Source: an uncultured Eubacteriales bacterium (GTDB taxonomy: Bacteria; Bacillota; Clostridia; Lachnospirales; Bianqueaceae). Taken from it: DNA of 64,000 nt. The notes beneath the pieces are model-generated. The model had not been told where the DNA came from. It saw only the letters and a list, made by a program, of their open reading frames with translations, and did not search any database. This document shows positions 1 through 64,000 of the stretch, piece by piece (the first letter of the stretch is position 1; every line of letters begins with the position of its first letter). The stretch is from assembly GCA_900316145.1 (NCBI GenBank), contig ONBQ01000030.1, forward strand, positions 288 to 64,287, written 5' to 3'. The translations under genes were made by a program, and so were the position numbers.

Positions 1-1
1 C

Positions 2-76
2 TCCGTACTTCCGTTGCGCGCGGAGATCCGCAAGTCCATCGCTCAGCTGTGCACTCTTGAAAAGCTGGAGTGGTAA
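2..76 (+). CDS. C-terminal fragment of an unidentified protein (gene begins upstream of the window)
   Basis: Frame 2 is open from nt 2 to TAA at 74-76 (..SVLPLRAEIRKSIAQLCTLEKLEW*). A long hairpin terminator follows directly. Too short to name. Confidence 0.3.
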   Translation, partial: SVLPLRAEIRKSIAQLCTLEKLEW

Positions 77-85
77 TTGAAATAT

Positions 86-144
86 AAAGATCCCCCTGCG
101 GAAAACGACTTACAGGGTCTGTTTTCACAGGGGGATCTTTTTCT
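86..144. terminator. Bidirectional rho-independent terminator between convergent genes
   Basis: AAAGATCCCCCTG (86-98) pairs with CAGGGGGATCTTT (128-140), with inner GAAAAC/GTTTTC pairing, then TTTCT. It lies between the + fragment (stop 76) and the - peptidase (stop 155). Confidence 0.65.
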
Positions 145-154
145 ATGCTTCTTT

Positions 155-1399
155 TTATGCTTCTCTGCGTTTTCTGGCGAGATACTCATCCAGCTCATTC
201 TTGACTTTTTCCGGGATCTCACGCTTGACCGGGCACTTGACGGCATCGGCCATATGACGGGTGAATTCGGTCAGGAAGACGCCGTCCAGGCGGATCTGCT
301 CATCCGACAGGAGGTCCGGCGTGTCATACCGGTTGTGGATCGTGGCCTGGCTGGGATTGGCCGCGCGGGCGAAGGACACTGCGGGAATGCCCTTATCCGC
401 GAAGGGGGTGGAATCACTGGAATAGACGCCCTGGCGTGCCTTGACGGCAAAGCCGGTCTCAAAGCCTAAGTAGCTGATATAGCTGACCAAGGCTTCTTCC
501 GCGCTGGCGCAGGCGATGAAGTGTCCCATGTAGGTACCGATCATATCCAGGTTGATATTGAGGGCGATCTTGTCCAGTTCCGCCTCATGATCGCGCACAT
601 AGGCTTTGGAGCCCAGGAGACCTCGCTCCTCGCTGCCGCAGAAGACGAACCGCAGGCCGTAGCGGTGCGGCTTGTCCTTAAGAGCGTCCATGATGCACAG
701 CAGGCCAATGCAGCCGGACATGTTGTCATAGGAGCCGCGTGACAGGGGCACCGTGTCATAGTGCGCGCTTAAGACGATCCACTCATCACTCGTGCCGGGG
801 ATCTCCGCGACCACATTGTGAGATTCTCCTTCGGATTCGGTCTGATCGATGACGATGCGGGCTCCCACCGCGCCGCCTTTGACCAGGCGGAAGGCATCCT
901 TCGCGTTGACATTGGCGCCTAATACTTTATCGGCTCCGTCTCTGACATAGGGGCGGAGTTCTTTTTTGTCGATATCATGATCGCGATACCGCAGATTGCC
1001 GTCATAGGTGATGATCCCGGCCACACCGGCTTCCAGCAGGTCATGATAGGTGAAATATCCGACGCCGGTATCCAGCATGACGATCTTGCCCTTTACCTGG
1101 GTCAGGGACACCGGGCTGGTATCAGGAAGATACAGGAAAGGAGCTTCTGCCGTGCCGCTGCCGCTTAAACGATAGCCCTCACAGGGGATCTCTTCCTCAC
1201 GGCCGTTGGCGTAGGTGATATACAGGTGGGCCTCGTGCATCTCAGCCATTTCGACCGGAAAAGCTTCCAGATGAGCGGAAACGCCCAGGGATTCGCACTG
1301 CGCCTTTAAGTATTCAGCGACCTGGAGTTCTTCCGGTGTGCCACTGGTGTGGATAAAGTCTGTGTCTTTTAAGATCTGACGGATCTTGCGATGATTCAT
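155..1399 (-). CDS. M28-family metallo-aminopeptidase
   Basis: 414-aa ORF with a GGAGG RBS just upstream of the ATG at 1399. M28-type motifs: LSAHYDTVP, FCGSEERGLLGS, NLDMIG. Confidence 0.75.
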   Translation of the reverse strand: MNHRKIRQILKDTDFIHTSGTPEELQVAEYLKAQCESLGVSAHLEAFPVEMAEMHEAHLYITYANGREEEIPCEGYRLSGSGTAEAPFLYLPDTSPVSLTQVKGKIVMLDTGVGYFTYHDLLEAGVAGIITYDGNLRYRDHDIDKKELRPYVRDGADKVLGANVNAKDAFRLVKGGAVGARIVIDQTESEGESHNVVAEIPGTSDEWIVLSAHYDTVPLSRGSYDNMSGCIGLLCIMDALKDKPHRYGLRFVFCGSEERGLLGSKAYVRDHEAELDKIALNINLDMIGTYMGHFIACASAEEALVSYISYLGFETGFAVKARQGVYSSDSTPFADKGIPAVSFARAANPSQATIHNRYDTPDLLSDEQIRLDGVFLTEFTRHMADAVKCPVKREIPEKVKNELDEYLARKRREA

Positions 1400-1420
1400 A
1401 GTATACCTCCCTCATGAGGT

Positions 1421-2071
1421 TCAGGAAGCCTGCTCGCCAATGCTATGACCAAGCAAGGGTTCCGAGACGTGGCGGTTGAACAGATGGATGATGGGACCCA
1501 GTCCGAACGCGCAGACCAGGGTTCCGACACCCAGAAGGCCGCCGGCAAAGTAGCAGATGGCGACGCTGATGCAATCCGTGATCATGCGGCACCAGAAATA
1601 GGGGATGTGCCAATACTGGCTCATCATCACGGACAGGCTGTCATAAGGGGCAAGCCCGGTGTCCGATGTCTGATACAGGGAAAGACCAAAGCAGATGATC
1701 ACGATCCCGACGGCCATGGCCAGGATCTTCTGCGGCCAGGTGACGGGCGTTCCCATCAAGGATAACAGGGAGAAGGTCCACTGGGTAAAGAAACCGAGAC
1801 CGAACCAGTTCACGATGGTACCGATGCCGATGTAGCGGCGGCCCCAACGGATCTCCGCAAGGAAAAACATGATATTGTAAAGCATGTTGAAGACGCCTAA
1901 CTGCATACCGAGGAGCGCGGCCAGAGCCATGGATCCGGCGGAATAGGGATCGTTGCCGACAGTGGCCCATTTGAAGAAACCGCAGCCGACACCTACAAGA
2001 ATATTACCGATCAGCATACCAAGGATGCGGCGGATACCGACAGTTTGAAAATAAGAAGTAAGACGATTCAT
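1421..2071 (-). CDS. Polytopic membrane protein, YczE/YitT-like (function unknown)
   Basis: 216 aa with 5-6 hydrophobic helices and GNDPYS near TM1. Its start overlaps the stop of the upstream MATE gene (ATGA). Confidence 0.5.
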   Translation of the reverse strand: MNRLTSYFQTVGIRRILGMLIGNILVGVGCGFFKWATVGNDPYSAGSMALAALLGMQLGVFNMLYNIMFFLAEIRWGRRYIGIGTIVNWFGLGFFTQWTFSLLSLMGTPVTWPQKILAMAVGIVIICFGLSLYQTSDTGLAPYDSLSVMMSQYWHIPYFWCRMITDCISVAICYFAGGLLGVGTLVCAFGLGPIIHLFNRHVSEPLLGHSIGEQAS

Positions 2072-3411
2072 GAAAGATAACTCCGATCTTTGGACAGCTG
2101 ATGTGCCTTAAAATGATAATAAACGCAGAGGAACACAGCGGCGCCGACCCAGGCGGACATTTCCGCGAAAACGATGCCGGAGAAGCCATGAGAAGGGGCC
2201 AGAAGCAGGCAGAAGCCTACACGGAGCGCAAGCTCCAGGATACCGGACAGCATGGGCACTACGGTAAAGCCCATGGCCAGGCTGGCGTTGCGATATACGA
2301 ACAGGAAGTTCAGGATCCACAGGAAGGCGCCGCCGTAGGGCAGGAACTTCCGGCACAGAACGATGGTGTCATGATCCGAAAGCATCAGGCCGGCCAGCTG
2401 ATCCGGCAGGAACAATTCCAGAGAACCCAGGGCCAGTCCTACGATGAGGGCCATGATACAGGCCGAGACCACGCCCCGGCGGATCCGCTTCAGATCTTTG
2501 GCTCCGAAATTCTGTCCGACATAGGTGGATACCGACAGGCCGATGGCCACGCCCGGCTGCTCGAAAAAGGCGAAGAAACGCTGGCAGACCGCATAGGCGG
2601 CGGTGTAGACAGACCCCAGGCTGTTGATGAAGTATTGCAGCAGCATGCCGCCTAAAGCCGTGACCGAATTCATGAATCCGACCGGAAGGCCTAAGCGGAT
2701 CAGTTCCAGGATCTTGCGAAGATCCGGCCGCCAGTCCGAACGGGCAGGATGGACGATCTTGGCCGTACGAAGGCGGATGAGGCAGAACAGAGCGGACAGA
2801 GCCTGCGCGATGACAGTCGCGATGGCGGCTCCTGCCACGCCCCAATGGAAGGTGATCACGAACAGAAGATCGAGGACCACATTGACCAGGGAGGAAATAA
2901 CGATCGACCAGAGAGGAGTCTTGCTGTCCCCGATCGCCCGCAGCAGGAAGGAGCAATAGTTGTACAAAGTAGAGACGAACAGCCCGGCGCAGAAGATCTG
3001 CATGTAGATGCGGGCGTCCCGGAAGATATCGCTCGGGGTGCGCAGAAGCTTCAGGAGCGGAACGGTAAAGATCACGCTAAGAACAGAGATCAGAAGCCCC
3101 AGAGACAGGCAGGTGATCGCGCTCTGCGCAACGACCCGTTTCAGCCGGGGTTCGTCCTTTGCACCGTAAGCCTGCGCGATGGGGATCGAGACGCCGTTGG
3201 TAATGCCGCCTAAAAACCCGAAGATGAAGAAATGCAGGGACCCTGTCGACCCCACCGCTGCAAGAGCGCTGTCGCTGATGCCCTTGCCCACGATGATGGT
3301 ATCGACCAGATTATAGACTTGTTGAAAACAATTCCCCAGCAAGAGGGGAAAGAAGAATGATAGAATCAATTTCCACGGGGTGCCCCGTGTCATATCCTTT
3401 TCCATAGCCAT
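2068..3411 (-). CDS. MATE-family multidrug/efflux transporter
   Basis: 447 aa, about 12 TM. N-terminal MATE motif PLLLGNCFQQVYNLVDTIIVGK. Confidence 0.85.
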   Translation of the reverse strand: MAMEKDMTRGTPWKLILSFFFPLLLGNCFQQVYNLVDTIIVGKGISDSALAAVGSTGSLHFFIFGFLGGITNGVSIPIAQAYGAKDEPRLKRVVAQSAITCLSLGLLISVLSVIFTVPLLKLLRTPSDIFRDARIYMQIFCAGLFVSTLYNYCSFLLRAIGDSKTPLWSIVISSLVNVVLDLLFVITFHWGVAGAAIATVIAQALSALFCLIRLRTAKIVHPARSDWRPDLRKILELIRLGLPVGFMNSVTALGGMLLQYFINSLGSVYTAAYAVCQRFFAFFEQPGVAIGLSVSTYVGQNFGAKDLKRIRRGVVSACIMALIVGLALGSLELFLPDQLAGLMLSDHDTIVLCRKFLPYGGAFLWILNFLFVYRNASLAMGFTVVPMLSGILELALRVGFCLLLAPSHGFSGIVFAEMSAWVGAAVFLCVYYHFKAHQLSKDRSYLS

Positions 3412-3418
3412 GATAGAG

Positions 3419-4792
3419 TCAATCCTCCACGACAGGGGCTTCAGCCTGTTCAGCCCTCAGATAGGCGTTCAAACGACGGTTCAGGAACAGACAGATGATC
3501 ATACTGATCACCTCCGCGGCTGGAACCGCGAACCAAAGCAGCTCTTCCTTACGGAAAAGAGACAGGATCCAGAAAAACCCGACCAGGAACAGGAACTGCC
3601 GGCCGATATTGACGATCAAAGAATAGCGTGCGTGGTTGAGCGACTGGAACGACGTTGAGGAAATGATGCACACCGCGCCGAAAGGCATGGCCAGACTTAA
3701 GATCCGGATGGCCGGCGTACCCAGACGAAGCATATTCGCGGACGCGCTGAACAGCTTCAGCACCGGTGCAGGGATCAGCTCAAACAGGACGAGCAGCAGG
3801 AGCATCAGGCACACGGCCCAGGTCAGAGCGGTACGTCGGGCTTCCAGTACGCGGTCCTTTCTGCCGGCCCCAAAATTATAGGATAGGATGGGGACCAGCC
3901 CATTATTCATGCCAAACAACGGCATGTATACGAAGCTTTGCAGTTTCTGCCAGATACCGTAAAGAGCGGTGACAGTGACACCGAAAGACAGACAGATCTG
4001 ATTGACGCAGAATGAGGTGATAGAACCCAGGCCAATGGTGATCATGGAAGGAATGCCGACTCCGTATATCTGCCCGGCGATCCGGCTCCGGAAGCGGATA
4101 TAGCGCAGCTTCAGAGAAACGGAAGAGTTTTTCTTATGATTCAGAACGAGAGCGGTAACGGCCGCCGCGATCTGGCCGATGACGGTGGCCAACGCTGCGC
4201 CGGACACGCCCATTCTGGGCAACGGTCCCGCTCCGAAGATCAGAAGCGGATCCAGGATCAGGTTGGTCAAAGCGCCGGCAGCCATGCTGGCCATGGACAA
4301 TACAGGGTTGCCGGTCGCCACCAGAAGCTTTTCCAGGATCTGGCCGAAGAAGATGCCTCCGCAGACACCGGTGCAGATCCTCAGGTATTGGGTGCCGTAT
4401 TGAACGATCGCCTGATTATCGGTCTGCAGACGGAAGTAGGAGTGAGAGAACAGAAGGCCTAGCGTCGTGAAAAGGATCGTCCAGATCAGGCACAGAAAGA
4501 GGGCCGTGCCGGCGACCTGATCCGCCCCTTCGTTGTCTTTCATGCTGAGCTTGCGCGGGACCAGGGCGTTGATGCCGACACCGGTACCGACAGCGACAGC
4601 GGTCATGACGTTCTGCATGGGGAACGACAAAGAGACCGCGGTCAGCGCTTCTTCGCTGATACGGGCGACAAAGATGGAATCGACCGTATTGTACAGAGCC
4701 TGGATGAAATAGGAGATCATCATCGGGATGGACATGGTCAGAAGCAGCTTTTTGATGGGCATCACACCCAGTTTGTTTTCGGAGGGAGCCAT
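3419..4792 (-). CDS. MATE-family multidrug/efflux transporter
   Basis: 457 aa, polytopic. Motif SIPMMISYFIQALYNTVDSIFVAR. Tandem with the previous MATE gene. Confidence 0.85.
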   Translation of the reverse strand: MAPSENKLGVMPIKKLLLTMSIPMMISYFIQALYNTVDSIFVARISEEALTAVSLSFPMQNVMTAVAVGTGVGINALVPRKLSMKDNEGADQVAGTALFLCLIWTILFTTLGLLFSHSYFRLQTDNQAIVQYGTQYLRICTGVCGGIFFGQILEKLLVATGNPVLSMASMAAGALTNLILDPLLIFGAGPLPRMGVSGAALATVIGQIAAAVTALVLNHKKNSSVSLKLRYIRFRSRIAGQIYGVGIPSMITIGLGSITSFCVNQICLSFGVTVTALYGIWQKLQSFVYMPLFGMNNGLVPILSYNFGAGRKDRVLEARRTALTWAVCLMLLLLVLFELIPAPVLKLFSASANMLRLGTPAIRILSLAMPFGAVCIISSTSFQSLNHARYSLIVNIGRQFLFLVGFFWILSLFRKEELLWFAVPAAEVISMIICLFLNRRLNAYLRAEQAEAPVVED

Positions 4793-4795
4793 GGA

Positions 4796-5449
4796 TTACC
4801 TCGTTTCTAAAAGATAGGCTTGAACAGCGGCCAGATCCGGGAGGATCGCTTCGCTTAAGCGTTCCATTTCTTCCGTAGGCGGCAGCATGTCCGGTACCAT
4901 GATCGTATGCATGCCGGCAGAAGAAGCGGAACGAACGCCGTTATAAGAATCCTCGATGGCGTAGGCATCTTCCGGCGCGGTACCGGCCTTCTCACAAGCC
5001 ATGAGATAGATGTCAGGCGCCGGCTTGCTCCGGGACAAAAGATCCCCGCCGATCACGACGTCAAAGAAGGACAACAGACCGGCCTGCGACAATTCACGCC
5101 GGACCGTTTCCAGATAGGTGGAGGAGGCCAGGCCGATGGTGAAGCCGTTCTGTTTTAAAGCTGTGAGAAGCTCTGTTACATGGGGCTTCATGGGCATGCC
5201 GTGCTCCTCGTTATACTGGCGGAAAGCGGCGAAGGGACGGGCTTTGAACTCGGCAAAGGGGGGGAGTTCCGGATAATCCCGGGCCATCATCTCCTCGCAA
5301 TACTGTTCGGTCACGCCGACACATTTCATGTACAGCTCCGTGATGTCACCGAAGTTATAACGGTCCGCTTCCTCCTGCCAGAATCGCTTCATTACGGATT
5401 CGGTGTCGAAAATGACGCCGTCCATATCAAAAATGACTGTTTTTTTCAT
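4796..5449 (-). CDS. HAD-IA family hydrolase (beta-phosphoglucomutase-like phosphatase)
   Basis: 217 aa. HAD motif I FDMDGVIFDTE, motif II LASST, motif IV AIEDSYNG. Confidence 0.8.
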   Translation of the reverse strand: MKKTVIFDMDGVIFDTESVMKRFWQEEADRYNFGDITELYMKCVGVTEQYCEEMMARDYPELPPFAEFKARPFAAFRQYNEEHGMPMKPHVTELLTALKQNGFTIGLASSTYLETVRRELSQAGLLSFFDVVIGGDLLSRSKPAPDIYLMACEKAGTAPEDAYAIEDSYNGVRSASSAGMHTIMVPDMLPPTEEMERLSEAILPDLAAVQAYLLETR

Positions 5450-5461
5450 CAGGATATTCCT

Positions 5462-6325
5462 TTACTGGATGTGCTCGTGATTGTACAGATGATCCATGCA
5501 GTACTCATATTGACCACCGCACTTGGAGCAGTAACGGAACTGCATATTGGGATCATCCAGTTCGGTCTTTCCGCAGATATGGCAGCGGTGGAACGCGACT
5601 TGGGTGACCTTGCCCCCCGCGGACTGACCCCTCGGGGAAGAAGGACGAGAGCCAAAGGGCGAAGGACGCCTTGCGCCGGAACCATAGATATTGGTCTTCT
5701 TGTAATACTTTTCCCGGCGGATCATAGCTTTGATGATCTGATACAGCTGCGGTCCGAAGAACAGCAGATAATTGGCCAGGGAGAACAGAATGTAGAACCG
5801 GTTGGTCCAGGTAGGCCCGGCAATGAACTGGACCAGGAGCATGACCGCGCTCAGCCAGCCCAGCCATTTGACCTTGATGGGCAGGATAAAGAAGATGAGG
5901 ACCGTCATTTCCGGGAACAGTGTGGCGAACGCCAGGAACAGAGTCTCATTCAAGTAATCGGGAAGGCCATAGACCCGCAGGATGAACGCGGCGAGAATGG
6001 CGAAGATCATACCGGTGAAATAGAAAACATTGAACCGGAACGCGCCCCATCTGGCCTCCAGCATCTTGCCGATAAAATAGTAGAAATATAAGGAGATCGC
6101 GGTGAAAAACGGGTTGGACAGATTGCTGGGGATAAAGATGAAGGTGAACAATCTCCACACCTGCCCCTTGGCCACCAGCGAAGGGTCAAGATAGATATAT
6201 GACAGATAGTTCGGGTTCGCCAGATACAGCACGTAGGCAACGATGGTGCCGATGACGATATAAAGCATGAGGTTGGGGATGGCGTACCGTCCGATCTTAC
6301 GTTCGAGTTTATCTAAAAGGTTCAT
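5462..6325 (-). CDS. Rhomboid-like polytopic membrane protein with a C-terminal CxxC..CxxC zinc ribbon
   Basis: I chose the ATG at 6325 (GGAGG RBS 8 nt upstream) over the TTG at 6355, which lies at or upstream of the predicted TSS. Rhomboid-like GQVWRLFTFIFIP. C-terminal HRCHICGK..YCSKCGG. Confidence 0.5.
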   Translation of the reverse strand: MNLLDKLERKIGRYAIPNLMLYIVIGTIVAYVLYLANPNYLSYIYLDPSLVAKGQVWRLFTFIFIPSNLSNPFFTAISLYFYYFIGKMLEARWGAFRFNVFYFTGMIFAILAAFILRVYGLPDYLNETLFLAFATLFPEMTVLIFFILPIKVKWLGWLSAVMLLVQFIAGPTWTNRFYILFSLANYLLFFGPQLYQIIKAMIRREKYYKKTNIYGSGARRPSPFGSRPSSPRGQSAGGKVTQVAFHRCHICGKTELDDPNMQFRYCSKCGGQYEYCMDHLYNHEHIQ

Positions 6326-6360
6326 AAAATACCTCCATTCTTGTGGGATGATCAAAGTTG

Positions 6361-6389
6361 ATTATATCACAAGGAGGTCCATCTGTAAA
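6361..6389 (-). promoter_or_regulatory. Sigma-70-type promoter of the minus-strand operon 6325->155
   Basis: On the minus strand: TTTACA (6389-6384), 17-nt spacer, TATAAT (6366-6361). Confidence 0.55.
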
Positions 6390-6631
6390 TTTCACAAAAT
6401 GTAAAAAAAGTATAAAGGAATGAAGAAAAACCTCGCTTTTGCGACAGAAGAGAGGATAGAGGAACACGGCTCTTTCGCCCGGAAGGATACAAAACTAAGC
6501 CTTCAGGATCATTTTTCTGTCCAACCGGTGAACGATCTGTAAACTTTCGGAGGAATTCCTCGAAAGCGATGTCCATTTTCCCCAAAACGGACTGATACAG
6601 GGTATACGGCAAAAACGGAAAGGGGAAAAAG

Positions 6632-7114
6632 ATGCAAAAGAAACCATGGCTCAGACCGCTCATCAAATGGGGGCTTTTGATCGCCACATTGGCAGGGATC
6701 CTCCGGTTCGTCTTAGGCGTGTATCCGGTACACACTCAGGCCATGTACCCATCTTTGCGGGATGGTGACTTGCTGATCCTTTTGCGGTCTTCTTCGCCCG
6801 ATCCCGGAGATGTCGTATGCTACCGCGGCAGGAATGGAAAACTTCGTGTTTCGAGGGTGCAGGCCGTGCAAGGACAGGTGGTCAGTTTCGAAGAGACAGG
6901 ATGGCTTCTGGATGGGGTGATCCCGAACGATCCTTATTGGACGGAGACAAAGCCGGATCCTTCCGGTTCCGTTACGAACCCGCATCGGGTCGGCGGTTAT
7001 TTCGTGATGGATGACGATCGGACACAGAGGGGAGACAGCCGGAGCGAGGGAGATGTCGAGCCGGGTCAGATCATAGGCAAGGTCATCTTCCTGCTTCGGG
7101 TCCGCGGCTGGTAA
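6632..7114 (+). CDS. SipA/LepA-like signal-peptidase-I homologue (pilus assembly chaperone type, probably non-catalytic)
   Basis: 160 aa with an N-terminal TM and the S26 fold boxes (AMYPSLRDGDLLIL; VSRVQAVQGQVV; GDSRSEGD). The Ser/Lys dyad positions read Ala37 and Ser74. It is the first gene of the pilus locus. Confidence 0.7.
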   Translation: MQKKPWLRPLIKWGLLIATLAGILRFVLGVYPVHTQAMYPSLRDGDLLILLRSSSPDPGDVVCYRGRNGKLRVSRVQAVQGQVVSFEETGWLLDGVIPNDPYWTETKPDPSGSVTNPHRVGGYFVMDDDRTQRGDSRSEGDVEPGQIIGKVIFLLRVRGW

Positions 7115-7137
7115 AAAAATGGAAAAGGAGAACAGAC

Positions 7138-8358
7138 ATGAAGATCAGAAGATGGACAGCAGGAATCTTGGCGGGACTGTGCCTTATGGCCGGCAGCATG
7201 CCGGCACAGGCCGCAGGAAGCAACTACACGGCGGTCAACGGGGAGACCGTCAGCTTTGATAAGTATCTGGTCATGGATAGCCAAGCAAACGTTCCAAACC
7301 AGAGCTTCGAATTTACTATCGCCCCGGCAGCAGAGGGATTAGCGGATTTGTCCGGCAAGCTGGTACTGCAGTCAGGTTCGGCGTCCTCTGTTCAGGGAGC
7401 ACCTACGATCGCCTCAGGCCAGGCGGTATTCGCGGTAGGAGATACCACTTACACGTCCGTACAGAAACATCTGGATACCGGGACGCGCCAGGCGACCCAG
7501 GCCAATGACAATGTCACCCTGGAAGAAGGTGAAAAATACGCCAGGAAGCAGGTGCAGGTCGATTTCAGTCAGGTATCCTTCAGCGAACCCGGTGTCTTTC
7601 GTTGGGTCATAACTGAAACTGAAAACGATAAATTAGGCATTTCCAATGATGCGGACGCTACGCGCAACATGGATGTCTACGTCGTGGATAATGATGGCAC
7701 CCTCATCGTACAGGCTTATGTCCTGCACAATGATGACAGCTTCCAGGCGGATAAGCAGGGTCAGGGGGCGGAGCCGGCCTATGGCAAGTGTCCAGGCTAT
7801 ATGAACAGGTATACGACCCACGACCTTACCCTTTCCAAGATGGTCACCGGCAACCAGGGTTCCAAAGATCAGTATTTCCGATTCACGGTGAACATCCAGG
7901 CAGACACGCCGGGTACGAAGTTTGACGTGGACCTGAGCCAGGCAGATGCCACTACGCTTGTCAATGCCTACAGTCCCGAGGCGCATACCAATCCGGCACA
8001 GCTGACGCTGGGATCGGACAATACCGTTACGCAGGATTTCTGGCTGCAGCATGGCCAAAGTATCGTGATCCAGGGTCTTCCGGATGGAGCCAGCTACACC
8101 ATCACAGAAGCCACCGAAGATTATCGCGTTGCGACCCAGGTCAAGGAAGGCGATGGCGAAGAACAGGCGGGCACCGCATCTGAAGTTTCCGATACGGCGA
8201 TCCAGGGAGATACGACGGTCAGATATACGAACGATAAGACCGGCATCATTCCCACCAACCTTATCACCCACTCCGGGCCATACGCGGCGATCGCCGCTTC
8301 AGGCATCTGCCTGCTGCTCCTTGCGGCTGCGCGGAGAATGAAACGTGAAAAAGCCTGA
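7138..8358 (+). CDS. Major (backbone) pilin, FctA/T-antigen-like, cell-wall sorting signal IPTN
   Basis: Signal peptide ..SMPAQA. N-terminal FDKYLVMDSQANVPNQSFEFTI is typical of Spy0128-like pilins. C-terminus is IPTN + hydrophobic helix + RRMKREK. Confidence 0.7.
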   Translation: MKIRRWTAGILAGLCLMAGSMPAQAAGSNYTAVNGETVSFDKYLVMDSQANVPNQSFEFTIAPAAEGLADLSGKLVLQSGSASSVQGAPTIASGQAVFAVGDTTYTSVQKHLDTGTRQATQANDNVTLEEGEKYARKQVQVDFSQVSFSEPGVFRWVITETENDKLGISNDADATRNMDVYVVDNDGTLIVQAYVLHNDDSFQADKQGQGAEPAYGKCPGYMNRYTTHDLTLSKMVTGNQGSKDQYFRFTVNIQADTPGTKFDVDLSQADATTLVNAYSPEAHTNPAQLTLGSDNTVTQDFWLQHGQSIVIQGLPDGASYTITEATEDYRVATQVKEGDGEEQAGTASEVSDTAIQGDTTVRYTNDKTGIIPTNLITHSGPYAAIAASGICLLLLAAARRMKREKA

Positions 8359-9049
8359 TCTCTGGCGCGTTCTGGATCGATCGGCTGATCGTTTGATCTG
8401 CTTGTGCTTACTCATCGTGATCCTGACAGCCAGCTACGCGGCCTATGATGCGGGATGGCTTTTGGATCACGCAAAGGATCCGACTCTTCGGGATCACAGA
8501 CCCGGTGATCCCCAGGAGCTGGTTTCTGAAAAGAGCATCAGTGAAGATCAGGTAGCCTGGCTTGTGATCGATGATACTTCGATCGATTATCCTGTCATGC
8601 AGGCGGACAATAACATGGAGTACCTGAATAAGGATCCCTACGGAGAGTTTTCCTTAAGCGGATCGATCTTTCTGGATTACCGGAACAGCCCGCAATTCTC
8701 TGACGAGTATTCCATCCTTTACGGTCATCACATGGAAAACGGGATCCTGTTTGGCGCGTTGGATCATTTCCGGGACACGGATTACACGCAGTCCCACAGG
8801 GAAGGATCGATCATCACAAAAGAAGGAAGCTTTCGGTTTACGGTCTTTTGCGTGACGGAAGCGGATGCCAGGGAAAGCGGCCTGTTTGCCCCGACCGGCA
8901 GAGAACAGGCATTGGAAAGGCTCAAGGAACAGCCTTTGTTTTATGAAGAGCCGCAAGAAGGCTCTCTTGTCGCGCTGTCGACCTGTATCGGCGCGGCCAA
9001 TACCCGGCGGCTCATGGTCGTGGGAACGATAAAGAAGGATGAAGAATGA
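8345..9049 (+). CDS. srtB: Class B sortase (pilin polymerase type)
   Basis: GTG start overlapping the pilin 3' end, with an N-terminal TM. SrtB-type motifs VAWLVIDDTSIDYPVMQADNNMEYL, GSIFLDYRN, ILYGHHMENGILFG, ALSTC, RRLMVVG. Confidence 0.8.
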   Translation: MKKPDLWRVLDRSADRLICLCLLIVILTASYAAYDAGWLLDHAKDPTLRDHRPGDPQELVSEKSISEDQVAWLVIDDTSIDYPVMQADNNMEYLNKDPYGEFSLSGSIFLDYRNSPQFSDEYSILYGHHMENGILFGALDHFRDTDYTQSHREGSIITKEGSFRFTVFCVTEADARESGLFAPTGREQALERLKEQPLFYEEPQEGSLVALSTCIGAANTRRLMVVGTIKKDEE

Positions 9050-9558
9050 ATCGATGGAAGATCGTAATATGGCTCATGATCCTGACCTGCCCTTGGTTCC
9101 GTCCGGTCCAGGCGCAGGAAGAGAGCATGGCAGTCCCGGTATATATCGAGGGACCCGGAGCAACGGTAGCTGCCTTCGACATGGAAGGAAAGGAGGCAGC
9201 CCGGGTGGAACTTAAGGAGGATGGGGAAGGTGCCCTTATGCTTCCGGTCCCGCCGCTTACAACGGTGCGGTATACGGTCCGGCAGCTTGAAACCGGCGAA
9301 GGATTCGATCCGACCGAATGGACCATCACGGTCATGGATGGAACTGATGAGAAGGACAGGCCGATGAAGATCCTGGTCGCGGAAACCAAGGAAGGGAAGA
9401 AAGACAAAGTGGTCTTTTACAACAAGAAAAACGTGGAGACAGAGGTGCCAAAGACCGGTGACAGGAGCAGGACCGGCCTCCTTTGGGCCATGCTGATCCT
9501 GTCGTTTGGAGCTTGCGTCAGTATCCTGATCAAGGTCCGAAAGGAGGGAGAGAGATGA
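9046..9558 (+). CDS. Small minor/basal pilin (FctB-like) with a VPKTG sorting signal
   Basis: 170 aa with a signal peptide ..PVQAQ. VPKTG (9445-9459) + TM + KVRKEGER tail. ATGA overlap with the sortase stop. Confidence 0.55.
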   Translation: MNRWKIVIWLMILTCPWFRPVQAQEESMAVPVYIEGPGATVAAFDMEGKEAARVELKEDGEGALMLPVPPLTTVRYTVRQLETGEGFDPTEWTITVMDGTDEKDRPMKILVAETKEGKKDKVVFYNKKNVETEVPKTGDRSRTGLLWAMLILSFGACVSILIKVRKEGER

Positions 9559-11801
9559 AGCTATTCCGACAGTTTGGATGCTGGATCCTGATCGGACTCC
9601 TGCTTCTTTCGGCCTATGGACCGGTCTCGGCGGCGGAAGAAGAGAGTGCCCCGGTGGAGCAGACCCAGCCAGATGAACAGGAAATCTCAGACTCTGACAA
9701 CGAGAGTTCCTCCGAAGAAACGATACCGGAAGAAGAAAGCTCGAAAGGATCTGTCACGCCGGAAGAGGAGTCGTCAAAGGAGCCTCTGGAGGGGGAGACA
9801 TCTGAAGCAGAGCCTACGAACAGCTCTCCTGAGGAAGAATCTCATGACATAGATCTTGAAGGACCCGGATCGGAAGAGGAGTCATCCGAAGAAAAACAGG
9901 ATATTTCCTCCGAAACAGAAGAAAGCGTGACGGATGAGGAGACGAGCGAAGAGGAAACGGAGCAGGAAGAAAGCGAGGCTCCTAAACGGCTGGCTGCCTC
10001 TTCGATGTCGGTCACGATCTACCGCGCGGGCGATGCCTGGTACCGGGAAGCCAGCGGCAACGCGCCTTCCGGAGGAGGAGGTACCGGGATCTGGGTCGAT
10101 AAAGCGACTGGCGGCTTTGTCCAGTGCGGATCACAAGGCGTGCTTCCGCCGGAAAACAGCAAGCTCGGAACCGGTCACTATAATATCGATGTCACCTTCT
10201 CAGCGGTCGAGGATACGGATGCCAACATCCGCAAAGTGCTGTGGTTCGGGATCAATGGTCCGGCGGAATGGAGCGGCTTTAAGCAGTATACGAACAGCCA
10301 GGGCATGGCGGTCACGCCCAGTCAGACCTCGTATTATTTCAGCGAGGGCTATAAAGGACCGGCGTATATCGCGACACATACGGCCTTGTCCTATTACAAC
10401 ACCAATAATGCCAACAAAACAGGCAATAAGCTTCTGACATCCTTGACCGGCTATCAGGAATTCGTTGCCTTTCTCAAGACCAAGTCCGCCTCGGACGTGC
10501 CTTCTACCTTTAAAGCATATGTGATCCGTGGAACAGCTTCGACACAGGACTTCTATCTGTGGCGCTACAACCCCTCGGGCAAGGTGACACTGAAAAAGAC
10601 TTCCTCTGTACCGGATATCACCAAGGACAATACCCTGTATTCCCTGAACGGAACACAATACGGGATCTACAAAACGAAGGCCAACGCTACAGGAGATGCC
10701 AGCCGGGTAGCGACATTGACGGTGAACGCCGCCGGAACCAGCAATACGGTCAGCCTGTCGCCAGGGACCTACTGGTATCGCGAGATCAAGGCCGGGACCG
10801 GATACGCGCTGGATGTGACGCCCGTCTCATTTACCGTGACGGACGATAAGACAACGACCATCAACGCTTCAGACAAGCCACTGACGGCTTCCGGCAAGAT
10901 CCCGATCACCAAGGTGGAAAACGGCACAGTGATCACCAAAGGAAACGCGGTGTTCAAGGTGGAGTATCTTATAACGAGCGCCAATACGGGAGAGCAGCTC
11001 GATTCGGCTAAAGCGGCCCGGACCTGGTATGTCAAGACCATAAATGGCGTAGCCAACCTGAATGACACCTCCTCCTATCTGGCCAAGTATAACGGGCAGA
11101 CGGCAAGCGCCTTGTACAAAGACTCAGGCGGAGGGCCCACCCTTCCTTTAGGAAGATACCGGATCACAGAGATGGAGGCGCCTGCAGGATATACCAAAAC
11201 ATCCAAGCTGGTGTACGGCGGCGTCAATGTTTCAAACGGAAAGGCTTCCTTTGCCTGGATCACGAATCCGGCCGGCGATGTCAGTTATTCCAATGCCAGC
11301 ACGAAAACAGGCTTGAAGATCAACAATAAGAAGATCATCGAAGAAACACAGCTTTCGGTACAGAAAACGGTGACCGGCGGTATGGGAAACAAAAATGACA
11401 GTTTTGCCTTTACGATAGAGGCTTCTTTTGAAGGAACTCCTCTGTCCGGCACATTTGAGACAGAAGATGAAAGCGGGCAGACCGGACAGATCCGGTTTGC
11501 AGAGGGAAAGGCAGGTTTCCAATTGTCGCACGGAGAGAAACTGATCATCAAGAAACTGAAGGTCGGCACGACCTATACGATCACCGAGGAAGAAACGGAC
11601 TACGTGGTCCATGCCGAAAACGAGACCGGTACATTGACAAAAGAAGGCGGCGCTTGCACATTTGTCAATGAAAGGGAGGTCGTCGTCCCGACAGGGTTGG
11701 AGACCCGACACACGCAATGGATGTGGATCACTTCGGGCAGCGTGGCTCTGGCAGTGATGTATCAGCTGTTGCGGAGAAAGAGCCTTTTCAAAAAAGGCTA
11801 A
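9555..11801 (+). CDS. Large pilus-tip/ancillary adhesin with an acidic Ser/Glu-rich stalk and a VPTG sorting signal
   Basis: I chose the ATG at 9555 (AAGGAGGGAG RBS; MKLFRQFGCWILIGLLLLSAYGPVSAAEE signal peptide) over the track start at 9483. E/S-rich low-complexity region about 9640-9990. Repeated Cna-B/prealbumin-like segments (GxYxxxEixAPxGY). VPTG at 11685-11696 + TM + RRK. Confidence 0.65.
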   Translation: MKLFRQFGCWILIGLLLLSAYGPVSAAEEESAPVEQTQPDEQEISDSDNESSSEETIPEEESSKGSVTPEEESSKEPLEGETSEAEPTNSSPEEESHDIDLEGPGSEEESSEEKQDISSETEESVTDEETSEEETEQEESEAPKRLAASSMSVTIYRAGDAWYREASGNAPSGGGGTGIWVDKATGGFVQCGSQGVLPPENSKLGTGHYNIDVTFSAVEDTDANIRKVLWFGINGPAEWSGFKQYTNSQGMAVTPSQTSYYFSEGYKGPAYIATHTALSYYNTNNANKTGNKLLTSLTGYQEFVAFLKTKSASDVPSTFKAYVIRGTASTQDFYLWRYNPSGKVTLKKTSSVPDITKDNTLYSLNGTQYGIYKTKANATGDASRVATLTVNAAGTSNTVSLSPGTYWYREIKAGTGYALDVTPVSFTVTDDKTTTINASDKPLTASGKIPITKVENGTVITKGNAVFKVEYLITSANTGEQLDSAKAARTWYVKTINGVANLNDTSSYLAKYNGQTASALYKDSGGGPTLPLGRYRITEMEAPAGYTKTSKLVYGGVNVSNGKASFAWITNPAGDVSYSNASTKTGLKINNKKIIEETQLSVQKTVTGGMGNKNDSFAFTIEASFEGTPLSGTFETEDESGQTGQIRFAEGKAGFQLSHGEKLIIKKLKVGTTYTITEEETDYVVHAENETGTLTKEGGACTFVNEREVVVPTGLETRHTQWMWITSGSVALAVMYQLLRRKSLFKKG

Positions 11802-11911
11802 ATGTAACAAAAATAGTCTTTTCTTTTTTCTCCTTTTGTGGTATTCTGTGGAAAACGGAAGCAATATTTCGCTTCTCATTCGGAAAACAACAAGAAAAGG
11901 AGTAGATCACT

Positions 11912-13225
11912 ATGTCGAAGATCCTGAGCAAGCCTGAGTACGAGCGTTGGACAGCTGAGACGCGTGACCGCCGCATGGATTGGTGGAGACAGGCGCGTTA
12001 TGGTATGTTTGTTCATTATGGCCTCTTCTCAACGGTAGGACGTCATGAGTGGGGCATGGTCCAGGAAAACTGGCCCATCGAAGAGTATGAGAAACTGGCT
12101 GATAACTTCAATCCGAAGCCCGGCGCGCCGCGCGAGTGGGCGAAGCTGGCAAAAGCGGCCGGCATGAAGTACATGGTCATGATCACCCGTCATCATGAGG
12201 GATTCTCCTTGTGGGATTCCAAAGCCAACCCCTATAACTCTGTCAATTATGGACCGCATCGCGACCTGGTCCGTGAATTTGTAGATGCCTGCCGTGAATT
12301 CGGTCTGGGTATCGGTTTCTATTCCACCTGCATGGAGTGGCATCATCCGGATTCCGGTCGCTGCGCGTATGATAACGAGGCCAGAAAGCGCTATACGCAG
12401 TTCCTGATGGATATCAACACAGAACTGCTCACCAATTATGGCAAGATCGATATCCTCTGGTATGATGTACCGGCTCCCATGGAAAGCTGGGAAGGCTGGG
12501 ATTCCCTGGTCCGCAATCAGAAACTCAGAGAGCTGCAGCCGGATATCATCATCAATGACCGCAGCCGTCTGCCGGAAGATTTCGGCACGCCGGAAGAGCA
12601 TGTCACTCCGGGTGAGCGTGACTGGGAAGCCTGCATGACCTTCAACGGCCTGTCCTGGGGTTATGTGGATTCCGAGCAGGTCAAGCCCTTCAGCTATTCC
12701 GCTCAGCAGATCATCAAGATGATCAATACCTGCGCGGCCAATGGCGGCAACCTGCTGCTGAACATCGGTCCGACACCGGACGGTTCCGTTCCGGAAGAAG
12801 CGGTCGAACCGCTGCTGAAGGTCGGTGAGTGGCTGAAAGAGAACGGCGAGGCTGTTTATGGCAAGATGATCAAAGGCGGCGGCTGGGGCCACGCGAAATT
12901 CGGCGGCAACGGCGTTACCTGGGCATCTGCCAAGGAAGGCCACGTCTATCTGTGGAACGTGATCTGGCCGAAGGACGGCACCATGGCGATCGGCGGCTAT
13001 ATGAACGCACCGAAGAAGATCACCCTGCTCAAGGACGGTACTCCGATCGACTTCGAGCATAAGGGCCACCGCATCATCCTGAAGAACCTGCCGAAGGAGA
13101 TCCCGGATACGATCTGCGGCATCACTGTTCTGGATATGGAATTTGATGAAGAGCCGAAGTATGTCTTCGCGTCCTATTATCCGCAGCTGCATGGCGGCGA
13201 GGAATTTACCGACAATAAGATCTGA
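11912..13225 (+). CDS. GH29 alpha-L-fucosidase
   Basis: 437 aa. WWRQARYGMFVHYGLFS, MVMITRHHEGFSLWDS, NGGNLLLNIGP. Confidence 0.85.
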   Translation: MSKILSKPEYERWTAETRDRRMDWWRQARYGMFVHYGLFSTVGRHEWGMVQENWPIEEYEKLADNFNPKPGAPREWAKLAKAAGMKYMVMITRHHEGFSLWDSKANPYNSVNYGPHRDLVREFVDACREFGLGIGFYSTCMEWHHPDSGRCAYDNEARKRYTQFLMDINTELLTNYGKIDILWYDVPAPMESWEGWDSLVRNQKLRELQPDIIINDRSRLPEDFGTPEEHVTPGERDWEACMTFNGLSWGYVDSEQVKPFSYSAQQIIKMINTCAANGGNLLLNIGPTPDGSVPEEAVEPLLKVGEWLKENGEAVYGKMIKGGGWGHAKFGGNGVTWASAKEGHVYLWNVIWPKDGTMAIGGYMNAPKKITLLKDGTPIDFEHKGHRIILKNLPKEIPDTICGITVLDMEFDEEPKYVFASYYPQLHGGEEFTDNKI

Positions 13226-13241
13226 GGAGGACTGTTTTACC

Positions 13242-14660
13242 ATGAAATATGAACCGACAAGAGAATCCGTTTCCAGCCACGAGGCGCCACAGTGGTTTAA
13301 AGATGCCAAATTCGGTATCTTTATCCATTGGGGACTGTTTTCCGTACCCGGATGGGCTGTAAAAAAACCGGAAGGCCAGAGCATGGTCGATGGCGATGAA
13401 CTGCCCTCCATGGAAGAGCAGATGAAGTATCATCCCTATGCCGAATGGTACCTGAATTCCCTGCGCTGCCCAGGTTCTCCGACCCAGGAGTACCATGAGA
13501 AGACCTATGGGAAGGATTTCGATTATTTCGATTTCTATCATGAATTCCAGAAAGAAAGCGATAAGATGGATCCGGAAGCCTGGGCCAAGTTCTTTGAAGA
13601 AGCCGGCGCGAAATACGTCGTTCTGGTCACCAAGCATCATGACGGCTACACCCTGTGGCCCAGCGAGCACAAGAATCCCTTCATGCCGGACTATCAGTCC
13701 AAGCGGGATCTGGTGGGCGAGCTGACCGATGCCGTTCGTGCGCATAACATGAAAATGGGCCTGTATTACTCTGGTATCTTTGACTGGACGTTCAAGCATG
13801 AGCCGATGAACAGCCCGGAGAACTGGGCGGATCATTATGTCGCGTCTGATGAGTACGCTGCTTATTCCGAAGCACAGACCCGCGAACTGATCGAGAAGTA
13901 TCATCCGTCTGTTCTGTGGAACGATATGGGATATCCGGCGCAGACCGATCTGATGAAGCTGTTTGCGGATTACTATAATACGGTAGAAGATGGCGTATTG
14001 AATAACCGTTGGCTGCAGATCGATGAGGCCGGCCGTCAGAAATATATCGATGAGATCTACAAGGCTAAGGCAGAAGGCAAGGGTATTCCGTTCCAGATCG
14101 AGATCGGAGACTACTATACGCCTGAGTACGCCCGCGTTCTCAACTATGACACGGAGAAATGGGAGTTGTGCCGCGGCATTGGTATGTCCTTCGGATACAA
14201 CCGTAACGAGAACCCGGCCAACTTCATGAAGGCCAAAGACGTCATCTGGTGCATCATCGATGTCACCGCCAAAAATGGTAATCTTCTGCTCAACGTAGGT
14301 CCGCTTGCGGATGGTACGATCCAGAAAGAGCAGATGGAACCGTTGCTGGAGACCGGTGCGTGGCTGAAGGTCAACGGAGAGGCCATCTATGCGACGACCT
14401 GCCGTGAAGACAAGCAGTCGGATGTAACGAAAGATGGAAAAGAAGTCCGTTACACCAAAAAGGGAGATGTCCTTTATGCCATCGTCATGGATGAGCAGCC
14501 CGGAAAGACCGTCGCGATCGAAGGCCTGGAAGTTCCGGAAGGCAAGAAGGTAGAGATCCTGGGCATGGGCGATGTTGAGTTCTGTCAGAAAGACGACGCT
14601 CTTGTAGTCGCGCTGCCGGATAATATGCCGCCGTACGCATACGTCCTGAAGATCGCTTGA
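13242..14660 (+). CDS. GH29 alpha-L-fucosidase
   Basis: ATG at 13242 behind a GAGGAGG RBS; the track start at 13143 overlaps the upstream gene. WFKDAKFGIFIHWGLFSVPGW, VLVTKHHDGYTLWPS, NGNLLLNVGP. Confidence 0.85.
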   Translation: MKYEPTRESVSSHEAPQWFKDAKFGIFIHWGLFSVPGWAVKKPEGQSMVDGDELPSMEEQMKYHPYAEWYLNSLRCPGSPTQEYHEKTYGKDFDYFDFYHEFQKESDKMDPEAWAKFFEEAGAKYVVLVTKHHDGYTLWPSEHKNPFMPDYQSKRDLVGELTDAVRAHNMKMGLYYSGIFDWTFKHEPMNSPENWADHYVASDEYAAYSEAQTRELIEKYHPSVLWNDMGYPAQTDLMKLFADYYNTVEDGVLNNRWLQIDEAGRQKYIDEIYKAKAEGKGIPFQIEIGDYYTPEYARVLNYDTEKWELCRGIGMSFGYNRNENPANFMKAKDVIWCIIDVTAKNGNLLLNVGPLADGTIQKEQMEPLLETGAWLKVNGEAIYATTCREDKQSDVTKDGKEVRYTKKGDVLYAIVMDEQPGKTVAIEGLEVPEGKKVEILGMGDVEFCQKDDALVVALPDNMPPYAYVLKIA

Positions 14661-14674
14661 TCAAAACAGTAAAC

Positions 14675-14705
14675 AGGGCCGGCCTTTTGACCGGCCCTTG
14701 TTTGA
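14675..14705 (+). terminator. Rho-independent terminator
   Basis: AGGGCCGG (14675-14682) / CCGGCCCT (14691-14698), followed by TGTTTG. Confidence 0.65.
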
Positions 14706-14729
14706 TCCCGCAGAAAGGTTGTTTTAAGT

Positions 14730-16229
14730 ATGAAAAGCTTATCACCAAAGCCTAAAAAGTATAATCGCCCGGCGCGCATGGAAGAGATCCAGAAGGTGAT
14801 CGAGAAGGGACCTTTTACTGCGTCCATGGCCTCGTTGAAGAACTATAAGGTCCCCAAGTGGTACGAGGACGGAAAGTTTGGCATCTTCATCCATTGGGGT
14901 CCGTATTGCGTCCCGGCCTTCGGCAGCGAATGGTATCCCCGTTTCATGTATCAGCCGGGGACCAAAGAATTTGAACATCATATCAAGACATACGGCCCGC
15001 ATAAGGACTTTGGATATAAGGATTTCATTCCCATGTTCACTGCGGAGCAGTTCGATCCCAAAGATTGGGCACAGCTCTTTAAAGAAGCGGGAGCCCGTTT
15101 CGTAGTCCCGGTCGCGGAGCATCATGACGGTTTCCAGATGTACAAAAGTGATCTGTCTCGCTGGAACGCGGCGGAAATGGGGCCGAAGCGCGATATTCTC
15201 GGGGAGCTTGGCCAGGCCGTCCGGGAAGAAGGTATGATCCTTGGCGCGTCCAGTCATCGCGCGGAACACTACTGGTTCATGGACGGAGTTCACAAGATCG
15301 ACAGTGACTATACCGAAGATTTGGAAGATTTCTACGGTCCGGCCGCGCCGGCACCGGAGGATCATTCCAGCGTAACCCTTTGCCCGCCTACGGCTGATCA
15401 CCTGGATGACTGGCTGCTTCGGACCTGTGAGATCGTGGATAAATACCGTCCGCAGATCGTCTGGTTCGACTGGTGGATCAATCATCTGTCCTTCCGGCCT
15501 TATCTGGAAAAGTTTGCGGCGTACTACTACAATCGCTGCGCCGAATGGAACATTGGAGGAGCGATCAACTATAAGTATACGGCCTATGATGAGGGCTGCG
15601 CCGTCTTCGATGTCGAGCGTGGACAGCTTTCCAACGGGCGGACCATGCTTTGGCAGAATGATACGTCTGTCAGCAAAAACTCCTGGGGCTATATCGAGGG
15701 CCATGATTACAAAAAGCCGGTCGACATAGTATGCGACCTGGTGGATATCGTTTCCAAAAACGGAGCGCTCCTTCTGAACATCGGTCCGAAGGCGGATGGT
15801 ACGATCCCGGAAGAGGAGAGGAACATCATGCGGGAGATCGGCCGCTGGCTGAAGGCCAACGGAGAAGCCATCTATGGTACGCGTCCCTGGAAGATCTTTG
15901 GTGAAGGCCCGACCCAGATCCCGGAAGGAGCCTTTACGGATACGAACCGGGATAAGTTCACGGAGAAAGACATTCGGTACACGGCAAAAGGCCAGACCCT
16001 GTATGCCATCGTGATGGGCCGTCCGGAAGGAGGCACGGTCAGACTGACCGAGGTCAGACCGGAAGATGGCTATCGGATCGCGACGCTGCTGGAAGGCGAG
16101 CGCCTGAAGGCAAAGCCCTCGGAAGAAGGCCTTCTGGTCACGATGCCGGAAACCTTCACCTATGAAGAATATCCTTTCGTCATCCGTCTGAACAAAGGCC
16201 GCGCCGGCTTTGATGATAAAGACGAATGA
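14730..16229 (+). CDS. GH29 alpha-L-fucosidase
   Basis: 499 aa. WYEDGKFGIFIHWGPYCVPAFG, VVPVAEHHDGFQMYKS, NGALLLNIGP. Confidence 0.85.
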   Translation: MKSLSPKPKKYNRPARMEEIQKVIEKGPFTASMASLKNYKVPKWYEDGKFGIFIHWGPYCVPAFGSEWYPRFMYQPGTKEFEHHIKTYGPHKDFGYKDFIPMFTAEQFDPKDWAQLFKEAGARFVVPVAEHHDGFQMYKSDLSRWNAAEMGPKRDILGELGQAVREEGMILGASSHRAEHYWFMDGVHKIDSDYTEDLEDFYGPAAPAPEDHSSVTLCPPTADHLDDWLLRTCEIVDKYRPQIVWFDWWINHLSFRPYLEKFAAYYYNRCAEWNIGGAINYKYTAYDEGCAVFDVERGQLSNGRTMLWQNDTSVSKNSWGYIEGHDYKKPVDIVCDLVDIVSKNGALLLNIGPKADGTIPEEERNIMREIGRWLKANGEAIYGTRPWKIFGEGPTQIPEGAFTDTNRDKFTEKDIRYTAKGQTLYAIVMGRPEGGTVRLTEVRPEDGYRIATLLEGERLKAKPSEEGLLVTMPETFTYEEYPFVIRLNKGRAGFDDKDE

Positions 16230-16232
16230 TAA

Positions 16233-16280
16233 CAAAGACCGCCTGCGGACTTGATGTTCGCAAGCGGTCTTTCGTCTCTT
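16233..16280 (+). terminator. Rho-independent terminator
   Basis: AAAGACCGC (16233-16241) / GCGGTCTTT (16263-16271), then a T-rich CGTCTCTTTT. Confidence 0.5.
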
Positions 16281-16286
16281 TTCAAC

Positions 16287-16315
16287 TTGTATTATGCACT
16301 CTTTTATGTTACAAT
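16287..16315 (+). promoter_or_regulatory. Sigma-70-type promoter upstream of cysK
   Basis: TTGTAT (16287-16292), 17 nt, TACAAT (16310-16315). Confidence 0.45.
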
Positions 16316-16361
16316 GATAAAACTTGAAATTATCACACAGAAGAGGTTTAACTGAATCAAC

Positions 16362-17291
16362 ATGATCTATCAGAACGTACTGGAAGCGGTCGGGCATACC
16401 CCGCTGATCCGCTTGAATCATATGACAGGACCAGAGGACGCAAGGATCCTGGTCAAATACGAAGGCTTGAACATAGGCGGGTCCATCAAGACCCGCACCG
16501 CCTTAAAGATGATCGAAGAGGCGGAAAGAAGAGGGGAGCTGAACCCGGATTCGATCATCGTGGAACCGACAAGCGGCAATCAAGGCATAGGTCTGGCTTT
16601 GGTCGGCGCGGTCAAAGGCTATAAAGTAGTCATTATCATGCCGGACTCCGTCAGTCATGAACGCCGGCTGCTGGTCGCGCAATACGGGGCGGAAGTCAGG
16701 CTGGTCCATGATGATAATAACATCGGAGAGTGCATCCAGAATTGCATTGCCCTGGCGCATCAGATGGCAGAAGAAGATCCCAGAGTATTCGTGCCGGATC
16801 AGTTCAGCAATCCGGACAATCTGGCAGCCCATCTGGAGCATACCGGGTTGGAGATCCTGGAACAGGTGGATGGTCCGATCGATGCGTTTTGTTCCGGCAT
16901 CGGTACAGGCGGCACGATCAGCGGCATCGGACGGGTGCTGAAAGAGAAGAATCCGAACATCCAGATCTGCGCGGTGGAGCCGGAAAACGCGGCCATTTTG
17001 TCGGGCGGCAGCATCGGGACCCATCTGCAGATGGGCATCGGCGATGGCCTGATCCCGGATATCCTGGATCAGCACATCTATGATATGATCTATATCGTGA
17101 CGGATGAACAGGCCATGGAAACAACAAAAGCCCTCGCGAAAAAGGAGGGCATTCTGTGCGGCATTTCCAGCGGAACGAACGTGTGCGCGGCCATCAAGCT
17201 GGCAAAGCTTCTGGGAAAGGGCAAGACGGTCGTTACGGTGCTGCCGGATACCGGAGAGCGGTATTTCAGCACACCGCTGTTTGAAGGGTAA
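16362..17291 (+). CDS. cysK: Cysteine synthase A (O-acetylserine sulfhydrylase)
   Basis: 309 aa. GGSIKTRTA (PLP Lys), [21 protein letters not shown]. Confidence 0.9.
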
Positions 17292-17303
17292 AAGGAAAAA
17301 AGA

Positions 17304-17933
17304 TCAACCGCGGTGCGCGATCCTTTGTACAGAGGGATGGTGCTCACCGCTGATCCAATCACAGTCATTCGTGATCCAGCTCATGATCTCGAACATACGG
17401 GTCTCCCACGCTATGGTGGAGGCCTTTTGTTTTTCTGTCATAGGCTGCTCCATGGTGACATCGATCTCGTCATAACCGAAGATATATCCGCCGGAGGACC
17501 AGATGGTGAAGTTGCTGTCCGGACCAGGATCGGGAGCGCCGCCGCGGGCTGCGTCGTTTTCTGCCGACAGCACGTCATGGCGGTGTTTGTATTCCTCCTC
17601 GCTGCCGGGGACCAGCTTGGTCATAAAGACCCGGTGGCGGATCAGGCTTTTATCTTCCCGAATGATACCGATGTCCGAATACATCAACCGCATGGGGTAG
17701 GGAAAGAAGGACACGGTCGAAGAAAAGACGGAGATCAGCCGGGCAACATCCAGTGTGTTTTCGGAGCTTTCACCATACAGGAAAACCAGGTCTTCCGCCT
17801 GCCAAATGGAGAAATTGCGGACCTTATAGGATTCCAGTGAGGTACAAAGATCAGGCCAGGCCTGACCCAGCGCGGCACGAAAAGCAGCGCCTTGACCGGG
17901 CTTGATCTGTCCGGCGACAGTATATCGTTGCAT
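17304..17933 (-). CDS. Tandem L-rhamnose/L-fucose-mutarotase-like (RhaM fold) protein
   Basis: 209 aa in two halves of about 100 aa, each with the RhaM-like pattern (..GQGAAFRAALGQAWPDL..VRNFSIWQ..LVFLYGE; ..GSEEEYKHRHD..NFTIWSSGGYIFGYDE). Confidence 0.45.
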   Translation of the reverse strand: MQRYTVAGQIKPGQGAAFRAALGQAWPDLCTSLESYKVRNFSIWQAEDLVFLYGESSENTLDVARLISVFSSTVSFFPYPMRLMYSDIGIIREDKSLIRHRVFMTKLVPGSEEEYKHRHDVLSAENDAARGGAPDPGPDSNFTIWSSGGYIFGYDEIDVTMEQPMTEKQKASTIAWETRMFEIMSWITNDCDWISGEHHPSVQRIAHRG

Positions 17934-18103
17934 GATAGGTACGTTCCTTTCTGGCAGAATAAGCTGCCTTCATTATATCGAAAGCGTCAGGAAAAAGCAA
18001 TCATCCATCTGACCTTATAAAAATATTAAATTCTGGCTATTTATTTAATGCCAGATTGGAGTATAATAAGGCCAGAAGTTTGAGAAAGAGGTGTATTCAT
18101 ATC

Positions 18104-18934
18104 ATGAAAAAGATCCTTACGATACAAGATATTTCCTGCTTTGGCAAGTGCTCCCTTACCATTGCCCTGCCGGTCATCTCCGCGATGGGCGTAGAGACGG
18201 TCATCCTGCCCACGGCGGTCCTGTCCACCCATACCATGTTCAAAAACTTTACCGTAAAAGACCTGACGGATCAGCTGCTGCCGATCACGCAGCACTGGAA
18301 GAATGAAGGCATCACCTTTGACGCCATCTATACCGGGTACCTGGGTTCCGCGGAGGAGATCGAGATCGCGAAGGAGATCTTCCGCATGTTCAAGACCGAT
18401 GACACGATGATCTTTATTGACCCGGTCATGGCGGATAACGGAAAGATGTATCCGGCCTTTGATGAAAACTACGCCAAGCTGAACGCGGGACTGTGCGGGG
18501 AGGCCGATATCATCGTGCCGAATATTACAGAAGCCTGCTTTATGACCGGCACCGAATATAAAGAAGAGTACGACGAGGCCTATGTGCTGGACCTCCTGCA
18601 TAAACTGGCTGGTCTTGGTGCCAAAACGGTCGTGCTGACCGGCGTGTCCCTGTCCAAAGGCAAGACCGGTATCTACGGCCTGGAAACAGCCACGGGCCGC
18701 ACCTTCCAGTATCAGAATGACCGGATCGACGCCTCCTATCATGGAACCGGCGACCTGTTCTCCAGCGTGACCATAGGCGCCTTAATGCGGGGCTATGATC
18801 TGGAAAAAGCCTTCCAGATCGCGGCGGATTATACCGCACGTACCATCGAAGTTACGATGGAAAACCCGGACAAGCCCTGGTACGGGGTCGATTTCGAAGC
18901 GACTTTGCCGGAGCTGATGCAGATGTTGAAATAA
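18104..18934 (+). CDS. pdxK: Pyridoxal/pyridoxamine kinase
   Basis: ATG at 18104 (MKKILTIQDISCFGKCSL..). Ribokinase-fold PdxK pattern: YTGYLGS, IDPVMADNGKMY, YHGTGDLFSS. Confidence 0.8.
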   Translation: MKKILTIQDISCFGKCSLTIALPVISAMGVETVILPTAVLSTHTMFKNFTVKDLTDQLLPITQHWKNEGITFDAIYTGYLGSAEEIEIAKEIFRMFKTDDTMIFIDPVMADNGKMYPAFDENYAKLNAGLCGEADIIVPNITEACFMTGTEYKEEYDEAYVLDLLHKLAGLGAKTVVLTGVSLSKGKTGIYGLETATGRTFQYQNDRIDASYHGTGDLFSSVTIGALMRGYDLEKAFQIAADYTARTIEVTMENPDKPWYGVDFEATLPELMQMLK

Positions 18935-18961
18935 TGCCCAAACCCAAGCCTTCATAGAGCA

Positions 18962-19021
18962 AAGAAGCTGTCTTACGAGCAAGCAGAGGAAATCGCTTGT
19001 GTAAGACAGCTTCTTTTTTTA
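18962..19021. terminator. Rho-independent terminator between convergent pdxK and the MATE gene
   Basis: AAGAAGCTGTCTTAC (18962-18976) / GTAAGACAGCTTCTT (19001-19015), followed by a T run. Confidence 0.75.
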
Positions 19022-19029
19022 TACAGTTT

Positions 19030-20388
19030 CTATACTGCTCCGTCAACCTTTGGAAGCTTACGCCGGATCCACAGATATACGATGAAGTGGGCCAGCGTGG
19101 TGATCAGCCAGGAGATCGGATAGGAGATGTAAAGCCCGTGCAGGGTATGAAAGTGCGGGAAGATGGCGTAGATCCAGACGATACGCAGTCCGCAGGCGCC
19201 GATCAGGGATACGATGGTCGGCAGCAGGGAATAGCCCATGCCGCGGATCTGGCCGGAAAATACATCCATCCAGCCGCAGATGAAATATACCAGACCTACA
19301 TACAGAAGACGGATGGAACCCGCCGCGATGACTTCGGCATCCGAAGTGTAGATATTAAGCGCCTGCGCGCGGAACAGGTAGAGCAGACCGCCCAGGACGG
19401 CGCCGATCACAGTGGCCAGAGCCAGATTGATGATCAGGACCCGGTTCAGGCGGCTGTATTTTTTGGCGCCCAGGTTTTGACCGGCAAAGCACAGAGCCGA
19501 TTGGCTGAAGGAATTGATACTGGTATAGACGAAACCGCCCACGTTGGAGGCAGCTGTGTTGGCCGCCATAACGGTCCCGCCGAAGGAGTTGACGGAAGAC
19601 TGGATGATCGCGTTGGATAAGGAGAACAGGCAGCCCTGGATGCCGGCCGGAAGACCGGTGCGGGTGATGGCCCAAAGCTTGTCTTTATAGATGCGAAGCT
19701 GCTTCCAGTACAGGTGACAGCTCCCGTGCAGTTTGGTCAGATACCGCAGGATCAGGAAGGCGGAGACGGCCTGGGAAATGATGGTGGCCAAAGCGACGCC
19801 GTCCACATCCATGTGCAGGACGATCACGAAGAACAGATTGAGAAGAAAATTCAGGACCCCGGCGATGGTCAGATAGTACAACGGATGACGGGTGTCGCCG
19901 GTGGCACGCAGGATGGCGCTGCCGAAATTGAAGGGCATCATGGCGATCATGCCGCAGAAGTAGATCCTCATGTACAGGACTGACTTATCGATGACATCCT
20001 CAGGCGTATCCATGAGCCGAAGCAGAGGATAAGCGAGGATCAGCCCCAGGACGGTCAGGATGATCCCGCCCAGAAAACTGACGGCGATAGAGGTGTGGAC
20101 CGTTTCGTGAATGTCCTGGTGGCGCTGAGCTCCGTAATGCTGCGCAACGATAACGTTGGTCCCCACGGACAGGCCGATGAACAGATTGACGATCAGATTG
20201 GTGATGGCGCCGGTGGAACCGACAGCGGCCAGGGCTGTATTGCCGGCAAAGCGTCCGACCACGACCAGGTCGGCGGCGTTGAACAAGAGCTGCAATACAC
20301 CGGCAGCCATGACGGGTAAGGTAAATTTAAGGATCTTGCCGACAAGCGGCCCGCTTGTCATGTCGATATCATATCTTCGGGAAGCCAT
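19030..20388 (-). CDS. MATE-family efflux transporter
   Basis: Preferred start is the ATG at 20388 (MASRRYDIDMTSGPLVGKILKFTLPVMAAG, GAAGGA RBS). The track start at 20502 adds an implausible 38-aa leader. Confidence 0.85.
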   Translation of the reverse strand: MASRRYDIDMTSGPLVGKILKFTLPVMAAGVLQLLFNAADLVVVGRFAGNTALAAVGSTGAITNLIVNLFIGLSVGTNVIVAQHYGAQRHQDIHETVHTSIAVSFLGGIILTVLGLILAYPLLRLMDTPEDVIDKSVLYMRIYFCGMIAMMPFNFGSAILRATGDTRHPLYYLTIAGVLNFLLNLFFVIVLHMDVDGVALATIISQAVSAFLILRYLTKLHGSCHLYWKQLRIYKDKLWAITRTGLPAGIQGCLFSLSNAIIQSSVNSFGGTVMAANTAASNVGGFVYTSINSFSQSALCFAGQNLGAKKYSRLNRVLIINLALATVIGAVLGGLLYLFRAQALNIYTSDAEVIAAGSIRLLYVGLVYFICGWMDVFSGQIRGMGYSLLPTIVSLIGACGLRIVWIYAIFPHFHTLHGLYISYPISWLITTLAHFIVYLWIRRKLPKVDGAV

Positions 20389-20557
20389 GGATATCCTTCT
20401 TTCTTTTTGCGCTCTTGCCACTTTACTGCCAAACCGGAGGTTTGTCAAGAAGGTGGTTTTGTCCATGAATCGTTTTCTTTCCTCCGTTGACAGAACAACC
20501 AAAAATCTATATACTTTGCTATAGAATTATGTGCAAATCGGAAAGGAGAAACACGAT

Positions 20558-22969
20558 ATGCAAAAACAAAACCTGAACCTTGGGTGGGAGTTTCGTGACA
20601 ATAATCAGATGTTCGCGTTTCCCGGCGCGGAAGGACCTAAAAATCTGAAGATCGATCTTCCTCATGACTTTATCTACACCAAGCCCCGAGATCCGAAAGC
20701 GGCCGGCGGCGCTCCGAACGGCTATTTCGGTGAGGGCCGCGGTATCTATGAGAAGACCTTGGAGATCCCGGAAGAGTGGATCGGCAAGCGTATCATTCTG
20801 GATATCGACGGTGCTTATATGAACGCGGAAGTGACCCTGAACGGGGAGCTTCTTGCCATGCATCCCTATGGCTATACCCCCTATCTGGTGGATCTGTCCA
20901 ACCATGTCAAGGCGGGTTCCAATAAACTGGTGATCACGGTCCAGAGCCGTCAGCCCTCCACACGCTGGTATTCCGGCGGCGGTCTGTATCGCAGCGTCTC
21001 TCTGTGGGTAGGTGAGCCGGTCGGCATCGAGCCGTGGGATATCTTCGTCACCACGCCGGAAGTCGCAAAAGACCGGGCTGTGGTGCGCGCCGAAGTCTCC
21101 GTATCCACGCTTCACAGCGTGCAGTCTACGGCCAACGTCGAGATGACGGTCGTGGATCCGGACGGACAGCCCGTTGCTTGCGGAAAGATCCTGACCCATG
21201 TCGAGCCGGGCCAGAAGATCAAGTCCAAGATCCAGATGGAAGTCACCGATCCGAAGCTGTGGAACACCGTGACCCCCAATCTGTACACCTTGAAGACCGT
21301 GCTGAAGGTACCCGGACAGGCGGATGAAACAGCCGAGACCGTCTTCGGTATCCGCAAGTTCGAGGCAGACGCTGTGAACGGCCTGCGCTTAAACGGCGAG
21401 CCCATCAAGCTGAAGGGCGGCTGCATCCATCACGATGCTGCGTTCTTGGGTTCCGCGGCCTGGCCGAGAGCGGAAGAGCGCAAGATCCAGATCCTTAAAA
21501 ACGCCGGTTATAACGCGGTCCGCATCAGCCATTATCCGCCGTCACTGGAGATGCTTAAAGTCTGTGACCGAGAAGGTATCATTCTGCTGGATGAGGCTTT
21601 TGACTGCTGGCGTATCGGTAAGGTCCCGATGGATTACCATCTGTACTTCGAGGAGTGGTGGGAGCGCGACATCGAGTACATGGTCAAGCGTGACCGCAAC
21701 CATCCTTGCGTCTTCTCCTATTCCATCGGCAATGAGATCGGTGAGCGTGATGGTTCCGGCAATGGTTATTACTGGGCCCACAAGCTGGCGGAAAAGATCC
21801 GATCCTTCGACAATACTCATTTCGTGACCTCCGCCATCTGCGGCGTCTTCGATCCGGAAGCGCTGAAAGCGATGCTGGCCGGTGCCGAAGATAAGGACAA
21901 CATCAATGTGATGAACCTCGAGCAGAGCAAAGAGCGCGACAACTGGGGCACCAAGACCGCGGATTACGCGTCCGCTCTGGATATCGTTGGTTACAACTAT
22001 CTGTATGAGCGCTACGCAGATGATAAGACCCGCTTCCCAGGTCGTGTGATCATGGGCACCGAGACCCATCCGTTCAACACCTATGACTACTGGAAAGCCA
22101 CCATGGACAACAGTCACGTCATCGGCGACTTCATCTGGACCGCTTATGACAACCTGGGCGAGGCCGGTGTCGGCCGTGTCGTCTGGGATTCCGAAAGCCA
22201 GGATCATGGTTTCATGGGTCCGTGGCCGTGGCGCAGCTGCTTCCAGGGCGATATGGATCTGTGCGGCTACCGTACCGGTCAGTCCTACTATCGTGAGATC
22301 ATGTGGGAAGCCTTCGATGGCCACAGCGATAAGATGGCCCTTTACACCACCCATCCCTGCCACAACGGCGATACCTTCTGGGGCACCGGCTGGCATTGGA
22401 GAGATGTGGAAGACACCTGGACCTATGACGACGAATGGCTGGGCAAGCCGGTCAAGGTCGATGCCTATGCGGATGCGGATGAGGTCGAGTTCTTCCTGAA
22501 CGGAAAATCCTGCGGCAAAGCACCGGTTGAAAAGCTGGAAGCCTCTCTGGAGATCCCCTATGAAAAGGGTACCGTGGAAGCGGTCGCCTATCGCGATGGC
22601 AAAGAGATCGCCCGCTGCTGCCTGAAGACGACGGGCAAAGCTGCGGCAGTCACAGCCTGCGCGGATCGTCCCTGCATCAAAGCGGACCGTCAGGATCTGT
22701 CCTATGTGGCGCTGACGATCGTAGACGCGGAAGGCAACCGTGTACCGTATGAAGATTCCGTGATCTGCGTCGAGGTCAGTGGAGCGGGTCGCCTGGCAGG
22801 CATGGGCTCCGGCAATCCCTGCACGGAAGAGAACTATGGTACACCGTACTGCAAGGCCTATGAAGGCCGGGCTATGGCCGCTGTCGTAGCGGATGAGCCG
22901 GGTCAGATCACGGTCAAGGTCTGCGTCGAAGGATGCGAGCCTTGCGAGATCACGATCGAAGCGAAATAA
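20558..22969 (+). CDS. GH2 glycoside hydrolase (beta-galactosidase/beta-glucuronidase family)
   Basis: ATG at 20558 behind GGAAAGGAG. NLGWEFR.., VRISHYPPS, NHPCVFSYSIGNEIGE (acid/base NE), GTETHP. Confidence 0.85.
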   Translation: MQKQNLNLGWEFRDNNQMFAFPGAEGPKNLKIDLPHDFIYTKPRDPKAAGGAPNGYFGEGRGIYEKTLEIPEEWIGKRIILDIDGAYMNAEVTLNGELLAMHPYGYTPYLVDLSNHVKAGSNKLVITVQSRQPSTRWYSGGGLYRSVSLWVGEPVGIEPWDIFVTTPEVAKDRAVVRAEVSVSTLHSVQSTANVEMTVVDPDGQPVACGKILTHVEPGQKIKSKIQMEVTDPKLWNTVTPNLYTLKTVLKVPGQADETAETVFGIRKFEADAVNGLRLNGEPIKLKGGCIHHDAAFLGSAAWPRAEERKIQILKNAGYNAVRISHYPPSLEMLKVCDREGIILLDEAFDCWRIGKVPMDYHLYFEEWWERDIEYMVKRDRNHPCVFSYSIGNEIGERDGSGNGYYWAHKLAEKIRSFDNTHFVTSAICGVFDPEALKAMLAGAEDKDNINVMNLEQSKERDNWGTKTADYASALDIVGYNYLYERYADDKTRFPGRVIMGTETHPFNTYDYWKATMDNSHVIGDFIWTAYDNLGEAGVGRVVWDSESQDHGFMGPWPWRSCFQGDMDLCGYRTGQSYYREIMWEAFDGHSDKMALYTTHPCHNGDTFWGTGWHWRDVEDTWTYDDEWLGKPVKVDAYADADEVEFFLNGKSCGKAPVEKLEASLEIPYEKGTVEAVAYRDGKEIARCCLKTTGKAAAVTACADRPCIKADRQDLSYVALTIVDAEGNRVPYEDSVICVEVSGAGRLAGMGSGNPCTEENYGTPYCKAYEGRAMAAVVADEPGQITVKVCVEGCEPCEITIEAK

Positions 22970-23017
22970 GCAGTTCTGATCTTTTCTCGCAGTTGATTAT
23001 ACCGCGAAGTTTTTTCT

Positions 23018-23053
23018 AAGCCCCCCCTGGATTTCTATCCCCCAGGGGGGCTT
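23018..23053. promoter_or_regulatory. G/C-tract inverted repeat upstream of the cbi operon (candidate operator; not a canonical terminator)
   Basis: AAGCCCCCCCTGG (23018-23030) / CCCCCAGGGGGGCTT (23039-23053). There is no U tract on either strand. Confidence 0.4.
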
Positions 23054-23111
23054 TGACGAGAAAAATGAGAATGGTATCCTTTTATCAGTTAATGAGAAAG
23101 AGGGTGCCTTT

Positions 23112-24110
23112 ATGCATATGGCAGATGCGTTGGTCAGCCCGGCAGTAGCTGGCGTTATGTACGCTGCTTCAGCGGCAGCGGCTGTGGTTTCCGTAAAGAA
23201 AGTACGGGAGGAAGAAGAATTGACCCGAAAGATCCCGATCATGGGGGTCATGGGAGCTTTTGTTTTTGCCACGCAGATGATCAATTTCACGATCCCCGGA
23301 ACAGGTTCAAGTGGACATTTGTGCGGAGGTATGTTATTATCAGCTTTGTTAGGTCCCTATGCGGGCTTTCTGACGATGATATCGGTCCTGCTGATCCAGT
23401 GCCTGCTGTTCGCGGACGGCGGTTTGCTGGCGCTGGGCTGCAATATCTGGAATATGGCTTTTTACGGCTGCTTTATCGGTACGCTGGTCTTCTGGCTGCC
23501 GATCATGAAAAAGGGCTTCAGCCGCGGCAAGATCATTCTGGCGTCTATTCTGGGCTGCGTCATCACACTGCAGCTTGGCGCTCTCAGCGTTTCTTTGGAA
23601 ACAGCCATCTCCGGCATCTCCGAACTGCCGCTTAGCGCCTTCCTCGGCGTGATGCAGCCGATCCACCTGGCCATCGGTTTTGTGGAAGGTCTGATCACAG
23701 CGGCGGTGCTGGCCTTTGTCTATGAAGCCAGACCGGAACTGCTGTACGGCAACAGTGAGACTAAAAAAGAGGGGCGCTTCTCGCTGAAGAGCACGGCCAT
23801 CATTCTAGCGGTCTGCGCGGTCCTGATCGGCGGCGGTCTGTCCCTGGCAGCCTCTGAGTATCCGGACGGACTGGAGTGGTCCATTGAAAAGATCACCGGT
23901 TCTACCGAACTGGAATCGGAGAGGAATGTCTATGAGTCCGCGGAATCGGTCCAGGAAACGACATCGCTTCTCCCGGACTACGCGTTCAAGGATTCCGAAT
24001 CAGCAGCCGGCACCAGCTTCTCCGGTATCGTAGGCGGGGCGGTCGTAGCGGTCATCGCGGCGGGAGTCTGCTTTATCATTCGCAAATCATCCAAGAAGAA
24101 GACAGCATAA
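23112..24110 (+). CDS. cbiM: ECF transporter S component CbiM/NikM fused to a PDGLE domain (Co/Ni uptake)
   Basis: N-terminal MHMADALVSP (Met1-His2 metal-binding start of CbiM/NikM), multi-TM core, C-terminal ..EYPDGLEWS.. + TM. Confidence 0.8.
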   Translation: MHMADALVSPAVAGVMYAASAAAAVVSVKKVREEEELTRKIPIMGVMGAFVFATQMINFTIPGTGSSGHLCGGMLLSALLGPYAGFLTMISVLLIQCLLFADGGLLALGCNIWNMAFYGCFIGTLVFWLPIMKKGFSRGKIILASILGCVITLQLGALSVSLETAISGISELPLSAFLGVMQPIHLAIGFVEGLITAAVLAFVYEARPELLYGNSETKKEGRFSLKSTAIILAVCAVLIGGGLSLAASEYPDGLEWSIEKITGSTELESERNVYESAESVQETTSLLPDYAFKDSESAAGTSFSGIVGGAVVAVIAAGVCFIIRKSSKKKTA

Positions 24111-24119
24111 GTTTAAAAC

Positions 24120-24917
24120 ATGAGTGAGATCAAAAACGCGATCCATGAATTCGGCCAGCTGGAAAGGCTGGCCAGGCGGGACCAGTGGGTGAACCATATT
24201 CATCCACTGGTCTTGTTGGGTTTAACGATCCTGTATATTGCCATCGTCGTGTCCTTTGGAAAGTACGAGCTCTTCGGACTGATCGGCATGGGATTGTATC
24301 CATTGGCTTTGTTCATTCTGGCAGATCTGAAGTTTGGAGAATGCCTGCGCCGTCTGCGGCTCGTCTTGCCGCTGGTGGTCTTTATCGGCCTGTTCAATCC
24401 ATTGCTGGACAAAACGCCGGTCTCGATCGGAAGCATCGTCCTGCGCGGGGGATGGATCTCCATGATGACCTTGATCCTGAAGGGTTTTTTCAGCGTGCTC
24501 GCCTCGTACATCCTGGTGGCTACGACGCCGATCGTGGATCTGTGCCGCGCGCTTCGCAAGATCCATGTACCACAGATCCTGGTCACGCAGCTGCTGCTTA
24601 CGTATCGATATATTTCCGTGCTGCTGAGCGAGGTGAGTCGGATCACCCAGGCCTACCAGCTCAGGGCGCCGGGACAAAAAGGAGTCCATTTCAAGTTGTG
24701 GGGGCCATTGGTCGGACAGCTTTTGCTGCGCAGCATGGATAAAGCGCAGATCGTCTATGAAAGCATGCTGCTGAGAGGGTTTAACGGGGAATTCAGAGAG
24801 GGACGCAACGCGAAGCTCACCCTTACGGATGTCCTCTATGGTTTGTTCTGGACCGGCGCGTTTGTGTTGCTCAGACGCTATGTTATCATCTTTCTGGTCG
24901 GAAATCTGTTTGTATAA
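24120..24917 (+). CDS. cbiQ: ECF transporter T component (CbiQ)
   Basis: 265 aa, polytopic, in CbiQ position. Conserved Arg-rich coupling helices (..AYQLRAPG.., ..LLRSMDKA..). Confidence 0.8.
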   Translation: MSEIKNAIHEFGQLERLARRDQWVNHIHPLVLLGLTILYIAIVVSFGKYELFGLIGMGLYPLALFILADLKFGECLRRLRLVLPLVVFIGLFNPLLDKTPVSIGSIVLRGGWISMMTLILKGFFSVLASYILVATTPIVDLCRALRKIHVPQILVTQLLLTYRYISVLLSEVSRITQAYQLRAPGQKGVHFKLWGPLVGQLLLRSMDKAQIVYESMLLRGFNGEFREGRNAKLTLTDVLYGLFWTGAFVLLRRYVIIFLVGNLFV

Positions 24918-24926
24918 GGGGTCATT

Positions 24927-25652
24927 ATGATTAGACTGGATCATGTATCATTTCACTATTCCAATGGACCGCAGGTCCTGAAAAGCATCTGCCTCTCTTT
25001 AGAAAAAGGAGAATCAGTAGGCCTGGTGGGTGCCAACGGAGCGGGTAAATCCACGCTGCTCAAGCTTCTGGTCGGCCTGGTCAGCGGGTTTGAAGGCGAG
25101 GTAAAAGTCGCGGGGCTTTCCATGGACAAGAAGAACCTGGCCGGGATCCGCGCCAAAGTCGGGTATGTTTTTCAGGATTCGGACAGCCAGCTCTTCAACA
25201 ATACGGTATATGACGAGATCGCGTTCGGGCCGCGCAATTATGGCCTGTCCGAGGAAGAAGTGAAAAAGAGAGTGGACGAGGCGATGGAGAAGACCGGAAC
25301 AGCCTATCTGAAGGATAAACCGGTCTATCAGATGTCCGGAGGCGAGAAACGGCTGGTTTCGATCGCTACGATCCTGTCCATGGAACCGGAGCTGATCCTG
25401 ATGGATGAACCGGAAGCGGCGTTGGACCCGCGCAACAGGCGGCGCCTGATCGGCCTGCTGAAGGGGCTGAAGCCGGCCAAACTGATCGCGTCGCATGATC
25501 TGGATATGATCATGGATACCTGCGAAAGAACGATCCTGATGCATCAAGGCGCTATCGTGGCAGATGGACCGACGGATAAGATCCTGAGGGACAAAGAACT
25601 TCTGGAATCGCATGACATGGAGCTTCCCCTGCGTCTGCAAAACCTGGAATGA
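24927..25652 (+). CDS. cbiO: ECF transporter ATPase (CbiO)
   Basis: Walker A GANGAGKST, ABC signature MSGGEKR, Walker B LILMDEP. Confidence 0.9.
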   Translation: MIRLDHVSFHYSNGPQVLKSICLSLEKGESVGLVGANGAGKSTLLKLLVGLVSGFEGEVKVAGLSMDKKNLAGIRAKVGYVFQDSDSQLFNNTVYDEIAFGPRNYGLSEEEVKKRVDEAMEKTGTAYLKDKPVYQMSGGEKRLVSIATILSMEPELILMDEPEAALDPRNRRRLIGLLKGLKPAKLIASHDLDMIMDTCERTILMHQGAIVADGPTDKILRDKELLESHDMELPLRLQNLE

Positions 25653-25661
25653 GAGGTCAGT

Positions 25662-25967
25662 ATGAGCGAACATACACACGAATTAAACGGATATCATCAT
25701 TTTCACAGTCCGGAGCATGACCGTAAGATCATCAACCGGCTGTCCCGTGCCATCGGACATCTGGAAAAAGTGCGCACCATGGTGGAAAACGGGGAGGACT
25801 GCAGCCAGGTCCTGATCCAGCTGGCCGCCGTACGTTCCGCGCTTGGAAGCTGCGGAAAAGAGATCCTGGAAGAACATATCAGCCACTGCATCATCCATGC
25901 GGTGGAAAGTGGAGATATGCACGAAGTGGAGGAGCTGAACAAGGCTATTTCCCAGTTTATTCGGTAA
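25662..25967 (+). CDS. CsoR/RcnR/FrmR-family metal-sensing transcriptional repressor
   Basis: 101 aa. INRLSRAIGHLEKVRTMVENGEDCSQVLIQLAAVRSAL..HISHC, the DUF156 pattern with Cys/His ligand positions. Confidence 0.8.
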   Translation: MSEHTHELNGYHHFHSPEHDRKIINRLSRAIGHLEKVRTMVENGEDCSQVLIQLAAVRSALGSCGKEILEEHISHCIIHAVESGDMHEVEELNKAISQFIR

Positions 25968-26015
25968 ACATGGAAAATAAAACTGTGAATGTTTCGTTAA
26001 AATTCAACAAAAACA

Positions 26016-26044
26016 TTGCAACTCGGGAAAAAGTTTGATATAAT
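26016..26044 (+). promoter_or_regulatory. Sigma-70-type promoter upstream of the EF-G paralogue
   Basis: TTGCAA (26016-26021), 17 nt, TATAAT (26039-26044). Confidence 0.5.
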
Positions 26045-26076
26045 TTTGTTATCATTTCGTATTGGAGGAACATGAC

Positions 26077-28149
26077 ATGAATGTGTATACCACAGATAGT
26101 ATTCGTAATGTTGTCCTGTTAGGACATGGTGGATGCGGCAAGACCAGTCTTGTCGAGGCCATGGCTTATGTGGCCGGTCTGACGACCCGTATCGGCAAAG
26201 TGGCCGATGGCAACACGATCAGTGATTATGATAAAGAAGAAATCAAGCGTAAATTCTCCATTCATACATCCGTAGTTCCGATCGAATGGAACAAGACCAA
26301 GATCAACATCCTGGATACCCCCGGTTTCTTTGACTTCATCGGTGAGGTCGAAGAGGCTGTCGCCGTTGCGGATGCCGCTATCATCGTTGTTTCCGGTAAG
26401 GCCGGCGTGGAAGTCGGTACCGAAAAGGCCTGGGAGCTTTGCGAAAAATACAACCTGCCCCGCATGATCTTCGTTGATGAAATGGATGTTGACAATGCCT
26501 CCTATCGTCAGGTAGTGGAAGATCTGACCGAGCGCTATGGCAAGAAGATCGCTCCGTTCTATATGCCTATCCGTGAAAATGAGAAGCTGGTCGGCTATAT
26601 CAACGTAGCCAAGAAGGCCGGCCGCCGCTTCACCGGCCCGAACGGTCGTGAAGAGTGCGAGATCCCGTCCTATTCTCAGGAATATCTGGACAACTATTAT
26701 GATGTCATGATGGAAGCCGTTGCTGAGACCAGCGATGAGTTCATGGATCGTTACTTTGATGGCGATGAGTTCTCTCTGGCAGAGATCCGCGCCGCTATGA
26801 AGACCAGCGTCCATGAGGGTTCCACCGTTCCGGTCACCATGGGTTCCAACACCGAAGTTCTGAACATCCATAACCTGCTCAATGATATGATAGAGCTGTT
26901 CCCGACTCCGAATGAGAAGGAGTGCAAGGGCGTCAACATGAAGACCAATGAGTCCTTCGCTGCTGACTATAACTTCGCTACCTCCAAGTCCGCGTATGTC
27001 TGGAAGACCATCGTCGATCCGTTCATGGGCAAGTATTCTCTGATCAAGGTCTGCTCCGGCGTTATCAAGTCTGATGATGTTCTGTACAACGCGTCCAAGG
27101 GCAATGAAGAAAAGCTGTCCAAGCTTTACATCCTGCGTGGCAGCAAGCCGGAAGAAGTTCCTGAACTGCACGCCGGTGATATCGGTGCCATCGGCAAGGC
27201 CAACTGCTCTACAGGTGATACTCTTTCCACCAAGGCGGTTCCGGTCCTGTTCTGCAAGACGGAAGTTTCCGTACCGTATTATTATCAGGCTTTCCGCGCC
27301 AAGAAGAAGGGTGAGGAAGATAAGATCCAGCAGGCACTGAACAAGATCATGGATGAGGATCAGACCTTGAAGACCGTCAACGATGCCGAGAATCATCAGA
27401 CGTTGCTTTACGGTATGGGCGATCAGCACCTGGCTGTTGTCGTCAGTGTCCTGCAGGAGAAATACAAGGTCGAAGTCGAGCTGGATACACCGCGTGTCGC
27501 TTTCCGTGAAACGCTGCGCAAGAAGGCCGATGTGGAATACAAGTATAAGAAGCAGTCCGGCGGTCATGGCCAGTATGGTCATGTTAAGATGATCTTCGAG
27601 CCGTCCGGTGATATGGAGACCCCGTATGTGTTCGAGCAGAGCGTCGTCGGCGGTACCGTTCCGAAGAACTACTATCCGGCAGTTGAGAAGGGTATCCAGG
27701 AGTGCGTAGCGGCTGGCCCTCTGGCAGGCTATCCTGTCGTTGGCGTAAAGGCCAATCTGTATGATGGTTCCTACCATCCGGTCGATTCTTCCGAAATGGC
27801 CTTCAAGACCGCTTCTATCCAGGCCTTCAAGAAGGGCTTCATGGAAGCCAGCCCCGTCCTGCTTGAGCCGATCGAATCCCTGACGGTCATCGTTCCGAAT
27901 GATTACACCGGTGATGTCATGGGTGATCTGAACAAGCGGCGCGGCCGCGTGCTTGGCATGAACCCGGTATCCGGCGGCAAGACGGAGATCGTCGCGGATG
28001 TTCCGATGATGGAGATCTTCAACTACAACACCGATCTGCGTTCCATGACCGGTGGCTCCGGCACCTACAAGTATGAGTTTGCCCGTTATGAGCAGGCGCC
28101 TGCTGATGTTCAGGAGAGAGAAGTTGCCAATCGCGCTTCCGAAGAGTAA
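26077..28149 (+). CDS. Elongation factor G-family translational GTPase (EF-G paralogue)
   Basis: ATG at 26077 behind GGAGGA. G1 GHGGCGKTS, G3 DTPGFFDF. Full five-domain length (690 aa) with an EF-G-like C-terminus (..GGSGTYKYEFARYEQAP). Confidence 0.8.
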   Translation: MNVYTTDSIRNVVLLGHGGCGKTSLVEAMAYVAGLTTRIGKVADGNTISDYDKEEIKRKFSIHTSVVPIEWNKTKINILDTPGFFDFIGEVEEAVAVADAAIIVVSGKAGVEVGTEKAWELCEKYNLPRMIFVDEMDVDNASYRQVVEDLTERYGKKIAPFYMPIRENEKLVGYINVAKKAGRRFTGPNGREECEIPSYSQEYLDNYYDVMMEAVAETSDEFMDRYFDGDEFSLAEIRAAMKTSVHEGSTVPVTMGSNTEVLNIHNLLNDMIELFPTPNEKECKGVNMKTNESFAADYNFATSKSAYVWKTIVDPFMGKYSLIKVCSGVIKSDDVLYNASKGNEEKLSKLYILRGSKPEEVPELHAGDIGAIGKANCSTGDTLSTKAVPVLFCKTEVSVPYYYQAFRAKKKGEEDKIQQALNKIMDEDQTLKTVNDAENHQTLLYGMGDQHLAVVVSVLQEKYKVEVELDTPRVAFRETLRKKADVEYKYKKQSGGHGQYGHVKMIFEPSGDMETPYVFEQSVVGGTVPKNYYPAVEKGIQECVAAGPLAGYPVVGVKANLYDGSYHPVDSSEMAFKTASIQAFKKGFMEASPVLLEPIESLTVIVPNDYTGDVMGDLNKRRGRVLGMNPVSGGKTEIVADVPMMEIFNYNTDLRSMTGGSGTYKYEFARYEQAPADVQEREVANRASEE

Positions 28150-28170
28150 TTCTTCAACTCAATAAAAACA

Positions 28171-28217
28171 GGGAGTGTAAAAACGAATCATTCGTTTTAC
28201 ACTCCCTTTTCTTTTTT
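28171..28217. terminator. Bidirectional rho-independent terminator
   Basis: GGGAGTGTAAAAACGAA / TTCGTTTTACACTCCC perfect stem (28171-28206), followed by TTTTCTTTTTTT and preceded by an A run. Confidence 0.85.
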
Positions 28218-28229
28218 TGCTTGAAAGGT

Positions 28230-29879
28230 TTACAGATGCTGCTCGATCTCCTCATTGACCCGGCGCCGCAGGGAAAGAAGATAGTCCGGAGAATGCGGAT
28301 AATCCTCGAAAGAAAGCGGTTCTTCCAGACCGTCCTCGATCAGAGACAGGACGTGGTCCCGGCTTGTCAGCGTCTCCAACAGGGTCAACGCCCTTAAGTC
28401 GCACAAAGCGTCGGAAAGAACGACAAGACGCAGGGATTCCAGCGGCTCTCCGTCAGGACCCGGGTAGACCACGAACGGATCACCGGCCGGATAACTGGCC
28501 TCCCCATCGGTCGTGGCGAAAGGATCGATCGGATGGATGGAGGTGACGTTGTTGTAATAGTTATATCCCCACTGCAGGAACCCGTCTACCGCGAATTTAT
28601 ATAGCTGCACGCCCAGGATCCGGGTGCGCCAGGAAGGCATCGCGATGAAGCGGTTGGAGACTTTATATCCCTGGCCGCAGCAATAATAGACCCAGAACTC
28701 ATCAGGCCGGGGATCTTCAAGGAAAGGCGTCAGGTGATTGGTGGCGACGACCGGAGTCCGGCATATTCCCTGTTCGAAGAAGGAGTGATCGCTCATGGCA
28801 TCCATGATCGGGAACCCTGCCAGCAGGTGTTCGACCATGGCACGGCAGGCTTTGTACTGAGGAAGAGATTCCGGAGAAGGTTCATCGGAAATATGAAAAT
28901 AGACACAGTCTCCATACCCCCAGCTCTTTAATTGAGCTGTCAGTTCCGGAAGCAGGGCTTCCAGAAAACCTCGGTACGCATCTCCCGTGGCCGGTGTATC
29001 CCAGCCGAAAATGCGGGAGGGCTTTCCGTCAACCGTGGCAATGATCTTAGGACAGCATTTTGCGCCCCACTGGGTGAACAGATGGGACATTTCAAAGTAA
29101 CGGATCCCTTCTTCCCGGGCCATGTTCATAAAATCACGCAGGCGATCGAAGGAGAAGCGATACTGTCCGTCCACGACCTCGATATCGAGCAGCTGGGCCG
29201 TCAGACGTTCCGACCCCACGCGGGTATCCAGCGGGGGCGTCCAAAGCGGAGTCAGCAGCATGTTGATGCCGCGGCGGACTGCCGTACGGATCTGCGCGCG
29301 CACGATTTCCATGAAACGGGGGCTGAAGACCGGCTCATGATAGTAGGAGGACAGGCCATCCATGTGAAACCACTCGGTATGTTTCAGCCGCTGCTCGGGC
29401 AGGACTGCGTTCATCACACAGATCTCGGCAGTCAGGCTGGCATCCTCGGTTTCATTTCGGATGGAGAGAGTAAGCGGATAGGTTCCGGCCGGCGTTTCCT
29501 TCGTTGTCCGGACTTCGATCCAAAGGCTGGTCCACTGACCCCGCACGGCGGGAACGTGATCCTTTTCATATAAAGGCCGGAGCAGGTCCGGATACAGGCC
29601 GGGACGGGTATCGAGGTAAAGCCCATCCGAAGCATCGAATGCCGGCAGACGGACGGGGACCTGTTCTACATAGCGGACCTGAACAAGACCCGAAAGAGGA
29701 CCGGACACGATCACCTGATAGTCGGCCCGGTGCGCTATGCCGTCGGACTCGGGAAGAAAGGCAGCCTGGAAGGAGAATTGGTCCTCCTTTAAAACGGTAA
29801 AACGCTCGGAACAAGGAGCCGGAGCCTGGTCCAGCCGAACCTTTTCAAGGGCAGATGTAAGCAGTAGACGGACAGACAT
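28230..29879 (-). CDS. DUF4091-like (GH123-like) putative glycoside hydrolase
   Basis: 549 aa, cytoplasmic. The overall pattern recalled from DUF4091 proteins (N-terminal beta domain + TIM-like core, ..FHISDEP..) is my only basis. Needs an HMM check. Confidence 0.4.
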   Translation of the reverse strand: MSVRLLLTSALEKVRLDQAPAPCSERFTVLKEDQFSFQAAFLPESDGIAHRADYQVIVSGPLSGLVQVRYVEQVPVRLPAFDASDGLYLDTRPGLYPDLLRPLYEKDHVPAVRGQWTSLWIEVRTTKETPAGTYPLTLSIRNETEDASLTAEICVMNAVLPEQRLKHTEWFHMDGLSSYYHEPVFSPRFMEIVRAQIRTAVRRGINMLLTPLWTPPLDTRVGSERLTAQLLDIEVVDGQYRFSFDRLRDFMNMAREEGIRYFEMSHLFTQWGAKCCPKIIATVDGKPSRIFGWDTPATGDAYRGFLEALLPELTAQLKSWGYGDCVYFHISDEPSPESLPQYKACRAMVEHLLAGFPIMDAMSDHSFFEQGICRTPVVATNHLTPFLEDPRPDEFWVYYCCGQGYKVSNRFIAMPSWRTRILGVQLYKFAVDGFLQWGYNYYNNVTSIHPIDPFATTDGEASYPAGDPFVVYPGPDGEPLESLRLVVLSDALCDLRALTLLETLTSRDHVLSLIEDGLEEPLSFEDYPHSPDYLLSLRRRVNEEIEQHL

Positions 29880-30129
29880 AAAGACCTCCTCTGAATGATT
29901 GAAAAGAAACGAAAATCAGATAAGAAAAGAATAACTGAAAGAAGAACGAAAGTCAATGGCCCAAGTCGATCAGAAAACGACATCCCCGGAAGACAATGGG
30001 GAAAGAAATATGTGAAATTGTAAAAAATGCCCTGTAAAGCGTAAGAAGTGAGATGCCAAAAATCAGTTAAAATTGGATGCAACTGTTTCCTGAATCCCTA
30101 AAATATTTGTGAAAAAAAACGAAAATCGC

Positions 30130-30158
30130 TTGACATTCACTCTCAATGATGGTATGTT
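30130..30158 (+). promoter_or_regulatory. Sigma-70-type promoter of the cold-shock gene
   Basis: TTGACA (30130-30135), 17 nt, TATGTT (30153-30158). An A8 UP-like tract lies upstream. The 5' UTR is about 75 nt. Confidence 0.5.
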
Positions 30159-30239
30159 AGGAATGCTCATGAAATTCCAGAATGTGAAAAAATGTAAGAT
30201 TCGGAATTTCTAATTATTTATTTATGGAGGCACCATATA

Positions 30240-30437
30240 ATGATCGGTACTGTAAAATGGTTCAATGCGGAGAAAGGTTACGGCTTTATCAAAGTCGATG
30301 AGGGAGACGATGTATTTGCTCATTTTTCCGCTATCCAGGGCGAAGGTTTCAAGACGTTAAACGAGGGCCAGCAGGTCGAATTCGACGTGATCCAGAGTGA
30401 TCGTGGTCCGCAGGCGGCGAACATTGTCAAGCTGTAA
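30240..30437 (+). CDS. csp: Cold-shock protein (CspA family)
   Basis: 65 aa. [15 protein letters not shown] (RNP1), VFAHFSAI (RNP2). Confidence 0.95.
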
Positions 30438-30489
30438 GGTCCCACTTCAGAAGACATCACGCTGAATGTTTAGAAACTGTAATTCCAAG

Positions 30490-30528
30490 GTCCCGCATGC
30501 TCCTGTTTCAGCATGAGGGACTTTTATT
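30490..30528 (+). terminator. Rho-independent terminator
   Basis: GTCCCGCATGC / GCATGAGGGAC (one mismatch), then TTTTATT. Confidence 0.6.
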
Positions 30529-30617
30529 ATCTCTGCGTATTACGATTTTGCAATAGGCTTGCTATCGAAGGGATTTCGTGATAAAATATCGAAGTATGAT
30601 TCTGATCGGAAGGAGGT

Positions 30618-31493
30618 ATGTATTTGAAACCGATCGCGATCGTAACGGATTCCAACAGCGGCATCACACAACAGCAGGCAGAAGCGCTGGAAGGCGTTTT
30701 TATTCTTCCTATGCCTTTTTCTATTGATGGCGAAACATTTTATGAGGGCATCAGCCTGGATGAAGAAGGATTCTATGAAAAAATGCTGGCGGATGCGCAG
30801 ATCTCCACTTCCCAACCGTCTCCGCAGGAAGTGCTGAACATGTGGAACCGTATCCTAAAAGCTTATGAGACTATTATATATATCCCTATGTCCAGCGGCC
30901 TGTCCGGCAGCTGTGACACGGCTTATATGTTATCGCAGAGCTATGACGGAAGGGTAATGGTGGTGGATAACCAGCGCATCTCCGTCAGTCAGCGTCAATC
31001 TGTTTTGGATGCTGTCGCTATGAGAGAAAAGGGGTATGACGCGCAAAAGATCTATGATGTGCTGATGGAGACCAGAATGGAATCCAGCATCTATATCTGC
31101 GTCGATACCTTAAAATACCTGAAAAAGGGCGGACGTATCACACCGGCGGCCGCTGCTCTTGGTACGCTGCTTAAGATCAAGCCGGTCTTGCAGATCCAGG
31201 GTGAGAAGCTCGACGCATTCTCCAAGGTCCGGACCCTCAAGCAGGCTAAACAGACCATGCTGCAGGCTGCCATTCGGGATACGGAAGGCCGTTTCGCGGA
31301 TCCTTCCCATACCCATGTGCTTGTTTCTATAGCGCATACCCAAAATCTGAAAGAAGCAGAGATCTTTGCCCAGGAGCTTTCCGAGTACTTCCCTGGACAG
31401 GAGATCTACATTGATCATCTATCCTTAAGCGTTTCTTGTCACATCGGTCCCGGCGCGCTGGCCGTTTGCCTTTGCAAGAAGCTGGATTTTTAA
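30618..31493 (+). CDS. DegV-family fatty-acid-binding protein
   Basis: 291 aa. IAIVTDSNSGI.., STSQPSP, KYLKKGGRI. Confidence 0.85.
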   Translation: MYLKPIAIVTDSNSGITQQQAEALEGVFILPMPFSIDGETFYEGISLDEEGFYEKMLADAQISTSQPSPQEVLNMWNRILKAYETIIYIPMSSGLSGSCDTAYMLSQSYDGRVMVVDNQRISVSQRQSVLDAVAMREKGYDAQKIYDVLMETRMESSIYICVDTLKYLKKGGRITPAAAALGTLLKIKPVLQIQGEKLDAFSKVRTLKQAKQTMLQAAIRDTEGRFADPSHTHVLVSIAHTQNLKEAEIFAQELSEYFPGQEIYIDHLSLSVSCHIGPGALAVCLCKKLDF

Positions 31494-31514
31494 ATAACAG
31501 GAGAAAAAACAAGT

Positions 31515-32726
31515 ATGAAGATCGTAGAACGGGGTTTTATTCCGGTATTGTTCGCAAGCGATATCAATACCTATAGCATGGCCCGGGCTTTTCATGAAGC
31601 CTATGGGGTCAAGAGCATCGTCATGGGAAAGGCTGCTACCGGTCCGTCCGCCAACAGCCGTATCGTTGATTTTGTGCTGGATCCCAAGATCGATCAGGAT
31701 GAGGAGTTCCTGGCCCGCTTGAACGGGTTCGCCAGAGACCATGCCAATAAAAAGATCATCGCCGTCGGCTGTGGAGATGCCTACGCCGCGCTTTTGTCCC
31801 GTCATAAGGGAGAATATGAACCCAATGTCATCGCCGCCTACATCGATTACGATCAGATGCAGGAGCTGATCAAAAAAGAGAACTTCTACAAAATGTGTGA
31901 AAAGTATGGCCTGGACTATCCGGATACCTTCATCTACCGGAAAGAGTATGGTCATGATTTTACGCTGCCGTTTGACGGGCCGTTCATCGCCAAGCCTTCC
32001 GACAGTGTCATGTATTGGGAGTTCCCCTTTGCCGGACAGAAAAAGGTCTACAAGCTGGATACCCGCGCTGAACTGGAAAAGGCGCTGGATGACATCTATG
32101 CTTCGGGTTATTCGGATTCTGTGATCATTCAGAACTTCATCCCGGGCAATGATTCTTACATGCACGTACTGACCTGCTATTCGGATCAGAACGGCAAGGT
32201 CAAGCTGATGAGCCTGGGCCATGTCCTTCTGGAAGAGCATACGCCGCACGGTCTGGGCAACCATGCTGTCATCCTGAACGAGGTCAATCTGGATCTCATG
32301 CGGAAGATGAAGAAATTCCTGGAAGAGATCCATTATGTAGGTTTTTCCAATTTCGACATCAAGTATGATGAGAGAGATGGAAAGTATAAAGTCTTTGAGA
32401 TCAACTTAAGACAGGGCCGCAGCAATTTCTACGTAACGGGTTCCGGTTTCAACCTGGCCCGCTGCCTGGTCGAAGAATATGTCGAGCATAAAGAGTCCAA
32501 GCTGACCGTGGCGGATAAGCCGCATCTGTGGCTGGTCATTCCACGCCGGGTCGCCTATCGTTATATCCACAATGACAAGGCGGTCGCGGAAATGAAAGAA
32601 GTGATCCGCCGCTACGGATATGTCAATCCGCTGTTCTATAAGGGTGACCTTGGTCCTGCCAGATTGAAGTTCGTGCTGCGCAATTACATAAGCCACATCT
32701 TTAAATATCGAAAATACTGCAAATAA
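31515..32726 (+). CDS. ATP-grasp carboxylate-amine ligase, D-aspartate ligase (Asl)-like
   Basis: 403 aa. N-terminal FIPVLFASDINTYSMARAFHEAYG and an ATP-grasp core (FIAKPSDS.., VIIQNFIPG, FEINLRQGRSNFY). Directly upstream of an aspartate racemase and murE. Confidence 0.6.
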   Translation: MKIVERGFIPVLFASDINTYSMARAFHEAYGVKSIVMGKAATGPSANSRIVDFVLDPKIDQDEEFLARLNGFARDHANKKIIAVGCGDAYAALLSRHKGEYEPNVIAAYIDYDQMQELIKKENFYKMCEKYGLDYPDTFIYRKEYGHDFTLPFDGPFIAKPSDSVMYWEFPFAGQKKVYKLDTRAELEKALDDIYASGYSDSVIIQNFIPGNDSYMHVLTCYSDQNGKVKLMSLGHVLLEEHTPHGLGNHAVILNEVNLDLMRKMKKFLEEIHYVGFSNFDIKYDERDGKYKVFEINLRQGRSNFYVTGSGFNLARCLVEEYVEHKESKLTVADKPHLWLVIPRRVAYRYIHNDKAVAEMKEVIRRYGYVNPLFYKGDLGPARLKFVLRNYISHIFKYRKYCK

Positions 32727-32746
32727 GAGACCGGAGGTCTGAAAAA

Positions 32747-33457
32747 GTGAATAAACCGGTAAAGATCGGCATTCTGGGCGGAATGGGGCCAATGGCCACG
32801 AGCTTTCTGTTTGATCGCGTCGTGCGTCATACCCGGGCAGAGCGGGATCAGGATCATGTGGATCTTGTCATCGTAAACCGCGCCACGATGCCAGACCGCA
32901 CCCAGGCCATTCGTAACGGCCAGTCCAAGCCTATCGTCGAGCAGGCGGTCGCGGATTGCCGGGCTATGGAAGGCATGGGCGTCGAATATATAGCCATCCC
33001 CTGCAATACGTCTCATTACTTTTTTGATGAGATCCAACAGCAGGTAGGGGCAGAGTTGATCCACATGGTCCGGGAAACGGTCCGCTTCGCGATGAAGGAC
33101 TGTCCGGGACTGAAAAAGCTTGGCATCATGGCTACCGATGGCACCATCATGGCTGATGTCTATGGCAAAGAGTGCCGGGCTCTTGGCATTGAACCGGTCT
33201 ATCCGTCCGATGAGCGGCAGAAGGATGTCATGCACCTCATCTATGAGGAAGTTAAGAAGGGTGAACGTGGTGAGGAAGACCGTTTTTACCGCGTCGTCTC
33301 GGAACTGACCGCCAAGGGCTGTGAAAGGATCGCGCTGGCCTGCACGGAACTGTCCTATTTCCGTCAGTATTATACGCTGCCATCCTATGTGATCGACTCA
33401 ACGGACGTGCTGGTGCGCTGTATCATTGAAAAAGCGGGAAAAACTTATATGGAATAA
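32747..33457 (+). CDS. Aspartate racemase (Asp/Glu racemase family)
   Basis: GTG start. IGILGGMGPMAT, two catalytic Cys contexts IPCNTSH and LACTELS. Confidence 0.8.
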   Translation: MNKPVKIGILGGMGPMATSFLFDRVVRHTRAERDQDHVDLVIVNRATMPDRTQAIRNGQSKPIVEQAVADCRAMEGMGVEYIAIPCNTSHYFFDEIQQQVGAELIHMVRETVRFAMKDCPGLKKLGIMATDGTIMADVYGKECRALGIEPVYPSDERQKDVMHLIYEEVKKGERGEEDRFYRVVSELTAKGCERIALACTELSYFRQYYTLPSYVIDSTDVLVRCIIEKAGKTYME

Positions 33458-33532
33458 AACGTTACGGTCCAGTAACGATTAAACAGACGCCCCGGGCATA
33501 AACACCGGGGCGGTCGTGCGATAAAGCGAAAA

Positions 33533-35086
33533 ATGATGGAGGAAATGATGAAAAAGCGAAACCTTGGTGACTTTGCGCAAGCCCTCGAGGACAAGGGCTT
33601 GCTGGTGGAAGCTGTCCTTTCGGATCCTTTGCAGCCGGTCGGATATCTGACCTATGATTCCCGGGATCTGGGAGAGAATACCTTGTTTGTGTGCAAAGGC
33701 GCCGCGTTTAAAGAGATCTATCTGCAGCAGGTGATCGAAAAGGGTATTGCGGGCTATGTTAGCGAGAAGGTATATGAGAATATCGACGCAGATGTTCCGC
33801 ATCTTCTGGTCACGGATATCCGCAAGGCCATGCCGGTCCTGGCGGGGCTGTTCTATGATGATGCCTGGAAGGAGCTGAATCTGACGGGCATTACGGGCAC
33901 CAAAGGAAAATCGACCACGACGTATTATATCAAATCGATCCTGGATACCTGGATGCAGGAGACTGGTGGAAAAGCGACCGGCGTCATCAGCTCGATCGAC
34001 ACCTATGACGGCGTGATCTTTGAGGAATCCCACCTGACCACGCCGGAGGTCATGGATCTGCATAAGCACTTCCGCAACGCGGTTGACAGTGGGATCCGTT
34101 ATATGGAAATGGAGGTCTCCAGCCAAGGCCTTAAATATGACCGCGTGGCCGGGATCACCTTCGATGTAGGCATCTTCCTGAACATTTCCGAAGATCATAT
34201 CAGCCCGCTGGAGCATCCGACCATGGAGGATTATTTCCAGTCCAAGCTGCGGATCTTTGAGAATACCAGGCATGCGGTCGTCAATCTGGACAGTGATCGG
34301 GCGGATGAGGTGCTGAAAGCTTCGGAAGCGGCGGAAGACAGGCTTACCTTCAGCCAAAAAGATCCCTCAGCGGATATTTACGCCTATGATGTTCGGAAAG
34401 AAGAGGGCGAGATCCGGTTCAACGTCCGTTTCAAGGGGAATGAAGAAGCGCAAATGGCCGCTTTTGATGAGCCTTTTGCCTTGACCATGCCGGGCCTGTT
34501 CAACGTTGAGAACGCATTGGCCGCCATCGCTTGCTCCTTGTTCTACCAAGTGCCCCTTCGTGTCATGCAGGAAGGCTTGTTGATCGCCCGGTCCAGCGGC
34601 CGGATGGAAGTCTATACCTCCAAAGACAACAAGGTCGTCGCCATCGTGGATTACGCGCACAATAAGCTCAGCTTTGAGAAACTGTTCGAATCCACGGCGA
34701 TCGAGTATCCGGGATATCACATCGTCAGTATCTATGGATGCCCGGGCGTAAAGGCGCTGCTTCGCCGCAAAGACTTGGCGGAGGTGGCCGTCCGGTACGC
34801 GTCCAAGATCTACATCGTAGCGGAGGACCCGGGACTGGAGCCTTTTGATCATATCTGTGAGGATATGCTCCAGTATATCAAGCCATCCGGCTGCCCCTAT
34901 GAGATCATCGAAGACAGAGGCGAGGCGATCCGCAAAGCAGTGCTGGAGACCCAGGAGCCGACAGTCCTTCTGATCACAGGAAAAGGTAACGAGACACGCC
35001 AGAAATACGGCGCGGAGTACCTGCCTTGTGTCTCAGATGTTGAGATCACGAAAAAAGCCCTTGCAGAATACAACGAAATGCGGTAA
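33533..35086 (+). CDS. murE: UDP-MurNAc-L-Ala-D-Glu:diamino-acid ligase (MurE), non-DNPR type
   Basis: GITGTKGKSTTT P-loop, EVSSQG, VDYAHN. The DAP-recognition DNPR position reads EDPG (34823-34834). Confidence 0.85.
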   Translation: MMEEMMKKRNLGDFAQALEDKGLLVEAVLSDPLQPVGYLTYDSRDLGENTLFVCKGAAFKEIYLQQVIEKGIAGYVSEKVYENIDADVPHLLVTDIRKAMPVLAGLFYDDAWKELNLTGITGTKGKSTTTYYIKSILDTWMQETGGKATGVISSIDTYDGVIFEESHLTTPEVMDLHKHFRNAVDSGIRYMEMEVSSQGLKYDRVAGITFDVGIFLNISEDHISPLEHPTMEDYFQSKLRIFENTRHAVVNLDSDRADEVLKASEAAEDRLTFSQKDPSADIYAYDVRKEEGEIRFNVRFKGNEEAQMAAFDEPFALTMPGLFNVENALAAIACSLFYQVPLRVMQEGLLIARSSGRMEVYTSKDNKVVAIVDYAHNKLSFEKLFESTAIEYPGYHIVSIYGCPGVKALLRRKDLAEVAVRYASKIYIVAEDPGLEPFDHICEDMLQYIKPSGCPYEIIEDRGEAIRKAVLETQEPTVLLITGKGNETRQKYGAEYLPCVSDVEITKKALAEYNEMR

Positions 35087-35180
35087 AATTATCTAAAGAG
35101 TAATCGTGTTATAATGTTCTGTTCATACAAAAGTTACAATTTGGTTGTATCATGTGAGCATAGAACGGGGGCTATAATTT

Positions 35181-35585
35181 ATGAACGTCGCGTTTTTCCT
35201 AACACCTAAAAGCGAAGTGGTGCACCTAAAAGAAGATATGACGCTGCGCCAGGCGCTGGAAAAGATGGAGTATCACCGGTATCAGGCGGTTCCCATCATC
35301 GATGAAGCTGGTAAATATATAGGAGTCCTGACGGAGGGTGATGTGCTGTGGGCCATGAAACGCAATCCCAAGCTGTCTTTCCTGGATACCGAGGACATTC
35401 CATTAATGGAGATCCCGCGGTATTGGACTTACAGACCTGTCGCGGTCGATGAAAGCATGGATTCTTTGATCCAGGCTGCCGCGGTACAAAGCTTCATTCC
35501 GGTCGTCGATGACGGAGGGTATTTCATCGGGATCGCCAAGAGAAGCGACATTTTGAACTACCTGTATGGCCATTTACAGCTTTAA
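35181..35585 (+). CDS. CBS-pair domain protein
   Basis: 134 aa with two CBS repeats (..YQAVPIIDEAGKYIGVLTEGDVL.. / ..FIPVVDDGGYFIGIAKRSDIL). Confidence 0.8.
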   Translation: MNVAFFLTPKSEVVHLKEDMTLRQALEKMEYHRYQAVPIIDEAGKYIGVLTEGDVLWAMKRNPKLSFLDTEDIPLMEIPRYWTYRPVAVDESMDSLIQAAAVQSFIPVVDDGGYFIGIAKRSDILNYLYGHLQL

Positions 35586-35693
35586 AGAGTTAAATGTAAT
35601 CTAAGCGTTATCTGAAGGTCACAATTTGTTCATAATTACTGCTTATTATAAGAATCAACAAGAGCTAATATTTATTTTTCTCCTCCCACATAT

Positions 35694-35736
35694 AAGGAAG
35701 GCACCTTGGCCCCAAACCAAAGCCTTCCTTTTTTCT
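35694..35736 (+). terminator. Rho-independent terminator
   Basis: AAGGAAGGC / GCCTTCCTT with inner TTGG/CCAA pairing, then TTTTTTC. Confidence 0.6.
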
Positions 35737-35766
35737 TTATCATTCCGCGAAAGGAGCTTGCAAGCG

Positions 35767-36831
35767 ATGGAGCGCGCAGCCAGCCATACCCATAAGGAAC
35801 CGGCCTATCTTCAGATCTATTATCGATTCCGGGAAGACATCACCACCGGTACGCTGAAACCGGGCACAAAACTGCCATCCAAGAGGATCCTGGCGGAGCA
35901 GACCGGCGTCAGTGTGATCACAGTGGAGCATGCGTATCAGCTGCTCGCCGATGAGGGCTACATCGAAAGCCGCCCGCGCAGCGGTTTCTATGTTCGCTTC
36001 GGCATTGCCGCCCGGCAGGTCTGGACGCCGCCGGCCGCAGCACCTGCTCCTATTACGGAAGCGCCGGAGGACTTTCCCTTTTCTCAGCTGGCCAGGACCA
36101 TGCGCGGCGTGATCACGGATTATAACCGAAGGCTTCTGGTCAAGTCTCCCAGCAAGGGCGTGCCGGAACTGACAGAGCAGATCTGCAGTTACCTGGCGCT
36201 AAGCCGTGGTTTAAGGGTCCGGCCTGAGCAGATCGTGATCGGGTCCGGTGCGGAATACCTGTACAGCCTGGTGGTACAGCTGCTGGGGCGGGAGAGAGCC
36301 TACGCGCTGGAAGATCCGTCATATGAAAAGATCGCCCGCGTTTATGAGAGCAACGGAGCGTCTTTGGAACGTCTGGAAATGGGGGCCGATGGTATCGTTT
36401 CGTATGAACTGCAGGATTGCATGGCCGGGGTGCTGCATGTTACCCCGTTTCACAGCTATCCAAGCGGGGTAACGGCATCCGCGCACAAACGAAGAGAGTA
36501 TGCCGCGTGGGCCAGAAAGCGGGACGCCTATATCGTGGAAGATGACTATGATTCGGAATTATCTTCTGTTACCCGGCGCATTGAGACCATCTTTTCTCTG
36601 GCGCCGGAAAGAGTCATCTATATCAACACCTTTACCAAGATCCTGGCGCCGTCATTCAGGACCGGCTTCATGGTCCTGCCGGAAGGGCTTCTGGACGCCT
36701 ATCAGGAAAAGCTGGGTTTTTATTCCTGCACGGTGCCTGTTTTTGAACAATACGTGCTGGCGGAATTTATCCGCGGGGGGCATCTGGAACGGTATATCAA
36801 CCGGCAGCGCCATCATAAACGTCATGGATAA
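35767..36831 (+). CDS. MocR-subfamily GntR regulator (wHTH fused to a PLP aminotransferase-like domain)
   Basis: ATG at 35767 behind AAAGGAG; the track start at 35626 adds junk. HTH LPSKRILAEQTGVSVITVEHAYQLLADEGYI, followed by a fold-type-I domain. Confidence 0.75.
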   Translation: MERAASHTHKEPAYLQIYYRFREDITTGTLKPGTKLPSKRILAEQTGVSVITVEHAYQLLADEGYIESRPRSGFYVRFGIAARQVWTPPAAAPAPITEAPEDFPFSQLARTMRGVITDYNRRLLVKSPSKGVPELTEQICSYLALSRGLRVRPEQIVIGSGAEYLYSLVVQLLGRERAYALEDPSYEKIARVYESNGASLERLEMGADGIVSYELQDCMAGVLHVTPFHSYPSGVTASAHKRREYAAWARKRDAYIVEDDYDSELSSVTRRIETIFSLAPERVIYINTFTKILAPSFRTGFMVLPEGLLDAYQEKLGFYSCTVPVFEQYVLAEFIRGGHLERYINRQRHHKRHG

Positions 36832-36832
36832 G

Positions 36833-36858
36833 AGAGGAGACAGCCGTCTCCTCTTTTT
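36833..36858 (+). terminator. Rho-independent terminator
   Basis: AGAGGAGAC-AGCC-GTCTCCTCT, followed by TTTTGG. Confidence 0.8.
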
Positions 36859-36879
36859 GGATTTAAACCCCTGCAAGTC

Positions 36880-36908
36880 TTGTATATCCTTTGCGATTTT
36901 GGTAAAAT
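36880..36908 (+). promoter_or_regulatory. Sigma-70-type promoter of the 4-gene sugar operon
   Basis: TTGTAT (36880-36885), 17 nt, TAAAAT (36903-36908). Confidence 0.5.
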
Positions 36909-36919
36909 AGATTAGAATA

Positions 36920-36937
36920 TGTTACTGCACAGTAACA
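36920..36937. promoter_or_regulatory. Perfect 8-2-8 inverted repeat (candidate operator) at the predicted transcription start
   Basis: TGTTACTG-CA-CAGTAACA, 12 nt downstream of the -10 box. Confidence 0.45.
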
Positions 36938-36963
36938 AAAATATGGCTTTACAAGGAGATATC

Positions 36964-37647
36964 ATGAAATACTTTTTAGACAGTGCCAAGCTGGATGAGA
37001 TCCAGTATGCGTATCATGCTTTTGGGATCGATGGAGTTACTACGAACCCTCGTCACATCATGCTCAGCGGAAAGCCGTTTCTGACCGCTATCCACCTGAT
37101 CGCGGACTGGGTCGAAAAAGAAAACCTGACCGGTTATGAGCGCTTCCCCGTCTCGGTCGAGATCGATCCGCATATCGAGAAGGCGGAAGAAATGATCGAG
37201 GCGGCGCGTAAGATCGCGGCCATCAGCCCAAATTTCGCCATCAAGATCCCGATGACCGAGGATGGCGTCATTGCCGCCCGGGTGCTTGAGGCAGAGGGGA
37301 TCCGCACCAATCTGACGCTTGTTTTCTCGGCGGCGCAGGCTATCTGGGCCGGCAAGGTCGGCTCATTGTTCGTGTCTCCCTTTATCGGCTGGAAAGAGGC
37401 GAACGGGGAGGACTGCCGTCAGTATATCAAAGATATCGTCGATATTTATAAGAATTATGGATTCTATGGAAAGACGCAGATCATTTGCGCGGCCATCCGC
37501 ACGCCGAAACAGATCGTGGATTGCGCGGTCGCCGGCGCGGATATCGTGACGACCGGTCTGGCCGTCTATCAGGAAAGCTTCCATCATGCTTATACGGACC
37601 AGGGGATCCGGACATTCTGCGAAGCCTGGGACAATACAGCGAAATAA
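36964..37647 (+). CDS. Transaldolase/fructose-6-phosphate-aldolase-family enzyme (TalC/FSA class; candidate 6-deoxy-6-sulfofructose transaldolase)
   Basis: ATG at 36964 behind AAGGAG. MKYFLDSAKLDEI..GIDGVTTNPRHI, Schiff-base Lys context NFAIKIPMT. Confidence 0.8.
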   Translation: MKYFLDSAKLDEIQYAYHAFGIDGVTTNPRHIMLSGKPFLTAIHLIADWVEKENLTGYERFPVSVEIDPHIEKAEEMIEAARKIAAISPNFAIKIPMTEDGVIAARVLEAEGIRTNLTLVFSAAQAIWAGKVGSLFVSPFIGWKEANGEDCRQYIKDIVDIYKNYGFYGKTQIICAAIRTPKQIVDCAVAGADIVTTGLAVYQESFHHAYTDQGIRTFCEAWDNTAK

Positions 37648-37665
37648 ATTAAAAGGGGAAACGTT

Positions 37666-38526
37666 ATGAAGATCGGATTTATCGGGCTGGGCATCATGGG
37701 CGAGGCCATGTGCGCCAATATCGCGCGCAAGCACAATGATACGGTCTATGGCTATGATGTGCGTCCGGAGCGCTGCGCTATAGAAGGGGTCATCGCCGTC
37801 ACGAACAGTGTGGAACTGGCCCGCCTGTCAGATATCATCATTACCATGGTGCCAAAGTCAGAGCATTCAAGAGCGGTCTATGAGGAGATCTTAGACGTTC
37901 TGGGACCGGACAAGATCTGCATCGATATGAGCACGATCGAGCCTAAGGTGTCGATCGAGATCAATGAAATGGTCAGAACGCGCGGAGCCGCTTTCCTGGA
38001 CGCCCCGGTCGTAAAATCCCGCCCGGCCGCGGAAAAGGGAGAACTGGGCATCTATGTTGGCGGTCCGGAAGAAGAGTATCAGAAGATCCTGCCTGTTCTT
38101 CATTACATGGGAAGGAACGTGATCCGCATGGGTCAGAACGGAGCCGGCCTGGTCATGAAGATCTGCCATAACGCGCTGGTCTCGCAGATCCAGAACGGTG
38201 TCAATGAAACGGTCACGCTGGCGGCCGCCAACGGCATCGACGTCATGACATTCGCGGAAGCGATCTCCTACGGCGGCGGGCAGAATTTCTATCTGGACAG
38301 CAAAAAGCAGGTGATCCGCGATCAGGATTTCACCACTGCTTTTTCCATCGAGAACATGAACAAGGATGTTCATATCTGCCAGGCGCTTGCCGCAGAGAGC
38401 GGTGTTGAAATGCCGGGTGAAGAAAATGTGATCCGGGTCTATGAAAAAGCCATGGATCTGGGCCTCGGCGCAAAGGATTTCAGCGCGACCTATTCTGTCG
38501 TTTCAGGCGCGAAGAAGGAGGCATAA
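37666..38526 (+). CDS. NAD(P)-dependent beta-hydroxyacid dehydrogenase (3-hydroxyisobutyrate/tartronate-semialdehyde reductase family; candidate sulfolactaldehyde reductase)
   Basis: MKIGFIGLGIMGEAM Rossmann motif, DAPVVKS, KICHNALV.. Confidence 0.8.
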   Translation: MKIGFIGLGIMGEAMCANIARKHNDTVYGYDVRPERCAIEGVIAVTNSVELARLSDIIITMVPKSEHSRAVYEEILDVLGPDKICIDMSTIEPKVSIEINEMVRTRGAAFLDAPVVKSRPAAEKGELGIYVGGPEEEYQKILPVLHYMGRNVIRMGQNGAGLVMKICHNALVSQIQNGVNETVTLAAANGIDVMTFAEAISYGGGQNFYLDSKKQVIRDQDFTTAFSIENMNKDVHICQALAAESGVEMPGEENVIRVYEKAMDLGLGAKDFSATYSVVSGAKKEA

Positions 38527-38529
38527 AGG

Positions 38530-39840
38530 ATGAAGATCCTCTACATTCCGATCGGTGTCGGCACCTATCACATGGAAACAGCCGGAGCCTGTTTTGAAGC
38601 CTCCCGCAAATTGCTGCAGGAGATCGATCCCGAGATCATCTGCCCGGAAAGTCTGCTGCTGAGCGTGCCGGCCGTAGCCGGCTTCATCGGAGACCACACG
38701 CCGGATCTGGTGATCCTGCAAAACGTAACATTCGCCAACGCAGCCTATACGGCAGAAGTACTTCGTCGCGTTACCTGCCCTATCGTACTGTGGACGTTGA
38801 GAGAGCCGGCCGGTGAGCCGGGCGGGCGTCTGAAGATGAACGCGCTTACAGGAGCCTTCGCTTCCGCCAATACCTTGCATCAGTTCCGCGAGGAAAAGCC
38901 GGTCTTCCTGTTCGGAGATCCGGAGGAGGTCCGGACTTCCCTGACAGCTGCGATCCGGGCCGCGAAAGCCAGAAAAGCCTTAAAGGAACTGACCATTGCC
39001 GCCGTCGGCCATACGCCGCAGGGCTTCGGATTCGGGCGGGCACTGGACCAGGATCTGATGAAGACCTTCGGCTGTGAACTGATCAGCATAGAAGCCAGAG
39101 AACTGATGGAAAAAGCAAAGAACGGCGAGCCGGATGAAAAAGCATCCGAGGGGCTGGTCGGTCTGGAACAGACACCGGAGGAGCGGCGGCTCGGTTTTCT
39201 GAAACTGTATCGGGCGTATAAAGACTTTGTAGAAGAAAACCACATAGGAGCCCTGGCTTCCCGCTGCTGGCCGGACTTCTTCACGGACTATGGAACACCG
39301 GTGTGCAGCGTACTTTCTGTCCTGAACGCGGAAGGCATCCCTTGTGCGTGTGAGTGTGATATCTATGGCGCGCTGTCCATGTATCTGGGACAGCTGCTGA
39401 CCGGTTCGCCTGCGTTCTTTGGAGACCCGGTCGCGCTGAACGAAGAAGATAACACGCTTACGTTCTGGCATTGCGGCATGGCCTCCTGCAACCTGGCCCG
39501 TACGGATACAGGAGCCGCGGTAGGCGTGCATCCGAATCGCAAGATCGGACCGACCATGGAATTCGGGTTAAAGCCGGCGCAGCATGTCACGTTGCTGCGC
39601 GTCGGACGGGATAAGGATGGTTCCTTCCGCCTGTTCGTAGCGAAGGGCCGCGCCCTGGATCGGCCCAAGCAGTATCTTGGGACCTCTGTCGTGGTAGAGA
39701 CCGAGCCGGATGTGAAGGACATGGTCTCGTTCCTGCTGGAAAATGGGTATGAACCGCATTACGCAGTCATTTACGGAGACGCGGCAGAAAGCCTGGAAAT
39801 GCTGGGCCGCATGCTGAATATCAAGGTGGACCGCTTATGA
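38530..39840 (+). CDS. L-fucose/L-arabinose-isomerase-like aldose-ketose isomerase (specificity unknown)
   Basis: 436 aa. The N-terminal Rossmann-like half with ..GGRLKMNALTGAFASAN.. resembles the fucose-isomerase-like superfamily. This is a recollection-based call. Confidence 0.5.
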   Translation: MKILYIPIGVGTYHMETAGACFEASRKLLQEIDPEIICPESLLLSVPAVAGFIGDHTPDLVILQNVTFANAAYTAEVLRRVTCPIVLWTLREPAGEPGGRLKMNALTGAFASANTLHQFREEKPVFLFGDPEEVRTSLTAAIRAAKARKALKELTIAAVGHTPQGFGFGRALDQDLMKTFGCELISIEARELMEKAKNGEPDEKASEGLVGLEQTPEERRLGFLKLYRAYKDFVEENHIGALASRCWPDFFTDYGTPVCSVLSVLNAEGIPCACECDIYGALSMYLGQLLTGSPAFFGDPVALNEEDNTLTFWHCGMASCNLARTDTGAAVGVHPNRKIGPTMEFGLKPAQHVTLLRVGRDKDGSFRLFVAKGRALDRPKQYLGTSVVVETEPDVKDMVSFLLENGYEPHYAVIYGDAAESLEMLGRMLNIKVDRL

Positions 39841-41738
39841 TGGACTTGGATCAGATCCGGATCGAGGCCGGATATGGAAGCGCTTCCTTCCCGATGAAGA
39901 AGGGCAGCTTCCAGTATGATGATGTCATTACCGAGATCAAGCCATGGAATGGCCAGGTCGAGGTCGATACGCTCAATGATCAGGAATGCCGCCTACGCCT
40001 GAAAATGGAGGAAGACTTTAACCGGATCCGGATCACCTTTCCTGCCGACGCCAGACACTTTTATGGCGGCGGTGAGACCTTTTCCGAGTGGGATCTGAAG
40101 GGACAGCGCATCCGCGTTTGGGTCGCGGAGCATCAGAACGCGGACCGTATCGATCGCAAGATCGCGAGACAGGAAGAACGAGGTGTCGATCCGGAGTTCA
40201 AAGAACCGTTTGAGGCCTATGAATCCTACTATGTACAGCCTACTTTCATCACGGATACGAAGGAGTATGTCCATGTCGACACCACGGCTTTCGCCGCGTT
40301 TGACTTTACTTCCGAGGGATATGTAACGATCGAACTGTTCGAGAACGCGCCTGTCTACTTTGGAAAAGCGGATACCTTTACCGGGCTGGCTGAACTTTTG
40401 ACCAGGCGCCTCGGAAGGCAGAAATGCCTGCCGGACTGGACGCATGACGGCATGATCCTGGCCATTCAGCAAGGACCGGAAGTCATAGATCAAAAGATCC
40501 GGAAAGCCAGGAAAGCCGGCGTCCCGATCGCGGGCATCTGGAGCCAGGACTGGTGCGGCTGCCGGCGCACGGGCTTCGGTTATCAGGTCATGTGGAACTG
40601 GCGCTATGATGAAGAATTGTATGCCGGCCTGCCGGAGAAGATCCGGGAATGGAACAAGGAAGGGATCCGCTTCCTTGGCTACATCAACCCATTCATGGCC
40701 ATCGAAAAAGATATCTACCGCTACGCTTCCGAACACGGTTACTGCGTGAAAGACAAAGAAGGCAAGGATTATCTGGTCACCATCACCACCTTCCCGGCGG
40801 CCATGATCGACCTGACCAACCCGGATGCCTATGACTGGTATAAAGGACTGATCAAAAAGAATCTGATCGGCTTAGGGCTGTCCGGCTGGATGGCGGATTT
40901 CGGCGAATACCTGCCTGTTGACTGTGTCCTGTATTCCGGAGCGGATCCGTGGAAGATCCACAATGAGTGGCCGGCCATCTGGGCTAAGCTGAACCGGGAA
41001 GCGGTCTTGGAAAGCGGCAAGGAGGGCGAAGTTTTCTTCTTCACCCGCGCGGGCTACACCGGAACCATCCGGGAGTCGACCATGATGTGGACCGGGGACC
41101 AGCATGTGGATTGGTCTCTGGATGACGGGCTGGCGTCCGTGATCCCGGCCACGCTTTCTCTGGCAGTCTGCGGCTATGGCCTGAGCCATTCCGATGTCGG
41201 TGGATACACCACCATCGGTCCCATTACACGAACGCGGGAACTGCTGATGCGTTGGGAGGAGATGAACGCGTTTTCTCCGCTCATGCGCAGCCATGAGGGC
41301 AACCGACCCTCTTTGAATGTTCAGTTCGATGATGATGAAGAACTGTTAGCGCATCTGAAGCGCTGTGTCGATATCCACGTCAGTTTAAAAGAGTATCTGA
41401 AAGAACTGGAGCGCTTCAACGAAGAAAAAGGGATCCCCGTTATGCGGCCGCTCTTCTATCACTATGATGAGGATTGGACCTACTCAGAATCCTTTGAGTA
41501 CCTGCTGGGAAAGGATCTGCTCGTCGCGCCAGTCATCAAGCAGGGAGCGACCACGCGAACGGTGCATCTGCCTGAGGACCGCTGGGAGCATGTCTGGACC
41601 GGGCAGACTTATGAGGGAGGAACCGTAACGGTCGAAGCGCCGCTGGGGCAGATCCCCGTATTTATACGCAAAGATTCCGAATGGTATGACGCGATCAAGA
41701 AAGGATTCTGCGCCTGGCGCGAGGAGGCGAAAGCTTAA
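39837..41738 (+). CDS. GH31 alpha-glycosidase of the YihQ (sulfoquinovosidase) subfamily
   Basis: 633 aa, with ATGA overlap with the previous gene. GIWSQDWCG..VMWNW, GWMADFGEYLP (nucleophile Asp), MMWTGDQHVDWSLDDGLASVIPA, HSDVGGYTT, PLMRSHEGNRP. Confidence 0.8.
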   Translation: MMDLDQIRIEAGYGSASFPMKKGSFQYDDVITEIKPWNGQVEVDTLNDQECRLRLKMEEDFNRIRITFPADARHFYGGGETFSEWDLKGQRIRVWVAEHQNADRIDRKIARQEERGVDPEFKEPFEAYESYYVQPTFITDTKEYVHVDTTAFAAFDFTSEGYVTIELFENAPVYFGKADTFTGLAELLTRRLGRQKCLPDWTHDGMILAIQQGPEVIDQKIRKARKAGVPIAGIWSQDWCGCRRTGFGYQVMWNWRYDEELYAGLPEKIREWNKEGIRFLGYINPFMAIEKDIYRYASEHGYCVKDKEGKDYLVTITTFPAAMIDLTNPDAYDWYKGLIKKNLIGLGLSGWMADFGEYLPVDCVLYSGADPWKIHNEWPAIWAKLNREAVLESGKEGEVFFFTRAGYTGTIRESTMMWTGDQHVDWSLDDGLASVIPATLSLAVCGYGLSHSDVGGYTTIGPITRTRELLMRWEEMNAFSPLMRSHEGNRPSLNVQFDDDEELLAHLKRCVDIHVSLKEYLKELERFNEEKGIPVMRPLFYHYDEDWTYSESFEYLLGKDLLVAPVIKQGATTRTVHLPEDRWEHVWTGQTYEGGTVTVEAPLGQIPVFIRKDSEWYDAIKKGFCAWREEAKA

Positions 41739-41742
41739 AACT

Positions 41743-42576
41743 ATGGAGACACGAAAGATCTATTCCAAAAACGCGGACTACCAGCGTTTTGAAGTATTGA
41801 AAAACAACCGTGCCAAGCGTACGAAGATGGGCGTGTTCTTATGTGAAGGCGTGCGCAACCTGAATGAAGCCAGGAAACGAGGCTGGACCTTTGAATCCTT
41901 CATTTTCGCCATGGACGCCCGCCTGTCTGACTGGGCCTGCGACATGATCCGATCTGTAAAGACCGAGGTCAACTACGCAGTCAAAGAGGATCTCTTAAAA
42001 GAGCTTTCCGGCAAAGAAGATACCTCCGAGCTGATGGCGATCATCCGCATGTGTAAGGATGATCCGCAAGCGATCCTGGATCACCTGTCCGACGATCCGG
42101 TCATCGCCTTGTTTGACCGGCCGTCCAACCATGGCAACCTGGGTACGATCATCCGCTCCGCGGACGCGCTGGGGGTCGAAGCCTTGATCCTGACCGGACA
42201 TGGGGTAGATCTCTATGAGCCCGCCGTCGTGACCAGCACGATGGGATCGTTCTTCGCCGTGCCGGTGCTCAGGCTGTCTTCCAATCGGGAGATCGAGGAC
42301 TTTTTCCAGGCTCTGAGGGATAAGTATGAAGGATTTCAGATCCTGGGTTCGACCGCTCACGCGACAGACATGATCTATGATGTCGACCTTACCGGTCCGT
42401 CCCTGATCCTGATCGGCAATGAGACGGAAGGCCTGACGCAGCATTACCGGGAGTGCTGCGACAAACAGGTCAAGATCCCGATGGCGGAAGGCTCCTGCGC
42501 GTCCTCCTTCAATGTAGGCTGCGCGGCAACCGTTCTGTTTTATGAAGCTATGAGACAAAGGGGGTTAAGAGCGTGA
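41743..42576 (+). CDS. TrmH/SpoU-family RNA 2'-O-methyltransferase
   Basis: ATG at 41743, just after the GH31 stop. SPOUT motifs NHGNLGTIIRSA, LIGNETEGL, IPMAEGSCASSFNV. Confidence 0.8.
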   Translation: METRKIYSKNADYQRFEVLKNNRAKRTKMGVFLCEGVRNLNEARKRGWTFESFIFAMDARLSDWACDMIRSVKTEVNYAVKEDLLKELSGKEDTSELMAIIRMCKDDPQAILDHLSDDPVIALFDRPSNHGNLGTIIRSADALGVEALILTGHGVDLYEPAVVTSTMGSFFAVPVLRLSSNREIEDFFQALRDKYEGFQILGSTAHATDMIYDVDLTGPSLILIGNETEGLTQHYRECCDKQVKIPMAEGSCASSFNVGCAATVLFYEAMRQRGLRA

Positions 42577-42986
42577 AAGAGTTTTGGCGTTTTATCAAGT
42601 TCGCTCTGTTTTCTGCAAGCGCTGGCCTGATCGAGATCGGGTCCTTCGCCTTGTTCAACGAAGTGATGCACTGGCCGTACTGGCTGAGTTACCTGGTCGC
42701 TTTGGTCCTGTCTGTGGTGTGGAACTTCACGCTCAACCGCAAGTTCACCTTCAAATCCGCGGCCAATGTACCGATCGCCATGCTGAAGGTCGCTCTGTTT
42801 TACGCGGTCTTCACACCGCTTTCGACCTTGCTGGAGCACCAGCTCGCCGGAAACCTGGGATGGAACGAGTATCTGGTCACCGCGATCAACATGGGCCTGA
42901 ACTTCGTCACGGAGTTCCTGTATCAGCGCTTCTTCGTATTCGGTTCCTCCATCGATACCCAGAAAGGCGCAAAAAAAGAAGAATAA
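42573..42986 (+). CDS. GtrA-family membrane protein
   Basis: GTG start in a GTGA overlap. 137 aa, 4 TM. FIKFALFSASAGLIEIGSF..NFTLNRKFTF. Confidence 0.8.
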   Translation: MKEFWRFIKFALFSASAGLIEIGSFALFNEVMHWPYWLSYLVALVLSVVWNFTLNRKFTFKSAANVPIAMLKVALFYAVFTPLSTLLEHQLAGNLGWNEYLVTAINMGLNFVTEFLYQRFFVFGSSIDTQKGAKKEE

Positions 42987-42990
42987 ACAA

Positions 42991-43016
42991 AAAGCCGCGA
43001 GTAAGCGGCTTTTGTT
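42991..43016 (+). terminator. Rho-independent terminator
   Basis: AGCCGC (42993-42998) / GCGGCT (43005-43010), followed by TTTGTTG. Confidence 0.7.
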
Positions 43017-43085
43017 GTGATTGGACTTGCTGGACCATGGAAGGGAAAAACGTCGCTTAAGACCAGGGTATCTGTCCCGGAACAT

Positions 43086-43114
43086 GAAAAAAGCGACTGC
43101 TTGTTGCAGTCGCT
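43086..43114 (-). terminator. Rho-independent terminator of the tRNA operon
   Basis: GCGACTGC / GCAGTCGC stem. On the minus strand it is followed by TTTTTT (the plus-strand A run at 43086-43091). Confidence 0.7.
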
Positions 43115-43122
43115 TGAAGGAG

Positions 43123-43193
43123 AGGTGCCACCCAGAATCGAACTGGGGGTGGGGGAGTTGCAGTCCCATGCCTTACCGCTTGGCTATGGCACC
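43123..43193 (-). tRNA. tRNA-Cys (GCA)
   Basis: Reverse complement is GGTGCCATAGCCAAGCGGTAAGGCATGGGACTGCAACTCCCCCACCCCCAGTTCGATTCTGGGTGGCACCT. Cloverleaf with loop CTGCAAC, T-loop GTTCGATTC and U73 discriminator; no encoded CCA. Confidence 0.85.
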
Positions 43194-43201
43194 TGATAAA
43201 G

Positions 43202-43273
43202 TGACCCGTGGGAGAATCGAACTCCCGTTACCGCCGTGAAAGGGCGATGTCTTAACCGCTTGACCAACGGGCC
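43202..43273 (-). tRNA. tRNA-Glu (UUC)
   Basis: Reverse complement is GGCCCGTTGGTCAAGCGGTTAAGACATCGCCCTTTCACGGCGGTAACGGGAGTTCGATTCTCCCACGGGTCA. Anticodon loop CTTTCAC; no encoded CCA. Confidence 0.9.
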
Positions 43274-43395
43274 TAGTCGAACCATCACATTAACCAGAGC
43301 TCAAACGATCGAGGTTCGACCCGAGTTTTGCTGTCGCAAAACTCCGATGGCTAATGAGAATGATTTCTGCATTCACTTTTTGTGAAGCGAAAATT

Positions 43396-43424
43396 AGTAT
43401 ACCATAGCGGACATCCGGTGTCAA
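43396..43424 (-). promoter_or_regulatory. Near-consensus sigma-70 promoter of the tRNA-Glu/tRNA-Cys operon
   Basis: On the minus strand: TTGACA (43424-43419), 17 nt, TATACT (43401-43396). The leader of about 115 nt has two strong stems. Confidence 0.6.
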
Positions 43425-43534
43425 CCCTTATGAGGAAGATTTTTTTCTTTATGATTCCGGGAGAGTGTGGTACAATAATTAAATGAGTATGGAACACCCG
43501 GACGGGTCGTCAAAGAAAAGGAGAAGGGATCGAT

Positions 43535-44248
43535 ATGAAGATCGCAGGCAGTTCCCGCAAGGACGGGATGACATTATATGGTCCGCATTACAAGGTCAAC
43601 GTAACGGTGCCGGAACCCGGCGCGGACCCGGTCGTAGAAGTAAAAAAGCATCATGCGGGTGAAACCGTATCCAAGACCAAAGGGATCCCGGTCCTTCGAG
43701 GCATGACGAGCCTGATCCTGAACAACGGGATCATGGCGATCGTGCTGGGCATGCAGCTTCTCATCGAGGTCCAGGAGGCCAGAGGAAAAAAGCATACGTT
43801 GCTGAGCCTGGCCAGCGTCGGGCTGTCCGGCTACATGGCTTACTCTATCGCGGGCAATGTGCAGGAGCTGCGCAAGTTCCACGGGGCGGAGCATAAAGTC
43901 ATCGGAAACCAGGACCTGGGCCAGCCGAACGATCTGAAGCACGTGCGGGAAGCTTCACGCATCAGCGACCGCTGCGGTACCAATTTCATCGGATTTTATA
44001 TTCCGGCGCAGCTGATCAGCGCCTTGCTGCCCATCCGGTCCGAAACGGTCAAAACGCTTCTTGGCATGGGGCTGGCGTATGAGGCGTTCAAACTGGATCG
44101 GGAGAAATACGGAAAGTATGTGGGGCCGTTCTACAAACTGGGAGGTCTTGCACAGAAATATCTGACGACAGCGGAGCCGGAGGAAGCCCATCTGAAGGCG
44201 GCGATCGCGGCCATGGATGCGCTTTTGGAGGCGGAATCAGGAGCCTGA
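43535..44248 (+). CDS. DUF1385 (YqhQ-like) membrane protein
   Basis: 237 aa. IPVLRGM, FHGAEHKVI, SRISDRCGTNF, LTTAEPEE. Confidence 0.8.
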   Translation: MKIAGSSRKDGMTLYGPHYKVNVTVPEPGADPVVEVKKHHAGETVSKTKGIPVLRGMTSLILNNGIMAIVLGMQLLIEVQEARGKKHTLLSLASVGLSGYMAYSIAGNVQELRKFHGAEHKVIGNQDLGQPNDLKHVREASRISDRCGTNFIGFYIPAQLISALLPIRSETVKTLLGMGLAYEAFKLDREKYGKYVGPFYKLGGLAQKYLTTAEPEEAHLKAAIAAMDALLEAESGA

Positions 44249-44314
44249 AGAAGGAACCAAGGCTCGTTTTTCAAGAAGAAATACTGGCTGATTTCACCAA
44301 AAAGGCTTGCATTG

Positions 44315-44344
44315 TTGACAGGATTATGTTTTAATTATTATTAG
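44315..44344 (+). promoter_or_regulatory. Candidate promoter of the atp operon
   Basis: TTGACA (44315-44320), 18 nt, TATTAT (44339-44344). Confidence 0.4.
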
Positions 44345-44384
44345 CCAAATCTATGCAGAGATACAGGCAAAAGGGGTTTTTCGC

Positions 44385-44684
44385 TTGAAGGATTCAAAAG
44401 AAGTCTACCGAAGTCTGGCCATGCTTACCCAGGTCAGTCTTCAGCTCCTGATCCCGATCCTGATCGGGGTGTTCGGGGGCATCTGGCTGGATAAGATCTT
44501 AGGGATCAGTCCGTGGCTGACCATCGTAGGGTCGGTAGTGGGCATTGCTGCCGCGTTCCGCAACCTGTATATGTGGTCCACCCGGGAGATCCGCCGCATG
44601 GAAAAGAGCGACCGGGTCGTACAGGCCAAGCGGGAGACAGGCCTTGGTACGCCGGATGAGGAGGAAGATCAAGATCAAATCTAA
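44385..44684 (+). CDS. AtpZ/AtpI-family small membrane protein
   Basis: TTG start after AAGGGG. 99 aa, two TM (LAMLTQVSLQLLIPILIGVFGGIWLDK..). It is the first gene of the atp operon. Confidence 0.6.
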   Translation: MKDSKEVYRSLAMLTQVSLQLLIPILIGVFGGIWLDKILGISPWLTIVGSVVGIAAAFRNLYMWSTREIRRMEKSDRVVQAKRETGLGTPDEEEDQDQI

Positions 44685-44691
44685 GAATTCT

Positions 44692-45300
44692 ATGTTCTGG
44701 CAGCTCTCCTGGAAGGTCGCCGTGTTATGTGTCGTGGTATTCATCGTAGGGTGCTTCTTCACCGATCCCCTGTCATGGGGCATGGGCGTCCTGGTGGGCG
44801 GCGGATTCACGATCATCCGTTTAAAGTGGATGGATTATTCCGTTGAAAAAGCGGTGACCGGAGACCCGTCCAAGGCATCCGGATATATGACACGCTCGTA
44901 TTTCACACGGTATCTGGCCACGGCTTTGGTGCTGGTCGCAACGGCGAAAGTACCCTGGATCTCGCTCTACAGCGCCATGATCTCCATGTTCATGCTCAAG
45001 ATCGCGACCTTTGCGCAAGGCTTCTTCGAAAAGAAAGTGCCGAAGGACGGCAGCGTTCAGTTCGAAGAATGGGTCGATGAGGAAGAGGAAGAAGAGGAAG
45101 AGTGGGATCGCTGGGAAACCTACAACCTTCGGGCGACCCGCAAAAAGGCGCGGCAGAAGGGCAAGATCGAGCGGGATCGCCAAAAAGCCGCAGAAGCACT
45201 TTCCGAAGCTGCCGTAGAACCTGTATCGGAGCCAGACCCGCAGATCGCGGAACCGGCTGCTGAAGAAGACGATGGCGAACAGCTTTCGCTGTTCGATTGA
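44692..45300 (+). CDS. atpI: ATP synthase protein I (AtpI) with a long charged C-terminal extension
   Basis: ATG at 44692; an alternative ATG at 44656 overlaps atpZ. Four hydrophobic segments, followed by about 90 aa of E/K/R-rich tail. Confidence 0.6.
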   Translation: MFWQLSWKVAVLCVVVFIVGCFFTDPLSWGMGVLVGGGFTIIRLKWMDYSVEKAVTGDPSKASGYMTRSYFTRYLATALVLVATAKVPWISLYSAMISMFMLKIATFAQGFFEKKVPKDGSVQFEEWVDEEEEEEEEWDRWETYNLRATRKKARQKGKIERDRQKAAEALSEAAVEPVSEPDPQIAEPAAEEDDGEQLSLFD

Positions 45301-45324
45301 TAACTCAAGAAGAGAGGTGATATT

Positions 45325-46077
45325 TTGCCGATATTCTTACTGGCCACGGAAGAGGTGGATTTTAATATCCACACCATAAAAGAATTCACGATCTTTGGTG
45401 TGAAATTCGTATTCACCAATTCCATGTGGAATGCATTGTGCATCGCCGTCGCGATCGTGATCTTCTGCATCATCGCAGGAAGGAAGATCCGGCGCGCCGA
45501 TCCACTCAAGCCGCAAAAAGGCTTGGTCGGTATCCTGGAGATGCTGGTCGAAATGCTGGACAAGACCACGGTCGAAACGATGGGTCCGCAGAACAAGAAC
45601 TTCTCCGCGTTCTACGGCGGCATGATCATTTACATCATGGTGTGCAACCTGTCCGGACTGCTGCTGTGGTTCGTCCCGTATCCCGGACGGCTGACCATCG
45701 ATTTCATGCGGCCTCCGACTGCTGACCTGGCCGTGACCCTGAGCCTGGCCCTGATCACGTTCTTCATGACCCAGGGCTTCGGACTGAAAGCAAAAGGCCT
45801 CAAAGGCTGGCTGAAAGGCTTCACCGAACCGGTCGCCTTCCTGACCCCGATCAACCTGATCGGAGAAGTCGCCAACCCGGTCTCGCTTTCCTTCCGTCTC
45901 ATGGGCAACGTCCTGGCCGGAACCATCATCATGGGCCTCTACTACGGCATGCTGCCGTATCTGACCTACATCATCACGCCCGCCCTGCACTTCTACTTCG
46001 ACGTCTTCGCAGGCCTCCTGCAAAGTTATATCTTCATGATGTTGAGTATGATCTACGTAAGCGGAGCGATGGAATGA
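45325..46077 (+). CDS. atpB: F0 ATP synthase subunit a
   Basis: 250 aa. Conserved LSFRLMGNVLAG (stator Arg) and C-terminal ..QSYIFMMLSMIY. Confidence 0.9.
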   Translation: MPIFLLATEEVDFNIHTIKEFTIFGVKFVFTNSMWNALCIAVAIVIFCIIAGRKIRRADPLKPQKGLVGILEMLVEMLDKTTVETMGPQNKNFSAFYGGMIIYIMVCNLSGLLLWFVPYPGRLTIDFMRPPTADLAVTLSLALITFFMTQGFGLKAKGLKGWLKGFTEPVAFLTPINLIGEVANPVSLSFRLMGNVLAGTIIMGLYYGMLPYLTYIITPALHFYFDVFAGLLQSYIFMMLSMIYVSGAME

Positions 46078-46089
46078 TACAAAGCGTAA

Positions 46090-46257
46090 GAAGTCCGAAA
46101 AATTGCCGGGAGCTGGCTCGCGGGCAATTTTGAGAGACTTCGGATGCTGCAACGACTCGAGAACGAAGTGCGAAGCACGGGAGTTCGAGGAAGTTGCAGG
46201 AACGCGGAAGCGTTCCGTTTGTATCCACATTCTCAACCGACTGACTTCTTCAGTCGC
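46090..46257 (+). other. Structured intergenic element (four consecutive hairpins) between atpB and atpE
   Basis: TCCGA+AAAATTGCC / GGCAATTTT..TTCGGA (46094-46144). CTGCAAC/GTTGCAG with inner CTCGA/TCGAG and GTGC-GAA-GCAC (46147-46198). GGAACGC-GGAA-GCGTTCC (46199-46216). CGACTGA-CTTCT-TCAGTCG (46239-46257). Confidence 0.4.
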
Positions 46258-46276
46258 ACCTTTGTATTCAATTTAA

Positions 46277-46603
<327 letters not shown>

Positions 46604-46621
46604 CATAAGGAGGATCCCTTC

Positions 46622-47176
46622 ATGAATACAGCAATATTGCTGCAATCGATCCTCCTCACTGACGAAGGCTATATCATCGATTTCGGAACGGCGCCGCTGC
46701 AGATCGTGTTCCACACGATCATGGTGCTCCTTCTCTTCTACGTGATCGGCCGGCTGGTGATCAAACCGCTGCAGAAGAACCTGCAGAAGCGTCAGGATCA
46801 CATCCAGCAGTCGATCGACAGCGCAGAAGCAGACAAGCAGAAGGCAGAGGAGTACAAGGCGGATTATGAGCAAAAGCTGGCCGAAGCCTCTAAAGAGCGT
46901 GATGAGATCCTCAAGAAGGCCTATGATTCCGCCAAAGAGCGGGAAGCACAGGTCCTGAAAGAGGCACACGAAGAGGCAGAACGCATCCGTTCCCGTGCCC
47001 AGAGAGATATCGAGCAGGAGCGCGAGAAGGCGAAAGATGAGATCCAGCAGGAATCCATCGGCCTGGCCGCCGCTATGACCGAAAAGCTTCTGGAGCAGTA
47101 TGTCGATGATGATGTACGCAGCCGTCTGGTTGAAGACGCTGTCCGGGGAATGGAGGATGCCCAGTGGCCGAAGTGA
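46622..47176 (+). CDS. atpF: F0 ATP synthase subunit b
   Basis: 184 aa with one N-terminal TM followed by a long charged helix (..QKAEEYKADYEQKLAEASKERDEILKKA..). Confidence 0.85.
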   Translation: MNTAILLQSILLTDEGYIIDFGTAPLQIVFHTIMVLLLFYVIGRLVIKPLQKNLQKRQDHIQQSIDSAEADKQKAEEYKADYEQKLAEASKERDEILKKAYDSAKEREAQVLKEAHEEAERIRSRAQRDIEQEREKAKDEIQQESIGLAAAMTEKLLEQYVDDDVRSRLVEDAVRGMEDAQWPK

Positions 47177-47721
47177 TCGCGGTACGATATGCCGAAGCCC
47201 TGTTTTCGGTTGCAGAAGAGAAGGATCTTCTGACACGGACGGCTAAGGATATCACCTGTGTCCGGACCGTATTGGCGGAGAATCCGGACCTTGTGAACGT
47301 TTTAGCCATGCCGGACGTGATCCCGGAAAAGAAGGCGGAACTGTTGAACCGCATTTTCCAGGAGGATCTGGAAGAGCCTATGCTGGGTCTTTTGACCGTT
47401 CTGGTACGCAAAGGGCGTATCGGACAGATAGATGAAGTCTTTGCCGAGTTCGAAGAACGCCTGATGGAGTGGGAGAAGAAGTGCCGGGTCACGGTAACAT
47501 CCGCGGCCGCTCTTTCCGATGCGGAAGTATCGAAGATCCGCGAAACTCTGGCAAAGTCCATGCAAAAAGAGATCCTGATCGACACCGTGATCGATCCTTC
47601 ATTGATCGGTGGTCTGGTCGTCAGGGTCGGTGACGTCGTTTTTGATAATTCGATCCGGTCTTCTCTTTCGAAAATGTCCAGACATTTACGGGAACTGCGC
47701 ATCTCGGAAAGCGCGCAGTGA
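47164..47721 (+). CDS. atpH: F1 ATP synthase subunit delta
   Basis: GTG start overlapping the atpF end. YAEALF.., ..IDPSLIGGLVVRVGDVVFDNSIRSSL. Confidence 0.85.
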   Translation: MAEVIAVRYAEALFSVAEEKDLLTRTAKDITCVRTVLAENPDLVNVLAMPDVIPEKKAELLNRIFQEDLEEPMLGLLTVLVRKGRIGQIDEVFAEFEERLMEWEKKCRVTVTSAAALSDAEVSKIRETLAKSMQKEILIDTVIDPSLIGGLVVRVGDVVFDNSIRSSLSKMSRHLRELRISESAQ

Positions 47722-47759
47722 GGGAGATAGAAGCCCATAATGGATCTTACCAATTGTAA

Positions 47760-49294
<1,535 letters not shown>

Positions 49295-49295
<1 letters not shown>

Positions 49296-50170
49296 TGGCA
49301 TCTACCCGTGAGATACAGCTTCGTATCAAATCCGTTTCAGGCACCCAGCAGATCACGAAAGCGATGAAGCTGGTTTCAACGGCGAAGCTGCAGAAGATCC
49401 GCGGCGTTCAGGAAGCGAACAAACCCTACTTTAATGCTGTTTATGATACCATGTGCTCCATTTTGGCCACGTCGGACGGCGGCGTATTACGGTCCCCGCT
49501 GATCAATTCCGAGGAGAGAGCAGGCGGCAAGGCCGCGTATCTGCTGATCACCGGTGATCGCGGACTGGCCGGAGGCTACAATGCCAATATCTGCCGTCTT
49601 CTGGAGCGCTCCATTCCGAATAAGGATAAGGCGCTGATCGTGACCATCGGCAAAAAGGGCCGGGATTACTTCACCAGACGCGGGTTTGAGATGGGCGATC
49701 ATTTTGAGATCGACAGCTCGGTACCTACATACGGAGAAGTATCCAGGATCGTAAAAGGCTTTACGGACCTCAAAACGGAGGGCAAGGTCGATGTCCTGTA
49801 CGTCGTCTACACATCCTTCCTCAATACGATCAGTCAGAAGCCTGTGATCCTGAAGCTCCTTCCCCTGGCGCTGGAAGATCTGGACGTGCCGGAAGATCCG
49901 GCCAAGATGTCCATGATGAACTATGAGCCCGGTGAGGAGACGGTTCTGGACTATATCATCCCGAAGTACATCAGCGGCATCGTATATGGCGCTTTGGCGG
50001 AATCGTTCGCCAGTGAAGAAGGCGCCCGCATGACCGCTATGGACTCCGCGACCGATAATGCACAGGAGATCATAGAAGATCTGACCTTGAAATACAATCA
50101 GGCGCGCCAGAGTCATATTACCCAGGAGCTGACGGAGATCGTCAACGGTGCCGCGGCTCTTGAAAACTGA
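49295..50170 (+). CDS. atpG: F1 ATP synthase subunit gamma
   Basis: 291 aa. MASTREIQLRIKSV..TKAMKLVS.. and C-terminal ITQELTEIV.GAAAL. Confidence 0.95.
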
Positions 50171-50194
50171 CCTGGCCAGATTAAAGGAGAGTGA

Positions 50195-51613
<1,419 letters not shown>

Positions 51614-51625
51614 AGGGAGTTCGAC

Positions 51626-52042
51626 ATGGCGGAAACGTATGAACTGAAGATCATTACTCCGGAACGGGTGATGTATACGCATCCGGTCACACGTGTCATC
51701 TTCCGCACGACGGAGGGAGAAATGGCCGTCCTGAAAGGGCACATTCCTTTGACGGCCGTCATCGACTCTTCCGTATTCCATGTGTATTTTCCGGATGAAT
51801 CCGGAGCCGAAACCGAGCTGAAGCTGGCTGTACATGAAGGCTTTGTAGAGATTCTTCCCGAAAGTGTGACCCTTCTGACGGAATCAGCGGAGTGGCCGGA
51901 AGAGATCGATCCGGAACGGGCGGAGCGCGCCAAGGCAAGAGCTCAGGAGCGCCTGAGCCATCAGGATGCGAAAGTCGACGTCCATCGGGCGGAATTGGCG
52001 CTGCGCCGTTCTTTGACACGTCTGGAAATGGTCCGAAAATAA
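51626..52042 (+). CDS. atpC: F1 ATP synthase subunit epsilon
   Basis: 138 aa with an N-terminal beta sandwich (..IITPERV..) and a C-terminal helical hairpin (..RAKARAQERL..). Confidence 0.9.
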   Translation: MAETYELKIITPERVMYTHPVTRVIFRTTEGEMAVLKGHIPLTAVIDSSVFHVYFPDESGAETELKLAVHEGFVEILPESVTLLTESAEWPEEIDPERAERAKARAQERLSHQDAKVDVHRAELALRRSLTRLEMVRK

Positions 52043-52047
52043 GCATG

Positions 52048-52080
52048 TACCGCGGAACGGCATGTTTCGCGGTATTTATA
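52048..52080 (+). terminator. Rho-independent terminator of the atp operon
   Basis: TACCGCG (52048-52054) / CGCGGTA (52068-52074), followed by TTTATAT. Confidence 0.55.
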
Positions 52081-52102
52081 TCTGTTGAATAAAGAGGTCA
52101 TC

Positions 52103-53059
52103 ATGTATTCGATTACGATCAAGGATCTGGCTGAACGGTTTCAACTGGAAGATCTGACCCCAGAGATCGATCTGGAAGGCAAAGCGATGAGCAGCCGGGA
52201 GGTGAACCGACCGGCGTTGCAGCTGGCCGGTTACTACGAGCACTTTGATTCTGACAGGGTGCAGCTGATCGGCCAGGTAGAGCATTCCTACCTGATGGGA
52301 TTGACGTTGTATAAACGCCGTCAGGTCTGGAAAAAGCTGTTTTCTCATCATCCGCCCTGCATCATCATTTGTCGGGGGCTCTCACCATTTCAGGAAATGG
52401 AAACGACACTGAAGTCCGCTATAGAAAACGATGTTCCGGTCTTCCGTACGAAGGCGGCTACCACGGATTTCATGCGGGAACTGATCAGCTATCTGAACTA
52501 TGAACTGGCGCCGCGCATCACGATGCATGGCGTGCTTGTCGATATCTATGGTGAAGGCGTTCTGATCATGGGAGAGAGCGGCATCGGCAAGAGTGAAGCG
52601 GCTTTGGAACTGATCCGGCGCGGACACCGTCTGGTCGCGGATGACGTGGTCGAGATCAAGCGCATCTCCGACCGGGAGCTCCTGGGATATGGACCGGAAG
52701 TCATCCGGCATTTCATCGAGCTGCGCGGTATCGGTATCCTGGATGCCAGGCAGCTTTACGGAGTGGAAGCGATCAAGACCGAGCAGCAGATCGATATGGT
52801 CATCAGCCTGGAGGTCTGGAATCCGGACAAACAATATGACAGGCTGGGGTTGAATGAAAAGACCATGAATATCCTGGGCAACAAGGTGATCAGCTATAAT
52901 ATCCCCATCCGCCCCGGCCGTAACCTGGCGGTCATCGCGGAAACAGCGGCCATTAACCATCGTCAGAAGAAGATGGGGTATAACGCGGCCAAAGAACTGG
53001 GGAACCGGGTCATGGGCAACATTGCCCGAAGACGAAGAGAAATCGAAGAAAATGAATAA
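52103..53059 (+). CDS. hprK: HPr kinase/phosphorylase
   Basis: ATG at 52103 behind AAAGAGG. GESGIGKSE P-loop, ADDVVEI, IELRGIGIL. Confidence 0.9.
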   Translation: MYSITIKDLAERFQLEDLTPEIDLEGKAMSSREVNRPALQLAGYYEHFDSDRVQLIGQVEHSYLMGLTLYKRRQVWKKLFSHHPPCIIICRGLSPFQEMETTLKSAIENDVPVFRTKAATTDFMRELISYLNYELAPRITMHGVLVDIYGEGVLIMGESGIGKSEAALELIRRGHRLVADDVVEIKRISDRELLGYGPEVIRHFIELRGIGILDARQLYGVEAIKTEQQIDMVISLEVWNPDKQYDRLGLNEKTMNILGNKVISYNIPIRPGRNLAVIAETAAINHRQKKMGYNAAKELGNRVMGNIARRRREIEENE

Positions 53060-53086
53060 ATCAAACATGCGGAAGGAGATTGAATT

Positions 53087-54043
53087 ATGATCTACGCAGG
53101 AATCGATTTAGGCGGAACCACCATCAAAGGCGCACTGGTGGATGAAAAAGGACAGATCCTGATCCAGAAAGCGATCCCGACAGGCGGAGAGCGCAAGCAG
53201 AAAGAAGTCGTCACGGATATGGCGAATCTGATCCTGGAACTGATGAGTGAATATGGCTGCGATCCGGAAGAGGTCGCTTCTGTCGGAGTTGGTTCTCCCG
53301 GATCTATCGACCCGGAAGCCGGCATCGTGGTCGAGGCCAACAACTTCGCGGACTTTGTCAATGTTCCGGTCCGGGATATCATGTATGAGATCCTGGGCAA
53401 GCCGATCTATGTGGATAATGATGCCAACGTTGCGGCACTGGGTGAGAGTATGTTCGGCGCCGGTGAAGGTCGTCGTAACTGCGTGCTTTGCACACTGGGT
53501 ACCGGCCTTGGCGGCGGTGTCGTCATCGATGGAAAGATCTTCTCCGGCGCGTACCATGGCGGCACGGAGCTGGGTCATACCGTTATCGTAGCGGATGGTG
53601 AGCAGTGCACCTGCGGCCGTAAGGGCTGCTGGGAAGCCTACAGCTCCGCGACCGCGATCATTCGTGAAGGCCGTAAGGCGGCTGAAGCTGATCCGTCTTC
53701 CAAGCTAAATGAAGTCTGCGGCGGCGATCTGTCCACCCTGAATGCCAAGATGGTCTTCGACGCGGCGGACATGGGTGATGAGGCTGCGAACCGTGTTAAG
53801 GACGAGTACATCAAGTACCTGGGCTTAGGCCTGACCAACATGATCAACATCTTCCAGCCGGAAGTCATGATGATCGGCGGCGGTGTCTGCGCGCAGGGTG
53901 AAAAGCTGCTTTCCCCGCTGCGCAAGATCCTTGACCGGGAAGTCTTTGCCGGCCAGTTCTATAAGATCAAGTTTAAGACGGCCTCCCTTGGCAACGATGC
54001 CGGCGTGATCGGCGCGGCCATGCTGGGCAAGGTCAACGAATAA
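53087..54043 (+). CDS. ROK-family glucokinase
   Basis: GIDLGGTTIKGALV, DNDANVAALGE. Zn motif GHTVIVADGEQCTCGRKGCWE. Confidence 0.85.
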   Translation: MIYAGIDLGGTTIKGALVDEKGQILIQKAIPTGGERKQKEVVTDMANLILELMSEYGCDPEEVASVGVGSPGSIDPEAGIVVEANNFADFVNVPVRDIMYEILGKPIYVDNDANVAALGESMFGAGEGRRNCVLCTLGTGLGGGVVIDGKIFSGAYHGGTELGHTVIVADGEQCTCGRKGCWEAYSSATAIIREGRKAAEADPSSKLNEVCGGDLSTLNAKMVFDAADMGDEAANRVKDEYIKYLGLGLTNMINIFQPEVMMIGGGVCAQGEKLLSPLRKILDREVFAGQFYKIKFKTASLGNDAGVIGAAMLGKVNE

Positions 54044-54045
54044 GT

Positions 54046-54978
54046 ATGAACGAACAGTTTGTCAGTAAACTGAAAGCACTTCTGCCGGAGGGCTCAGACA
54101 GTCTTTTTCTGAATGAGCCCCTTTCCCGCCATACCACATTCCGTATCGGCGGTCCGGCAGATTGCTTTATCGAAGTATCCGGGGTCGAAGAACTGAAAAA
54201 TATCCTGGATCTTTGTCAAAAAGAAGATGTCCCCTGTTTTTGTATAGGACGAGGCAGCAATCTGCTCGTTTCCGATGAAGGGTATCGCGGAGTCGTTCTT
54301 CACATAGGAGCGGGCTTTAGCGATGTTCGGATCGAGGGGACCCGGGTCGAGGCCGGAAGCGGCATCCTGTTATCCGCCCTTGCGTCCCGCCTGGTCCAGG
54401 CAGAGCTTACCGGGTTTGCCTTCGCGGCCGGGATCCCTGGCAGCCTGGGCGGCGCAGTGTACATGAACGCCGGTGCCTACGGTGGGGAGATGAAAGATAT
54501 CCTGACCAAGGTCACGGCGCTCAAAGAGGATGGGACGATCGTCGAACTGTTCCCCGATGAACTTAAATTAGGTTACCGGGATTCCGTCTTTCAGCATGAA
54601 GATATGATCATCCTCAGCGCGGAAATGCAGCTGGAGCAGGGAGAAAAAGATCAGATCCTTAAGGATATGCAGGACCTGATGGAGCGCAGAGTCAGCAAGC
54701 AGCCTTTGGACATGCCCAGCGCGGGCAGTGTCTTCAAGCGGCCTCAGGGATACTTTGCCGGGGGCCTGATCGAGCAGGCCGGCCTGAAAGGATGCCAGAT
54801 CGGCGGAGCGAGAGTTTCTGAAAAACACGCGGGCTTTATCGTCAATGCGGGCGGAGCGACCGCGGAAGATGTAGTTGCATTGATCCGTCATATCCAGCAA
54901 ACGGTGGAAACTCAGTTCGGAGTCCATCTGGAACCGGAGATGCGGATCCTGAAGGATGAACACCTGGTCATGCTGTAG
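54046..54978 (+). CDS. murB: UDP-N-acetylenolpyruvoylglucosamine reductase
   Basis: 310 aa. TTFRIGGPAD, IGRGSNLLVSD, SAGSVFKRP. Confidence 0.9.
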   Translation: MNEQFVSKLKALLPEGSDSLFLNEPLSRHTTFRIGGPADCFIEVSGVEELKNILDLCQKEDVPCFCIGRGSNLLVSDEGYRGVVLHIGAGFSDVRIEGTRVEAGSGILLSALASRLVQAELTGFAFAAGIPGSLGGAVYMNAGAYGGEMKDILTKVTALKEDGTIVELFPDELKLGYRDSVFQHEDMIILSAEMQLEQGEKDQILKDMQDLMERRVSKQPLDMPSAGSVFKRPQGYFAGGLIEQAGLKGCQIGGARVSEKHAGFIVNAGGATAEDVVALIRHIQQTVETQFGVHLEPEMRILKDEHLVML

Positions 54979-54992
54979 AGAGAAGGGGTTTT

Positions 54993-55940
54993 ATGTCTTT
55001 TTCCGGCGACGTTAAACGCGAGATCGCGGAACACATCGGCTCCGCCAGACATTGCGTCATCGCGGAATTGTCTGCCTTGATCCAGGCTTTGGGAAAATGG
55101 TCCGTGGAACCGGTCTCTCTCGCGATCCACGCGGAGAGTGAGCTCGCCTATAAAAAAGTCTTTACTTTAATGCAAAAAGCATTTAATATAAAGATCGAAG
55201 CAGATGAGATCTCTTCAGAAGGCGCAGGGTTTACCAGCCGGATCGAGACTCCTTCCCATGTCTATACGATCTTAAGCGCGGTCGGGCTCATCCACCGGAC
55301 GGCGGAAGGATGGGAATCCTCAGAGGCAGCGGAAGATCGTATCACAGCACGCAGCTGCTGCAAGCGGGCTTTCGTAAGAGGAACGTTCTTAGGCTGCGGT
55401 TCGATCAATGATCCATCGAAGACGTATCATATGGAATTCGTCTTTGAGCAGGAAACGCAGGCGAATAAACTCCAGAAGATCCTGAAAGAATTCGAAGTCG
55501 AGACCCATTCCCTGACCAGACAAAGAGGCAGCCGCAAGCTGAATGTCGTCTATCTGAAAGACGGCCAGCAGATCGCGGATGTTTTGAACATCATGGGCAG
55601 CCACCATGCGCTGCTGCGCTTTGAAGATATCCGCGTGGTCAAAGACGTGCGCAATCAGGTCAATCGGCAGGTCAACTGCGAAGCGGCCAATCTGGACCGC
55701 GTAGTCAGCGCGGCGGTGCGGCAGCTGGAGGACATCCGTTACCTCAAAGATACGATCGGCCTGGAGGAGCTGCCTGCCGGGCTGAAGGAAGCCGCCATGC
55801 TGCGGCTGGAGAATGAAGACCTGAGCCTGAAAGAACTGGCGGCCATGATGGGCATTGGAAAATCCGGTGTCAATCATCGCTTCCGCAAACTCATGGCTAT
55901 GGCGGAGGAGATCCGCAAGACGGCCCAAAATCAAGCCTGA
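54993..55940 (+). CDS. whiA: DNA-binding protein WhiA
   Basis: MSFSGDVKREI.., a LAGLIDADG-derived middle region, and a C-terminal HTH LSLKELAAMMGIGKSGVNHRFRKL. Confidence 0.9.
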   Translation: MSFSGDVKREIAEHIGSARHCVIAELSALIQALGKWSVEPVSLAIHAESELAYKKVFTLMQKAFNIKIEADEISSEGAGFTSRIETPSHVYTILSAVGLIHRTAEGWESSEAAEDRITARSCCKRAFVRGTFLGCGSINDPSKTYHMEFVFEQETQANKLQKILKEFEVETHSLTRQRGSRKLNVVYLKDGQQIADVLNIMGSHHALLRFEDIRVVKDVRNQVNRQVNCEAANLDRVVSAAVRQLEDIRYLKDTIGLEELPAGLKEAAMLRLENEDLSLKELAAMMGIGKSGVNHRFRKLMAMAEEIRKTAQNQA

Positions 55941-55988
55941 TCGTCTCTTTTACAGAGACACAGATAGATTCAACCAGGAGGTGTTTGC

Positions 55989-56240
55989 ATGATCGAGAAA
56001 GTCGTAAAAGTCAAGCTGCAGGAAGGAATGGAAGCGGCTGCGCTGCTGGTCCAGACAGCCTGCCAGTACAAAAGCAACATTCAGGTCCTTGTTGATGGCA
56101 AAACGGTCAACGCCAAAAGTATCATGGGCGTCATGATGCTGAGCATGGTCGAGAATGAAAGCATCCGTGTCGTGGCAAACGGTGAGGATGAAGAAGAGGC
56201 CATCCAGGGCGTAGCAGCTGTTTTGTCAAGCGAAGAGTAA
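55989..56240 (+). CDS. crh: HPr-like phosphocarrier paralogue lacking His15 (Crh-like)
   Basis: 83 aa. Ser46 context NAKSIMGVMML is conserved. The His15 region reads QEGMEAAALLVQ, with no His. Confidence 0.8.
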   Translation: MIEKVVKVKLQEGMEAAALLVQTACQYKSNIQVLVDGKTVNAKSIMGVMMLSMVENESIRVVANGEDEEEAIQGVAAVLSSEE

Positions 56241-56274
56241 TAAATACCGTATTCAATATGGAGGAAGAACCATT

Positions 56275-57558
56275 ATGAAAATGGAGCAGTTGAAGCAACA
56301 GCTTCGTTCCGTATCCGGACAGGCCTTGCTGACCAAACTATATGGGGAAGAAGAAGTGGCGGCCCAGACAGCCCGCTATGAAACATTGATGGGACAGTTC
56401 CTTGAGGACTTCGGGGATCTGGATGTATCCTTGTTTACTTCTCCCGGACGGTCCGAGATCGGCGGAAATCACACAGACCATAACCATGGCCGGGTACTCG
56501 CTGCCAGCATCAATCTGGACTGCGTAGGCATCGCGGCCAAGGTCGAAGAACCGGTGATCGAGTTTGTCAGTGTCGACTATGATCAGCGTATCCGTATCGA
56601 GCTGGATGATATCGAATATGATCCGGAAGAAAAGGGTACCCTGGCTCTGGTCAAGGGCATGCTGAAAGGATTCAAGGAGTTTGGCTATCAGATCGGTGGT
56701 TTTAAAGCCTACATCACCAGCAACGTCATCAGCGCGGCCGGCATCAGCTCTTCTGCCGCGTTCGAAATGTTGATCTGCGCCATGTTGAATGCGTTTTACA
56801 ATGAAGGCCGCATGGACGTTACCAGCTACGCCCACATTGGACAGTATTCGGAGAACCATTACTGGCTCAAGGCCTCCGGCCTTCTGGATCAGATGGCCTG
56901 CGCCGTTGGCGGCCTGATCACCATCGATTTCAAAGATCCAAAGCATCCGCAGGTAGAGCCTGTTGCCTTCGACTTTGAAAAGCAGAACTATAACCTCATG
57001 ATCGTCAACACCGGTAAGGGTCACGCGGATCTTTCCGCCGAGTATTCTTCCGTGCCGGAAGAGATGAAATCCGTAGCGCGCTTCTTCGGAAAAGAAGTGC
57101 TGCGTGATGTCGATCCGGAGGATCTGAAGAACAATCTGGCGGCTGTACGCGCCAAGACCGGTGACCGTGCCGTTATGCGCGCGCTGCATTTCTTCTATGA
57201 GAACGAGCGCGTAGCCGATGAGGTCGAGGCGCTTAAGAAGAATGATTTCGATGCCTTCCTGGAAATGATCACCGCTTCCGGTAATTCTTCCTGGAAATGG
57301 CTGCAGAACGTGCACTTCCAGGCGGAAGAACAGGGCATCGCGGTCGCGCTGGCCTACACCGAAATCTTCCTGAAGCAGAAGGGCGTCGGCGCCTGCCGTG
57401 TTCATGGCGGCGGCTTTGCGGGTGTCATCATGGCTATGATCCCCTCTGAACTGGCTGAGGAATACACTGAGTATATGGAAAATCTGCTGGGCAAGGGCAA
57501 CGTATACCGCATGAGCATCCGCAGCATCGGAGCGGTTTGCCTGGATGGGATGATCTGA
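56275..57558 (+). CDS. galK: Galactokinase-family GHMP kinase
   Basis: GRSEIGGNHTDHNHG (galactokinase signature variant). GHMP motif ISAAGISSSAAFE. 427 aa. Confidence 0.75.
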   Translation: MKMEQLKQQLRSVSGQALLTKLYGEEEVAAQTARYETLMGQFLEDFGDLDVSLFTSPGRSEIGGNHTDHNHGRVLAASINLDCVGIAAKVEEPVIEFVSVDYDQRIRIELDDIEYDPEEKGTLALVKGMLKGFKEFGYQIGGFKAYITSNVISAAGISSSAAFEMLICAMLNAFYNEGRMDVTSYAHIGQYSENHYWLKASGLLDQMACAVGGLITIDFKDPKHPQVEPVAFDFEKQNYNLMIVNTGKGHADLSAEYSSVPEEMKSVARFFGKEVLRDVDPEDLKNNLAAVRAKTGDRAVMRALHFFYENERVADEVEALKKNDFDAFLEMITASGNSSWKWLQNVHFQAEEQGIAVALAYTEIFLKQKGVGACRVHGGGFAGVIMAMIPSELAEEYTEYMENLLGKGNVYRMSIRSIGAVCLDGMI

Positions 57559-57576
57559 TCTGACAATACTTTTCAC

Positions 57577-57612
57577 AAGAGTGTGAGAGCGAAAGCTTCA
57601 CACTCTTTTTTT
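57577..57612 (+). terminator. Rho-independent terminator
   Basis: AAGAGTGTGA (57577-57586) / TCACACTCTT (57598-57607), followed by TTTTTGC. Confidence 0.85.
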
Positions 57613-57667
57613 GCGCTTTTATTAGAAGAAAAATCACAGGATTTCATCTGAAATAAGAGCGCAAATA

Positions 57668-57696
57668 TTGACATATACACAAAAAAAAAGTAAAAT
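57668..57696 (+). promoter_or_regulatory. Near-consensus sigma-70 promoter of the VWA/tubulin-like module, with an A9 tract in the spacer
   Basis: TTGACA (57668-57673), 17-nt spacer containing A9 (57681-57689), TAAAAT (57691-57696). Confidence 0.55.
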
Positions 57697-57862
57697 AATT
57701 GTAATATTGTGTAGCAAAATCGAGTTTTGTTCGGTATTCATAACAGAAGACCGAAAACAGAGGCGCTTCTTGCTTCTGACAGCCGGATCAGGCCGGCTTT
57801 CTTCTTGTATTACCAATCTACCTATATCTACAGCAAAAGAGAAATGGGGGAATGAAACGCTT

Positions 57863-60466
57863 ATGAGACGAAAATTAAGCGTACTGCTTGCCGTGCTGAT
57901 GCTGTTATCAGCAGTGACAGCCTTTGGCGCCAAGCCAATCGAGGCGGCAGAAAAAGCCCAAAAGACCAGGGCCATCGCCATTGTATATGACAATTCCGGT
58001 TCCATGTACTGGGACGGAATGAACCGTGGAGGCGGTAAATGGTGGTGCCAGGCCTTGTATGCAATGGAAGTCTTCGCATCCATGATGAATGAGGGAGACA
58101 GCATTTGGATCTATCCTATGTGGCCGGTTACGGCACAAGGTCAGAGCTATCCGCAAGGGTCGCCGATCCAGATCACAAATCCTAAGGACGCACCTATCAT
58201 CCGCGATATTGAAACACCGCAGGCCGGCAATACACCGATCCAGTCGATCGAATGGGCTTATGAAGGACTGAAGTCCATGACCGGTGATGAGAAGTGGCTG
58301 GTCGTTCTTACAGATGGGGCCAATTTCAATGCTCCGGATGGCCCGGCCTATGGCGAAGGGGATCCGACCAGACAAGCGTTGGAAGAATTGATACAGCCAT
58401 ACGTCAATGATGTAAACGTCCTGTATCTGGGTATCGGAGATGAAGCCTCCAAACCCAATATCTCACCCGGCAGTCAGTTCCAGGGCATGGCCGATAAGGC
58501 CGTTCGCAGTGAAGAGATCCTTTCCAAACTGACGAGCATGTGCAATATGATCTTCGGTCGAGATGAACTGCAGACGTCCGGCGGTACGGTCGAATTTGAT
58601 GTTTCTATGGCCCGCCTGATCGTTTTTGTACAGGGTGACAATGTTTCCAACGTGGACCTGGCTGGAGCGGGAACGCGCGGAGATGATCTCTCCCCGCGGT
58701 ACAGCGAGCACAAATCGACAAAAGACTCGCAAGGCTCCTTCGACGGCGGTATCGATGATACGCTGCAAGGCGTGATCACCAACTTCTATGACGCGCCGGC
58801 GGGTTCCTATACTTTAAGCTACTCAGGAAGCGTTACGAGTACAGGTGTATACTACGAGCCGGATGTTGACCTCGTCGCCCGTCTGGTAGATGCCAACGGC
58901 AATGATGTGACCAACAATCCGGAGCTTTCTCCTGGAGAGTATACGATCGAATATGGTCTTGTCGATGGACAGACCGGGGAAATGACAAGTTCCGATCTGC
59001 TGGGTAATACGCATTATGATGTGAATTATACCCTCAATGGGGAGACCTTCTCCCTTTCCACCGACGAAAAGCAGGGAACGATTCCGGTTTCCTTTGGAGA
59101 AGAGGATACTTTCAAGCTGGATGATATTACCGTTGAATACCTGAGCGGATATCGAATCCATAAATCCGGCGATGAACTGGGATGGCCGAGCGGAGGCGTC
59201 ACGATCCCGAAGCAGGGTCCTGATCCGGCTGGCGAGCTGGCCATCACCGTTTCCGGCGGGACGGATCACTATAACCTTTCCACACTGGAAGAGGAAGAGC
59301 CCTACACGCTGGAATTCACCTATGATGGGAATAAGATGAGCGCCGATCAGGTCGCTACGATCGAACTGGACATCCAGAGCCAGAATGCGGGCATCGCTTT
59401 TGAACCGGTGCTGGATGGAGATCACTATACCGTGACCGTCCACTACGCCGATGAAGCCCATCCGGAAAACACGGAGTGCGGTGATGTGGTCGCCCTGATC
59501 AAGGCTTCCTATACGGAGCCGGAGCATGAAACGGCGACAGCCAACGCGGCTATCAACTTCACCCTGGATAACGATGTGACCGGACTTGGCGCCAAACTCG
59601 AAATGGAGCATGAACGCTACACGCTCGCTGAGCTGGATGGATCACAGGCTATTCTGAACCTGACGATGGGCGGCGAACCGCTGACCGATCAGCAGATGGC
59701 TGACCTGAACGTGGAAGTCACAGTCGCGGATAAAAAAGGCCATACGATCCCTTATACAGTGGAGAAAGATCCGGCCGGATCCCGCGCGATCATCACATTC
59801 AGCAAAGAAAACGTCAAGACGGGCAATTATAAGATCGATGTGACAGCCACGACCAAGGATCAGATCGGTATGGATTCATCCGCATCGGCCTCGGCGAAAT
59901 TCCATGTCAGACGGTTCCCGCTTTGGCTCATCTTCACAGGAATCTTCGTGATCCTGGCCCTGCTTGCGGCCTTGGCCTGGTTCATCCTGAGCCGCAAGGT
60001 CCTGCCGAAGAGAGTCTTCGTCAGAAACACGATCTATTCCGTAGATGGAGAAGAGGTCCCGGGTGATCCGCAGGTCAACTTCAAAGGCGCCAGACAGAAA
60101 ACAGGTACCATCCAGATCACGGTCCCGCGCTCAGCCGCGCATCCTATGGCCAGAGCACACTTTACACTGCATGTGGAAGCAGCGGATACGCGCTTCAAGG
60201 TCCTGAAGAAAGCACTGACGGGTAAAGGCAGCCTGACGGCGATCTGCACCGGAATAGATTCCCACCTCAACGTTAAACGTGTTATGGTTTCCGGAACGGC
60301 GGTCAACTGGGATGAAGAGACCCATCGTCAGATCCTTCCGCCGGGTGAGGATCATCTGGCACCGTTCCGTATCGGAACCGATGACTCCGCTTCCATGAAT
60401 GCTGAAGCAATGGATGAAAATGGCTATGTCGACATGAACATGACGACAAACTTTAATTTCAGATAA
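57863..60466 (+). CDS. Secreted type-I membrane protein with an N-terminal VWA (MIDAS) domain, a long extracellular region, one TM and a cytoplasmic tail
   Basis: ATG at 57863 (MRRKLSVLLAVLMLLSAVTAFGA signal peptide); the track start at 57668 sits inside the promoter. MIDAS DNSGS at 57989-58003, GNTP, VVLTDG. TM FPLWLIFTGIFVILALLAALAWFILS at 59915-59992, followed by RK and 157 aa. Confidence 0.8.
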   Translation: MRRKLSVLLAVLMLLSAVTAFGAKPIEAAEKAQKTRAIAIVYDNSGSMYWDGMNRGGGKWWCQALYAMEVFASMMNEGDSIWIYPMWPVTAQGQSYPQGSPIQITNPKDAPIIRDIETPQAGNTPIQSIEWAYEGLKSMTGDEKWLVVLTDGANFNAPDGPAYGEGDPTRQALEELIQPYVNDVNVLYLGIGDEASKPNISPGSQFQGMADKAVRSEEILSKLTSMCNMIFGRDELQTSGGTVEFDVSMARLIVFVQGDNVSNVDLAGAGTRGDDLSPRYSEHKSTKDSQGSFDGGIDDTLQGVITNFYDAPAGSYTLSYSGSVTSTGVYYEPDVDLVARLVDANGNDVTNNPELSPGEYTIEYGLVDGQTGEMTSSDLLGNTHYDVNYTLNGETFSLSTDEKQGTIPVSFGEEDTFKLDDITVEYLSGYRIHKSGDELGWPSGGVTIPKQGPDPAGELAITVSGGTDHYNLSTLEEEEPYTLEFTYDGNKMSADQVATIELDIQSQNAGIAFEPVLDGDHYTVTVHYADEAHPENTECGDVVALIKASYTEPEHETATANAAINFTLDNDVTGLGAKLEMEHERYTLAELDGSQAILNLTMGGEPLTDQQMADLNVEVTVADKKGHTIPYTVEKDPAGSRAIITFSKENVKTGNYKIDVTATTKDQIGMDSSASASAKFHVRRFPLWLIFTGIFVILALLAALAWFILSRKVLPKRVFVRNTIYSVDGEEVPGDPQVNFKGARQKTGTIQITVPRSAAHPMARAHFTLHVEAADTRFKVLKKALTGKGSLTAICTGIDSHLNVKRVMVSGTAVNWDEETHRQILPPGEDHLAPFRIGTDDSASMNAEAMDENGYVDMNMTTNFNFR

Positions 60467-60502
60467 TAAACCAATCATGAATCAACATGAAGGAGGAAAA
60501 CA

Positions 60503-63500
60503 ATGAGAAACGAAAACCTGAAACCCAATACCGTAGACGCTCCTACCTTGTTCGTCGGCGTCGGCGGTACCGGCAGTGACATCGTCCGCATGGTAGCGGA
60601 GATGTGTGATCCGGCGGAAGTAGAGAACATCAGCTTCGTCTGCCTGGACACCAACGTCAATGACCTGTCCAATGTCGAGAACAGCGGCGCCAAGATCTAC
60701 GCGGTACAGACTTCTACCACGCAGACCGTCGGTGACTATCTGGACTATGATGAGGACGCGTTAAAGAACTGGTTCCCGAAGAACGCGGTCATGTATGATA
60801 AGACCGTTTCCGAAGGCGCCGGCCAGGTCCGCGCGATCTCCCGTCTGGCCCTGAACTCCACCATCAAGACCGGCAAGATCGCTCCTCTGTATGACGCGAT
60901 CGACAACCTGTTCCGTAAGGACGGCCGCAAGCTGAAGCAGGCCATGCGTGTCGCTATCGTTTCCACCGCCTCCGGTGGTACCGGTTCCGGTATCATTCTG
61001 CCGCTGGCCATGTTCATCCGTGATTACATCAAGAATAAGTATCCGCAGACCGGTACGATCGTTCGTTCCATGATCCTTCTGCCGGAGACCCTGGATTCCG
61101 TCATCACCTCTTCTGTAGAGCGTGACAGCCAGCGCCGCAATGCTTACGCGACCATCAAGGAGATCAACGCTTTCATGATGAAAGGCTCGGGCTTCTGCGA
61201 TATCGATGGTGATTTCAGCCGCTACAGAGATCTGCATGTGGATATTCCGATCGCGGGCACCAATGATAAAAAATCTCTGTCTCTGCTGCCGTTCGATTTC
61301 TGCTTCCTGCTGGATGGCCAGAACTCCGAAGACAACACCCTGGTCAACTTCGGCCAGTACAAGAGACAGGCTGCCCAGGCTCTGTATGAGCAGAACATCG
61401 GACCGATGCAGAAGGGCGCCTTCTCCGTAGAAGACAATATTATCAAGGAAATGTCCAACCCCGGCAATCTGGGACGTAACCGTTTCGGTGGTATCGGCGC
61501 GGGCGTTCTGCGCTATCCGTACAAGCAGATCGCGGAATACATCGCCTATGGCTGGGCTATGGAGTCCATCGGCGGAGCCGGTGAGGCCGCAAAATGGTCC
61601 AAGTATGATAACGAATTTGAAGTAAAACTGGCTGAGGCCCGCAAGAAGGGACTTTCTCAGGAAGAGGCTCCGAAGCGCGCGGAAGTCTACACGCAGACCC
61701 TGCAGTCCGCGACCGACAACTTCTCCAAGGATCTTCGCTCCAAGTTCCTGAACAACGCCGACAAGCGTGTCCGCAACTACTTCACCTCTCTGGCCAACTA
61801 CATGCATGACAGTGTACGAGCCAACAGCATGATCTCCGCCACCATGACCGCTGCCGGCCATCTGGAGAACAAGATCGATTACGCGAACAATGAAAACAAC
61901 CGTGGCCATGCGGTAGAAAACCTGGCCCGCCTGCGTGATTTCGAAGCGGCTGTCAACATGAACGCCAAGAAGGTCGCGGAAAGCATCGCCGAAGCGGTCT
62001 TCATGAATGAAGATAAGACCATCAACGCCAAGCTGCCGCACACCCTGGAGTTCCTGCTGAAGAACTCTTATGGTGAAGTCAGCCATCCGAACGCGGCCCG
62101 CTTCATGCTGTATCAGGCTCAGACTGAGATCAACAAGCGCGTCCTGACCACGCAGTCCCGTCTGGGACAGGCCCAGGAGACCCTGGAACTGTACTCCGAC
62201 GATGCCAGCAATGAGAACATGTTCGATGTCGGCAAGACCAAGAAAGAAAAAGAAGAGAACATGGATCAGATGGTCGCCGCTGAAGCCAACTTCAAAGAGA
62301 AGTACAACGAGGATTACTATGAGAGCAAGCTGAACAAGCACTTCCCGGCTTACTTCCGCGCTGTCAAGGAATTCTGCGAACTGACTGCTGAACTCGAAGC
62401 CTACAAGATCGGTTCTGAGTACATCAAGGAACTGTCCAAGGCTTATGAGAAGTTCTATCAGACCTTTGGCGACAAGGTCGAGGCTCTTATGCGCAAGCGT
62501 GAGGATATCGTCGATGAGTTGAAGTTCGTCAAGGGCGACTCTGTCCTGAACATCTGCGCCAGCCGTGCCATGCTTGAAGAGCTGGCCCTGACCACGAAGA
62601 ACCAGAGTGCCGAAGGCTCTCTGCTTAGCTCCGAGCTGAACGCCAAGATCTTTGACGCGGTCAAAGCCAATGTCGCTTTCGAGCGCGAGATCCGCAACGC
62701 GGATATCGTTGAAGAAGATAAGCGCATCGATATCTTCGATGACATCATCCTTGGCTACTTCAAGGACAGCGTAGAAGATACCTGCGATACCATCAACCTG
62801 AACATCATCGAAGCCATCGCTATGGAGAACCGTCTGCAGGCCCGCATCAAGATGCGTGAGAAGCAGAAGGACAATGGCGAAGAGGGTGATAAGATCTTCG
62901 ATCAGGTCACCCATAAGGACAATGAGACCTACATCAAGAAGATCATCGATAAGGGCATGCGCCTGGCGGCTCCCGGCATCCAGAGCATCCGCAACGAGGA
63001 AGACCGCATGGTACAGTGCGCGGCCTACAACTCTTCTCTGAGAGATATGCGCAACTACCGCGTAGATGATCTGATCGAGGTCAGCAACAAGGCGGCCGTC
63101 GACAGCATCTCCCGTTATGAGCTGCATTTCTTCAACGCGCTGTACAACATCACTCCGGATAAGCTGAAGAAATTCGCCTGCCACAGTGAGAGCGAGACCG
63201 GCGTCAAGAACGCGGGACTGTATCACAACGCGTATATCTCCTATGCGCGCAACATCGGCCCGGATTCCACCAAGAACACCCAGATCTCCACGCATATCGA
63301 CAAGCGTTGGGATTCCCTGGCTACCATGCCGGAAATGGACTTCAAGTTCCAGAACGAGCAGATGATGAAGATCCATCAGGCGATGATCTATGGTCTGGTG
63401 CACAACGCCATCACCTTCCGCAAGCTTTCCGCGAGCGCCGGCAAGAAGCGCGTCTATCGGTATGAGAATTCCGATGAGCGTTACACCGAGCTGATCGTTT

Positions 63501-64000
63501 CCAACGGTACGCTTTGCGATGAGTTCTATGAGATCCTGGATTCTCTGTACATCAGCTCCTCCATCGTTGAGGATATCCAGAGAGTCAAGAATAAGAAGAA
63601 CGCGAAGGACCGTGTCCGCAACGCCAACTATGTCGATACCGTATTCTACAATGACCTGCAGAATTTCCAGATCGACACCCTACATGAAGGCCAGGCCAGC
63701 CTCTTCGAGATCCCGGTCGCGTACTACAATTCTTTGCCGAACAGCCGTCGTTTCGATGATGAGATCTCGGCGATCGTAGACGCTGTGGTCAAGACCTTTG
63801 AGGATGAGACTTACATGTGGGAGAAAGCAGAGGATGCCCGCTTCATCCTGTGCAACCAGCTGGTCGAACAGTTCAACCTGTTCCTGGACAACTTTGAGAA
63901 GTGCGAAGCTCTGAGAGCGAACCTGAGCGTACAGGATCATCCGGTCGTAGATATGATCTTCCGTAAGATCAAGAACGTTCTGGAAACCGATCCGGAACCC
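60503..64000 (+). CDS. Giant tubulin/FtsZ-superfamily GTPase-like protein (5' part; ORF still open at the window end)
   Basis: Not in the supplied track. AGGAGG RBS at 60491-60496, ATG at 60503, 1166 sense codons with no stop to nt 64000. GVGGTGS at 60557-60577, GAGQVR at 60815-60832, SGGTGSG at 60971-60991. Confidence 0.75.
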   Translation, partial: MRNENLKPNTVDAPTLFVGVGGTGSDIVRMVAEMCDPAEVENISFVCLDTNVNDLSNVENSGAKIYAVQTSTTQTVGDYLDYDEDALKNWFPKNAVMYDKTVSEGAGQVRAISRLALNSTIKTGKIAPLYDAIDNLFRKDGRKLKQAMRVAIVSTASGGTGSGIILPLAMFIRDYIKNKYPQTGTIVRSMILLPETLDSVITSSVERDSQRRNAYATIKEINAFMMKGSGFCDIDGDFSRYRDLHVDIPIAGTNDKKSLSLLPFDFCFLLDGQNSEDNTLVNFGQYKRQAAQALYEQNIGPMQKGAFSVEDNIIKEMSNPGNLGRNRFGGIGAGVLRYPYKQIAEYIAYGWAMESIGGAGEAAKWSKYDNEFEVKLAEARKKGLSQEEAPKRAEVYTQTLQSATDNFSKDLRSKFLNNADKRVRNYFTSLANYMHDSVRANSMISATMTAAGHLENKIDYANNENNRGHAVENLARLRDFEAAVNMNAKKVAESIAEAVFMNEDKTINAKLPHTLEFLLKNSYGEVSHPNAARFMLYQAQTEINKRVLTTQSRLGQAQETLELYSDDASNENMFDVGKTKKEKEENMDQMVAAEANFKEKYNEDYYESKLNKHFPAYFRAVKEFCELTAELEAYKIGSEYIKELSKAYEKFYQTFGDKVEALMRKREDIVDELKFVKGDSVLNICASRAMLEELALTTKNQSAEGSLLSSELNAKIFDAVKANVAFEREIRNADIVEEDKRIDIFDDIILGYFKDSVEDTCDTINLNIIEAIAMENRLQARIKMREKQKDNGEEGDKIFDQVTHKDNETYIKKIIDKGMRLAAPGIQSIRNEEDRMVQCAAYNSSLRDMRNYRVDDLIEVSNKAAVDSISRYELHFFNALYNITPDKLKKFACHSESETGVKNAGLYHNAYISYARNIGPDSTKNTQISTHIDKRWDSLATMPEMDFKFQNEQMMKIHQAMIYGLVHNAITFRKLSASAGKKRVYRYENSDERYTELIVSNGTLCDEFYEILDSLYISSSIVEDIQRVKNKKNAKDRVRNANYVDTVFYNDLQNFQIDTLHEGQASLFEIPVAYYNSLPNSRRFDDEISAIVDAVVKTFEDETYMWEKAEDARFILCNQLVEQFNLFLDNFEKCEALRANLSVQDHPVVDMIFRKIKNVLETDPEP

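Follow-up and report, generated by a model that had tools for sequence, protein, structure and literature searches.

The analysed stretch of DNA (64 kb, hereafter the window) carries a regulator gene followed on the same strand by a run of tightly packed genes, with two tRNA genes as the downstream boundary. The features of this region, in window positions, are:

35767..36831, + strand: gene for a MocR/PdxR-like short-form regulator (354 aa from ATG 35767)
36830..36857, + strand: intrinsic terminator hairpin and U-tract at the end of the MocR gene
36891..36918, + strand: promoter-like site TTGCGA-16-TAGAAT, from a consensus scan
36920..36937, no strand assigned: perfect 8-2-8 palindrome TGTTACTGCACAGTAACA, a candidate operator
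36964..37647, + strand: SftT/SqvA, predicted 6-deoxy-6-sulfofructose transaldolase (227 aa)
37666..38526, + strand: SftR-type NAD(P)H beta-hydroxyacid dehydrogenase, putative sulfolactaldehyde reductase (286 aa)
38530..39840, + strand: SftI/SqvD, predicted sulfoquinovose (SQ) isomerase (436 aa)
39837..41738, + strand: SftG, YihQ-family GH31, putative Q-type sulfoquinovosidase (SQase; 633 aa)
41743..42576, + strand: SpoU/TrmH-family RNA 2'-O-methyltransferase (Pfam SpoU_methylase and SpoU_sub_bind_like)
42990..43013, no strand assigned: bidirectional terminator-like hairpin
43122..43273, − strand: tRNA-Cys(GCA) and tRNA-Glu(TTC)

An earlier note on this DNA had described four tightly packed genes, and the junctions, read directly, are exactly as it stated: an 18-nt gap containing GGGGA between TAA 37647 of sftT and ATG 37666 of sftR, a 3-nt gap with AAGGAGG between TAA 38526 and ATG 38530 of sftI, and an ATGA overlap (39837–39840) between sftI and sftG. 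The transaldolase open reading frame spans 36919/36964–37647 and starts at ATG 36964, which has a GGAGA ribosome-binding site upstream. All four family calls of that note agree with Pfam (TAL_FSA, NAD_binding_2 plus NAD_binding_11, Fucose_iso_C and GH31, in gene order). The packed unit probably comprises five genes, the fifth being the SpoU/TrmH methyltransferase gene, whose ATG 41743 lies 4 nt past the GH31 stop and whose ribosome-binding site (GAGGAGG) sits within the end of the GH31 gene. Transcription would probably continue into this gene, with the hairpin at 42990..43013 as the probable end of the unit. No SpoU/TrmH gene was found adjoining sft genes in related loci, and the methyltransferase is likely a co-transcribed passenger.

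Upstream, the MocR gene ends in a 12-bp hairpin (dG −17.7 kcal/mol, z −3.6) followed by UUUUU, and the operon's own promoter region would lie downstream of it. The promoter-like site there matches 9 of 12 consensus positions, which is not above the regional chance density, so that its evidence is positional only. The earlier note had picked out an alternative promoter, TTGTAT-17-TAAAAT (36879–36907). Between the promoter-like site and SftT, the palindrome occurs only once in the window, where chance would predict 0 matches; it is not conserved upstream of the relatives' sft genes and is absent near MocR homologues.

Among solved structures, the best relative of SftT was the sulfofructose transaldolase BmSF-TAL of Bacillus megaterium (PDB 8bc3; 280 bits, E = 1.3e-82, 60.7% identity), compared to 162 bits for the next match, the ordinary transaldolase 1vpx. 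All eight diagnostic residues of BmSF-TAL (D6, E61, K89, N111, S133, W138, A170 and R172; list from PMC11659671 and PMC12890257) are kept, leaving the catalytic, sugar-orienting and sulfonate-orienting classes intact, the last being the W-A-R motif (W138/A170/R172). For SftI, the sole NCBIfam match was the SftI model NF048012, over its full length (388 bits, E = 3.9e-116; below the cut-off of 700), and a solved-structure search found no relative. As the only model matched, albeit below cut-off, it favors the SQ-isomerase role that the earlier note had assigned to this protein. We found 207 SftI relatives in genome contigs, and sft clusters hold most of the 80 loci kept.

The reductase is less distinctive. 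No NCBIfam model reached its cut-off with SftR (the YihU model scored 127 against a cut-off of 348). SftR shares with E. coli YihU (PDB 6SM7) the beta-hydroxyacid dehydrogenase fold, the catalytic Lys171 and, we infer, an equal position in the pathway, but is only 28% identical to it, and the sulfonate pocket residues N174/S178 of YihU are replaced by H168/V172. His/Val is found throughout the clostridial SftR family, for which our literature search found no biochemically characterised member. In 51 loci the gene adjoining SftT resembles SftR (54–73% identity), with His at the position of YihU N174 in all of them.

The earlier note had recognized the GH31 as a YihQ relative, and four solved sulfoquinovosidases indeed head its matches at 500–643 bits (E. 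coli YihQ 643, E. rectale SftG, 6PNR, 556), with the next GH31 at 135 bits; it also passes NCBIfam PRK10426 (760 against a cut-off of 553). Compared with YihQ, the A. tumefaciens SQase and E. rectale SftG (PDB 5AED, 5OHY and 6PNR), the window SftG is likewise cytoplasmic, with no signal peptide found, and keeps the nucleophile D405, the acid/base D472, W304, Y508, Q262, Q288 and H537; identity to YihQ is 49% over 619 aligned columns. It differs in having Gln250 where all four solved SQases carry the sulfonate-binding Arg301, together with G368T, E369T and N/S474H (Asn474 to His423). The E. rectale, E. coli and Agrobacterium enzymes are thus R-type and the window enzyme Q-type. Q-type GH31s form a large monophyletic clade, split from all R-type enzymes with a support of 0.999, and pair with GPH symporters, not TctABC. 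The comparison with characterised proteins that the earlier note had proposed came out in favor of its reading for SftT and SftG, which lie nearest SF-TAL and the SQases; the closest solved relatives of SftR are generic.

The same T-R-I-G order recurs in related rumen loci (L001–L003, L005, L006, L015, L019 and L027). Identity to the window is 92% for SftT, 72–73% for SftR and 70–72% for SftI in L001–L003, and 68–70% for SftG in L002–L003. An orthologous Agathobacter cluster has SftT, SftR and SftI 74, 67 and 54% identical to those of the window and a GH31 matching E. rectale SftG at 1,103 bits (~78% identical by eye). SQ induces the E. rectale cluster, whose SftG has been proven to be an SQase (PMC11968277, PMC7491151). 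Known Firmicutes sulfo-TAL/SFT clusters, including Bacillus aryabhattai sftATXGIFDE, Eubacterium rectale EUBREC_2585-2596 and that of Clostridium symbiosum (Frommeyer et al. 2020, PMC7491151; Liu et al. 2020; PMC11968277), share the window's four enzyme families, namely SftG (GH31), SftI, SftT and SftR. The window has the reductase, the version typical of DHPS-excreting strict anaerobes, instead of the dehydrogenase. It differs from these clusters in its appended SpoU methyltransferase gene and in being a minimal T-R-I-G set: across 64 kb there is no importer (SftA, GPH or TctABC), exporter (SftE/TauE or CitMHS), DUF4867 SftX, or ROK, AraC or GntR regulator of the operon. Searches of the window for GPH/MFS_2, TctA, CitMHS, DUF4867 and YihR homologues found none, and the membrane transporters encoded there are limited to three MatE proteins and one CbiMQO system. 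The earlier note's caveat that no SQ importer or DHPS exporter lies in or beside the operon thus extends to the whole window, as it does for an SQ-glycerol importer and a dedicated regulator; transport presumably relies on genes elsewhere in the genome.

Based on the SftT residues, the SftI model, the SQase matches and the recurring gene order, which support the sulfo-transaldolase operon proposed in the earlier note, we consider the region to be a reductive sulfo-TAL/SFT operon (SQ to fructose-6-phosphate and DHPS) of an uncultured cattle-gut or rumen Clostridia bacterium, with a probability of about 0.8. The enzyme activities and end product are predicted from homology, SftT residues and gene order. 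Imported sulfoquinovosyl-glycerol would be hydrolyzed in the cytoplasm by SftG, the least certain step, and SftI would convert the sulfoquinovose to 6-deoxy-6-sulfofructose. SftT would then form a Schiff base on Lys94 and transfer the non-sulfonated C3 unit to glyceraldehyde-3-phosphate, yielding fructose-6-phosphate for glycolysis and releasing 3-sulfolactaldehyde, which SftR would reduce with NAD(P)H to 2,3-dihydroxypropanesulfonate (DHPS). Excreted DHPS could be used by sulfonate-respiring bacteria. The transaldolase route is already known, and the operon is an ordinary new example of it, save for a GH31 that lacks the sulfonate-gripping Arg.

That substitution raises the possibility that the first three enzymes act on free SQ while the Q-type GH31, having lost the Arg301/Glu369 pair, is another alpha-glycosidase working with a GPH symporter. 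The loss of Arg301, present in all four solved SQases, and the three accompanying replacements fit this, as do distant clade members that occur as bare MFS_2-GH31 pairs with no sft gene in the available flank, one of them beside histidine-utilisation genes. We nonetheless regard it as unlikely: a given position in sft clusters is taken either by a Q-type or by an R-type enzyme, never by both, an sft gene was present in 21 of the 25 Q-type loci of an unbiased, GH31-anchored set that were flanked by 5 kb or more on each side, a 39%-identical member clusters with an SftI-like isomerase (and with an aldehyde dehydrogenase and a lipase-like gene), and W304, Y508, Q262 and Q288 are kept. Far less probable still is ordinary sugar metabolism with no sulfonate substrate, carried out by an FSA/TalC transaldolase, a tartronate-semialdehyde or 3-hydroxyisobutyrate dehydrogenase, a fucose/arabinose-type isomerase and an alpha-glucosidase. 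The best solved and NCBIfam relatives of SftR, all generic, would suit it, and the best NCBIfam match of SftT is the FSA model TIGR00875, at 188 bits against a cut-off of 246. Yet the W-A-R motif stands intact in place of the phosphate-binding residues of ordinary transaldolases, SF-TAL and the SQases are the best characterised matches by wide margins, SftI is the isomerase's only family match, and over 100 loci carry the gene set together as one unit.

The MocR-type neighbor noted earlier is present as a GntR wHTH plus aminotransferase-fold protein (Pfam GntR, Aminotran_1_2), but it probably lies outside the sft operon. Its position immediately upstream on the same strand, the GT..AC-type palindrome at the operon start and a 55%-identical short MocR adjoining one sft cluster (L038) could suggest an SQ-responsive regulator acting at the 18-bp palindrome, which we consider quite improbable. 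A strong terminator intervenes, sft genes were found in 0 of 80 MocR-homologue loci, and L038 alone among 80 sft loci has a close homologue (L071 has a MocR that is only 28% identical), a frequency near chance expectation. The palindrome, as described above, does not accompany MocR homologues, and two scanned homologue loci have B6-type neighbors (a PdxK-like kinase and an ECF S-component). The protein passes the NCBIfam PdxR cut-off (NF052282; 381 bits against 320, profile positions 1–358 of 448) and shares the wHTH and the fold-type-I aminotransferase-like domain with its TFTK Lys motif; unlike PdxR, it lacks ~90 C-terminal residues (the small sub-domain), as do all homologues at least 50% identical, and has no adjacent pdxST genes in the window. 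Because the closest homologues are all 344–374 aa, the short form is natural. Most likely it is a PdxR-like vitamin B6-type regulator unrelated to the operon. It is also very doubtful that these genes are just the remnant of a cluster, partial or no longer functional, cut off from its importer, exporter and SftX and unable to support growth on SQ. Relatives at ~60% identity do have an MFS_2 gene directly 3' of SftG that is missing from the window and from L002/L003, and DUF4867, absent here, occurs in 26 of the 28 R-type loci and in 52 of the 88 Q-type loci. On the other hand, some of the accessory genes are missing from published clusters too (entries 'n/e' in PMC7491151); the four open reading frames are intact and tightly coupled, with good ribosome-binding sites, and RNA-library contigs cover them all. 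SftT is 92% conserved relative to loci sharing the minimal layout, which implies purifying selection.

DNA of the window was present in 20 DNA-type runs. Bovine gut metagenome is the label of about half of them, and the others are gut, sheep-gut, food-production or unlabelled. Contigs from four gut-metatranscriptome RNA libraries (three bovine) cover all four sft genes with only 1–5 mismatches each over 175–441 bases; they are of low depth, may include DNA and are silent on induction. Metatranscriptome depth was very high at the position of the tRNA-Cys/tRNA-Glu pair.

Using an ORF map and direct reading of the gene junctions, we confirmed the four co-directional genes described in an earlier note, which follow one another with an 18-nt gap, a 3-nt gap and an ATGA overlap; Pfam searches agreed with the enzyme families named there. 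These genes (SftT, SftR, SftI and SftG; order T-R-I-G) and the features around them are located in the window as follows:

35767-36831, upstream of the operon: MocR-type gene (GntR wHTH and aminotransferase fold)
36920-36937, just past the operon's -10-like box: perfect 8-2-8 palindrome TGTTACTGCACAGTAACA
36964-37647, plus strand: SftT, 227 aa from an ATG behind a GGAGA ribosome-binding site; Pfam TAL_FSA
37666-38526, plus strand: SftR, 286 aa; Pfam NAD_binding_2 and NAD_binding_11
38530-39840, plus strand: SftI, 436 aa; Pfam Fucose_iso_C
39837-41738, plus strand: SftG, 633 aa; Pfam GH31
40584-40586: codon for Q250 of SftG
41743-42576: SpoU/TrmH-family RNA methyltransferase gene, starting at ATG 41743
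42990-43013: bidirectional hairpin, near which the packed unit probably ends
downstream of the hairpin, minus strand: tRNA-Cys and tRNA-Glu

A strong hairpin with a U-tract behind it (dG -17.7 kcal/mol, z -3.6) closes the MocR-type gene. At the distal end, the packed unit probably comprises five genes, because the start codon of the SpoU/TrmH gene, overlooked in the earlier note, lies 4 nt past the GH31 stop and its ribosome-binding site (GAGGAGG) falls within the end of the GH31 gene. Linkage of this methyltransferase gene to sft genes was seen in no relative, and it is probably a co-transcribed passenger. Base composition showed no anomaly, and an Rfam scan of 33-45 kb of the window revealed no riboswitch, the two tRNAs being the sole matches.

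Based on the matches of SftT, SftI and SftG together with the gene order, we retain the proposed assignment of the operon to the transaldolase route of sulfoquinovose (SQ) breakdown (sulfo-TAL), a pathway known since 2020, with an estimated probability of about 0.8. Of all the evidence for an operon handling a sulfonated sugar, that from SftT is the strongest. When compared to all solved structures, its closest match was the 6-deoxy-6-sulfofructose (SF) transaldolase of Bacillus megaterium (BmSF-TAL; 8bc3, 280 bits, E 1e-82; 60.7% identity by pairwise alignment), placing SftT nearer to a characterised SF transaldolase than to the best ordinary transaldolase (1vpx, 162 bits) or E. coli FSA (88 bits). 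All BmSF-TAL residues reported as diagnostic (PMC11659671) are conserved, including the catalytic triad Asp6-Glu61-Lys89 (D6, E66 and K94 in SftT), of which Lys89 forms the Schiff base (PMC12890257), and the sugar-orienting Asn111 and Ser133 (N116 and S138). Also kept is the sulfonate-orienting W-A-R set, W138, A170 and R172 (W143, A177 and R179 in SftT), with positions 170 and 172 taken from the alignment as the source numbers W138 only (PMC11659671); ordinary transaldolases instead have phosphate-binding Arg/Ser at these sites.

The earlier note had tied the isomerase family to the SQ-isomerase role without verification, and both its family and its synteny now support this link: the SQ isomerase model NF048012 was the only NCBIfam match of SftI (full length, E 3.9e-116, 388 bits, below the equivalog cut-off of 700) and its relatives mostly sit in sft clusters. 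Across 185,579 species genomes scanned, 207 SftI relatives were found, and most of the 80 SftI-anchored loci kept also carry SftT, SftR or a YihQ-like GH31. SftI is 54% identical to its counterpart in an Agathobacter cluster, and no solved relative was found by sequence.

For SftG, the likeness to YihQ proposed from the sequence was borne out: its top matches were the four solved sulfoquinovosidases (E. coli YihQ, 643 bits; 8R56, 599; E. rectale SftG, 6PNR, 556; Agrobacterium, 500), with the next GH31 at 135 bits, and it scored 760 on PRK10426, above the cut-off of 553. The nucleophile Asp405 and acid/base Asp472 are kept as D354 and D421. Hydroxyl recognition in GH31 sulfoquinovosidases is diagnosed by the Gln288 (or Glu270 with Lys245) pair plus His537, and SftG retains Gln262, Gln288 and His537 as Q211, Q237 and H486. 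The published sulfonate-recognition triad Arg301-Trp304-Tyr508 (PMC8006165, PMC12780224), in contrast, reads Q250-W253-Y457, so SftG lacks the R-W-Y signature: position 301 is Arg in each of the four solved enzymes and Gln in SftG. The surrounding stretch is ungapped and strongly conserved (GFGYQVMWNW in the window versus SFGKRVMWNW).

Gln250 is not an isolated mutation, because enzymes with Gln at position 301 (Q-type) form a supported clade with concerted changes. Among 101 full-length GH31s, the 78 Q-type and 23 R-type sequences (Arg at 301, YihQ among them) were separated by one split with 0.999 support. The Arg301/Glu369 pair, present in all solved sulfoquinovosidases, gives way to Gln and Thr in the Q-type and a His lies two residues past the acid/base Asp, the co-changes being G368T (78/78), E369T (76/78) and N/S474H (74/78). 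Of the 150 top-ranking representatives in a library of 1.8 billion proteins, 132 were alignable; 63 of these read Q-W-Y, 10 Q-W-F and 37 R-W-Y. Either type fills the same slot of sft clusters, never together in the loci examined, and in an unbiased set anchored on GH31, 21 of the 25 Q-type loci whose flanks were adequate carried sft genes. Transporter partners also separate the two types: MFS_2/GPH accompanied the Q-type in 54/88 loci and TctA in 0/88, compared to MFS_2 in 2/28 and TctA in 21/28 R-type loci. The picture is mixed for more distant Q-type enzymes, two of which occur as a bare MFS_2-GH31 pair. With somewhat less than even confidence, we propose that the window GH31 belongs to a large monophyletic Q-type branch that, in place of the textbook R-W-Y enzyme, supplies the GH31 of most sampled rumen and gut Clostridial sft clusters and is associated with GPH rather than TctABC.

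One way to retain a charged pocket would be a nearby compensating Arg at the position of E. coli M295, but we rejected this candidate as it is not conserved in the Q-clade, where C, E, K and V also occur. H99, K108, K291 and H423 of SftG are candidate compensators for the loss of Arg301. No characterised Q-type enzyme was found in the literature searched. We infer that SftG is most likely the cluster's SQ-glycoside hydrolase with a remodelled, uncharged sulfonate pocket. If the Q-type is a true sulfoquinovosidase, sulfonate would be recognised without a cationic side chain, and motif surveys requiring the Arg would miss a large share of SQ degraders.

Two other arrangements were observed around Q-type enzymes. 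On a JGI metagenome contig (L297, 915-11312), a Q-type GH31 39% identical to SftG is clustered with an aldehyde dehydrogenase, an SftI-like isomerase, an ABC sugar transporter and a PAF-AH/PETase-like (lipase-like) esterase, and could represent a sulfolipid-to-sulfolactate cluster with its own lipase. In Erysipelotrichaceae and Solobacterium MAGs (L174, L176, L186, L189, L190, L193-L196), a Q-type GH31 occurs with SftR and, in most cases, SftI and DUF4867; no SftT was found within these loci, which may use another SF-cleaving route, for example sulfo-EMP2 or sulfo-TK.

SftR, the proposed sulfolactaldehyde (SLA) reductase, is the weakest homology call of the operon. It reached no NCBIfam cut-off (HIBADH, 175; GarR, 164; YihU, NF012005, 127 versus a cut-off of 348), and its best solved relatives are generic. 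To our knowledge, YihU is the only solved SLA reductase, and the E. coli enzyme is only 28% identical to SftR. The sulfonate pocket of YihU, formed by Asn174, Ser178 and the backbone of Arg123 (PMC8006165), is replaced by His168, Val172 and Lys117. Nonetheless, SftR is part of a coherent family, 54-73% identical, whose genes adjoin SftT in 51 related loci, and all 51 members have Lys, catalytic Lys and His at the three positions checked. It is 67% identical to SftR of the Agathobacter cluster (L048), and by orthology and synteny it corresponds to the SftR of SQ-induced clusters; in E. rectale and C. symbiosum, the SftR product is induced by SQ and DHPS (2,3-dihydroxypropanesulfonate) is excreted by the cells (PMC7491151). 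We filed the product as SftR-type rather than YihU-type because it lacks the YihU pocket yet falls in a coherent family beside SftT that is SQ-induced in these two species; SLA-reductase activity is inferred from this context. The presumptive SLA reductase of gut sulfo-TAL clusters would thus have a pocket different from that of YihU, because members of the Clostridial family carry His for Asn174 and Val, Cys or Ala for Ser178.

The MocR-type gene had been put forward as an adjacent regulator of the operon; the adjacency is real, but the regulatory link found no support. Sft genes were present in 0/80 MocR-anchored homologue loci, and a close MocR homologue lay near sft genes in only one (L038) of 80 sft loci, which is about the chance expectation; another sft locus (L071) has a MocR 28% identical. 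The protein scored 381 on the PdxR equivalog (cut-off 320), and a PdxK-like kinase and an ECF S-component were neighbours in two homologue loci scanned. Because of the 0/80 count and the apparent B6-related nature of the family, we rejected a dedicated operon regulator as the leading reading and consider it quite improbable that this protein regulates the operon. No second copy of the palindrome at 36920-36937 occurs in the window, and none was seen upstream of relatives' sft genes or near MocR homologues, giving no comparative support for any regulator. Of the 448 positions of the PdxR profile, the MocR-type protein spans only 1-358, as a truncated pseudogene might, but nearly all homologues at 50-64% identity are just as short (344-374 aa, compared to 445-480 aa for more distant ones) and no C-terminal remnant lies downstream, so this explanation was rejected; the short form is natural. 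Members of this short-form MocR/PdxR subfamily (window 35767-36831; L082-L110) are about 355-365 aa long, are missing the C-terminal sub-domain of the aminotransferase fold and occur widely in Oscillospiraceae and Lachnospiraceae of the rumen and gut.

The T-R-I-G order was repeated in eight related loci. Compared to the closest loci, from rumen and abomasum MAGs (L001-L003), SftT is 92%, SftR 72-73% and SftI 70-72% identical; for SftG the figure is 68-70% in L002 and L003, with no value for L001 because its contig ends before this gene. Relatives at ~60% identity have an MFS_2 symporter gene directly after SftG, which is missing from the window, L002 and L003. The earlier observation that no SQ or SQ-glycerol importer and no DHPS/SL exporter is linked to the operon held across the 64-kb window, where tblastn found no homologue of GPH, TctA, CitMHS, DUF4867, ROK, YihO, YihP, YihR or YihS and the sole transporters are MatE proteins and CbiMQO. 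Because the GH31 lacks a signal peptide, an importer would have to be encoded elsewhere. Also near the operon are genes for a GH2 (20531-22969) and a GH123 glycosidase (28230-29879) and a MatE gene (19030-20502), and cytoplasmic enzymes of glycan processing without linked importers are plentiful in the window.

SQ fermentation to DHPS feeds sulfide-producing bacteria of the gut. With this operon, a further uncultured Clostridia lineage of the cattle gut joins the known sulfo-TAL degraders; the layout, four enzymes without linked transport, is the most stripped-down. Sulfo-TAL clusters had been reported before in rumen genera, Butyrivibrio among them (PMC7491151), and the richness of yihQ in the rumen has been on record since 2026 (PMC13219744); the operon itself adds little to this 2020-2026 catalogue. 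Only the residue departures in SftG and SftR are likely to be of specialist interest: a GH31 without the Arg by which sulfoquinovosidases are defined, as in most related clusters, and a reductase without the YihU pocket both matter for metagenomic counts of SQ-degrading capacity.

The host belongs to an uncultured lineage of Clostridia, with a best atpA identity of only 75%, to Lachnospiraceae MAGs. Operon sequence was present in 20 DNA-type runs (45-91% of sampled words), approximately half of which were labelled bovine gut metagenome and the others gut, sheep-gut, food-production or unlabelled. Short contigs from four RNA libraries labelled gut metatranscriptome (three of the four bovine) covered all four genes at low depth with 1-5 mismatches each, which indicates presence rather than induction and is consistent with transcription in vivo.

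What the first reader, a model, noticed from the sequence alone, without database searches (positions are those of the whole stretch)
40575..40595. The YihQ-like GH31 appears to have Gln where sulfoquinovosidases have the sulfonate-binding Arg
Published SQase structures (E. coli YihQ, Agrobacterium SQase) describe a sulfonate-recognition triad of Arg, Trp and Tyr: R301, W304 and Y508 in YihQ.

In my remembered YihQ sequence the first two residues lie in ..SFGKRVMWNW... Here the collinear segment reads ..GFGYQVMWNW.., with Q250 encoded at 40584-40586. The Trp (W253) and the Tyr in HSDVGGYTT are kept, but Arg is replaced by neutral Gln.

If the alignment is right, there are two readings:
- The enzyme and the whole operon act on a non-sulfonated 6-modified glucoside. 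One example would be a 6-deoxyglucose (quinovose) version of the transaldolase pathway ending in lactaldehyde and propanediol.
- Sulfonate recognition is achieved differently; note the adjacent extra Arg in GCRRTGFG.

Either reading would be new.
Basis: partly seen in the sequence, partly recalled or inferred. Interest (0 to 1): 0.6.

Follow-up and report, generated by a model that had tools for sequence, protein, structure and literature searches.

The report
Arginine-free sulfoquinovosidase in sulfosugar operon
This rumen bacterium's enzyme for releasing the plant sulfosugar sulfoquinovose has glutamine where every tested relative has the arginine that holds the sulfonate group. The change is a conserved trait of a large untested sister branch of the family, and that branch still sits in ordinary sulfoquinovose-degradation operons.

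Summary
Codon 250 (CAG, 40584-40586) of the GH31 gene at 39837-41738 aligns without gaps to Arg301 of E. coli YihQ and to the equivalent Arg in all four solved sulfoquinovosidases. Trp253, Tyr457, both catalytic Asp and the Gln/Gln pair are kept.

It is not an error. All 120 closest homologues and about 60 genomic loci read FGYQVMWNW.

The Gln co-varies with a second change, Gly368 to Thr (here Thr317, loop TITTFPAAMI in place of EFGEFYGGVV).

On the tree this Gln/Thr clade is sister to the clade that holds every characterised enzyme.

The neighbouring transaldolase, reductase and isomerase are 74, 61 and 55% identical to the E. rectale sulfo-transaldolase pathway enzymes. Homologous Gln-type clusters add DUF4867 and a TauE exporter. 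A related Gln-type enzyme sits in a transketolase-type sulfosugar cluster. All 21 carrier genomes checked have no second YihQ-family gene.

Best reading (about 0.7): a working sulfoquinovosidase with a remodelled Gln/Thr sulfonate pocket.

The "extra Arg244" idea is weak, because that site is Cys or Asn in some clade members. The quinovose-pathway idea is unlikely.

No biochemistry exists for this branch, and I found no published description of it.

The parts
39837..41738 (+). YihQ/SftG-family GH31 glycosidase (633 aa), Gln/Thr ('YQ') type
   Evidence: NCBIfam PRK10426 scores 760 bits against a cut-off of 553. The protein is 50% identical to E. coli YihQ and 43% to E. rectale SftG. The AF2 model has pLDDT 92 and TM 0.90-0.93 to all solved SQases.
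40584..40586 (+). Codon 250, CAG = Gln, at the position of the sulfonate-binding Arg301 of E. coli YihQ
   Evidence: Gap-free alignments to four solved SQases. Conserved in 121 of 121 nearest homologues.
40557..40601 (+). Hairpin motif G241-W255, GCRRTGFGYQVMWNW. It includes R243 (Ec R294), R244 (Ec M295), Y249 (Ec K300), Q250 and W253 (Ec W304).
   Evidence: DSSP on the AF2 model gives strands 242-245 and 248-251 with a turn at 246-247. This implies cross-strand pairs R243/Q250 and R244/Y249. pLDDT for this block is only 72.
40779..40808 (+). Remodelled loop T315-I324, TITTFPAAMI (EFGEFYGGVV in E. coli YihQ). T317 replaces Gly368.
   Evidence: This is the column with the highest mutual information with the R/Q state: Arg types have G in 43 of 51, Gln types have T or S in 55 of 66. 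About 5 of 7 independent contrasts go the same way and none the opposite way.
40896..40898 (+). D354, catalytic nucleophile (Ec D405) in GWMADFGEYLP
   Evidence: invariant column.
41097..41099 (+). D421, general acid/base (Ec D472) in WTGDQHVDW
41205..41207 (+). Y457 (Ec Y508) in HSDVGGYTT, the retained Tyr of the sulfonate triad
38530..39840 (+). SftI-type sulfoquinovose isomerase (fucose-isomerase-like)
   Evidence: NCBIfam NF048012 at 388 bits, below the cut-off of 700. It is 55% identical to the E. rectale cluster isomerase.
37666..38526 (+). SftR-type sulfolactaldehyde reductase (beta-hydroxyacid dehydrogenase family)
   Evidence: 61% identical to E. rectale SftR. It has the same residues as SftR at the positions matching YihU 123, 174 and 178.
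36964..37647 (+). SftT-type sulfofructose transaldolase (TalC/FSA class)
   Evidence: 74% identical to the E. rectale cluster transaldolase. An AAGGAG ribosome-binding site lies before the ATG at 36964.
35767..36831 (+). MocR/PdxR-like GntR-aminotransferase regulator, adjacent to the operon
   Evidence: NCBIfam NF052282 at 381 bits. Its link to the operon is by position only.

Best explanation
The gene encodes a functional retaining GH31 sulfoquinovosidase. It is the entry enzyme of a four-gene sulfo-transaldolase operon in a ruminant-gut Clostridia bacterium. It cleaves sulfoquinovosyl glycerol or other SQ glycosides to SQ. SQ is then isomerised to sulfofructose, split by the transaldolase, and the resulting sulfolactaldehyde is reduced to DHPS.

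The enzyme belongs to a large sister clade of the characterised SQases. In this clade the sulfonate pocket is built differently. The Arg301/Gly368 pair of E. coli YihQ is replaced by Gln250/Thr317, while Trp253 and Tyr457 are retained.

The most likely mechanism is recognition of the sulfonate mainly by hydrogen bonds from Gln, Thr, Trp and Tyr/water. The conserved neighbouring Arg243 may contribute charge.

Shown here:
- the substitution and its conservation
- its coupling to Thr317
- the fold
- the phylogenetic position
- the operon context

Inferred:
- the substrate
- the geometry of the pocket
For: 1. All catalytic and other SQase-signature residues are kept: D354, D421, W253, Y457, Q237 and Q211. 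The model superposes on all four solved SQases with TM 0.90-0.93, against 0.75 for other GH31 enzymes.

2. The window's transaldolase, reductase and isomerase are 74, 61 and 55% identical to those of the E. rectale cluster. The glycosidase of that cluster is a proven SQase, and the cluster is induced by SQ.

3. Among 56 named genomic loci, Gln-type genes sit almost always beside TAL, reductase, DUF4867, isomerase and ROK genes, often with TauE. The abundant human-gut homologue P0090 has the full set.

4. Related Gln/Thr enzymes sit in a transketolase-type sulfosugar cluster (P0122) and in another sulfo-TAL cluster (P0123).

5. All 21 carrier genomes checked have this as their only YihQ-family gene, which argues for replacement rather than a paralogue.

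6. R301/G368 and Q/T(S) co-vary across the family, as expected for two packings of one pocket.

7. There is precedent for sulfonate binding without an Arg side chain in the same pathway. YihU uses Asn174, Ser178 and a backbone NH. GH31 SqgH lacks the RWY motif yet is an active SQase.

8. The organism lives in bovine and sheep gut, a habitat rich in plant sulfolipid. Fragments of the operon occur in gut metatranscriptomes.
Against: - No member of the Gln/Thr clade has been assayed.
- Every biochemically or structurally characterised GH31_13 SQase has the Arg.
- From memory only, and not checkable here: E. coli YihQ R301 variants were reported to be essentially inactive.
- Gln/Thr is also the common state in the wider, uncharacterised YihQ-like family, so it is not in itself a sulfonate signature.
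- The window's own operon lacks an importer, DUF4867 and a TauE exporter. The genome's only DUF4867 and TauE genes lie on other contigs.
- SQ growth tests in the literature use free SQ, which bypasses the glycosidase.
- I could not obtain coordinates of the model, and the hairpin has its lowest core confidence (pLDDT 72). The pocket geometry is therefore inference.
Confidence: 0.7

Rival explanations
1. The Gln/Thr enzymes act on a different, uncharged or differently charged 6-modified alpha-glucoside, such as a quinovoside or glucosyl-glycerol. Either the whole operon processes that analogue, or the glycosidase supplies a second substrate to an SQ pathway.
For: - The one residue that supplies charge complementarity is lost.
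- Gln/Thr is the majority state in the wider YihQ-like family, whose substrates are unknown.
- The window operon has no sulfonate exporter of its own.
Against: - The downstream enzymes are 55-77% identical to the E. rectale SQ-pathway enzymes.
- The reductase has the same residues as E. rectale SftR at the three checked positions.
- TauE exporters and DUF4867 occur in most sister clusters.
- Gln-type enzymes also occur in a sulfo-TK-type cluster.
- No canonical SQase is present anywhere in 21 carrier genomes.
- The other sulfonate-pocket residues, Trp and Tyr, are strictly kept.
Confidence: 0.14
2. Sulfonate is still bound by an arginine, but a relocated one. R244 or R243 swings into the place of R301, so recognition stays electrostatic.
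For: - R244 is R or K in most clade members, where Arg-type enzymes have M, I, V or Q.
- In the AF2 model, R243 is the cross-strand neighbour of Q250 on the same hairpin.
- R243 is invariant in the aligned set.
Against: - R244 is Cys in all Butyrivibrio-type members and Asn in two others, although these sit in complete clusters.
- R244 is Ile in the related Gln-type enzymes P0122 and P0123.
- There is no consistent phylogenetic coupling of a basic residue at this site with the Gln state.
- R243 is equally present in Arg-type SQases, where it is not listed among the sulfonate ligands. It cannot be called a compensating change.
- Hairpin confidence is modest.
Confidence: 0.12
3. The glycosidase is a decaying or low-activity relic kept in an operon that now feeds only on free SQ released by other community members.
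For: The key Arg is absent. The window operon is minimal and has no dedicated importer.
Against: - The whole pocket motif is under strong purifying selection across dozens of species at 55-70% overall identity.
- The Thr317 codon uses all four synonymous codons while the residue stays fixed.
- All frames are intact, and the catalytic residues are invariant.
Confidence: 0.04

Closest known systems
E. coli YihQ (PDB 5AED/5AEE/5OHT), the founding GH31 sulfoquinovosidase (CAZy GH31_13)
   Same: - 50% identity over about 600 residues.
- Same fold (TM 0.91).
- Same catalytic Asp pair, Gln288/Gln262 pair, Trp304 and Tyr508 equivalents.
- Encoded next to SQ catabolic genes.
   Different: - Arg301 is replaced by Gln250, Gly368 by Thr317, Lys300 by Tyr249 and Met295 by Arg244.
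- The loop EFGEFYGGVV becomes TITTFPAAMI.
- About 45 residues shorter at the N-terminus.
- Embedded in a transaldolase pathway, not an EMP-type pathway.
Eubacterium rectale SftG (EUBREC_2592, PDB 6PNR) and its sulfo-SFT/TAL cluster
   Same: - Same pathway architecture: transaldolase, reductase and isomerase are 74, 61 and 55% identical.
- Same gut Clostridia setting.
- Gln-type sister clusters share DUF4867, TauE and ROK.
   Different: - The glycosidases are only 43% identical and fall in different sister clades.
- SftG has the canonical KR...DFGEF pocket and measured kinetics on PNP-SQ.
- The window operon lacks the SSF importer, DUF4867, TauE and glycerol genes, and has a MocR-type rather than a ROK regulator.
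Alteromonas macleodii SqgH (GH31, outside GH31_13; Nat Commun 2025, PMC12780224)
   Same: A GH31 SQase shown to work without the Q/E-RWY motif. This proves that the Arg301-type pocket is not the only solution.
   Different: - Only about 28% identical to YihQ, and a separate clade.
- Predicted ligands are R302, T377, K412 and F513.
- The present enzyme keeps the Trp and Tyr and is a close relative of YihQ.
SLA reductase YihU sulfonate pocket
   Same: It binds a sulfonate through Asn174, Ser178 and a backbone amide, with no Arg side chain. This is the same logic as that proposed for Gln250/Thr317.
   Different: Unrelated fold and reaction. It is an analogy only.

Membership tests
GH31_13 sulfoquinovosidase (YihQ/SftG) | GH31 fold with catalytic nucleophile Asp (Ec D405) and acid/base Asp (Ec D472) | tested here: met
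   D354 and D421 align and are invariant. Foldseek TM is 0.90-0.93 to 5OHT, 8R56, 6PNR and 5OHY.
GH31_13 sulfoquinovosidase (YihQ/SftG) | Sulfonate-binding Arg (Ec R301 / At R283) | tested here: not met
   Gln250 occupies this position in gap-free alignments to all four solved SQases.
GH31_13 sulfoquinovosidase (YihQ/SftG) | Trp (Ec W304) and Tyr (Ec Y508) of the sulfonate triad | tested here: met
   W253 and Y457.
GH31_13 sulfoquinovosidase (YihQ/SftG) | Gln288/Gln262 pair (or Glu/Lys) | tested here: met
   Q237 and Q211.
GH31_13 sulfoquinovosidase (YihQ/SftG) | Falls in the same clade as the characterised SQases | tested here: inconclusive
   It lies inside a 99% SH-aLRT clade shared with them, but in the Gln-only sister branch (98%), not among the Arg-type enzymes.
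GH31_13 sulfoquinovosidase (YihQ/SftG) | Encoded within a sulfoglycolysis gene cluster | tested here: met
GH31_13 sulfoquinovosidase (YihQ/SftG) | Hydrolyses PNP-alpha-SQ or SQ-glycerol selectively over glucosides | not testable with these tools
I found no published assay of any Gln/Thr member.
Sulfo-transaldolase (sulfo-SFT/TAL) gene cluster | SftI isomerase, SftT transaldolase and SftR reductase together | tested here: met
   55, 74 and 61% identity to the E. rectale cluster proteins, tightly packed and co-oriented.
Sulfo-transaldolase (sulfo-SFT/TAL) gene cluster | Dedicated SQ/SQGro importer and DHPS exporter (TauE type), and DUF4867 (SftX) | tested here: not met
   Absent from the window operon. 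They are present in most homologous Gln-type clusters. In this genome, DUF4867 and TauE lie on other contigs.

The most novel reading that the evidence does not exclude
The Gln/Thr branch of the YihQ family may be a separate specificity class that does not hydrolyse sulfoquinovosides at all. It would instead take a neutral or differently charged 6-modified alpha-glucoside. In that case many gut and rumen 'sft' and 'sulfo-TK' clusters now annotated as sulfoquinovose pathways would have a different or second entry substrate.

A milder version is more likely (about 0.4). Here the charge-neutral Gln/Thr pocket is the ancestral way this family binds sulfonate, and the 'essential' arginine is a later invention of one sub-clade.
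Probability: 0.12. Interest if true: 0.85.

Novelty: new variant of a known kind. Interest (0 to 1): 0.55.

Why it matters
[quoted passage not shown] Its gut fermentation feeds H2S-producing bacteria.

Surveys of who can use it rely on YihQ, in some cases via motifs built from the Arg/Trp/Tyr signature residues.

A whole sister clade lacks the Arg. It includes a very prevalent human-gut Roseburia-like species (P0090 is indexed in 1213 blocks of the assembly collection) and many rumen Lachnospiraceae, Butyrivibrio and Erysipelotrichaceae.

Two outcomes are possible:
- If these enzymes are active, the accepted rule for recognising SQases is too narrow, and the family offers a natural example of anion recognition without a cation.
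- If they are not active on SQ glycosides, a substantial share of predicted SQ-glycoside degraders is mis-annotated.

Either outcome can be tested directly with existing substrates such as PNP-SQ and SQGro.

Tried and rejected
- **Sequencing or assembly error (CAG vs CGG).** Rejected. 62 of 62 independent copies read CAG. CAG is 90% of Gln codons in these genes, and other conserved Gln sites show the same bias.
- **R244 as the compensating cation.** Rejected as a general explanation.
- **K300 loss as the coupled change.** No coupling found.
- **YihU sulfonate residues as a test of the reductase.** Uninformative. SftR-type reductases, including E. rectale's, differ from YihU at these sites. The window protein simply matches E. 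rectale.
- **Literature on the SQase pocket.**
  - The Abayakoon 2018, Speciale 2016 and Snow 2023 papers are not held. R301 mutant data and SftT sulfonate residues therefore could not be checked.
  - One broad six-term literature search was wasted.
- **Search for an experimentally SQ-grown carrier of a Gln-type enzyme.** None found. Faecalicatena uses GH188. The E. clostridioformis, C. symbiosum and E. gilvus enzymes could not be typed here.
- **Context of the wider long-form family.** Uninformative. P0169 is on a short contig, and P0157 sits beside glycerol genes only.
- **Residue distances in the AF2 model.** The tool returns no coordinates.
- **Linking the genome's DUF4867 and TauE to the operon.** They lie on other contigs in unrelated or truncated contexts.
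Full report
**1. The observation**

The ORF 39837-41738 (+) encodes a 633-aa GH31 protein. Bases 40575-40595 read F-G-Y-Q-V-M-W, and Q250 is CAG at 40584-40586.

phmmer against all PDB chains gives the sulfoquinovosidases as the top hits:
- E. coli YihQ, E = 5e-192
- B. megaterium BmSQase 8R56, E = 1e-178
- E. rectale SftG 6PNR, E = 8e-166
- A. tumefaciens SQase 5OHY, E = 9e-149

The next GH31 structures score around 1e-38.

Around the site the alignments have no gaps. The window reads SQDWCGCRRTGFGYQVMWNW. The solved enzymes read:
- YihQ: AQDWSGIRMTSFGKRVMWNW
- 8R56: CQDWQGKRITSFGKRLMWNW
- 6PNR: CQDWCGKRVTSFGKRLQWDW
- 5OHY: CEDWVGLRQTSFGARLFWDW

On the K-12 gene the Arg is residue 301. The literature names Arg301-Trp304-Tyr508(H2O) as the E. 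coli sulfonate pocket.

Arg is replaced by Gln, while these are kept:
- W253 and Y457
- the catalytic D354 and D421
- the Q237/Q211 pair

**2. It is a clade trait, not an accident**

- All 120 closest proteins in a 5.8-billion-sequence collection (58-99% identity) read GCR[RK]T.FGYQVMWNW.
- So do the genes at 50 named genomic loci, nine genomes of the window's own family and three human-gut contigs.
- The Gln codon is always CAG. CAG is 90% of Gln codons in these genes, and other conserved Gln sites look the same.
- The partner Thr uses all four codons.

**3. A second, coupled change**

Earlier notes of this scan on other genomes mentioned a "Gln/Thr" pocket. I treated that as a lead and tested it.

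I used a MAFFT alignment of 166 family members mapped to E. coli numbering. The column with the highest mutual information with the R/Q state is Gly368:
- Arg types have Gly in 43 of 51.
- Gln types have Thr or Ser in 55 of 66.

Its neighbours 366, 367 and 369 come next. In the window this is T317, in the loop TITTFPAAMI. The solved enzymes have (D/E)FGEF(Y/D)(C/G)GVV.

On a tree, about 5 of 7 phylogenetically independent R/Q contrasts change Gly and Thr in the same direction and none in the opposite direction. The sign test gives a median p of 0.06 and is limited by the number of contrasts.

A basic residue at the R244 position and Lys at position 300 show no such coupling. R244 is Cys in the Butyrivibrio enzymes and Asn in two others.

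**4. Fold**

The AlphaFold2 model was built from 56 sequences and has mean pLDDT 92.2 and pTM 0.93. It matches all four solved SQases at TM 0.90-0.93. The best non-SQase GH31 reaches 0.75-0.77.

DSSP gives a hairpin with strands 242-245 and 248-251 and a turn at G246-F247. This implies that:
- R243 and Q250 are cross-strand neighbours
- R244 pairs with Y249 on the other face

Confidence here is the lowest of the barrel core (pLDDT 72 for residues 241-250). No coordinates are available, so this is only a hint.

R243 corresponds to R294 of YihQ and is present in the Arg-type enzymes too.

**5. Phylogeny**

FastTree on 136 sequences and IQ-TREE on 55 agree. A strongly supported clade (97-99%) splits into two:
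- an Arg-only branch holding all four characterised SQases
- a Gln-only sister branch (91-98%) holding the window's "YQ" clade and "KQ" relatives such as P0122 and P0123

The lineages just outside are mostly Gln/Thr. In the wider, uncharacterised YihQ-like family the state changed at least 8-13 times.

The Arg may therefore be the derived state. The root is not established.

**6. Context**

The gene is the last of four tightly packed genes. All three upstream partners were compared with the E. rectale cluster (L078, fetched through its SftG):

| Gene | Coordinates | Identity to E. rectale |
|---|---|---|
| TalC/FSA-type transaldolase | 36964-37647 | 74% |
| beta-hydroxyacid reductase | 37666-38526 | 61% |
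| fucose-isomerase-like SftI | 38530-39840 | 55% |
| GH31 glycosidase | 39837-41738 | 43% |

E. rectale SftG has measured kinetics on PNP-SQ and a structure with IFGSQ. Its cluster is induced on SQ.

The reductase carries the same residues as E. rectale SftR at the sites that bind sulfonate in YihU.

Across 56 named loci the Gln-type gene is nearly always followed by a transporter, TAL, reductase, DUF4867, isomerase and ROK, often with TauE.

The abundant human-gut homologue P0090 has the order GH31-TAL-reductase-DUF4867-TauE-isomerase-ROK. Its proteins are 55-77% identical to those of E. rectale.

P0123 (Clostridium sp.) lies in another sulfo-TAL cluster. P0122 lies beside a split transketolase, an RpiB-type isomerase, DUF4867 and an SftI-like isomerase, which is the sulfo-TK layout.

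Frommeyer et al. already listed Butyrivibrio sft clusters, without remark on the glycosidase.

**7. Replacement, not paralogy**

- The window's genome (92% complete) has no other YihQ-family gene.
- Neither do eight relatives in its family.
- Neither do twelve further carriers, including three cultured Butyrivibrio strains.

**8. Habitat and expression**

The operon is found in bovine and sheep gut metagenomes. Short contigs from bovine-gut metatranscriptomes cover all four genes, including codon 250 unchanged. Depth is low and DNA carry-over cannot be excluded.

**9. Interpretation**

The downstream chemistry is the known sulfo-transaldolase route. The glycosidase is therefore most probably its SQase, with a Gln250/Thr317/Trp253/Tyr457 pocket.

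There are three precedents for binding an anion by hydrogen bonds:
- the YihU sulfonate pocket, which lacks an Arg side chain
- GH31 SqgH, which is active without the RWY motif
- from general knowledge, the sulfate-binding protein, which holds sulfate by hydrogen bonds alone

Whether R243 adds charge is open.

The quinovose/propanediol idea would require enzymes 55-77% identical to SQ-pathway enzymes, together with TauE exporters, to work on an uncharged analogue. I give it and related "other substrate" readings about 0.14.

**10. Novelty**

I found no paper in the searchable library that describes an Arg-free GH31_13 branch. Key subscription papers could not be read.

The operon itself is an ordinary member of a known pathway. 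The new element is the pocket variant and its breadth. Other agents of this scan have independently met the same variant in other genomes. That is a repeat of the idea, not independent support.

**11. Limits**

- There is no biochemistry for this branch.
- There is no 3D measurement.
- The operon here is minimal, with no importer, exporter or DUF4867. The genome's DUF4867 and TauE genes are elsewhere.

Noticed in passing
window 35767-41738: The sulfo-TAL operon here is a stripped-down four-gene version. It has a MocR/PdxR-like regulator instead of the ROK regulator seen in almost all homologous clusters. It has no importer, DUF4867 or TauE exporter.
   Followed up: partly
L083 7658-9800 (own genome, contig C10 end): The genome's only DUF4867 gene sits beside a second, larger (493 aa) fucose-isomerase-like gene at the very end of a contig. 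That gene is only weakly SftI-like (51 bits). This may be the truncated edge of another ketose or sulfosugar cluster.
   Followed up: partly
L084 3487-8194 (own genome, contig C176): The only TauE-family gene lies between an SNF-type sodium symporter, an OYE-like flavin oxidoreductase and a Gfo/Idh/MocA oxidoreductase. I established no link to the SQ operon.
   Followed up: partly
P0124 (652 aa, inside the YQ clade on both trees): A divergent clade member has Val at the 301 position, Ala at 368 and Phe for the Tyr508 equivalent. Its pocket is degenerate or has been put to a new use.
   Followed up: no
L024, L026, L038, L041, L042, L046-L049 (Erysipelotrichaceae and Solobacterium MAGs): YQ-type GH31 genes sit with reductase, DUF4867 and isomerase genes, but no transaldolase hit within the flanks. 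The cleavage enzyme of these clusters is unidentified.
   Followed up: no
L086 (P0157, 742-aa Arg/Gly-type long-form YihQ-like): This gene lies beside glycerol kinase and the anaerobic glycerol-3-phosphate dehydrogenase genes, but no sulfosugar catabolic genes are visible. This hints that long-form members also cleave glycosyl-glycerols.
   Followed up: no
window 40557-40616 (residues 241-260): The sulfonate-pocket hairpin has the lowest AlphaFold confidence of the barrel core (pLDDT 72-81, against over 90 around it). This may reflect mobility or conflicting signal from Arg-type rows in the alignment.
   Followed up: no
G033 and G035 (Butyrivibrio sp. MB2005 and WCD3002): The six-frame match to SftG reports one TAA inside the matched span in two Butyrivibrio genomes. 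It is probably read-through past the natural stop at the C-terminus. I did not check.
   Followed up: no

Follow-up and report, generated by a model that had tools for sequence, protein, structure and literature searches.

Organisation and conservation of the operon

The window (the whole stretch of DNA analysed, 64,000 nucleotides) holds the first half of a conserved membrane operon of four genes, a clostridial form of the vWA/FtsZl1 system. An earlier reading made from the letters alone (the sequence-only reading) had described a two-gene module, in which a surface VWA/MIDAS membrane protein is encoded directly ahead of a giant tubulin/FtsZ-superfamily protein of the cytoplasm. The pair and its predicted co-transcription were borne out, but the conserved unit comprises four genes. 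Downstream of nt 64000 the source contig (L085) shows the last 16 aa and the stop of gene 2, and the operon then runs on with two more conserved genes. Gene 1, gene 2, a 689-aa gene and a 1505-aa gene thus lie in tandem, the last two overlapping by 8 nt. Gene 2, which had been read as open at the window end with at least 1166 aa, has a true length of 1182 aa, as established from P0001 and L085.

Linkage was assessed by tblastn in 80 species-level loci, each gene being scored over the loci with enough DNA for it. The B5-like gene (family c3) was found in 74/74 loci, the B12-like gene (family c0) in 66/66; gene 1 lies upstream of the tubulin-like gene in 62/62, a figure reached after inspection of 16 cases in which only the divergent tail escapes tblastn. 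The VWA and tubulin-like genes always precede the B5-like and B12-like genes, no two-gene-only arrangement was seen among the loci with enough DNA, and the same partner genes are kept down to tubulin identities of 25-34%. Median identity is 37% for the extracellular protein and B5 and 50-56% for the other two components, so that the former pair evolves faster; no GC break occurs across the cassette. The identities of the components, their membrane topology (from hydropathy analysis of all four proteins) and the four-gene linkage are, taken jointly, very probably correct.

The vWA/FtsZ-like pairing is not new, and has been known since 2010, when vWA/FtsZl1 operons were the central context finding of a comparative-genomic study (Makarova & Koonin 2010, Biol Direct 5:33), one that the sequence-only reading had itself cited. 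Additional file 5 of that study lists the exact vWA-FtsZl1-B5-B12 cassette in 'Bacteroides' (Pseudoflavonifractor) capillosus (BACCAP_04121-04124) and Ruminococcus lactaris (RUMLAC_01526-01529). The four families and their order are the same and the sizes nearly so (861/1183/658/1435 aa there, 867/1182/689/1505 aa here), the vWA protein, as described in that study, likewise combines a signal peptide and a TM segment with an intact MIDAS site, and nothing essential differs; the tubulin-like protein of the P. capillosus locus (L068) is 63% identical to the gene 2 product. The operon described here is a further orthologue, in a rumen/gut Clostridia MAG. No experimental work on any family member was found in the literature, in agreement with the earlier reading. 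The present analysis adds structure models, membrane topologies, a candidate T7-like motif, the findings that the protease end is modular and that linkage is strict in about 80 species and down to 25% identity, and a negative defence-island census.

Transcription signals and 5′ leader

The strong terminator after the galK-like gene and the operon's own near-consensus promoter, both proposed earlier, were confirmed (Table 1). The terminator hairpin (-17.9 kcal/mol, z=-3.6) is missed by a pattern scan because of its bulge. The promoter falls within a longer ORF that begins with TTG, a point in favour of the ATG at 57863 as the actual start. Within the 5′ leader, a second terminator-like hairpin (57781-57798; AGCCGG-loop-CCGGCT, then a T-rich run) may have a regulatory role; an Rfam search of the leader gave no family match.

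Table 1. Features of the operon in the window, with the evidence for each.
Feature	Position	Strand	Evidence
Intrinsic terminator of upstream galK-like gene	57577..57613	+	13-pair hairpin, one bulge, GAAA loop, then U7
Sigma-70-type operon promoter, TTGACA-17-TAAAAT	57668..57696	+	11/12 consensus matches
5′ leader, about 160 nt	57703..57862	+	whole-leader fold -43.5 kcal/mol, z=-2.05
Gene 1, type-I surface protein, 867 aa (vWA component, COG2304-like)	57863..60466	+	ORF; AF2 mean pLDDT 88
Signal peptide, aa 1-26	57863..57940	+	hydrophobic aa 3-26; AF2 helix aa 2-20, disorder aa 21-30
VWA domain, aa 33-236, MIDAS intact (D43-x-S45-x-S47, T124, D151)	57959..58570	+	conservation, AF2, profile links
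Extracellular stalk, tandem beta-sandwich (Ig-like) domains, aa 237-685	58571..59917	+	AF2 strands, Foldseek, weak Ig-like Pfam
Single TM helix, aa 687-709 (to about 711 by hydropathy)	59921..59989	+	hydropathy, AF2
Folded beta-rich cytoplasmic domain, aa 718-867	60014..60463	+	AF2 pLDDT about 90-96
AGGAGG RBS of gene 2	60491..60496	+	read from sequence, 6 nt before ATG at 60503
Gene 2, FtsZl1/Tubulin_2 family, 1166 aa in window	60503..64000	+	ORF open to window end
Tubulin_2 domain, aa 16-355	60548..61567	+	PF13809 E=4.3e-53, 181 bits vs cut-off 27
T1 loop GVGGTG, aa 19-24	60557-60574	+	within Tubulin_2 domain
T4 signature SGGTGSG, aa 157-163	60971-60991	+	within Tubulin_2 domain
Alpha-helical body of gene 2, aa 356-1166 in window	61568..64000	+	AF2 long helices, pLDDT mostly 80-93

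Surface protein encoded by gene 1

The signal sequence, MIDAS motifs and single TM helix that had been assigned to the gene 1 product (100% identical to P0121) were upheld by ORF, hydropathy, AF2 and conservation analysis. The proposed hmmscan gave a mixed outcome: Pfam did not detect VWA in the protein itself, while sub-threshold VWA_2 matches were obtained in 18/33 relatives, such VWA_2/VWA matches covering nearly the whole profile. A profile built from the N-domain finds P0308 at E=1e-35, and P0308 clears the Pfam VWA gathering score (27.2 vs 23.8 bits). AF2 places an alternating beta/alpha domain at aa 36-231, and the residues D43, S45, S47, T124 and D151 (in DNSGS, GNTP and LTDG) do not vary in two sets of 33 and 46 homologues, whose mean column identity is 36-44%. 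The assignment of the N-domain as VWA is supported by these four lines of evidence.

Foldseek matched the stalk to complement C3 MG-domain arrays, cadherins and integrin ectodomain/legs (E down to 4e-10), with the integrin alphaXbeta2 ectodomain among the gene 1 matches. A conserved basic K-x-L-P-K motif (here KVLPK) directly follows the TM helix. The tail (about 155 aa) is not a loose one but a confidently folded domain in the AF2 model, for which Pfam gave no match. Within the protein, conservation is lowest in the tail (mean pairwise identity 31%) and highest in the VWA head (54%). The gene 2 product is highly conserved, and a conserved direct contact between it and the tail therefore fits poorly; the relay of a signal through the tail, as previously suggested, is not supported.

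Tubulin-like protein encoded by gene 2

The start of gene 2 behind its RBS was located as in the sequence-only reading. The product is a soluble, distant tubulin/FtsZ relative: no TM segment was found by hydropathy, the Tubulin_2 profile match is strong, and Foldseek returned gamma-, alpha- and beta-tubulin and TubZ with probabilities of 0.97-1.0, which bears out the superfamily assignment made earlier. The general Tubulin profile (PF00091) stays below threshold (E=9e-5), and in a comparison with E. coli FtsZ the T1 region alone aligned. Across 121 divergent relatives, conservation reaches at least 85% in T1, in T4 and in a GAG motif at 105-107; judged by sequence, the GTP-binding loops are intact. 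Foldseek found no credible PDB fold match for the helical body, and the overall architecture persists at identities as low as about 25%.

AF2 is of low confidence at aa 226-335. This segment is nevertheless 77% conserved and carries a family-wide acidic S-x-E-D-N at a helix start, where a T7/H8-like element is expected, which makes it a candidate T7-like motif. The highly conserved but poorly modelled segments, S-x-E-D-N among them, are candidate interface segments.

Membrane proteins B5 and B12

Gene 3 (B5) encodes a protein of about 690 aa with a two-TM hairpin and both large ends cytoplasmic by hydropathy. Gene 4 (B12) encodes a polytopic protein of about 1450-1500 aa. Besides a multi-TM block at its N-terminus, this protein contains about 800 aa of conserved cytoplasmic body, an amphipathic helix rich in K and F and an acidic disordered linker, and its C-terminal end is made up of a zinc ribbon plus an HExxH zincin-like domain. 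In family c0 the CxxC...CxxC and H-E-x-x-H residues are invariant, and sub-threshold metallopeptidase and zinc-ribbon matches occur in 14-20/26 members; from these motifs and matches, the end is read as a putative zincin-like protease. This independent reading agrees with the earlier annotation of B12, a zincin protease that is membrane-associated and has a Zn finger (Makarova & Koonin 2010). The protease end is modular.

Genomic context

The nearest neighbours of the cassette are overwhelmingly housekeeping genes, PADLOC gave no match for the four core proteins and any PADLOC model was matched by only about 6-8/131 nearest neighbours, and the family is near-absent from plasmids and phages (matches in 3/72,556 plasmid and 1/50,697 phage records). 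For these reasons a defence-island role is not supported, and the defence or abortive-infection option raised earlier loses ground; the sequence-only reading was right, however, in rejecting cell division, TubZ/TubR partition and phage as the context. Channel-like accessory genes (Castor/Pollux-like c5, uncharacterised c4) adjoin the cassette in about 30% of loci, and these membrane-protein genes are present also at a distant locus. TIR-LRR (TIR_2+LRR_5) genes adjoin it in about 10% of loci, in several lineages and on either side. Neighbours of these two kinds would fit a conflict system with effectors as well.

Comparison with related systems

Firmicutes systems in which tubulin and coiled-coil proteins are paired with extracellular vWA membrane proteins were described by Kaur, Burroughs, Iyer & Aravind (2020, eLife 9:e52696), who predicted a membrane-proximal role for the GAP1-N2-type GTPase-centric conflict systems with tubulin components. 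The present operon shares with these the occurrence in Firmicutes, a tubulin-superfamily protein with a helical/coiled-coil extension, an extracellular-vWA membrane protein and TM-rich partners. It differs in having no P-loop GTPase, GAP1 or YtkA-fused vWA and in having one tubulin and one vWA gene instead of two of each; B5 and B12 stand in for the missing components. Like TubZ/TubR and phage PhuZ, it contains a divergent bacterial tubulin-superfamily GTPase (TubZ is among the gene 2 Foldseek matches), but it is chromosomal, lacks a TubR-like DNA-binding partner, encodes a protein three times larger and has membrane-protein partners. The gene 1 product resembles integrins in its VWA/MIDAS head, beta-sandwich stalk, one TM helix and small cytoplasmic domain, and its gene adjoins that of a cytoskeletal-superfamily NTPase. 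Eukaryotic integrins carry an alphaI/betaI VWA domain on Ig-like legs, a single TM and a cytoplasmic tail linked to the cytoskeleton; the resemblance is an analogy of architecture, with homology evidence confined to shared domain types.

Interpretation

The best explanation overall, and a reasonably probable one, is a vWA/FtsZl1-type operon encoding a membrane-anchored GTP-dependent assembly that joins a surface ligand-binding head to cytoplasmic partners. Were it instead a conflict or immunity system that senses threats, such as Kaur et al. (2020) predicted, which is considered unlikely, the VWA head would sense an invader or a neighbouring cell, NTP-dependent tubulin-like assembly would set the threshold, and the zincin protease, with channel-like or TIR proteins where present, would be the effectors. 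The Firmicutes pairing described by those authors argues for this, as do the TIR-LRR and c5/c4 neighbours, the modular protease end, the faster evolution of the extracellular protein and B5, and a 2026 preprint in which a different Aravind-type system (surface Ig-stalk sensor plus MoxR/vWA) was shown by experiment to sense epibionts. Against it stand the absence of the defining P-loop GTPase and GAP1 (none of the core proteins has a conserved Walker A motif), the single tubulin and vWA genes, the PADLOC result, the housekeeping neighbours and the scarcity on plasmids and phages; the putative sensor tip, moreover, is where gene 1 is best conserved, not where it varies most.

That FtsZl1 does not polymerise, and serves as a GTP-regulated switch or scaffold, a large helical adaptor in control of the membrane platform or of the B12 protease with nothing cytoskeleton-like formed, is judged quite unlikely. 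In its favour, Makarova & Koonin (2010) were unable to identify T6-H7/T7 in FtsZl1, AF2 confidence is low exactly at the expected activation domain, the PF00091 alignment reaches only profile position 155 of 190, and the Foldseek alignments lie for the most part in the N-terminal domain (about 230-250 columns). Some alignments to gamma-tubulin/TubZ, however, reach 300-343 columns, and the conservation of the poorly modelled segment, with S-x-E-D-N placed as for a T7/H8-like element, points the other way. To our knowledge, all characterised tubulin superfamily members self-associate, which also counts against a non-polymerising protein. A self-contained device of two genes, in which the gene 1 tail relays ligand binding directly to a gene 2 polymer, would suit their adjacency (36 nt apart), the strong gene 2 RBS and their co-occurrence in all 62 loci; it is highly improbable and already contradicted by the gene-order data, two further genes of the same operon being equally strictly linked; the low conservation of the tail also counts against it.

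In the favoured membrane-anchored assembly, the three membrane proteins would make a platform on the cytoplasmic membrane face, on which the FtsZl1 protein would assemble in a GTP-dependent manner. Metal-dependent ligand binding by the outer VWA head would be physically coupled to this assembly and to the tethered protease, and the signal could run either way. The general idea of outside-in coupling is possible; its specific form, a GTP-dependent membrane assembly coupling outside to inside, is tentative and somewhat doubtful. A role in the cell envelope, in adhesion or in membrane organisation is favoured over that of a mobile anti-phage system, given that the operon is chromosomal, with a housekeeping-type context, and that the VWA tip is conserved.

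Cassette composition and linkage

The two proteins of the module in the window were identified, the topology of all four cassette proteins was established, and the four genes proved to be strictly linked, closely spaced, with one overlap, and served by one promoter. Genes downstream of the window were read from the source contig (L085), which matches the window at 16,135 of the 16,138 overlapping bases. Gene 2 is followed there, after 67 nt, by a gene for a 689-aa protein (B5) and this by a gene for a 1505-aa protein (B12), which overlaps the 689-aa gene by 8 nt. Linkage was determined in 80 loci, each taken from a species-representative genome of the Oscillospiraceae, Lachnospiraceae, Acutalibacteraceae or Erysipelotrichaceae; most of these genomes are MAGs from gut or rumen, and two cultured species of Pseudoflavonifractor are included. 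Co-occurrence was counted by tblastn, because a simple, greedy ORF caller was misled in GC-rich loci by antisense shadow ORFs (c6, c7, c10 and c18). At loci with enough DNA, the third gene was present in 74 of 74, the fourth in 66 of 66 and gene 1 in 62 of 62 cases; each locus held one tubulin gene and one vWA gene, and no further genes belong to the cassette. The two-gene module proposed by the sequence-only reading thus has to be enlarged to four genes, both added genes being present in L085 as well. Three relatives share only 25-34% identity in the tubulin-like protein; all of them retain the VWA protein and the B12 body, and two a recognisable B5. Coordinates are collected in the table.

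Coordinates of features in the window and at compared loci (L numbers, fetched loci)
Sequence	Feature	Position	Strand	Remarks
Window	galK terminator			hairpin of -17.9 kcal/mol, then U7
Window	operon promoter	57668		TTGACA-17-TAAAAT, 11/12 consensus positions
Window	5' leader	57703-57862		-43.5 kcal/mol, z=-2.05
Window	terminator-like hairpin in leader	57781-57798		AGCCGG-ATCAGG-CCGGCT, then TTCTTCTTGT
Window	gene 1	57863-60466	+	ORF, 867 aa
Window	gene 2	60503, past window end	+	AGGAGG six bases upstream
Window	gene 2, aa 226-335	~61178-61507		expected T7/activation-domain place
Window	gene 2, aa ~870-945	~63111-63337		poor AF2 model, highly conserved
Window	880-aa ORF antisense to gene 2	60761-63403	-	treated as shadow ORF, not gene
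L003	gene 1 homologue	7748-9958		one 736-aa gene
L004	gene 1 homologue	7782-9958		two ORFs (238 + 487 aa)
L086	fourth gene	8009-11074		zinc-ribbon/HExxH end missing
L088	fourth gene	7854-11378		HExxH absent
L003	TIR_2 + LRR gene	20003-21652		549 aa
L022	TIR_2 + LRR gene	3132-4781		549 aa
L065	TIR_2 + LRR gene	4493-6145		549 aa
L001	membrane protein gene	20575-22692		~630-710 aa
L011	membrane protein gene	20047-22188		~630-710 aa
L087	membrane protein gene	18746-20632		~630-710 aa
L005	membrane protein gene, c4	11516-13438		~630-710 aa
L045	tyrosine recombinase gene	1216-2166		Phage_integrase
L056	tyrosine recombinase gene	5968-6861		Phage_integrase
L059	tyrosine recombinase gene	6337-7182		Phage_integrase
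L078	tyrosine recombinase gene	6223-7053		Phage_integrase
L089	gene 1 homologue	4605-6905		MT836542.1
L089	gene 2 homologue	6919-9792		MT836542.1

Transcription signals

The near-consensus promoter behind a strong terminator of the galK-like gene, and the two reading frames, are present as the sequence-only reading had described them. Between the promoter and the start of gene 1 lies the leader with its terminator-like hairpin. An Rfam search of the leader gave no credible match; as judged from its sequence, the hairpin could possibly serve as an attenuator or leader regulator.

The tubulin/FtsZ relative

Gene 2 encodes 1182 aa on the source contig, so the window lacks only the last 16 residues; no transmembrane segment was found by hydropathy. 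The N-terminal part (aa 16-355) matches Pfam Tubulin_2 (PF13809) with E=4.3e-53 and 181.3 bits (cut-off 27) over profile positions 1-354 of 356, and the match to Tubulin (PF00091; E=9e-5) falls under the gathering score. The T1 loop (GVGGTG, aa 19-24) and T4 loop (SGGTGSG, aa 157-163) are invariant in 48 close homologues, and in 121 divergent full-length relatives G19, G21, G22, G24, D49-T50...N53, GAG 105-107 and G158-G163 are at least 85% conserved. Foldseek searching with the AF2 model (mean pLDDT 75) retrieved gamma-, alpha- and beta-tubulin and TubZ at probability 0.97-1.0 over 230-343 columns; the weak E-values (0.014-0.1) are due to the great length of the query. Gene 2 is thus a tubulin/FtsZ relative, as had been read from its two loops, and belongs to the FtsZl1/Tubulin_2 family. 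Its architecture (FtsZ-like N-terminal domain, helical middle and alpha-helical C-terminal region) matches the FtsZl1 pattern of about 1000-1200 aa. Full-length matches are proteins of 1050-1250 aa with identities down to ~25%; clustering at 50% gave 1343 clusters when matches up to E<=1e-3 were counted, and 364 with the limit set to E<=1e-30.

Residues 226-335, the stretch expected to hold the T7 loop and the C-terminal activation domain on which GTP hydrolysis coupled to polymerisation depends, were modelled with pLDDT <50, yet are 77% conserved. Alignment of the family with E. coli FtsZ by hhalign covered 41 columns around T1 only, in part an effect of the shallow family alignment (Neff 2.2); T6-H7/T7 of FtsZl1 were not found by the authors of the family either (Makarova & Koonin 2010, PMC2875224). 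The motif S308-x-E310-D311-N312, which stands at a helix start and is kept family-wide among the 121 divergent relatives, is a candidate T7/H8-like element on the evidence of the alignment. The other ~830 residues form a confident, mostly helical body, for which neither Foldseek (no credible structural relative) nor a Pfam search with the consensus (no family) gave a match. Within this body, H931-x-D933...W936 is at least 85% conserved across the 121 divergent relatives. The extreme C terminus carries an invariant P-E-P motif and a terminal helix.

The VWA surface protein

Hydropathy analysis of gene 1 gave a hydrophobic signal sequence (aa 3-26) and a single transmembrane helix (~aa 687-711); a basic stretch next to the helix places the last ~155 residues in the cytoplasm. 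The ATG is the true start, since the longer, TTG-started ORF contains the promoter and the database protein P0121, 100% identical to gene 1, likewise has 867 aa.

The metal-binding residues of the MIDAS (D43, S45, S47, T124 and D151) are invariant in the family in two independent alignments (36-44% mean column identity) and occupy the canonical places: D-x-S-x-S after betaA, T in the alpha2-alpha3 loop and D after betaD. In the AF2 model (mean pLDDT 88), aa 36-231 form an alternating beta/alpha domain in which MIDAS residues directly follow the strands at aa 36-42 and aa 143-150. Pfam searching of the window protein gave no VWA match, and the family consensus reached only E=0.11 against a VWA profile, with an alignment that spans nearly the whole VWA and VWA_2 profiles. 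Sub-threshold VWA_2 matches were found in 18 of 33 relatives. A profile of the N-terminal domain retrieved the database protein P0308 at E=1e-35, which itself lies above the Pfam VWA gathering score (27.2 versus 23.8 bits); a further protein, P0262, scored 25.2 bits on VWA_2. Relatives are named 'VWA domain-containing protein' at NCBI, and an orthologue has been placed in COG2304 (Makarova & Koonin 2010 supplement, PMC2875224). HMMER searching of PDB sequences with the family profile gave low-complexity or chance matches only and no solved relative, and the VWA consensus sequence gave no PDB match. Foldseek searching with the whole protein did not isolate the VWA head, because matches to the tandem beta-sandwiches of the Ig-like array fill the list; integrin alphaXbeta2 was the sole hint of it. 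The assignment of gene 1 as a VWA/MIDAS protein therefore holds on MIDAS invariance, the VWA_2 matches of relatives and consensus, the link to P0308 and the AF2 model, even though Pfam misses the window protein itself.

The ~450 residues after the VWA domain are tandem beta-sandwich domains, for which Foldseek retrieved complement C3 MG arrays, cadherins and integrin legs. The cytoplasmic "tail" was modelled as a well-folded, beta-rich domain (pLDDT >90), and its family consensus matched no Pfam family. Conservation is highest in the VWA head (54%), falls along the stalk from 47 to 33% and is lowest in the tail (31%). At one metagenome locus, L004, the gene 1 homologue is split into two ORFs, in contrast to the single gene on the near-identical contig L003; the split may be an assembly artefact or may stem from a frameshift or pseudogenisation.

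The third and fourth proteins

B5 is a two-TM hairpin with both large ends in the cytoplasm. B12 begins with a multi-TM block; its other parts are a cytoplasmic body of ~800 aa, which is strongly conserved, an amphipathic helix rich in K and F, a linker of ~200 aa with many acidic and proline residues, a zinc ribbon (CxxC...CxxC) and an HExxH motif. H-E-x-x-H and a downstream E-G-M are invariant in the family alignment; matches to peptidase models were all sub-threshold (DUF6782, 20 of 26; DUF6055, 19 of 26; BSP, 14 of 26), and B12 had been annotated earlier as a zincin (Makarova & Koonin 2010 supplement, PMC2875224). Consensus searches against Pfam assigned no family to the B5 domains or the B12 body and gave only zincin/zinc-ribbon hints for B12; HMMER profile searches of PDB sequences with both families returned low-complexity or chance matches only. 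The putative protease end is fused to B12 in one clade; the clade of 47-50% identity in the tubulin (L037-L079, for example L045 and L042) encodes it as a gene of its own (~350 aa); in the distant loci L086 and L088 the end or its HExxH is missing. The putative protease is thus a detachable module.

Relation to known systems

The FtsZl1 family, which later became Pfam Tubulin_2, was defined by Makarova & Koonin (2010, PMC2875224), who reported that most FtsZl1 operons carry a vWA protein, in which a signal peptide or TM segment and an intact MIDAS are frequent, and proposed a membrane-remodelling complex. Their Additional file 5 lists the present cassette as BACCAP_04124 (vWA, 861 aa), BACCAP_04123 (FtsZl1, 1183 aa), BACCAP_04122 ("B5", 658 aa) and BACCAP_04121 ("B12", 1435 aa), which correspond to locus L068 of what is now Pseudoflavonifractor capillosus ATCC 29799. 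The likeness to these operons lies in the vWA neighbour (62 of 62 loci) and in the orthology of L068 to the listed members. The locus, which comes from the genome of an uncultured member of the Clostridia from rumen or gut, therefore adds a member to a system already known from computation and is not itself a discovery. The same supplement lists a second FtsZl1 locus in P. capillosus, with a vWA protein and a predicted GTPase (BACCAP_01022-01027); as it holds two different FtsZl1 loci, this strain is a useful cultured organism for comparing both system types. No experimental study was found by full-text literature searches on the family, the locus tags and tubulin in defence.

Kaur et al. (2020, PMC7159879) described GTPase-centric conflict systems of Firmicutes with tubulin and extracellular-vWA components. 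These contain one or two TRAFAC-class P-loop GTPases and GAP1, which are absent from the present cassette, and the Firmicutes version has two tubulin and two vWA genes (one YtkA-fused), whereas one of each is found here. Walker A-like strings occur in one to three members of each core family and form no conserved column. Membership in these systems was rejected because no P-loop GTPase is present. TubZ/TubR-type modules lie on plasmids or phages next to a DNA-binding adaptor, whereas the present genes are chromosomal in a housekeeping context; a TubZ-like partition role and a role in cell division were rejected on genomic context.

Cellular role or conflict system

The observations of the sequence-only reading stand, and its interpretation only in part. 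Its defence option lost ground when the four core proteins were searched against PADLOC-DB v2, which gave zero matches at E<=1. Among the 131 nearest non-core neighbours, only about 6-8 gave a PADLOC match at E<=1e-5 (one to AbiEi, two to TIR, one kinase and a few to "mad" models); the majority of the neighbours are genes of central metabolism, translation or transport. Of 72,556 plasmid records 3 contain the family, each of them a very large replicon, as does 1 of 50,697 phage records, and the composition profile across the cassette shows no GC discontinuity and no sign of recent transfer. A threat-sensing conflict system, which these results oppose, could still account for the Castor/Pollux-like c5 or c4 membrane-protein genes at ~30% of loci, the TIR+LRR genes at ~10% and the faster evolution of gene 1 and B5 (median identity 37%) than of gene 2 (56%) and B12 (50%); a 2026 preprint moreover demonstrates the sensing of epibionts by another predicted system, which has an Ig-stalk sensor on the surface. 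We consider such a conflict system unlikely and, on balance, favour an envelope- or membrane-associated cellular role.

The phage record (L089; 'UNVERIFIED: Bacteriophage sp.', 9794 bp) probably represents a piece of bacterial DNA that was deposited as phage. A TIR_2 protein with BspA-type LRRs adjoins the cassette in ~8 loci, on the upstream or the downstream side depending on the locus, and has weak ThsB-like/SAVED_TIR PADLOC matches; it might serve as an accessory effector or simply happen to lie nearby. Among the accessory membrane proteins, the c5 family and the L087 protein resemble Castor/Pollux-type cation channels (Castor_Poll_mid, TrkA_C), and Pfam matched nothing in the c4 family. 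In both of the genomes most closely related to the source genome, one c4 and one c5 gene directly follow the fourth gene; the two are therefore probably present in the source genome as well. In four loci of the 47-50% clade, a tyrosine recombinase gene immediately precedes the cassette; it may be a housekeeping gene of XerC/D type or the mark of a mobile element.

Proposed mechanism

In the proposed mechanism, B5, B12 and gene 1 would form a platform at the cytoplasmic face for GTP-dependent assembly of the FtsZl1 protein, and metal-dependent ligand binding by the VWA head outside would be coupled to this assembly and to the tethered putative protease. As in the pair of FtsA and the C-terminal peptide of FtsZ, the amphipathic helix of B12 might anchor to the membrane, and the P-E-P motif and terminal helix of gene 2 might form a docking peptide. 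A direct relay from the gene 1 tail to the tubulin, as had been suggested, is argued against by the low conservation of the tail; B5 or B12 are better candidates for the adaptor. By analogy, the system might be an integrin-like machine, in which a MIDAS head on an Ig-like stalk, serving adhesion or sensing, would be coupled mechanically or allosterically across the membrane to a GTP-driven polymer on the B5/B12 platform with an assembly-switched zincin; we regard this as quite improbable. If true, Gram-positive gut bacteria would possess a cytoskeletal device for true outside-in (or inside-out) signalling.

Significance

FtsZl1/Tubulin_2 is the most divergent tubulin/FtsZ branch and, sixteen years after it was discovered by computation, is without a known function, filament structure or phenotype. 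The four-gene form is abundant in gut and rumen Clostridia (the 364 clusters at the stricter threshold, with strict linkage in ~80 species-level genomes), and cultured carriers include P. capillosus ATCC 29799, P. intestinihominis and Ruminococcus lactaris. What has been gained is a parts list with membrane topologies, a set of targets for mutation (MIDAS, T1/T4, E310/D311 and HExxH) and a reason to examine envelope and adhesion phenotypes before phage defence. A specialist will not be surprised by the locus, which is a well-defined and tractable entry to the function of the most divergent tubulin/FtsZ family.

Follow-up and report, generated by a model that had tools for sequence, protein, structure and literature searches.

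The product of the open reading frame that closes the window (the 64-kb stretch of DNA that was analysed) is best explained as a cytoplasmic member of the FtsZ-like 1 family (FtsZl1; Pfam Tubulin_2, PF13809) of the tubulin/FtsZ superfamily, a reading that is very probably correct. The family was defined by Makarova & Koonin in 2010 (Biol Direct 5:33; PMC2875224). Since its build (a GTP-binding head and a long helical remainder, without an FtsZ-type C-terminal domain) and its partner genes were already described there, what was noticed here rediscovers, correctly, an established family and brings no new type of system. The tables of that paper include BACCAP_04123 of "Bacteroides" (Pseudoflavonifractor) capillosus ATCC 29799, the closest member listed there; full-length identity to the P. 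capillosus orthologue (L065) is 63%. Common to the two proteins are an FtsZ-like domain at the N-terminus, in which inserts peculiar to the family lie between T1 and T4, a T6-H7/T7 region and C-terminal domain that cannot be aligned by sequence, a long helical middle, a mostly helical C-terminal part, and the operon order vWA, FtsZl1, B5, B12. There is no essential difference, and the present gene adds a further orthologue, carried by an uncultured Clostridia bacterium of the bovine gut. What the AlphaFold2 model adds to the 2010 account is a candidate helix H7, a conserved SxEDN motif after it, a predicted α/β subdomain, and a tail without a relative of solved structure.

The gene is a single open frame on the forward strand, open at its 3′-end, which yields 1166 residues in the window; the last 16 fall outside it, as judged from a 1182-residue protein (P0001) that is 99.6% identical across the 1166. 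The preliminary description had placed the start at 60557, where the T1 motif begins; the true gene start lies at 60503, behind a Shine-Dalgarno sequence. The upstream vWA gene is only 36 nt away, so the two are probably co-transcribed, and fragments of both, at 95-100% identity, are found in four metatranscriptome assemblies from bovine gut. The 880-residue frame on the opposite strand was rejected as a gene: the evidence from homology and fold all lies on the forward-strand frame. A Pfam profile search matched PF13809 at 181.3 bits (gathering cut-off 27; E=4.3e-53) over 354 of the 356 profile positions. The FtsZ equivalog model TIGR00065 reached 15.8 bits, below its cut-off of 295.2, and covered residues 16-74 only. 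One search returned 571 homologues, and a build of about 1050-1280 residues is retained among homologues down to about 20% identity. The taxonomic spread is patchy, with 401 of about 185,000 species genomes matching the search pattern. The coordinates of all features are collected in Table 1.

Table 1. Features of the FtsZl1 gene, its product and the neighbouring vWA gene (positions in the window; aa, residues of the encoded protein).
Feature	Position	Strand	Basis or remark
Promoter-like TTGACA-17-TAAAAT	57668-57696	+	Ahead of upstream vWA gene
Upstream vWA partner gene, 867-aa membrane protein	57863..60466	+	ORF, hydrophobicity scan
MIDAS-type D43-N-S-G-S47 of vWA protein	57989-58003	+	Motif
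MIDAS-type LTDG of vWA protein	58307-58318	+	Motif
TM helix of vWA protein	59921-59989	+	Hydrophobicity scan
Shine-Dalgarno AGGAGG	60490..60495	+	7 nt ahead of ATG at 60503; read from sequence
FtsZl1/Tubulin_2 gene, aa 1-1166 of ~1182	60503..64000	+	ORF and PF13809 match
Tubulin-like head, aa 1-357	60503..61573	+	PF13809 at aa 16-355; AlphaFold2; Foldseek
T1 loop GVGGTGS, aa 19-25	60557..60577	+	Motif scan; hhalign pairs with FtsZ GVGGGGG
T2-like DTNVN, aa 49-53	60647..60661	+	Counterpart of FtsZ NTDAQ (hhalign columns)
Antisense ORF, 880 aa	60761..63403	-	Shadow of FtsZl1 gene
T3 loop and start of H3, SEGAGQVRAISR, aa 103-114	60809..60844	+	Motif scan, conservation, hhalign
T4 signature SGGTGSG, aa 157-163	60971..60991	+	Motif scan, conservation, hhalign
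N213-A-Y-A-x-x-K-E220, start of helix 204-228 (H5 region)	61139..61162	+	Conservation
S6 strand and next loop, FDFCFLLDGQN, aa 264-274	61292..61324	+	AlphaFold2 strand 266-270
Candidate core helix H7, aa 283-298	61349..61396	+	AlphaFold2 helix; spacing comparison
Candidate T7/H8 equivalent S308-V-E310-D311-N312	61424..61438	+	Conservation, spacing
Helical region, aa 358-830	61574..62992	+	70% helix, AlphaFold2
Single 71-residue helix, aa 603-673	62309..62521	+	AlphaFold2
Mixed α/β domain, aa 831-1005	62993..63517	+	25% helix, 27% strand; conserved
C-terminal helical region, aa 1006-1166	63518..64000	+	75% helix

The head possesses intact T1, T2, T3 and T4 nucleotide-binding loops in a tubulin fold. 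Three of these, T1-like GVGGTGS, T3-like SEGAGQVRAISR and T4 SGGTGSG, had been read by eye in the preliminary description, and all three were recovered where it had placed them. Among 85 relatives, which extend to about 20% identity, G19, G21, G22 and G24 of T1 and R110 of T3 are invariant, the T4 glycines are invariant or almost so, and D49, T50 and N53 of the T2-like segment are at least 90% conserved. Alignment to E. coli FtsZ (b0095) using hhalign pairs T1, T2 (DTN versus NTD), S3, T3 (GAGQ with GAGA) and T4, the last of which aligns better than any other block, to tubulin as well as to FtsZ; past T4 the confidence drops to about zero against either protein, and with the low TIGR00065 score this marks the difference from FtsZ. 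Residues 84-104, between T1 and T4, form an insert without an FtsZ counterpart, and the model has additional short helices at 76-106. Further downstream, N213 and E220 are present in all 85 sequences and presumably contribute to the nucleotide pocket. The putative S6 segment with its loop resembles tubulin DCAFMVDNEA by eye; D271 is found in 67 and N274 in 61 of the 85.

The full-length AlphaFold2 model (pLDDT 91.5, pTM 0.80) gives the strands of the head an order that matches S1-S6; two helices, another strand and a helix come next. It had been held that a head of some other fold would speak against a tubulin-type domain; Foldseek instead gave 288 PDB matches at E<=1e-3, the best of them TubZ (2xka), β- and γ-tubulins and CetZ2 with a probability of 1.00, in agreement with PF13809 and hhalign. 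FtsZ was not among the best 50 matches listed. Against TubZ and tubulin the alignments extend over 350-380 columns (E about 2e-5 to 1e-4) at 9-17% identity, and the target-normalised TM-scores are modest (0.31-0.42), as would suit a head in which only the N-domain matches. The plasmid-partition tubulin TubZ (2xka/2xkb) and the eukaryotic or archaeal tubulins, CetZ included, are the nearest structural matches of the head and share its T4 GGTGSG, whereas FtsZl1 has no canonical T7 loop, a C-terminal sheet apparently reduced to one strand, and some 825 extra residues unrelated to theirs.

The preliminary description had recognised no T7 loop, and a pattern scan of the first 420 residues for the canonical NxDxx[DE] likewise returned none. 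Residues 283-298 may represent core helix H7: Y286, near the N-terminal end of this predicted helix, is present in 74 of 85 sequences, and its spacing was compared with that of FtsZ F182 and tubulin Y224. E310 lies 24 residues past Y286, while in FtsZ and tubulin 27 residues separate the H7 aromatic from the first Asp of T7. S308, E310, D311 and N312 occur in 82, 80, 84 and 84 of the 85 sequences; in the model they sit within helix 303-317, not in a loop. The conserved SxEDN might just as well act in the pocket of its own molecule or in contacts with a partner. Between the candidate H8 and the start of the helical region the model has a single strand (328-337), and the S7-S10 sheet that is usual in the C-terminal domain of tubulin and FtsZ thus appears to be missing from it. 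This is congruent with the earlier remark that an FtsZ-type C-terminal domain was not obvious: none is detectable by sequence with Pfam, TIGR00065 or hhalign, and the Pfam search of the protein gave no match to FtsZ_C or Tubulin_C.

The head is followed by an 825-residue family-specific extension, 809 residues of which are inside the window. It is 61% helix overall in the model, and the preliminary description of at least 800 residues of charged helical sequence holds for the two helical regions and fails for the mixed α/β domain between them. The first of these regions shows low sequence conservation apart from a block at residues 526-550 (P529, R533, L536), and the α/β domain carries the near-invariant residues Y881, F891, G905, Y911, H931, D933, W936 and P943. 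Past the end of the window the family has a conserved tail, PEP-D/E...L-E-x-M-K. The two stretches earlier singled out as heptad-like, residues 580-614 and 642-673, are contained in or abut the 71-residue helix. By a crude test, heptad periodicity exceeds the 99th percentile of shuffled sequences in five short segments only, between residues 413 and 679. A long stalk or coiled coil had been suggested, and these segments and the 71-residue helix speak for it; the model as a whole (pTM 0.80) is compact and built of several domains, and shows neither a head on a long stalk nor 800 residues of coiled coil. Modelled by itself, the 809-residue tail reached a pLDDT of 91.9 and found no significant structural match in the PDB (none at E<=1e-3) or BFVD.

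FtsZl1 is the second gene of a conserved four-gene module, in which g3 and g4 are here inferred from relatives 75-86% identical. Each of 80 genome loci retains the order vWA, FtsZl1, g3, g4 up to wherever its contig stops, with g3 overlapping g4 in the relatives. The 2010 supplement lists BACCAP_04124 to BACCAP_04121 as COG2304 / FtsZl1 / B5 / B12 (PMC2875224). The upstream protein comprises a signal peptide, an extracellular vWA-like domain, a beta-rich region, one TM helix and a 158-residue cytoplasmic tail; its DxSxS, Thr and LTDG are invariant among 17 orthologues. It has no Pfam or PDB sequence match, so that the vWA call rests on these motifs and on the COG2304 label given in 2010 to the orthologue BACCAP_04124. 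The product of g3 is a 2-TM protein (family B5), and that of g4 a large 4-TM protein (family B12) with a zinc ribbon and HExxH; the CxxC...CxxC and HExxH, the latter a putative metallopeptidase motif, are invariant in 13 sequences.

From these features a mechanism can be proposed. The head probably binds GTP in the manner of tubulins. The chances seem evenly balanced that GTP-dependent self-association of the head would build or switch a membrane complex with the three membrane partners, coupling the extracellular vWA ligand-binding domain to assembly in the cytoplasm. More tentatively, S308-x-E310-D311-N312 after the core helix might provide a catalytic acid in trans, replacing the canonical T7 loop. 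The fullest version, a "receptor-coupled tubulin" acting as an outside-in machine of gut Clostridia, is speculative and rather doubtful: it would require a complete tubulin-type pocket (T1-T6, with a guanine-stacking Y286 on a shortened H7), a trans-acting, non-canonical SxEDN that leads to head-to-tail polymers, and an 825-residue tail by which the filaments dock to B5/B12 and to the cytoplasmic part of the vWA protein, the latter acting as a surface receptor. For FtsZl1 itself, membrane remodelling was proposed in 2010 (PMC2875224); for related tubulin-vWA systems, a role in conflict or defence was put forward in 2020 (PMC7159879).

Among the alternatives, a non-polymerising GTP-binding switch or scaffold, in which a head that has lost the activation domain would act in regulation as a monomer or dimer, restrained by its large tail, is possible, if on balance improbable. 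The lack of a canonical T7 and of strands S8-S10 in the model would suit it, as would the confident packing of the tail on the head (pTM 0.80), which could block longitudinal contacts, and "do not form filaments" is one of three options of Makarova & Koonin (PMC2875224). All characterised members of the superfamily polymerise, however, as the authors' response in that paper states, and the near-invariant E310-D311 lies at the expected distance past the core helix. A dynamin- or SMC-style mechanochemical protein, whose nucleotide-binding head would sit on a long coiled-coil stalk for force transmission or for spanning distances, was the comparison favoured at the outset, and it is now very improbable. 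The likeness to dynamin/BDLP and SMC is a loose idea only, that of a nucleotide-binding head joined to helical segments, and draws on the helical content after the head with its one long helix, the short heptad-periodic segments that exceed shuffled controls, and membrane-protein partners such as bacterial dynamin-like proteins have. Against this, the head is of another fold, with a tubulin-type nucleotide site and no P-loop (GxxxxGK[ST]) in the protein, and the compact model includes an α/β domain and no extended antiparallel coiled coil. Dynamin is absent among the best 50 PDB matches listed for the whole protein or the tail; entries of the SMC-like Wadjet JetABC appear for the tail at E 2.3-3.6 (TM <= 0.08) and BFVD phage proteins labelled SMC at E 0.07-0.6 (TM <= 0.10). 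As the tail has no significant match in either database, neither to stalks nor to coiled coils, the comparison is without fold support.

It is also unlikely, though less so, that the module is a component of biological conflict (anti-phage or kin discrimination) after the GAP1-N2 model, in which NTP-dependent assembly would provide a threshold and free an effector; the HExxH protein B12 is a possible one here. Kaur, Burroughs, Iyer & Aravind (2020, eLife 9:e52696; PMC7159879) describe Firmicute tubulin-domain proteins with coiled-coil or helical C-terminal extensions tied to extracellular-vWA membrane proteins, and the patchy spread and the putative metallopeptidase motif of g4 point the same way. 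So do the neighbours, which differ between the window (whiA, an HPr-like gene and a GHMP kinase) and a 75%-identical relative, L001 (glnA and mscS); yet these flanks are housekeeping genes, unlike those of a defence island. GAP1-N2 neighbourhoods are defined by a TRAFAC-class GAP1 GTPase with N-terminal zinc ribbons (PMC7159879). Since the FtsZl1 gene is cut off by the end of the window, this was sought in L001, where the module proteins gave no GAP1 GTPase match in Pfam, NCBIfam or PADLOC and none of the seven contains a Walker A motif. Moreover, there is one tubulin and one vWA gene rather than two of each, no YtkA fusion was detected, and no PADLOC model matches any module protein.

The reading as an FtsZl1 tubulin concerns one of the most divergent branches of the tubulin/FtsZ superfamily, and a widespread one, with 1343 clusters at 50% identity in a second search. 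Sixteen years past its description no paper was found that reports an experiment on any FtsZl1 protein, and GTP binding, hydrolysis and polymerisation are for this reason all inferred. Whether these proteins bind and hydrolyse GTP, and form filaments without the usual activation domain, would bear on how the polymerisation mechanism of tubulins evolved. The practical value of the present analysis is a very confident predicted structure for the family, including an 809-residue tail without a solved relative. The questions are testable because a 63%-identical orthologue in the same operon is available in a cultured strain, P. capillosus ATCC 29799.

The FtsZ-like 1 (FtsZl1) protein is encoded by a single long frame, 60503..64000 (+), which runs to 1166 amino acid residues and is open at the 3′-end of the window. 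An AGGAGG sequence lies 7 nt 5′ of its ATG, and 36 nt separate the gene from the upstream membrane-protein (vWA) gene. The preliminary description had placed the start at 60557, where the T1 motif begins; direct sequence checking revealed all of its quoted motifs at the positions that it assigned to them. Since a public protein (P0001), which shares 99.6% identity with the FtsZl1 protein across the 1166 residues, measures 1182 aa, only 16 residues are missing. In close homologues a Pro-rich break is followed by a short tail at the C-terminus (PEP-D/E-x-x-E-x-x-L-E-x-M-K-x-x-I; aa 1163-1182 of P0001, beyond the window), the placement of which recalls the C-terminal docking peptides of FtsZ and TubZ; distant family members do not conserve this tail. 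An 880-aa antisense ORF (60761-63403, −) was rejected as a gene, being a shadow of the FtsZl1 gene with no support of its own, though one that could mislead gene callers.

Features of the FtsZl1 protein, its genomic surroundings and related loci
Feature	Position	Protein or locus	Description or basis
T1 GVGGTGS	aa 19-25	FtsZl1 protein	sequence check
SEGAGQVRAISR	aa 103-114	FtsZl1 protein	sequence check
T4 SGGTGSG	aa 157-163	FtsZl1 protein	sequence check
Two "heptad" examples of the preliminary description	aa 580-614, 642-673	FtsZl1 protein	sequence check
Inserted hairpin	aa 246-259	head	AlphaFold2
Two helices	aa 283-298, 303-317	head	AlphaFold2
One strand	aa 328-337	head	AlphaFold2
Last helix	aa 340-356	head	AlphaFold2
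Housekeeping genes directly upstream of the module	54993-57558	window	WhiA-like, 83-aa HPr/Crh-like protein, GHMP-family (galactokinase-like) kinase
Promoter-like TTGACA-17-TAAAAT, near-consensus	57668-57696	window	ahead of vWA gene
GC-rich hairpin with T-rich tail	57781-57798	window	vWA gene leader, after the promoter-like site
Upstream vWA protein, 867 aa	57863-60466	window	signal peptide, beta-rich region, one TM helix, 158-aa cytoplasmic tail
Fourth module gene (g4, family B12)	15670-20001	L001 (relative, 75% identical)	same gene in relatives' loci L004-L082
BACCAP_04124		"Bacteroides" capillosus ATCC 29799	vWA, COG2304, 861 aa; 2010 supplement (PMC2875224)
[quoted passage not shown]
BACCAP_04122		"Bacteroides" capillosus ATCC 29799	family B5, 658 aa; 2010 supplement (PMC2875224)
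BACCAP_04121		"Bacteroides" capillosus ATCC 29799	family B12, 1435 aa; 2010 supplement (PMC2875224)

The protein belongs to Pfam Tubulin_2 (PF13809; 181 bits, E=4e-53, aa 16-355). The general Tubulin/FtsZ GTPase model gave a weak match below its cut-off, and the FtsZ equivalog model scored 15.8 bits against a cut-off of 295. A word-indexed search returned 571 homologues, the best 120 of which are all 1170-1206 aa in length and derive from Clostridia gut MAGs, some bearing the NCBI name "tubulin-like doman-containing protein"; an exhaustive search yielded 1343 clusters at 50% identity, with near-full-length alignments down to approximately 20% identity. PF13809 is the FtsZl1 family of Makarova & Koonin 2010 (PMC2875224), who reported family-specific inserts between T1 and T4, could not identify T6-H7 or the C-terminal domain, and noted operons with vWA and membrane proteins. 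The observation made in the preliminary description, which is confirmed here, matches that account almost point for point; its interpretation is partly supported. Later papers regard FtsZl1 as a divergent family whose function is unknown (PMC3160578, PMC9871819), and literature searches revealed no experimental or functional study of it.

The full-length protein was modeled using AlphaFold2 from an 85-sequence alignment (mean pLDDT 91.5, pTM 0.80). In this model the head (aa 1-357) is a tubulin fold, with strands S1-S6 in order and each of T1, T2, T3 and T4 following the strand expected. Foldseek returned 288 PDB matches at E<=1e-3, led by TubZ protofilaments (2xka/2xkb), beta- and gamma-tubulins and CetZ2 (probability 1.00, 350-380 alignment columns, TM-scores of only 0.31-0.42), which upholds the proposal of a tubulin-like GTP-binding domain rather than a different fold. 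The reported lack of an FtsZ-type C-terminal domain also fits the model, in which the usual four-stranded C-terminal sheet seems to be reduced to a single strand. When PDB sequences were searched using HMMER, either with the protein itself or with profiles built from 18 and 85 sequences, the matches were noise only: fragments of retroviral protease, designed helical bundles, and FtsZ at E=4, spanning aa 14-60.

One question concerns the T7 synergy loop. No canonical T7 had been recognized by eye, and indeed NxDxx[DE] does not occur within the first 420 residues. Alignment of the head profile with E. coli FtsZ using hhalign (E=6e-4) can be relied on at T1, T2, S3, T3 and T4 only, and that with alpha/beta-tubulin, which serves as a lead only, solely around T4. 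After a conserved G300-P301 turn behind the first of the two head helices comes S308-x-E310-D311-N312, located within a predicted helix. These residues are present in 82/85, 80/85, 84/85 and 84/85 sequences, respectively, a conservation equal to that of the T1 and T4 glycines. Near the N-terminal end of the first helix is a conserved aromatic, Y286 (74/85). If Y286 is the guanine-stacking residue opening H7 (F182 in FtsZ, Y224 in tubulin), E310 follows 24 residues on; in FtsZ and tubulin alike the first T7 Asp comes 27 residues after the H7 aromatic. We offer only tentatively the mapping of Y286 and E310 onto the H7 aromatic and T7, with SxEDN as a candidate catalytic element that might act in trans. 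Ahead of the last head strand lies another conserved element, G324-R325-N326-R327.

The upstream protein has D-x-S-x-S ... T ... LTDG as an invariant pattern, of the kind typical for vWA MIDAS sites; its vWA fold was not confirmed by any Pfam or PDB profile. The longest ORF of this gene (TTG at 57668) overruns the promoter-like site and hairpin; translation probably starts at the ATG at 57863, the first codon of a signal peptide. In L001 the module is preceded instead by glnA and an MscS-type channel gene; its chromosomal position is thus not conserved.

Because the window ends within the FtsZl1 gene, the downstream genes were read in relatives: 80 species-level genome loci at 42-86% identity, all of them from Clostridia and the majority of gut or rumen origin. 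Within the reach of their contigs, all 80 loci fetched display the order vWA, FtsZl1, g3 (family B5), g4 (family B12). In these, g3 encodes 650-740 aa with two TM helices. It overlaps g4, a gene for 1400-2000 aa that is split into two in some cases and whose product has four TM helices at its N-terminus; additional multi-TM proteins and a small lipoprotein are among the variable extras. This is the exact arrangement tabulated for ATCC 29799 (PMC2875224 supplement), whose locus shares 63% identity with the window protein, so that both orthologue and operon have been on record since 2010. Profile searches of PDB with B5, B12 and the vWA protein found nothing, and for the module partners Pfam and NCBIfam yielded no more than sub-threshold noise. 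At its C-terminal end, after an acidic low-complexity linker rich in proline, g4 carries a zinc ribbon (CxxC...CxxC) and HExxH...E (H1347, E1348, H1351, E1377), both invariant. It also has a weak sub-threshold match to the putative metallopeptidase family DUF6782, and may serve the module as an effector peptidase. High conservation marks the middle of the g4 protein (aa 330-1000), for which Pfam, NCBIfam and PDB sequences gave no match.

The tubulin-vWA systems of Kaur et al. 2020 are of the GAP1-GTPase type. Regular-expression searches revealed no Walker A GTPase in the FtsZl1 protein or in any of the seven module proteins of L001, and PADLOC matched neither the FtsZl1 protein nor any partner; the module is therefore not of that type. 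P. ("Bacteroides") capillosus has a second FtsZl1 paralogue (1103 aa), which stands in another type of operon (BACCAP_01022-01027) alongside a vWA protein and "GTPase_new" (PMC2875224 supplement), from which it follows that GTPase-linked and B5/B12-linked modules can share one genome.

The remaining 809 residues had been described as at least 800 aa of charged, helical or coiled-coil sequence. The helical character holds for aa 358-830 (70% helix, including a 71-residue helix at 603-673) and 1006-1166 (75% helix), but not for aa 831-1005, a conserved alpha/beta domain (Y881, G905, Y911, H931, D933, W936, P943); a long SMC-like coiled coil was rejected. Modeled alone (pLDDT 91.9, pTM 0.73), the tail had no significant Foldseek match in PDB (best E=0.098, probability 0.06, TM <= 0.24) and none at E<=0.001 in BFVD. 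The dynamin/SMC analogy thus finds no support from fold, and a regular-expression search found no P-loop in the protein; a stalk machine of that kind is very improbable. A non-polymerising GTP switch is a more credible alternative, if still an unlikely one. A role in conflict or defence, which we rate lower than the switch, is compatible with self-association at the membrane and does not exclude it.

Many independent gut metagenomes of bovine and sheep origin contain the stretch, and four bovine-gut metatranscriptome assemblies contain short contigs 95-100% identical to the vWA and FtsZl1 genes, consistent with low-level transcription; DNA carry-over is the alternative. The head probably binds GTP. 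We give an even chance to a mechanism in which the protein would self-associate at the membrane in a GTP-dependent manner, linking the extracellular vWA domain, via its cytoplasmic tail, to B5 and B12.
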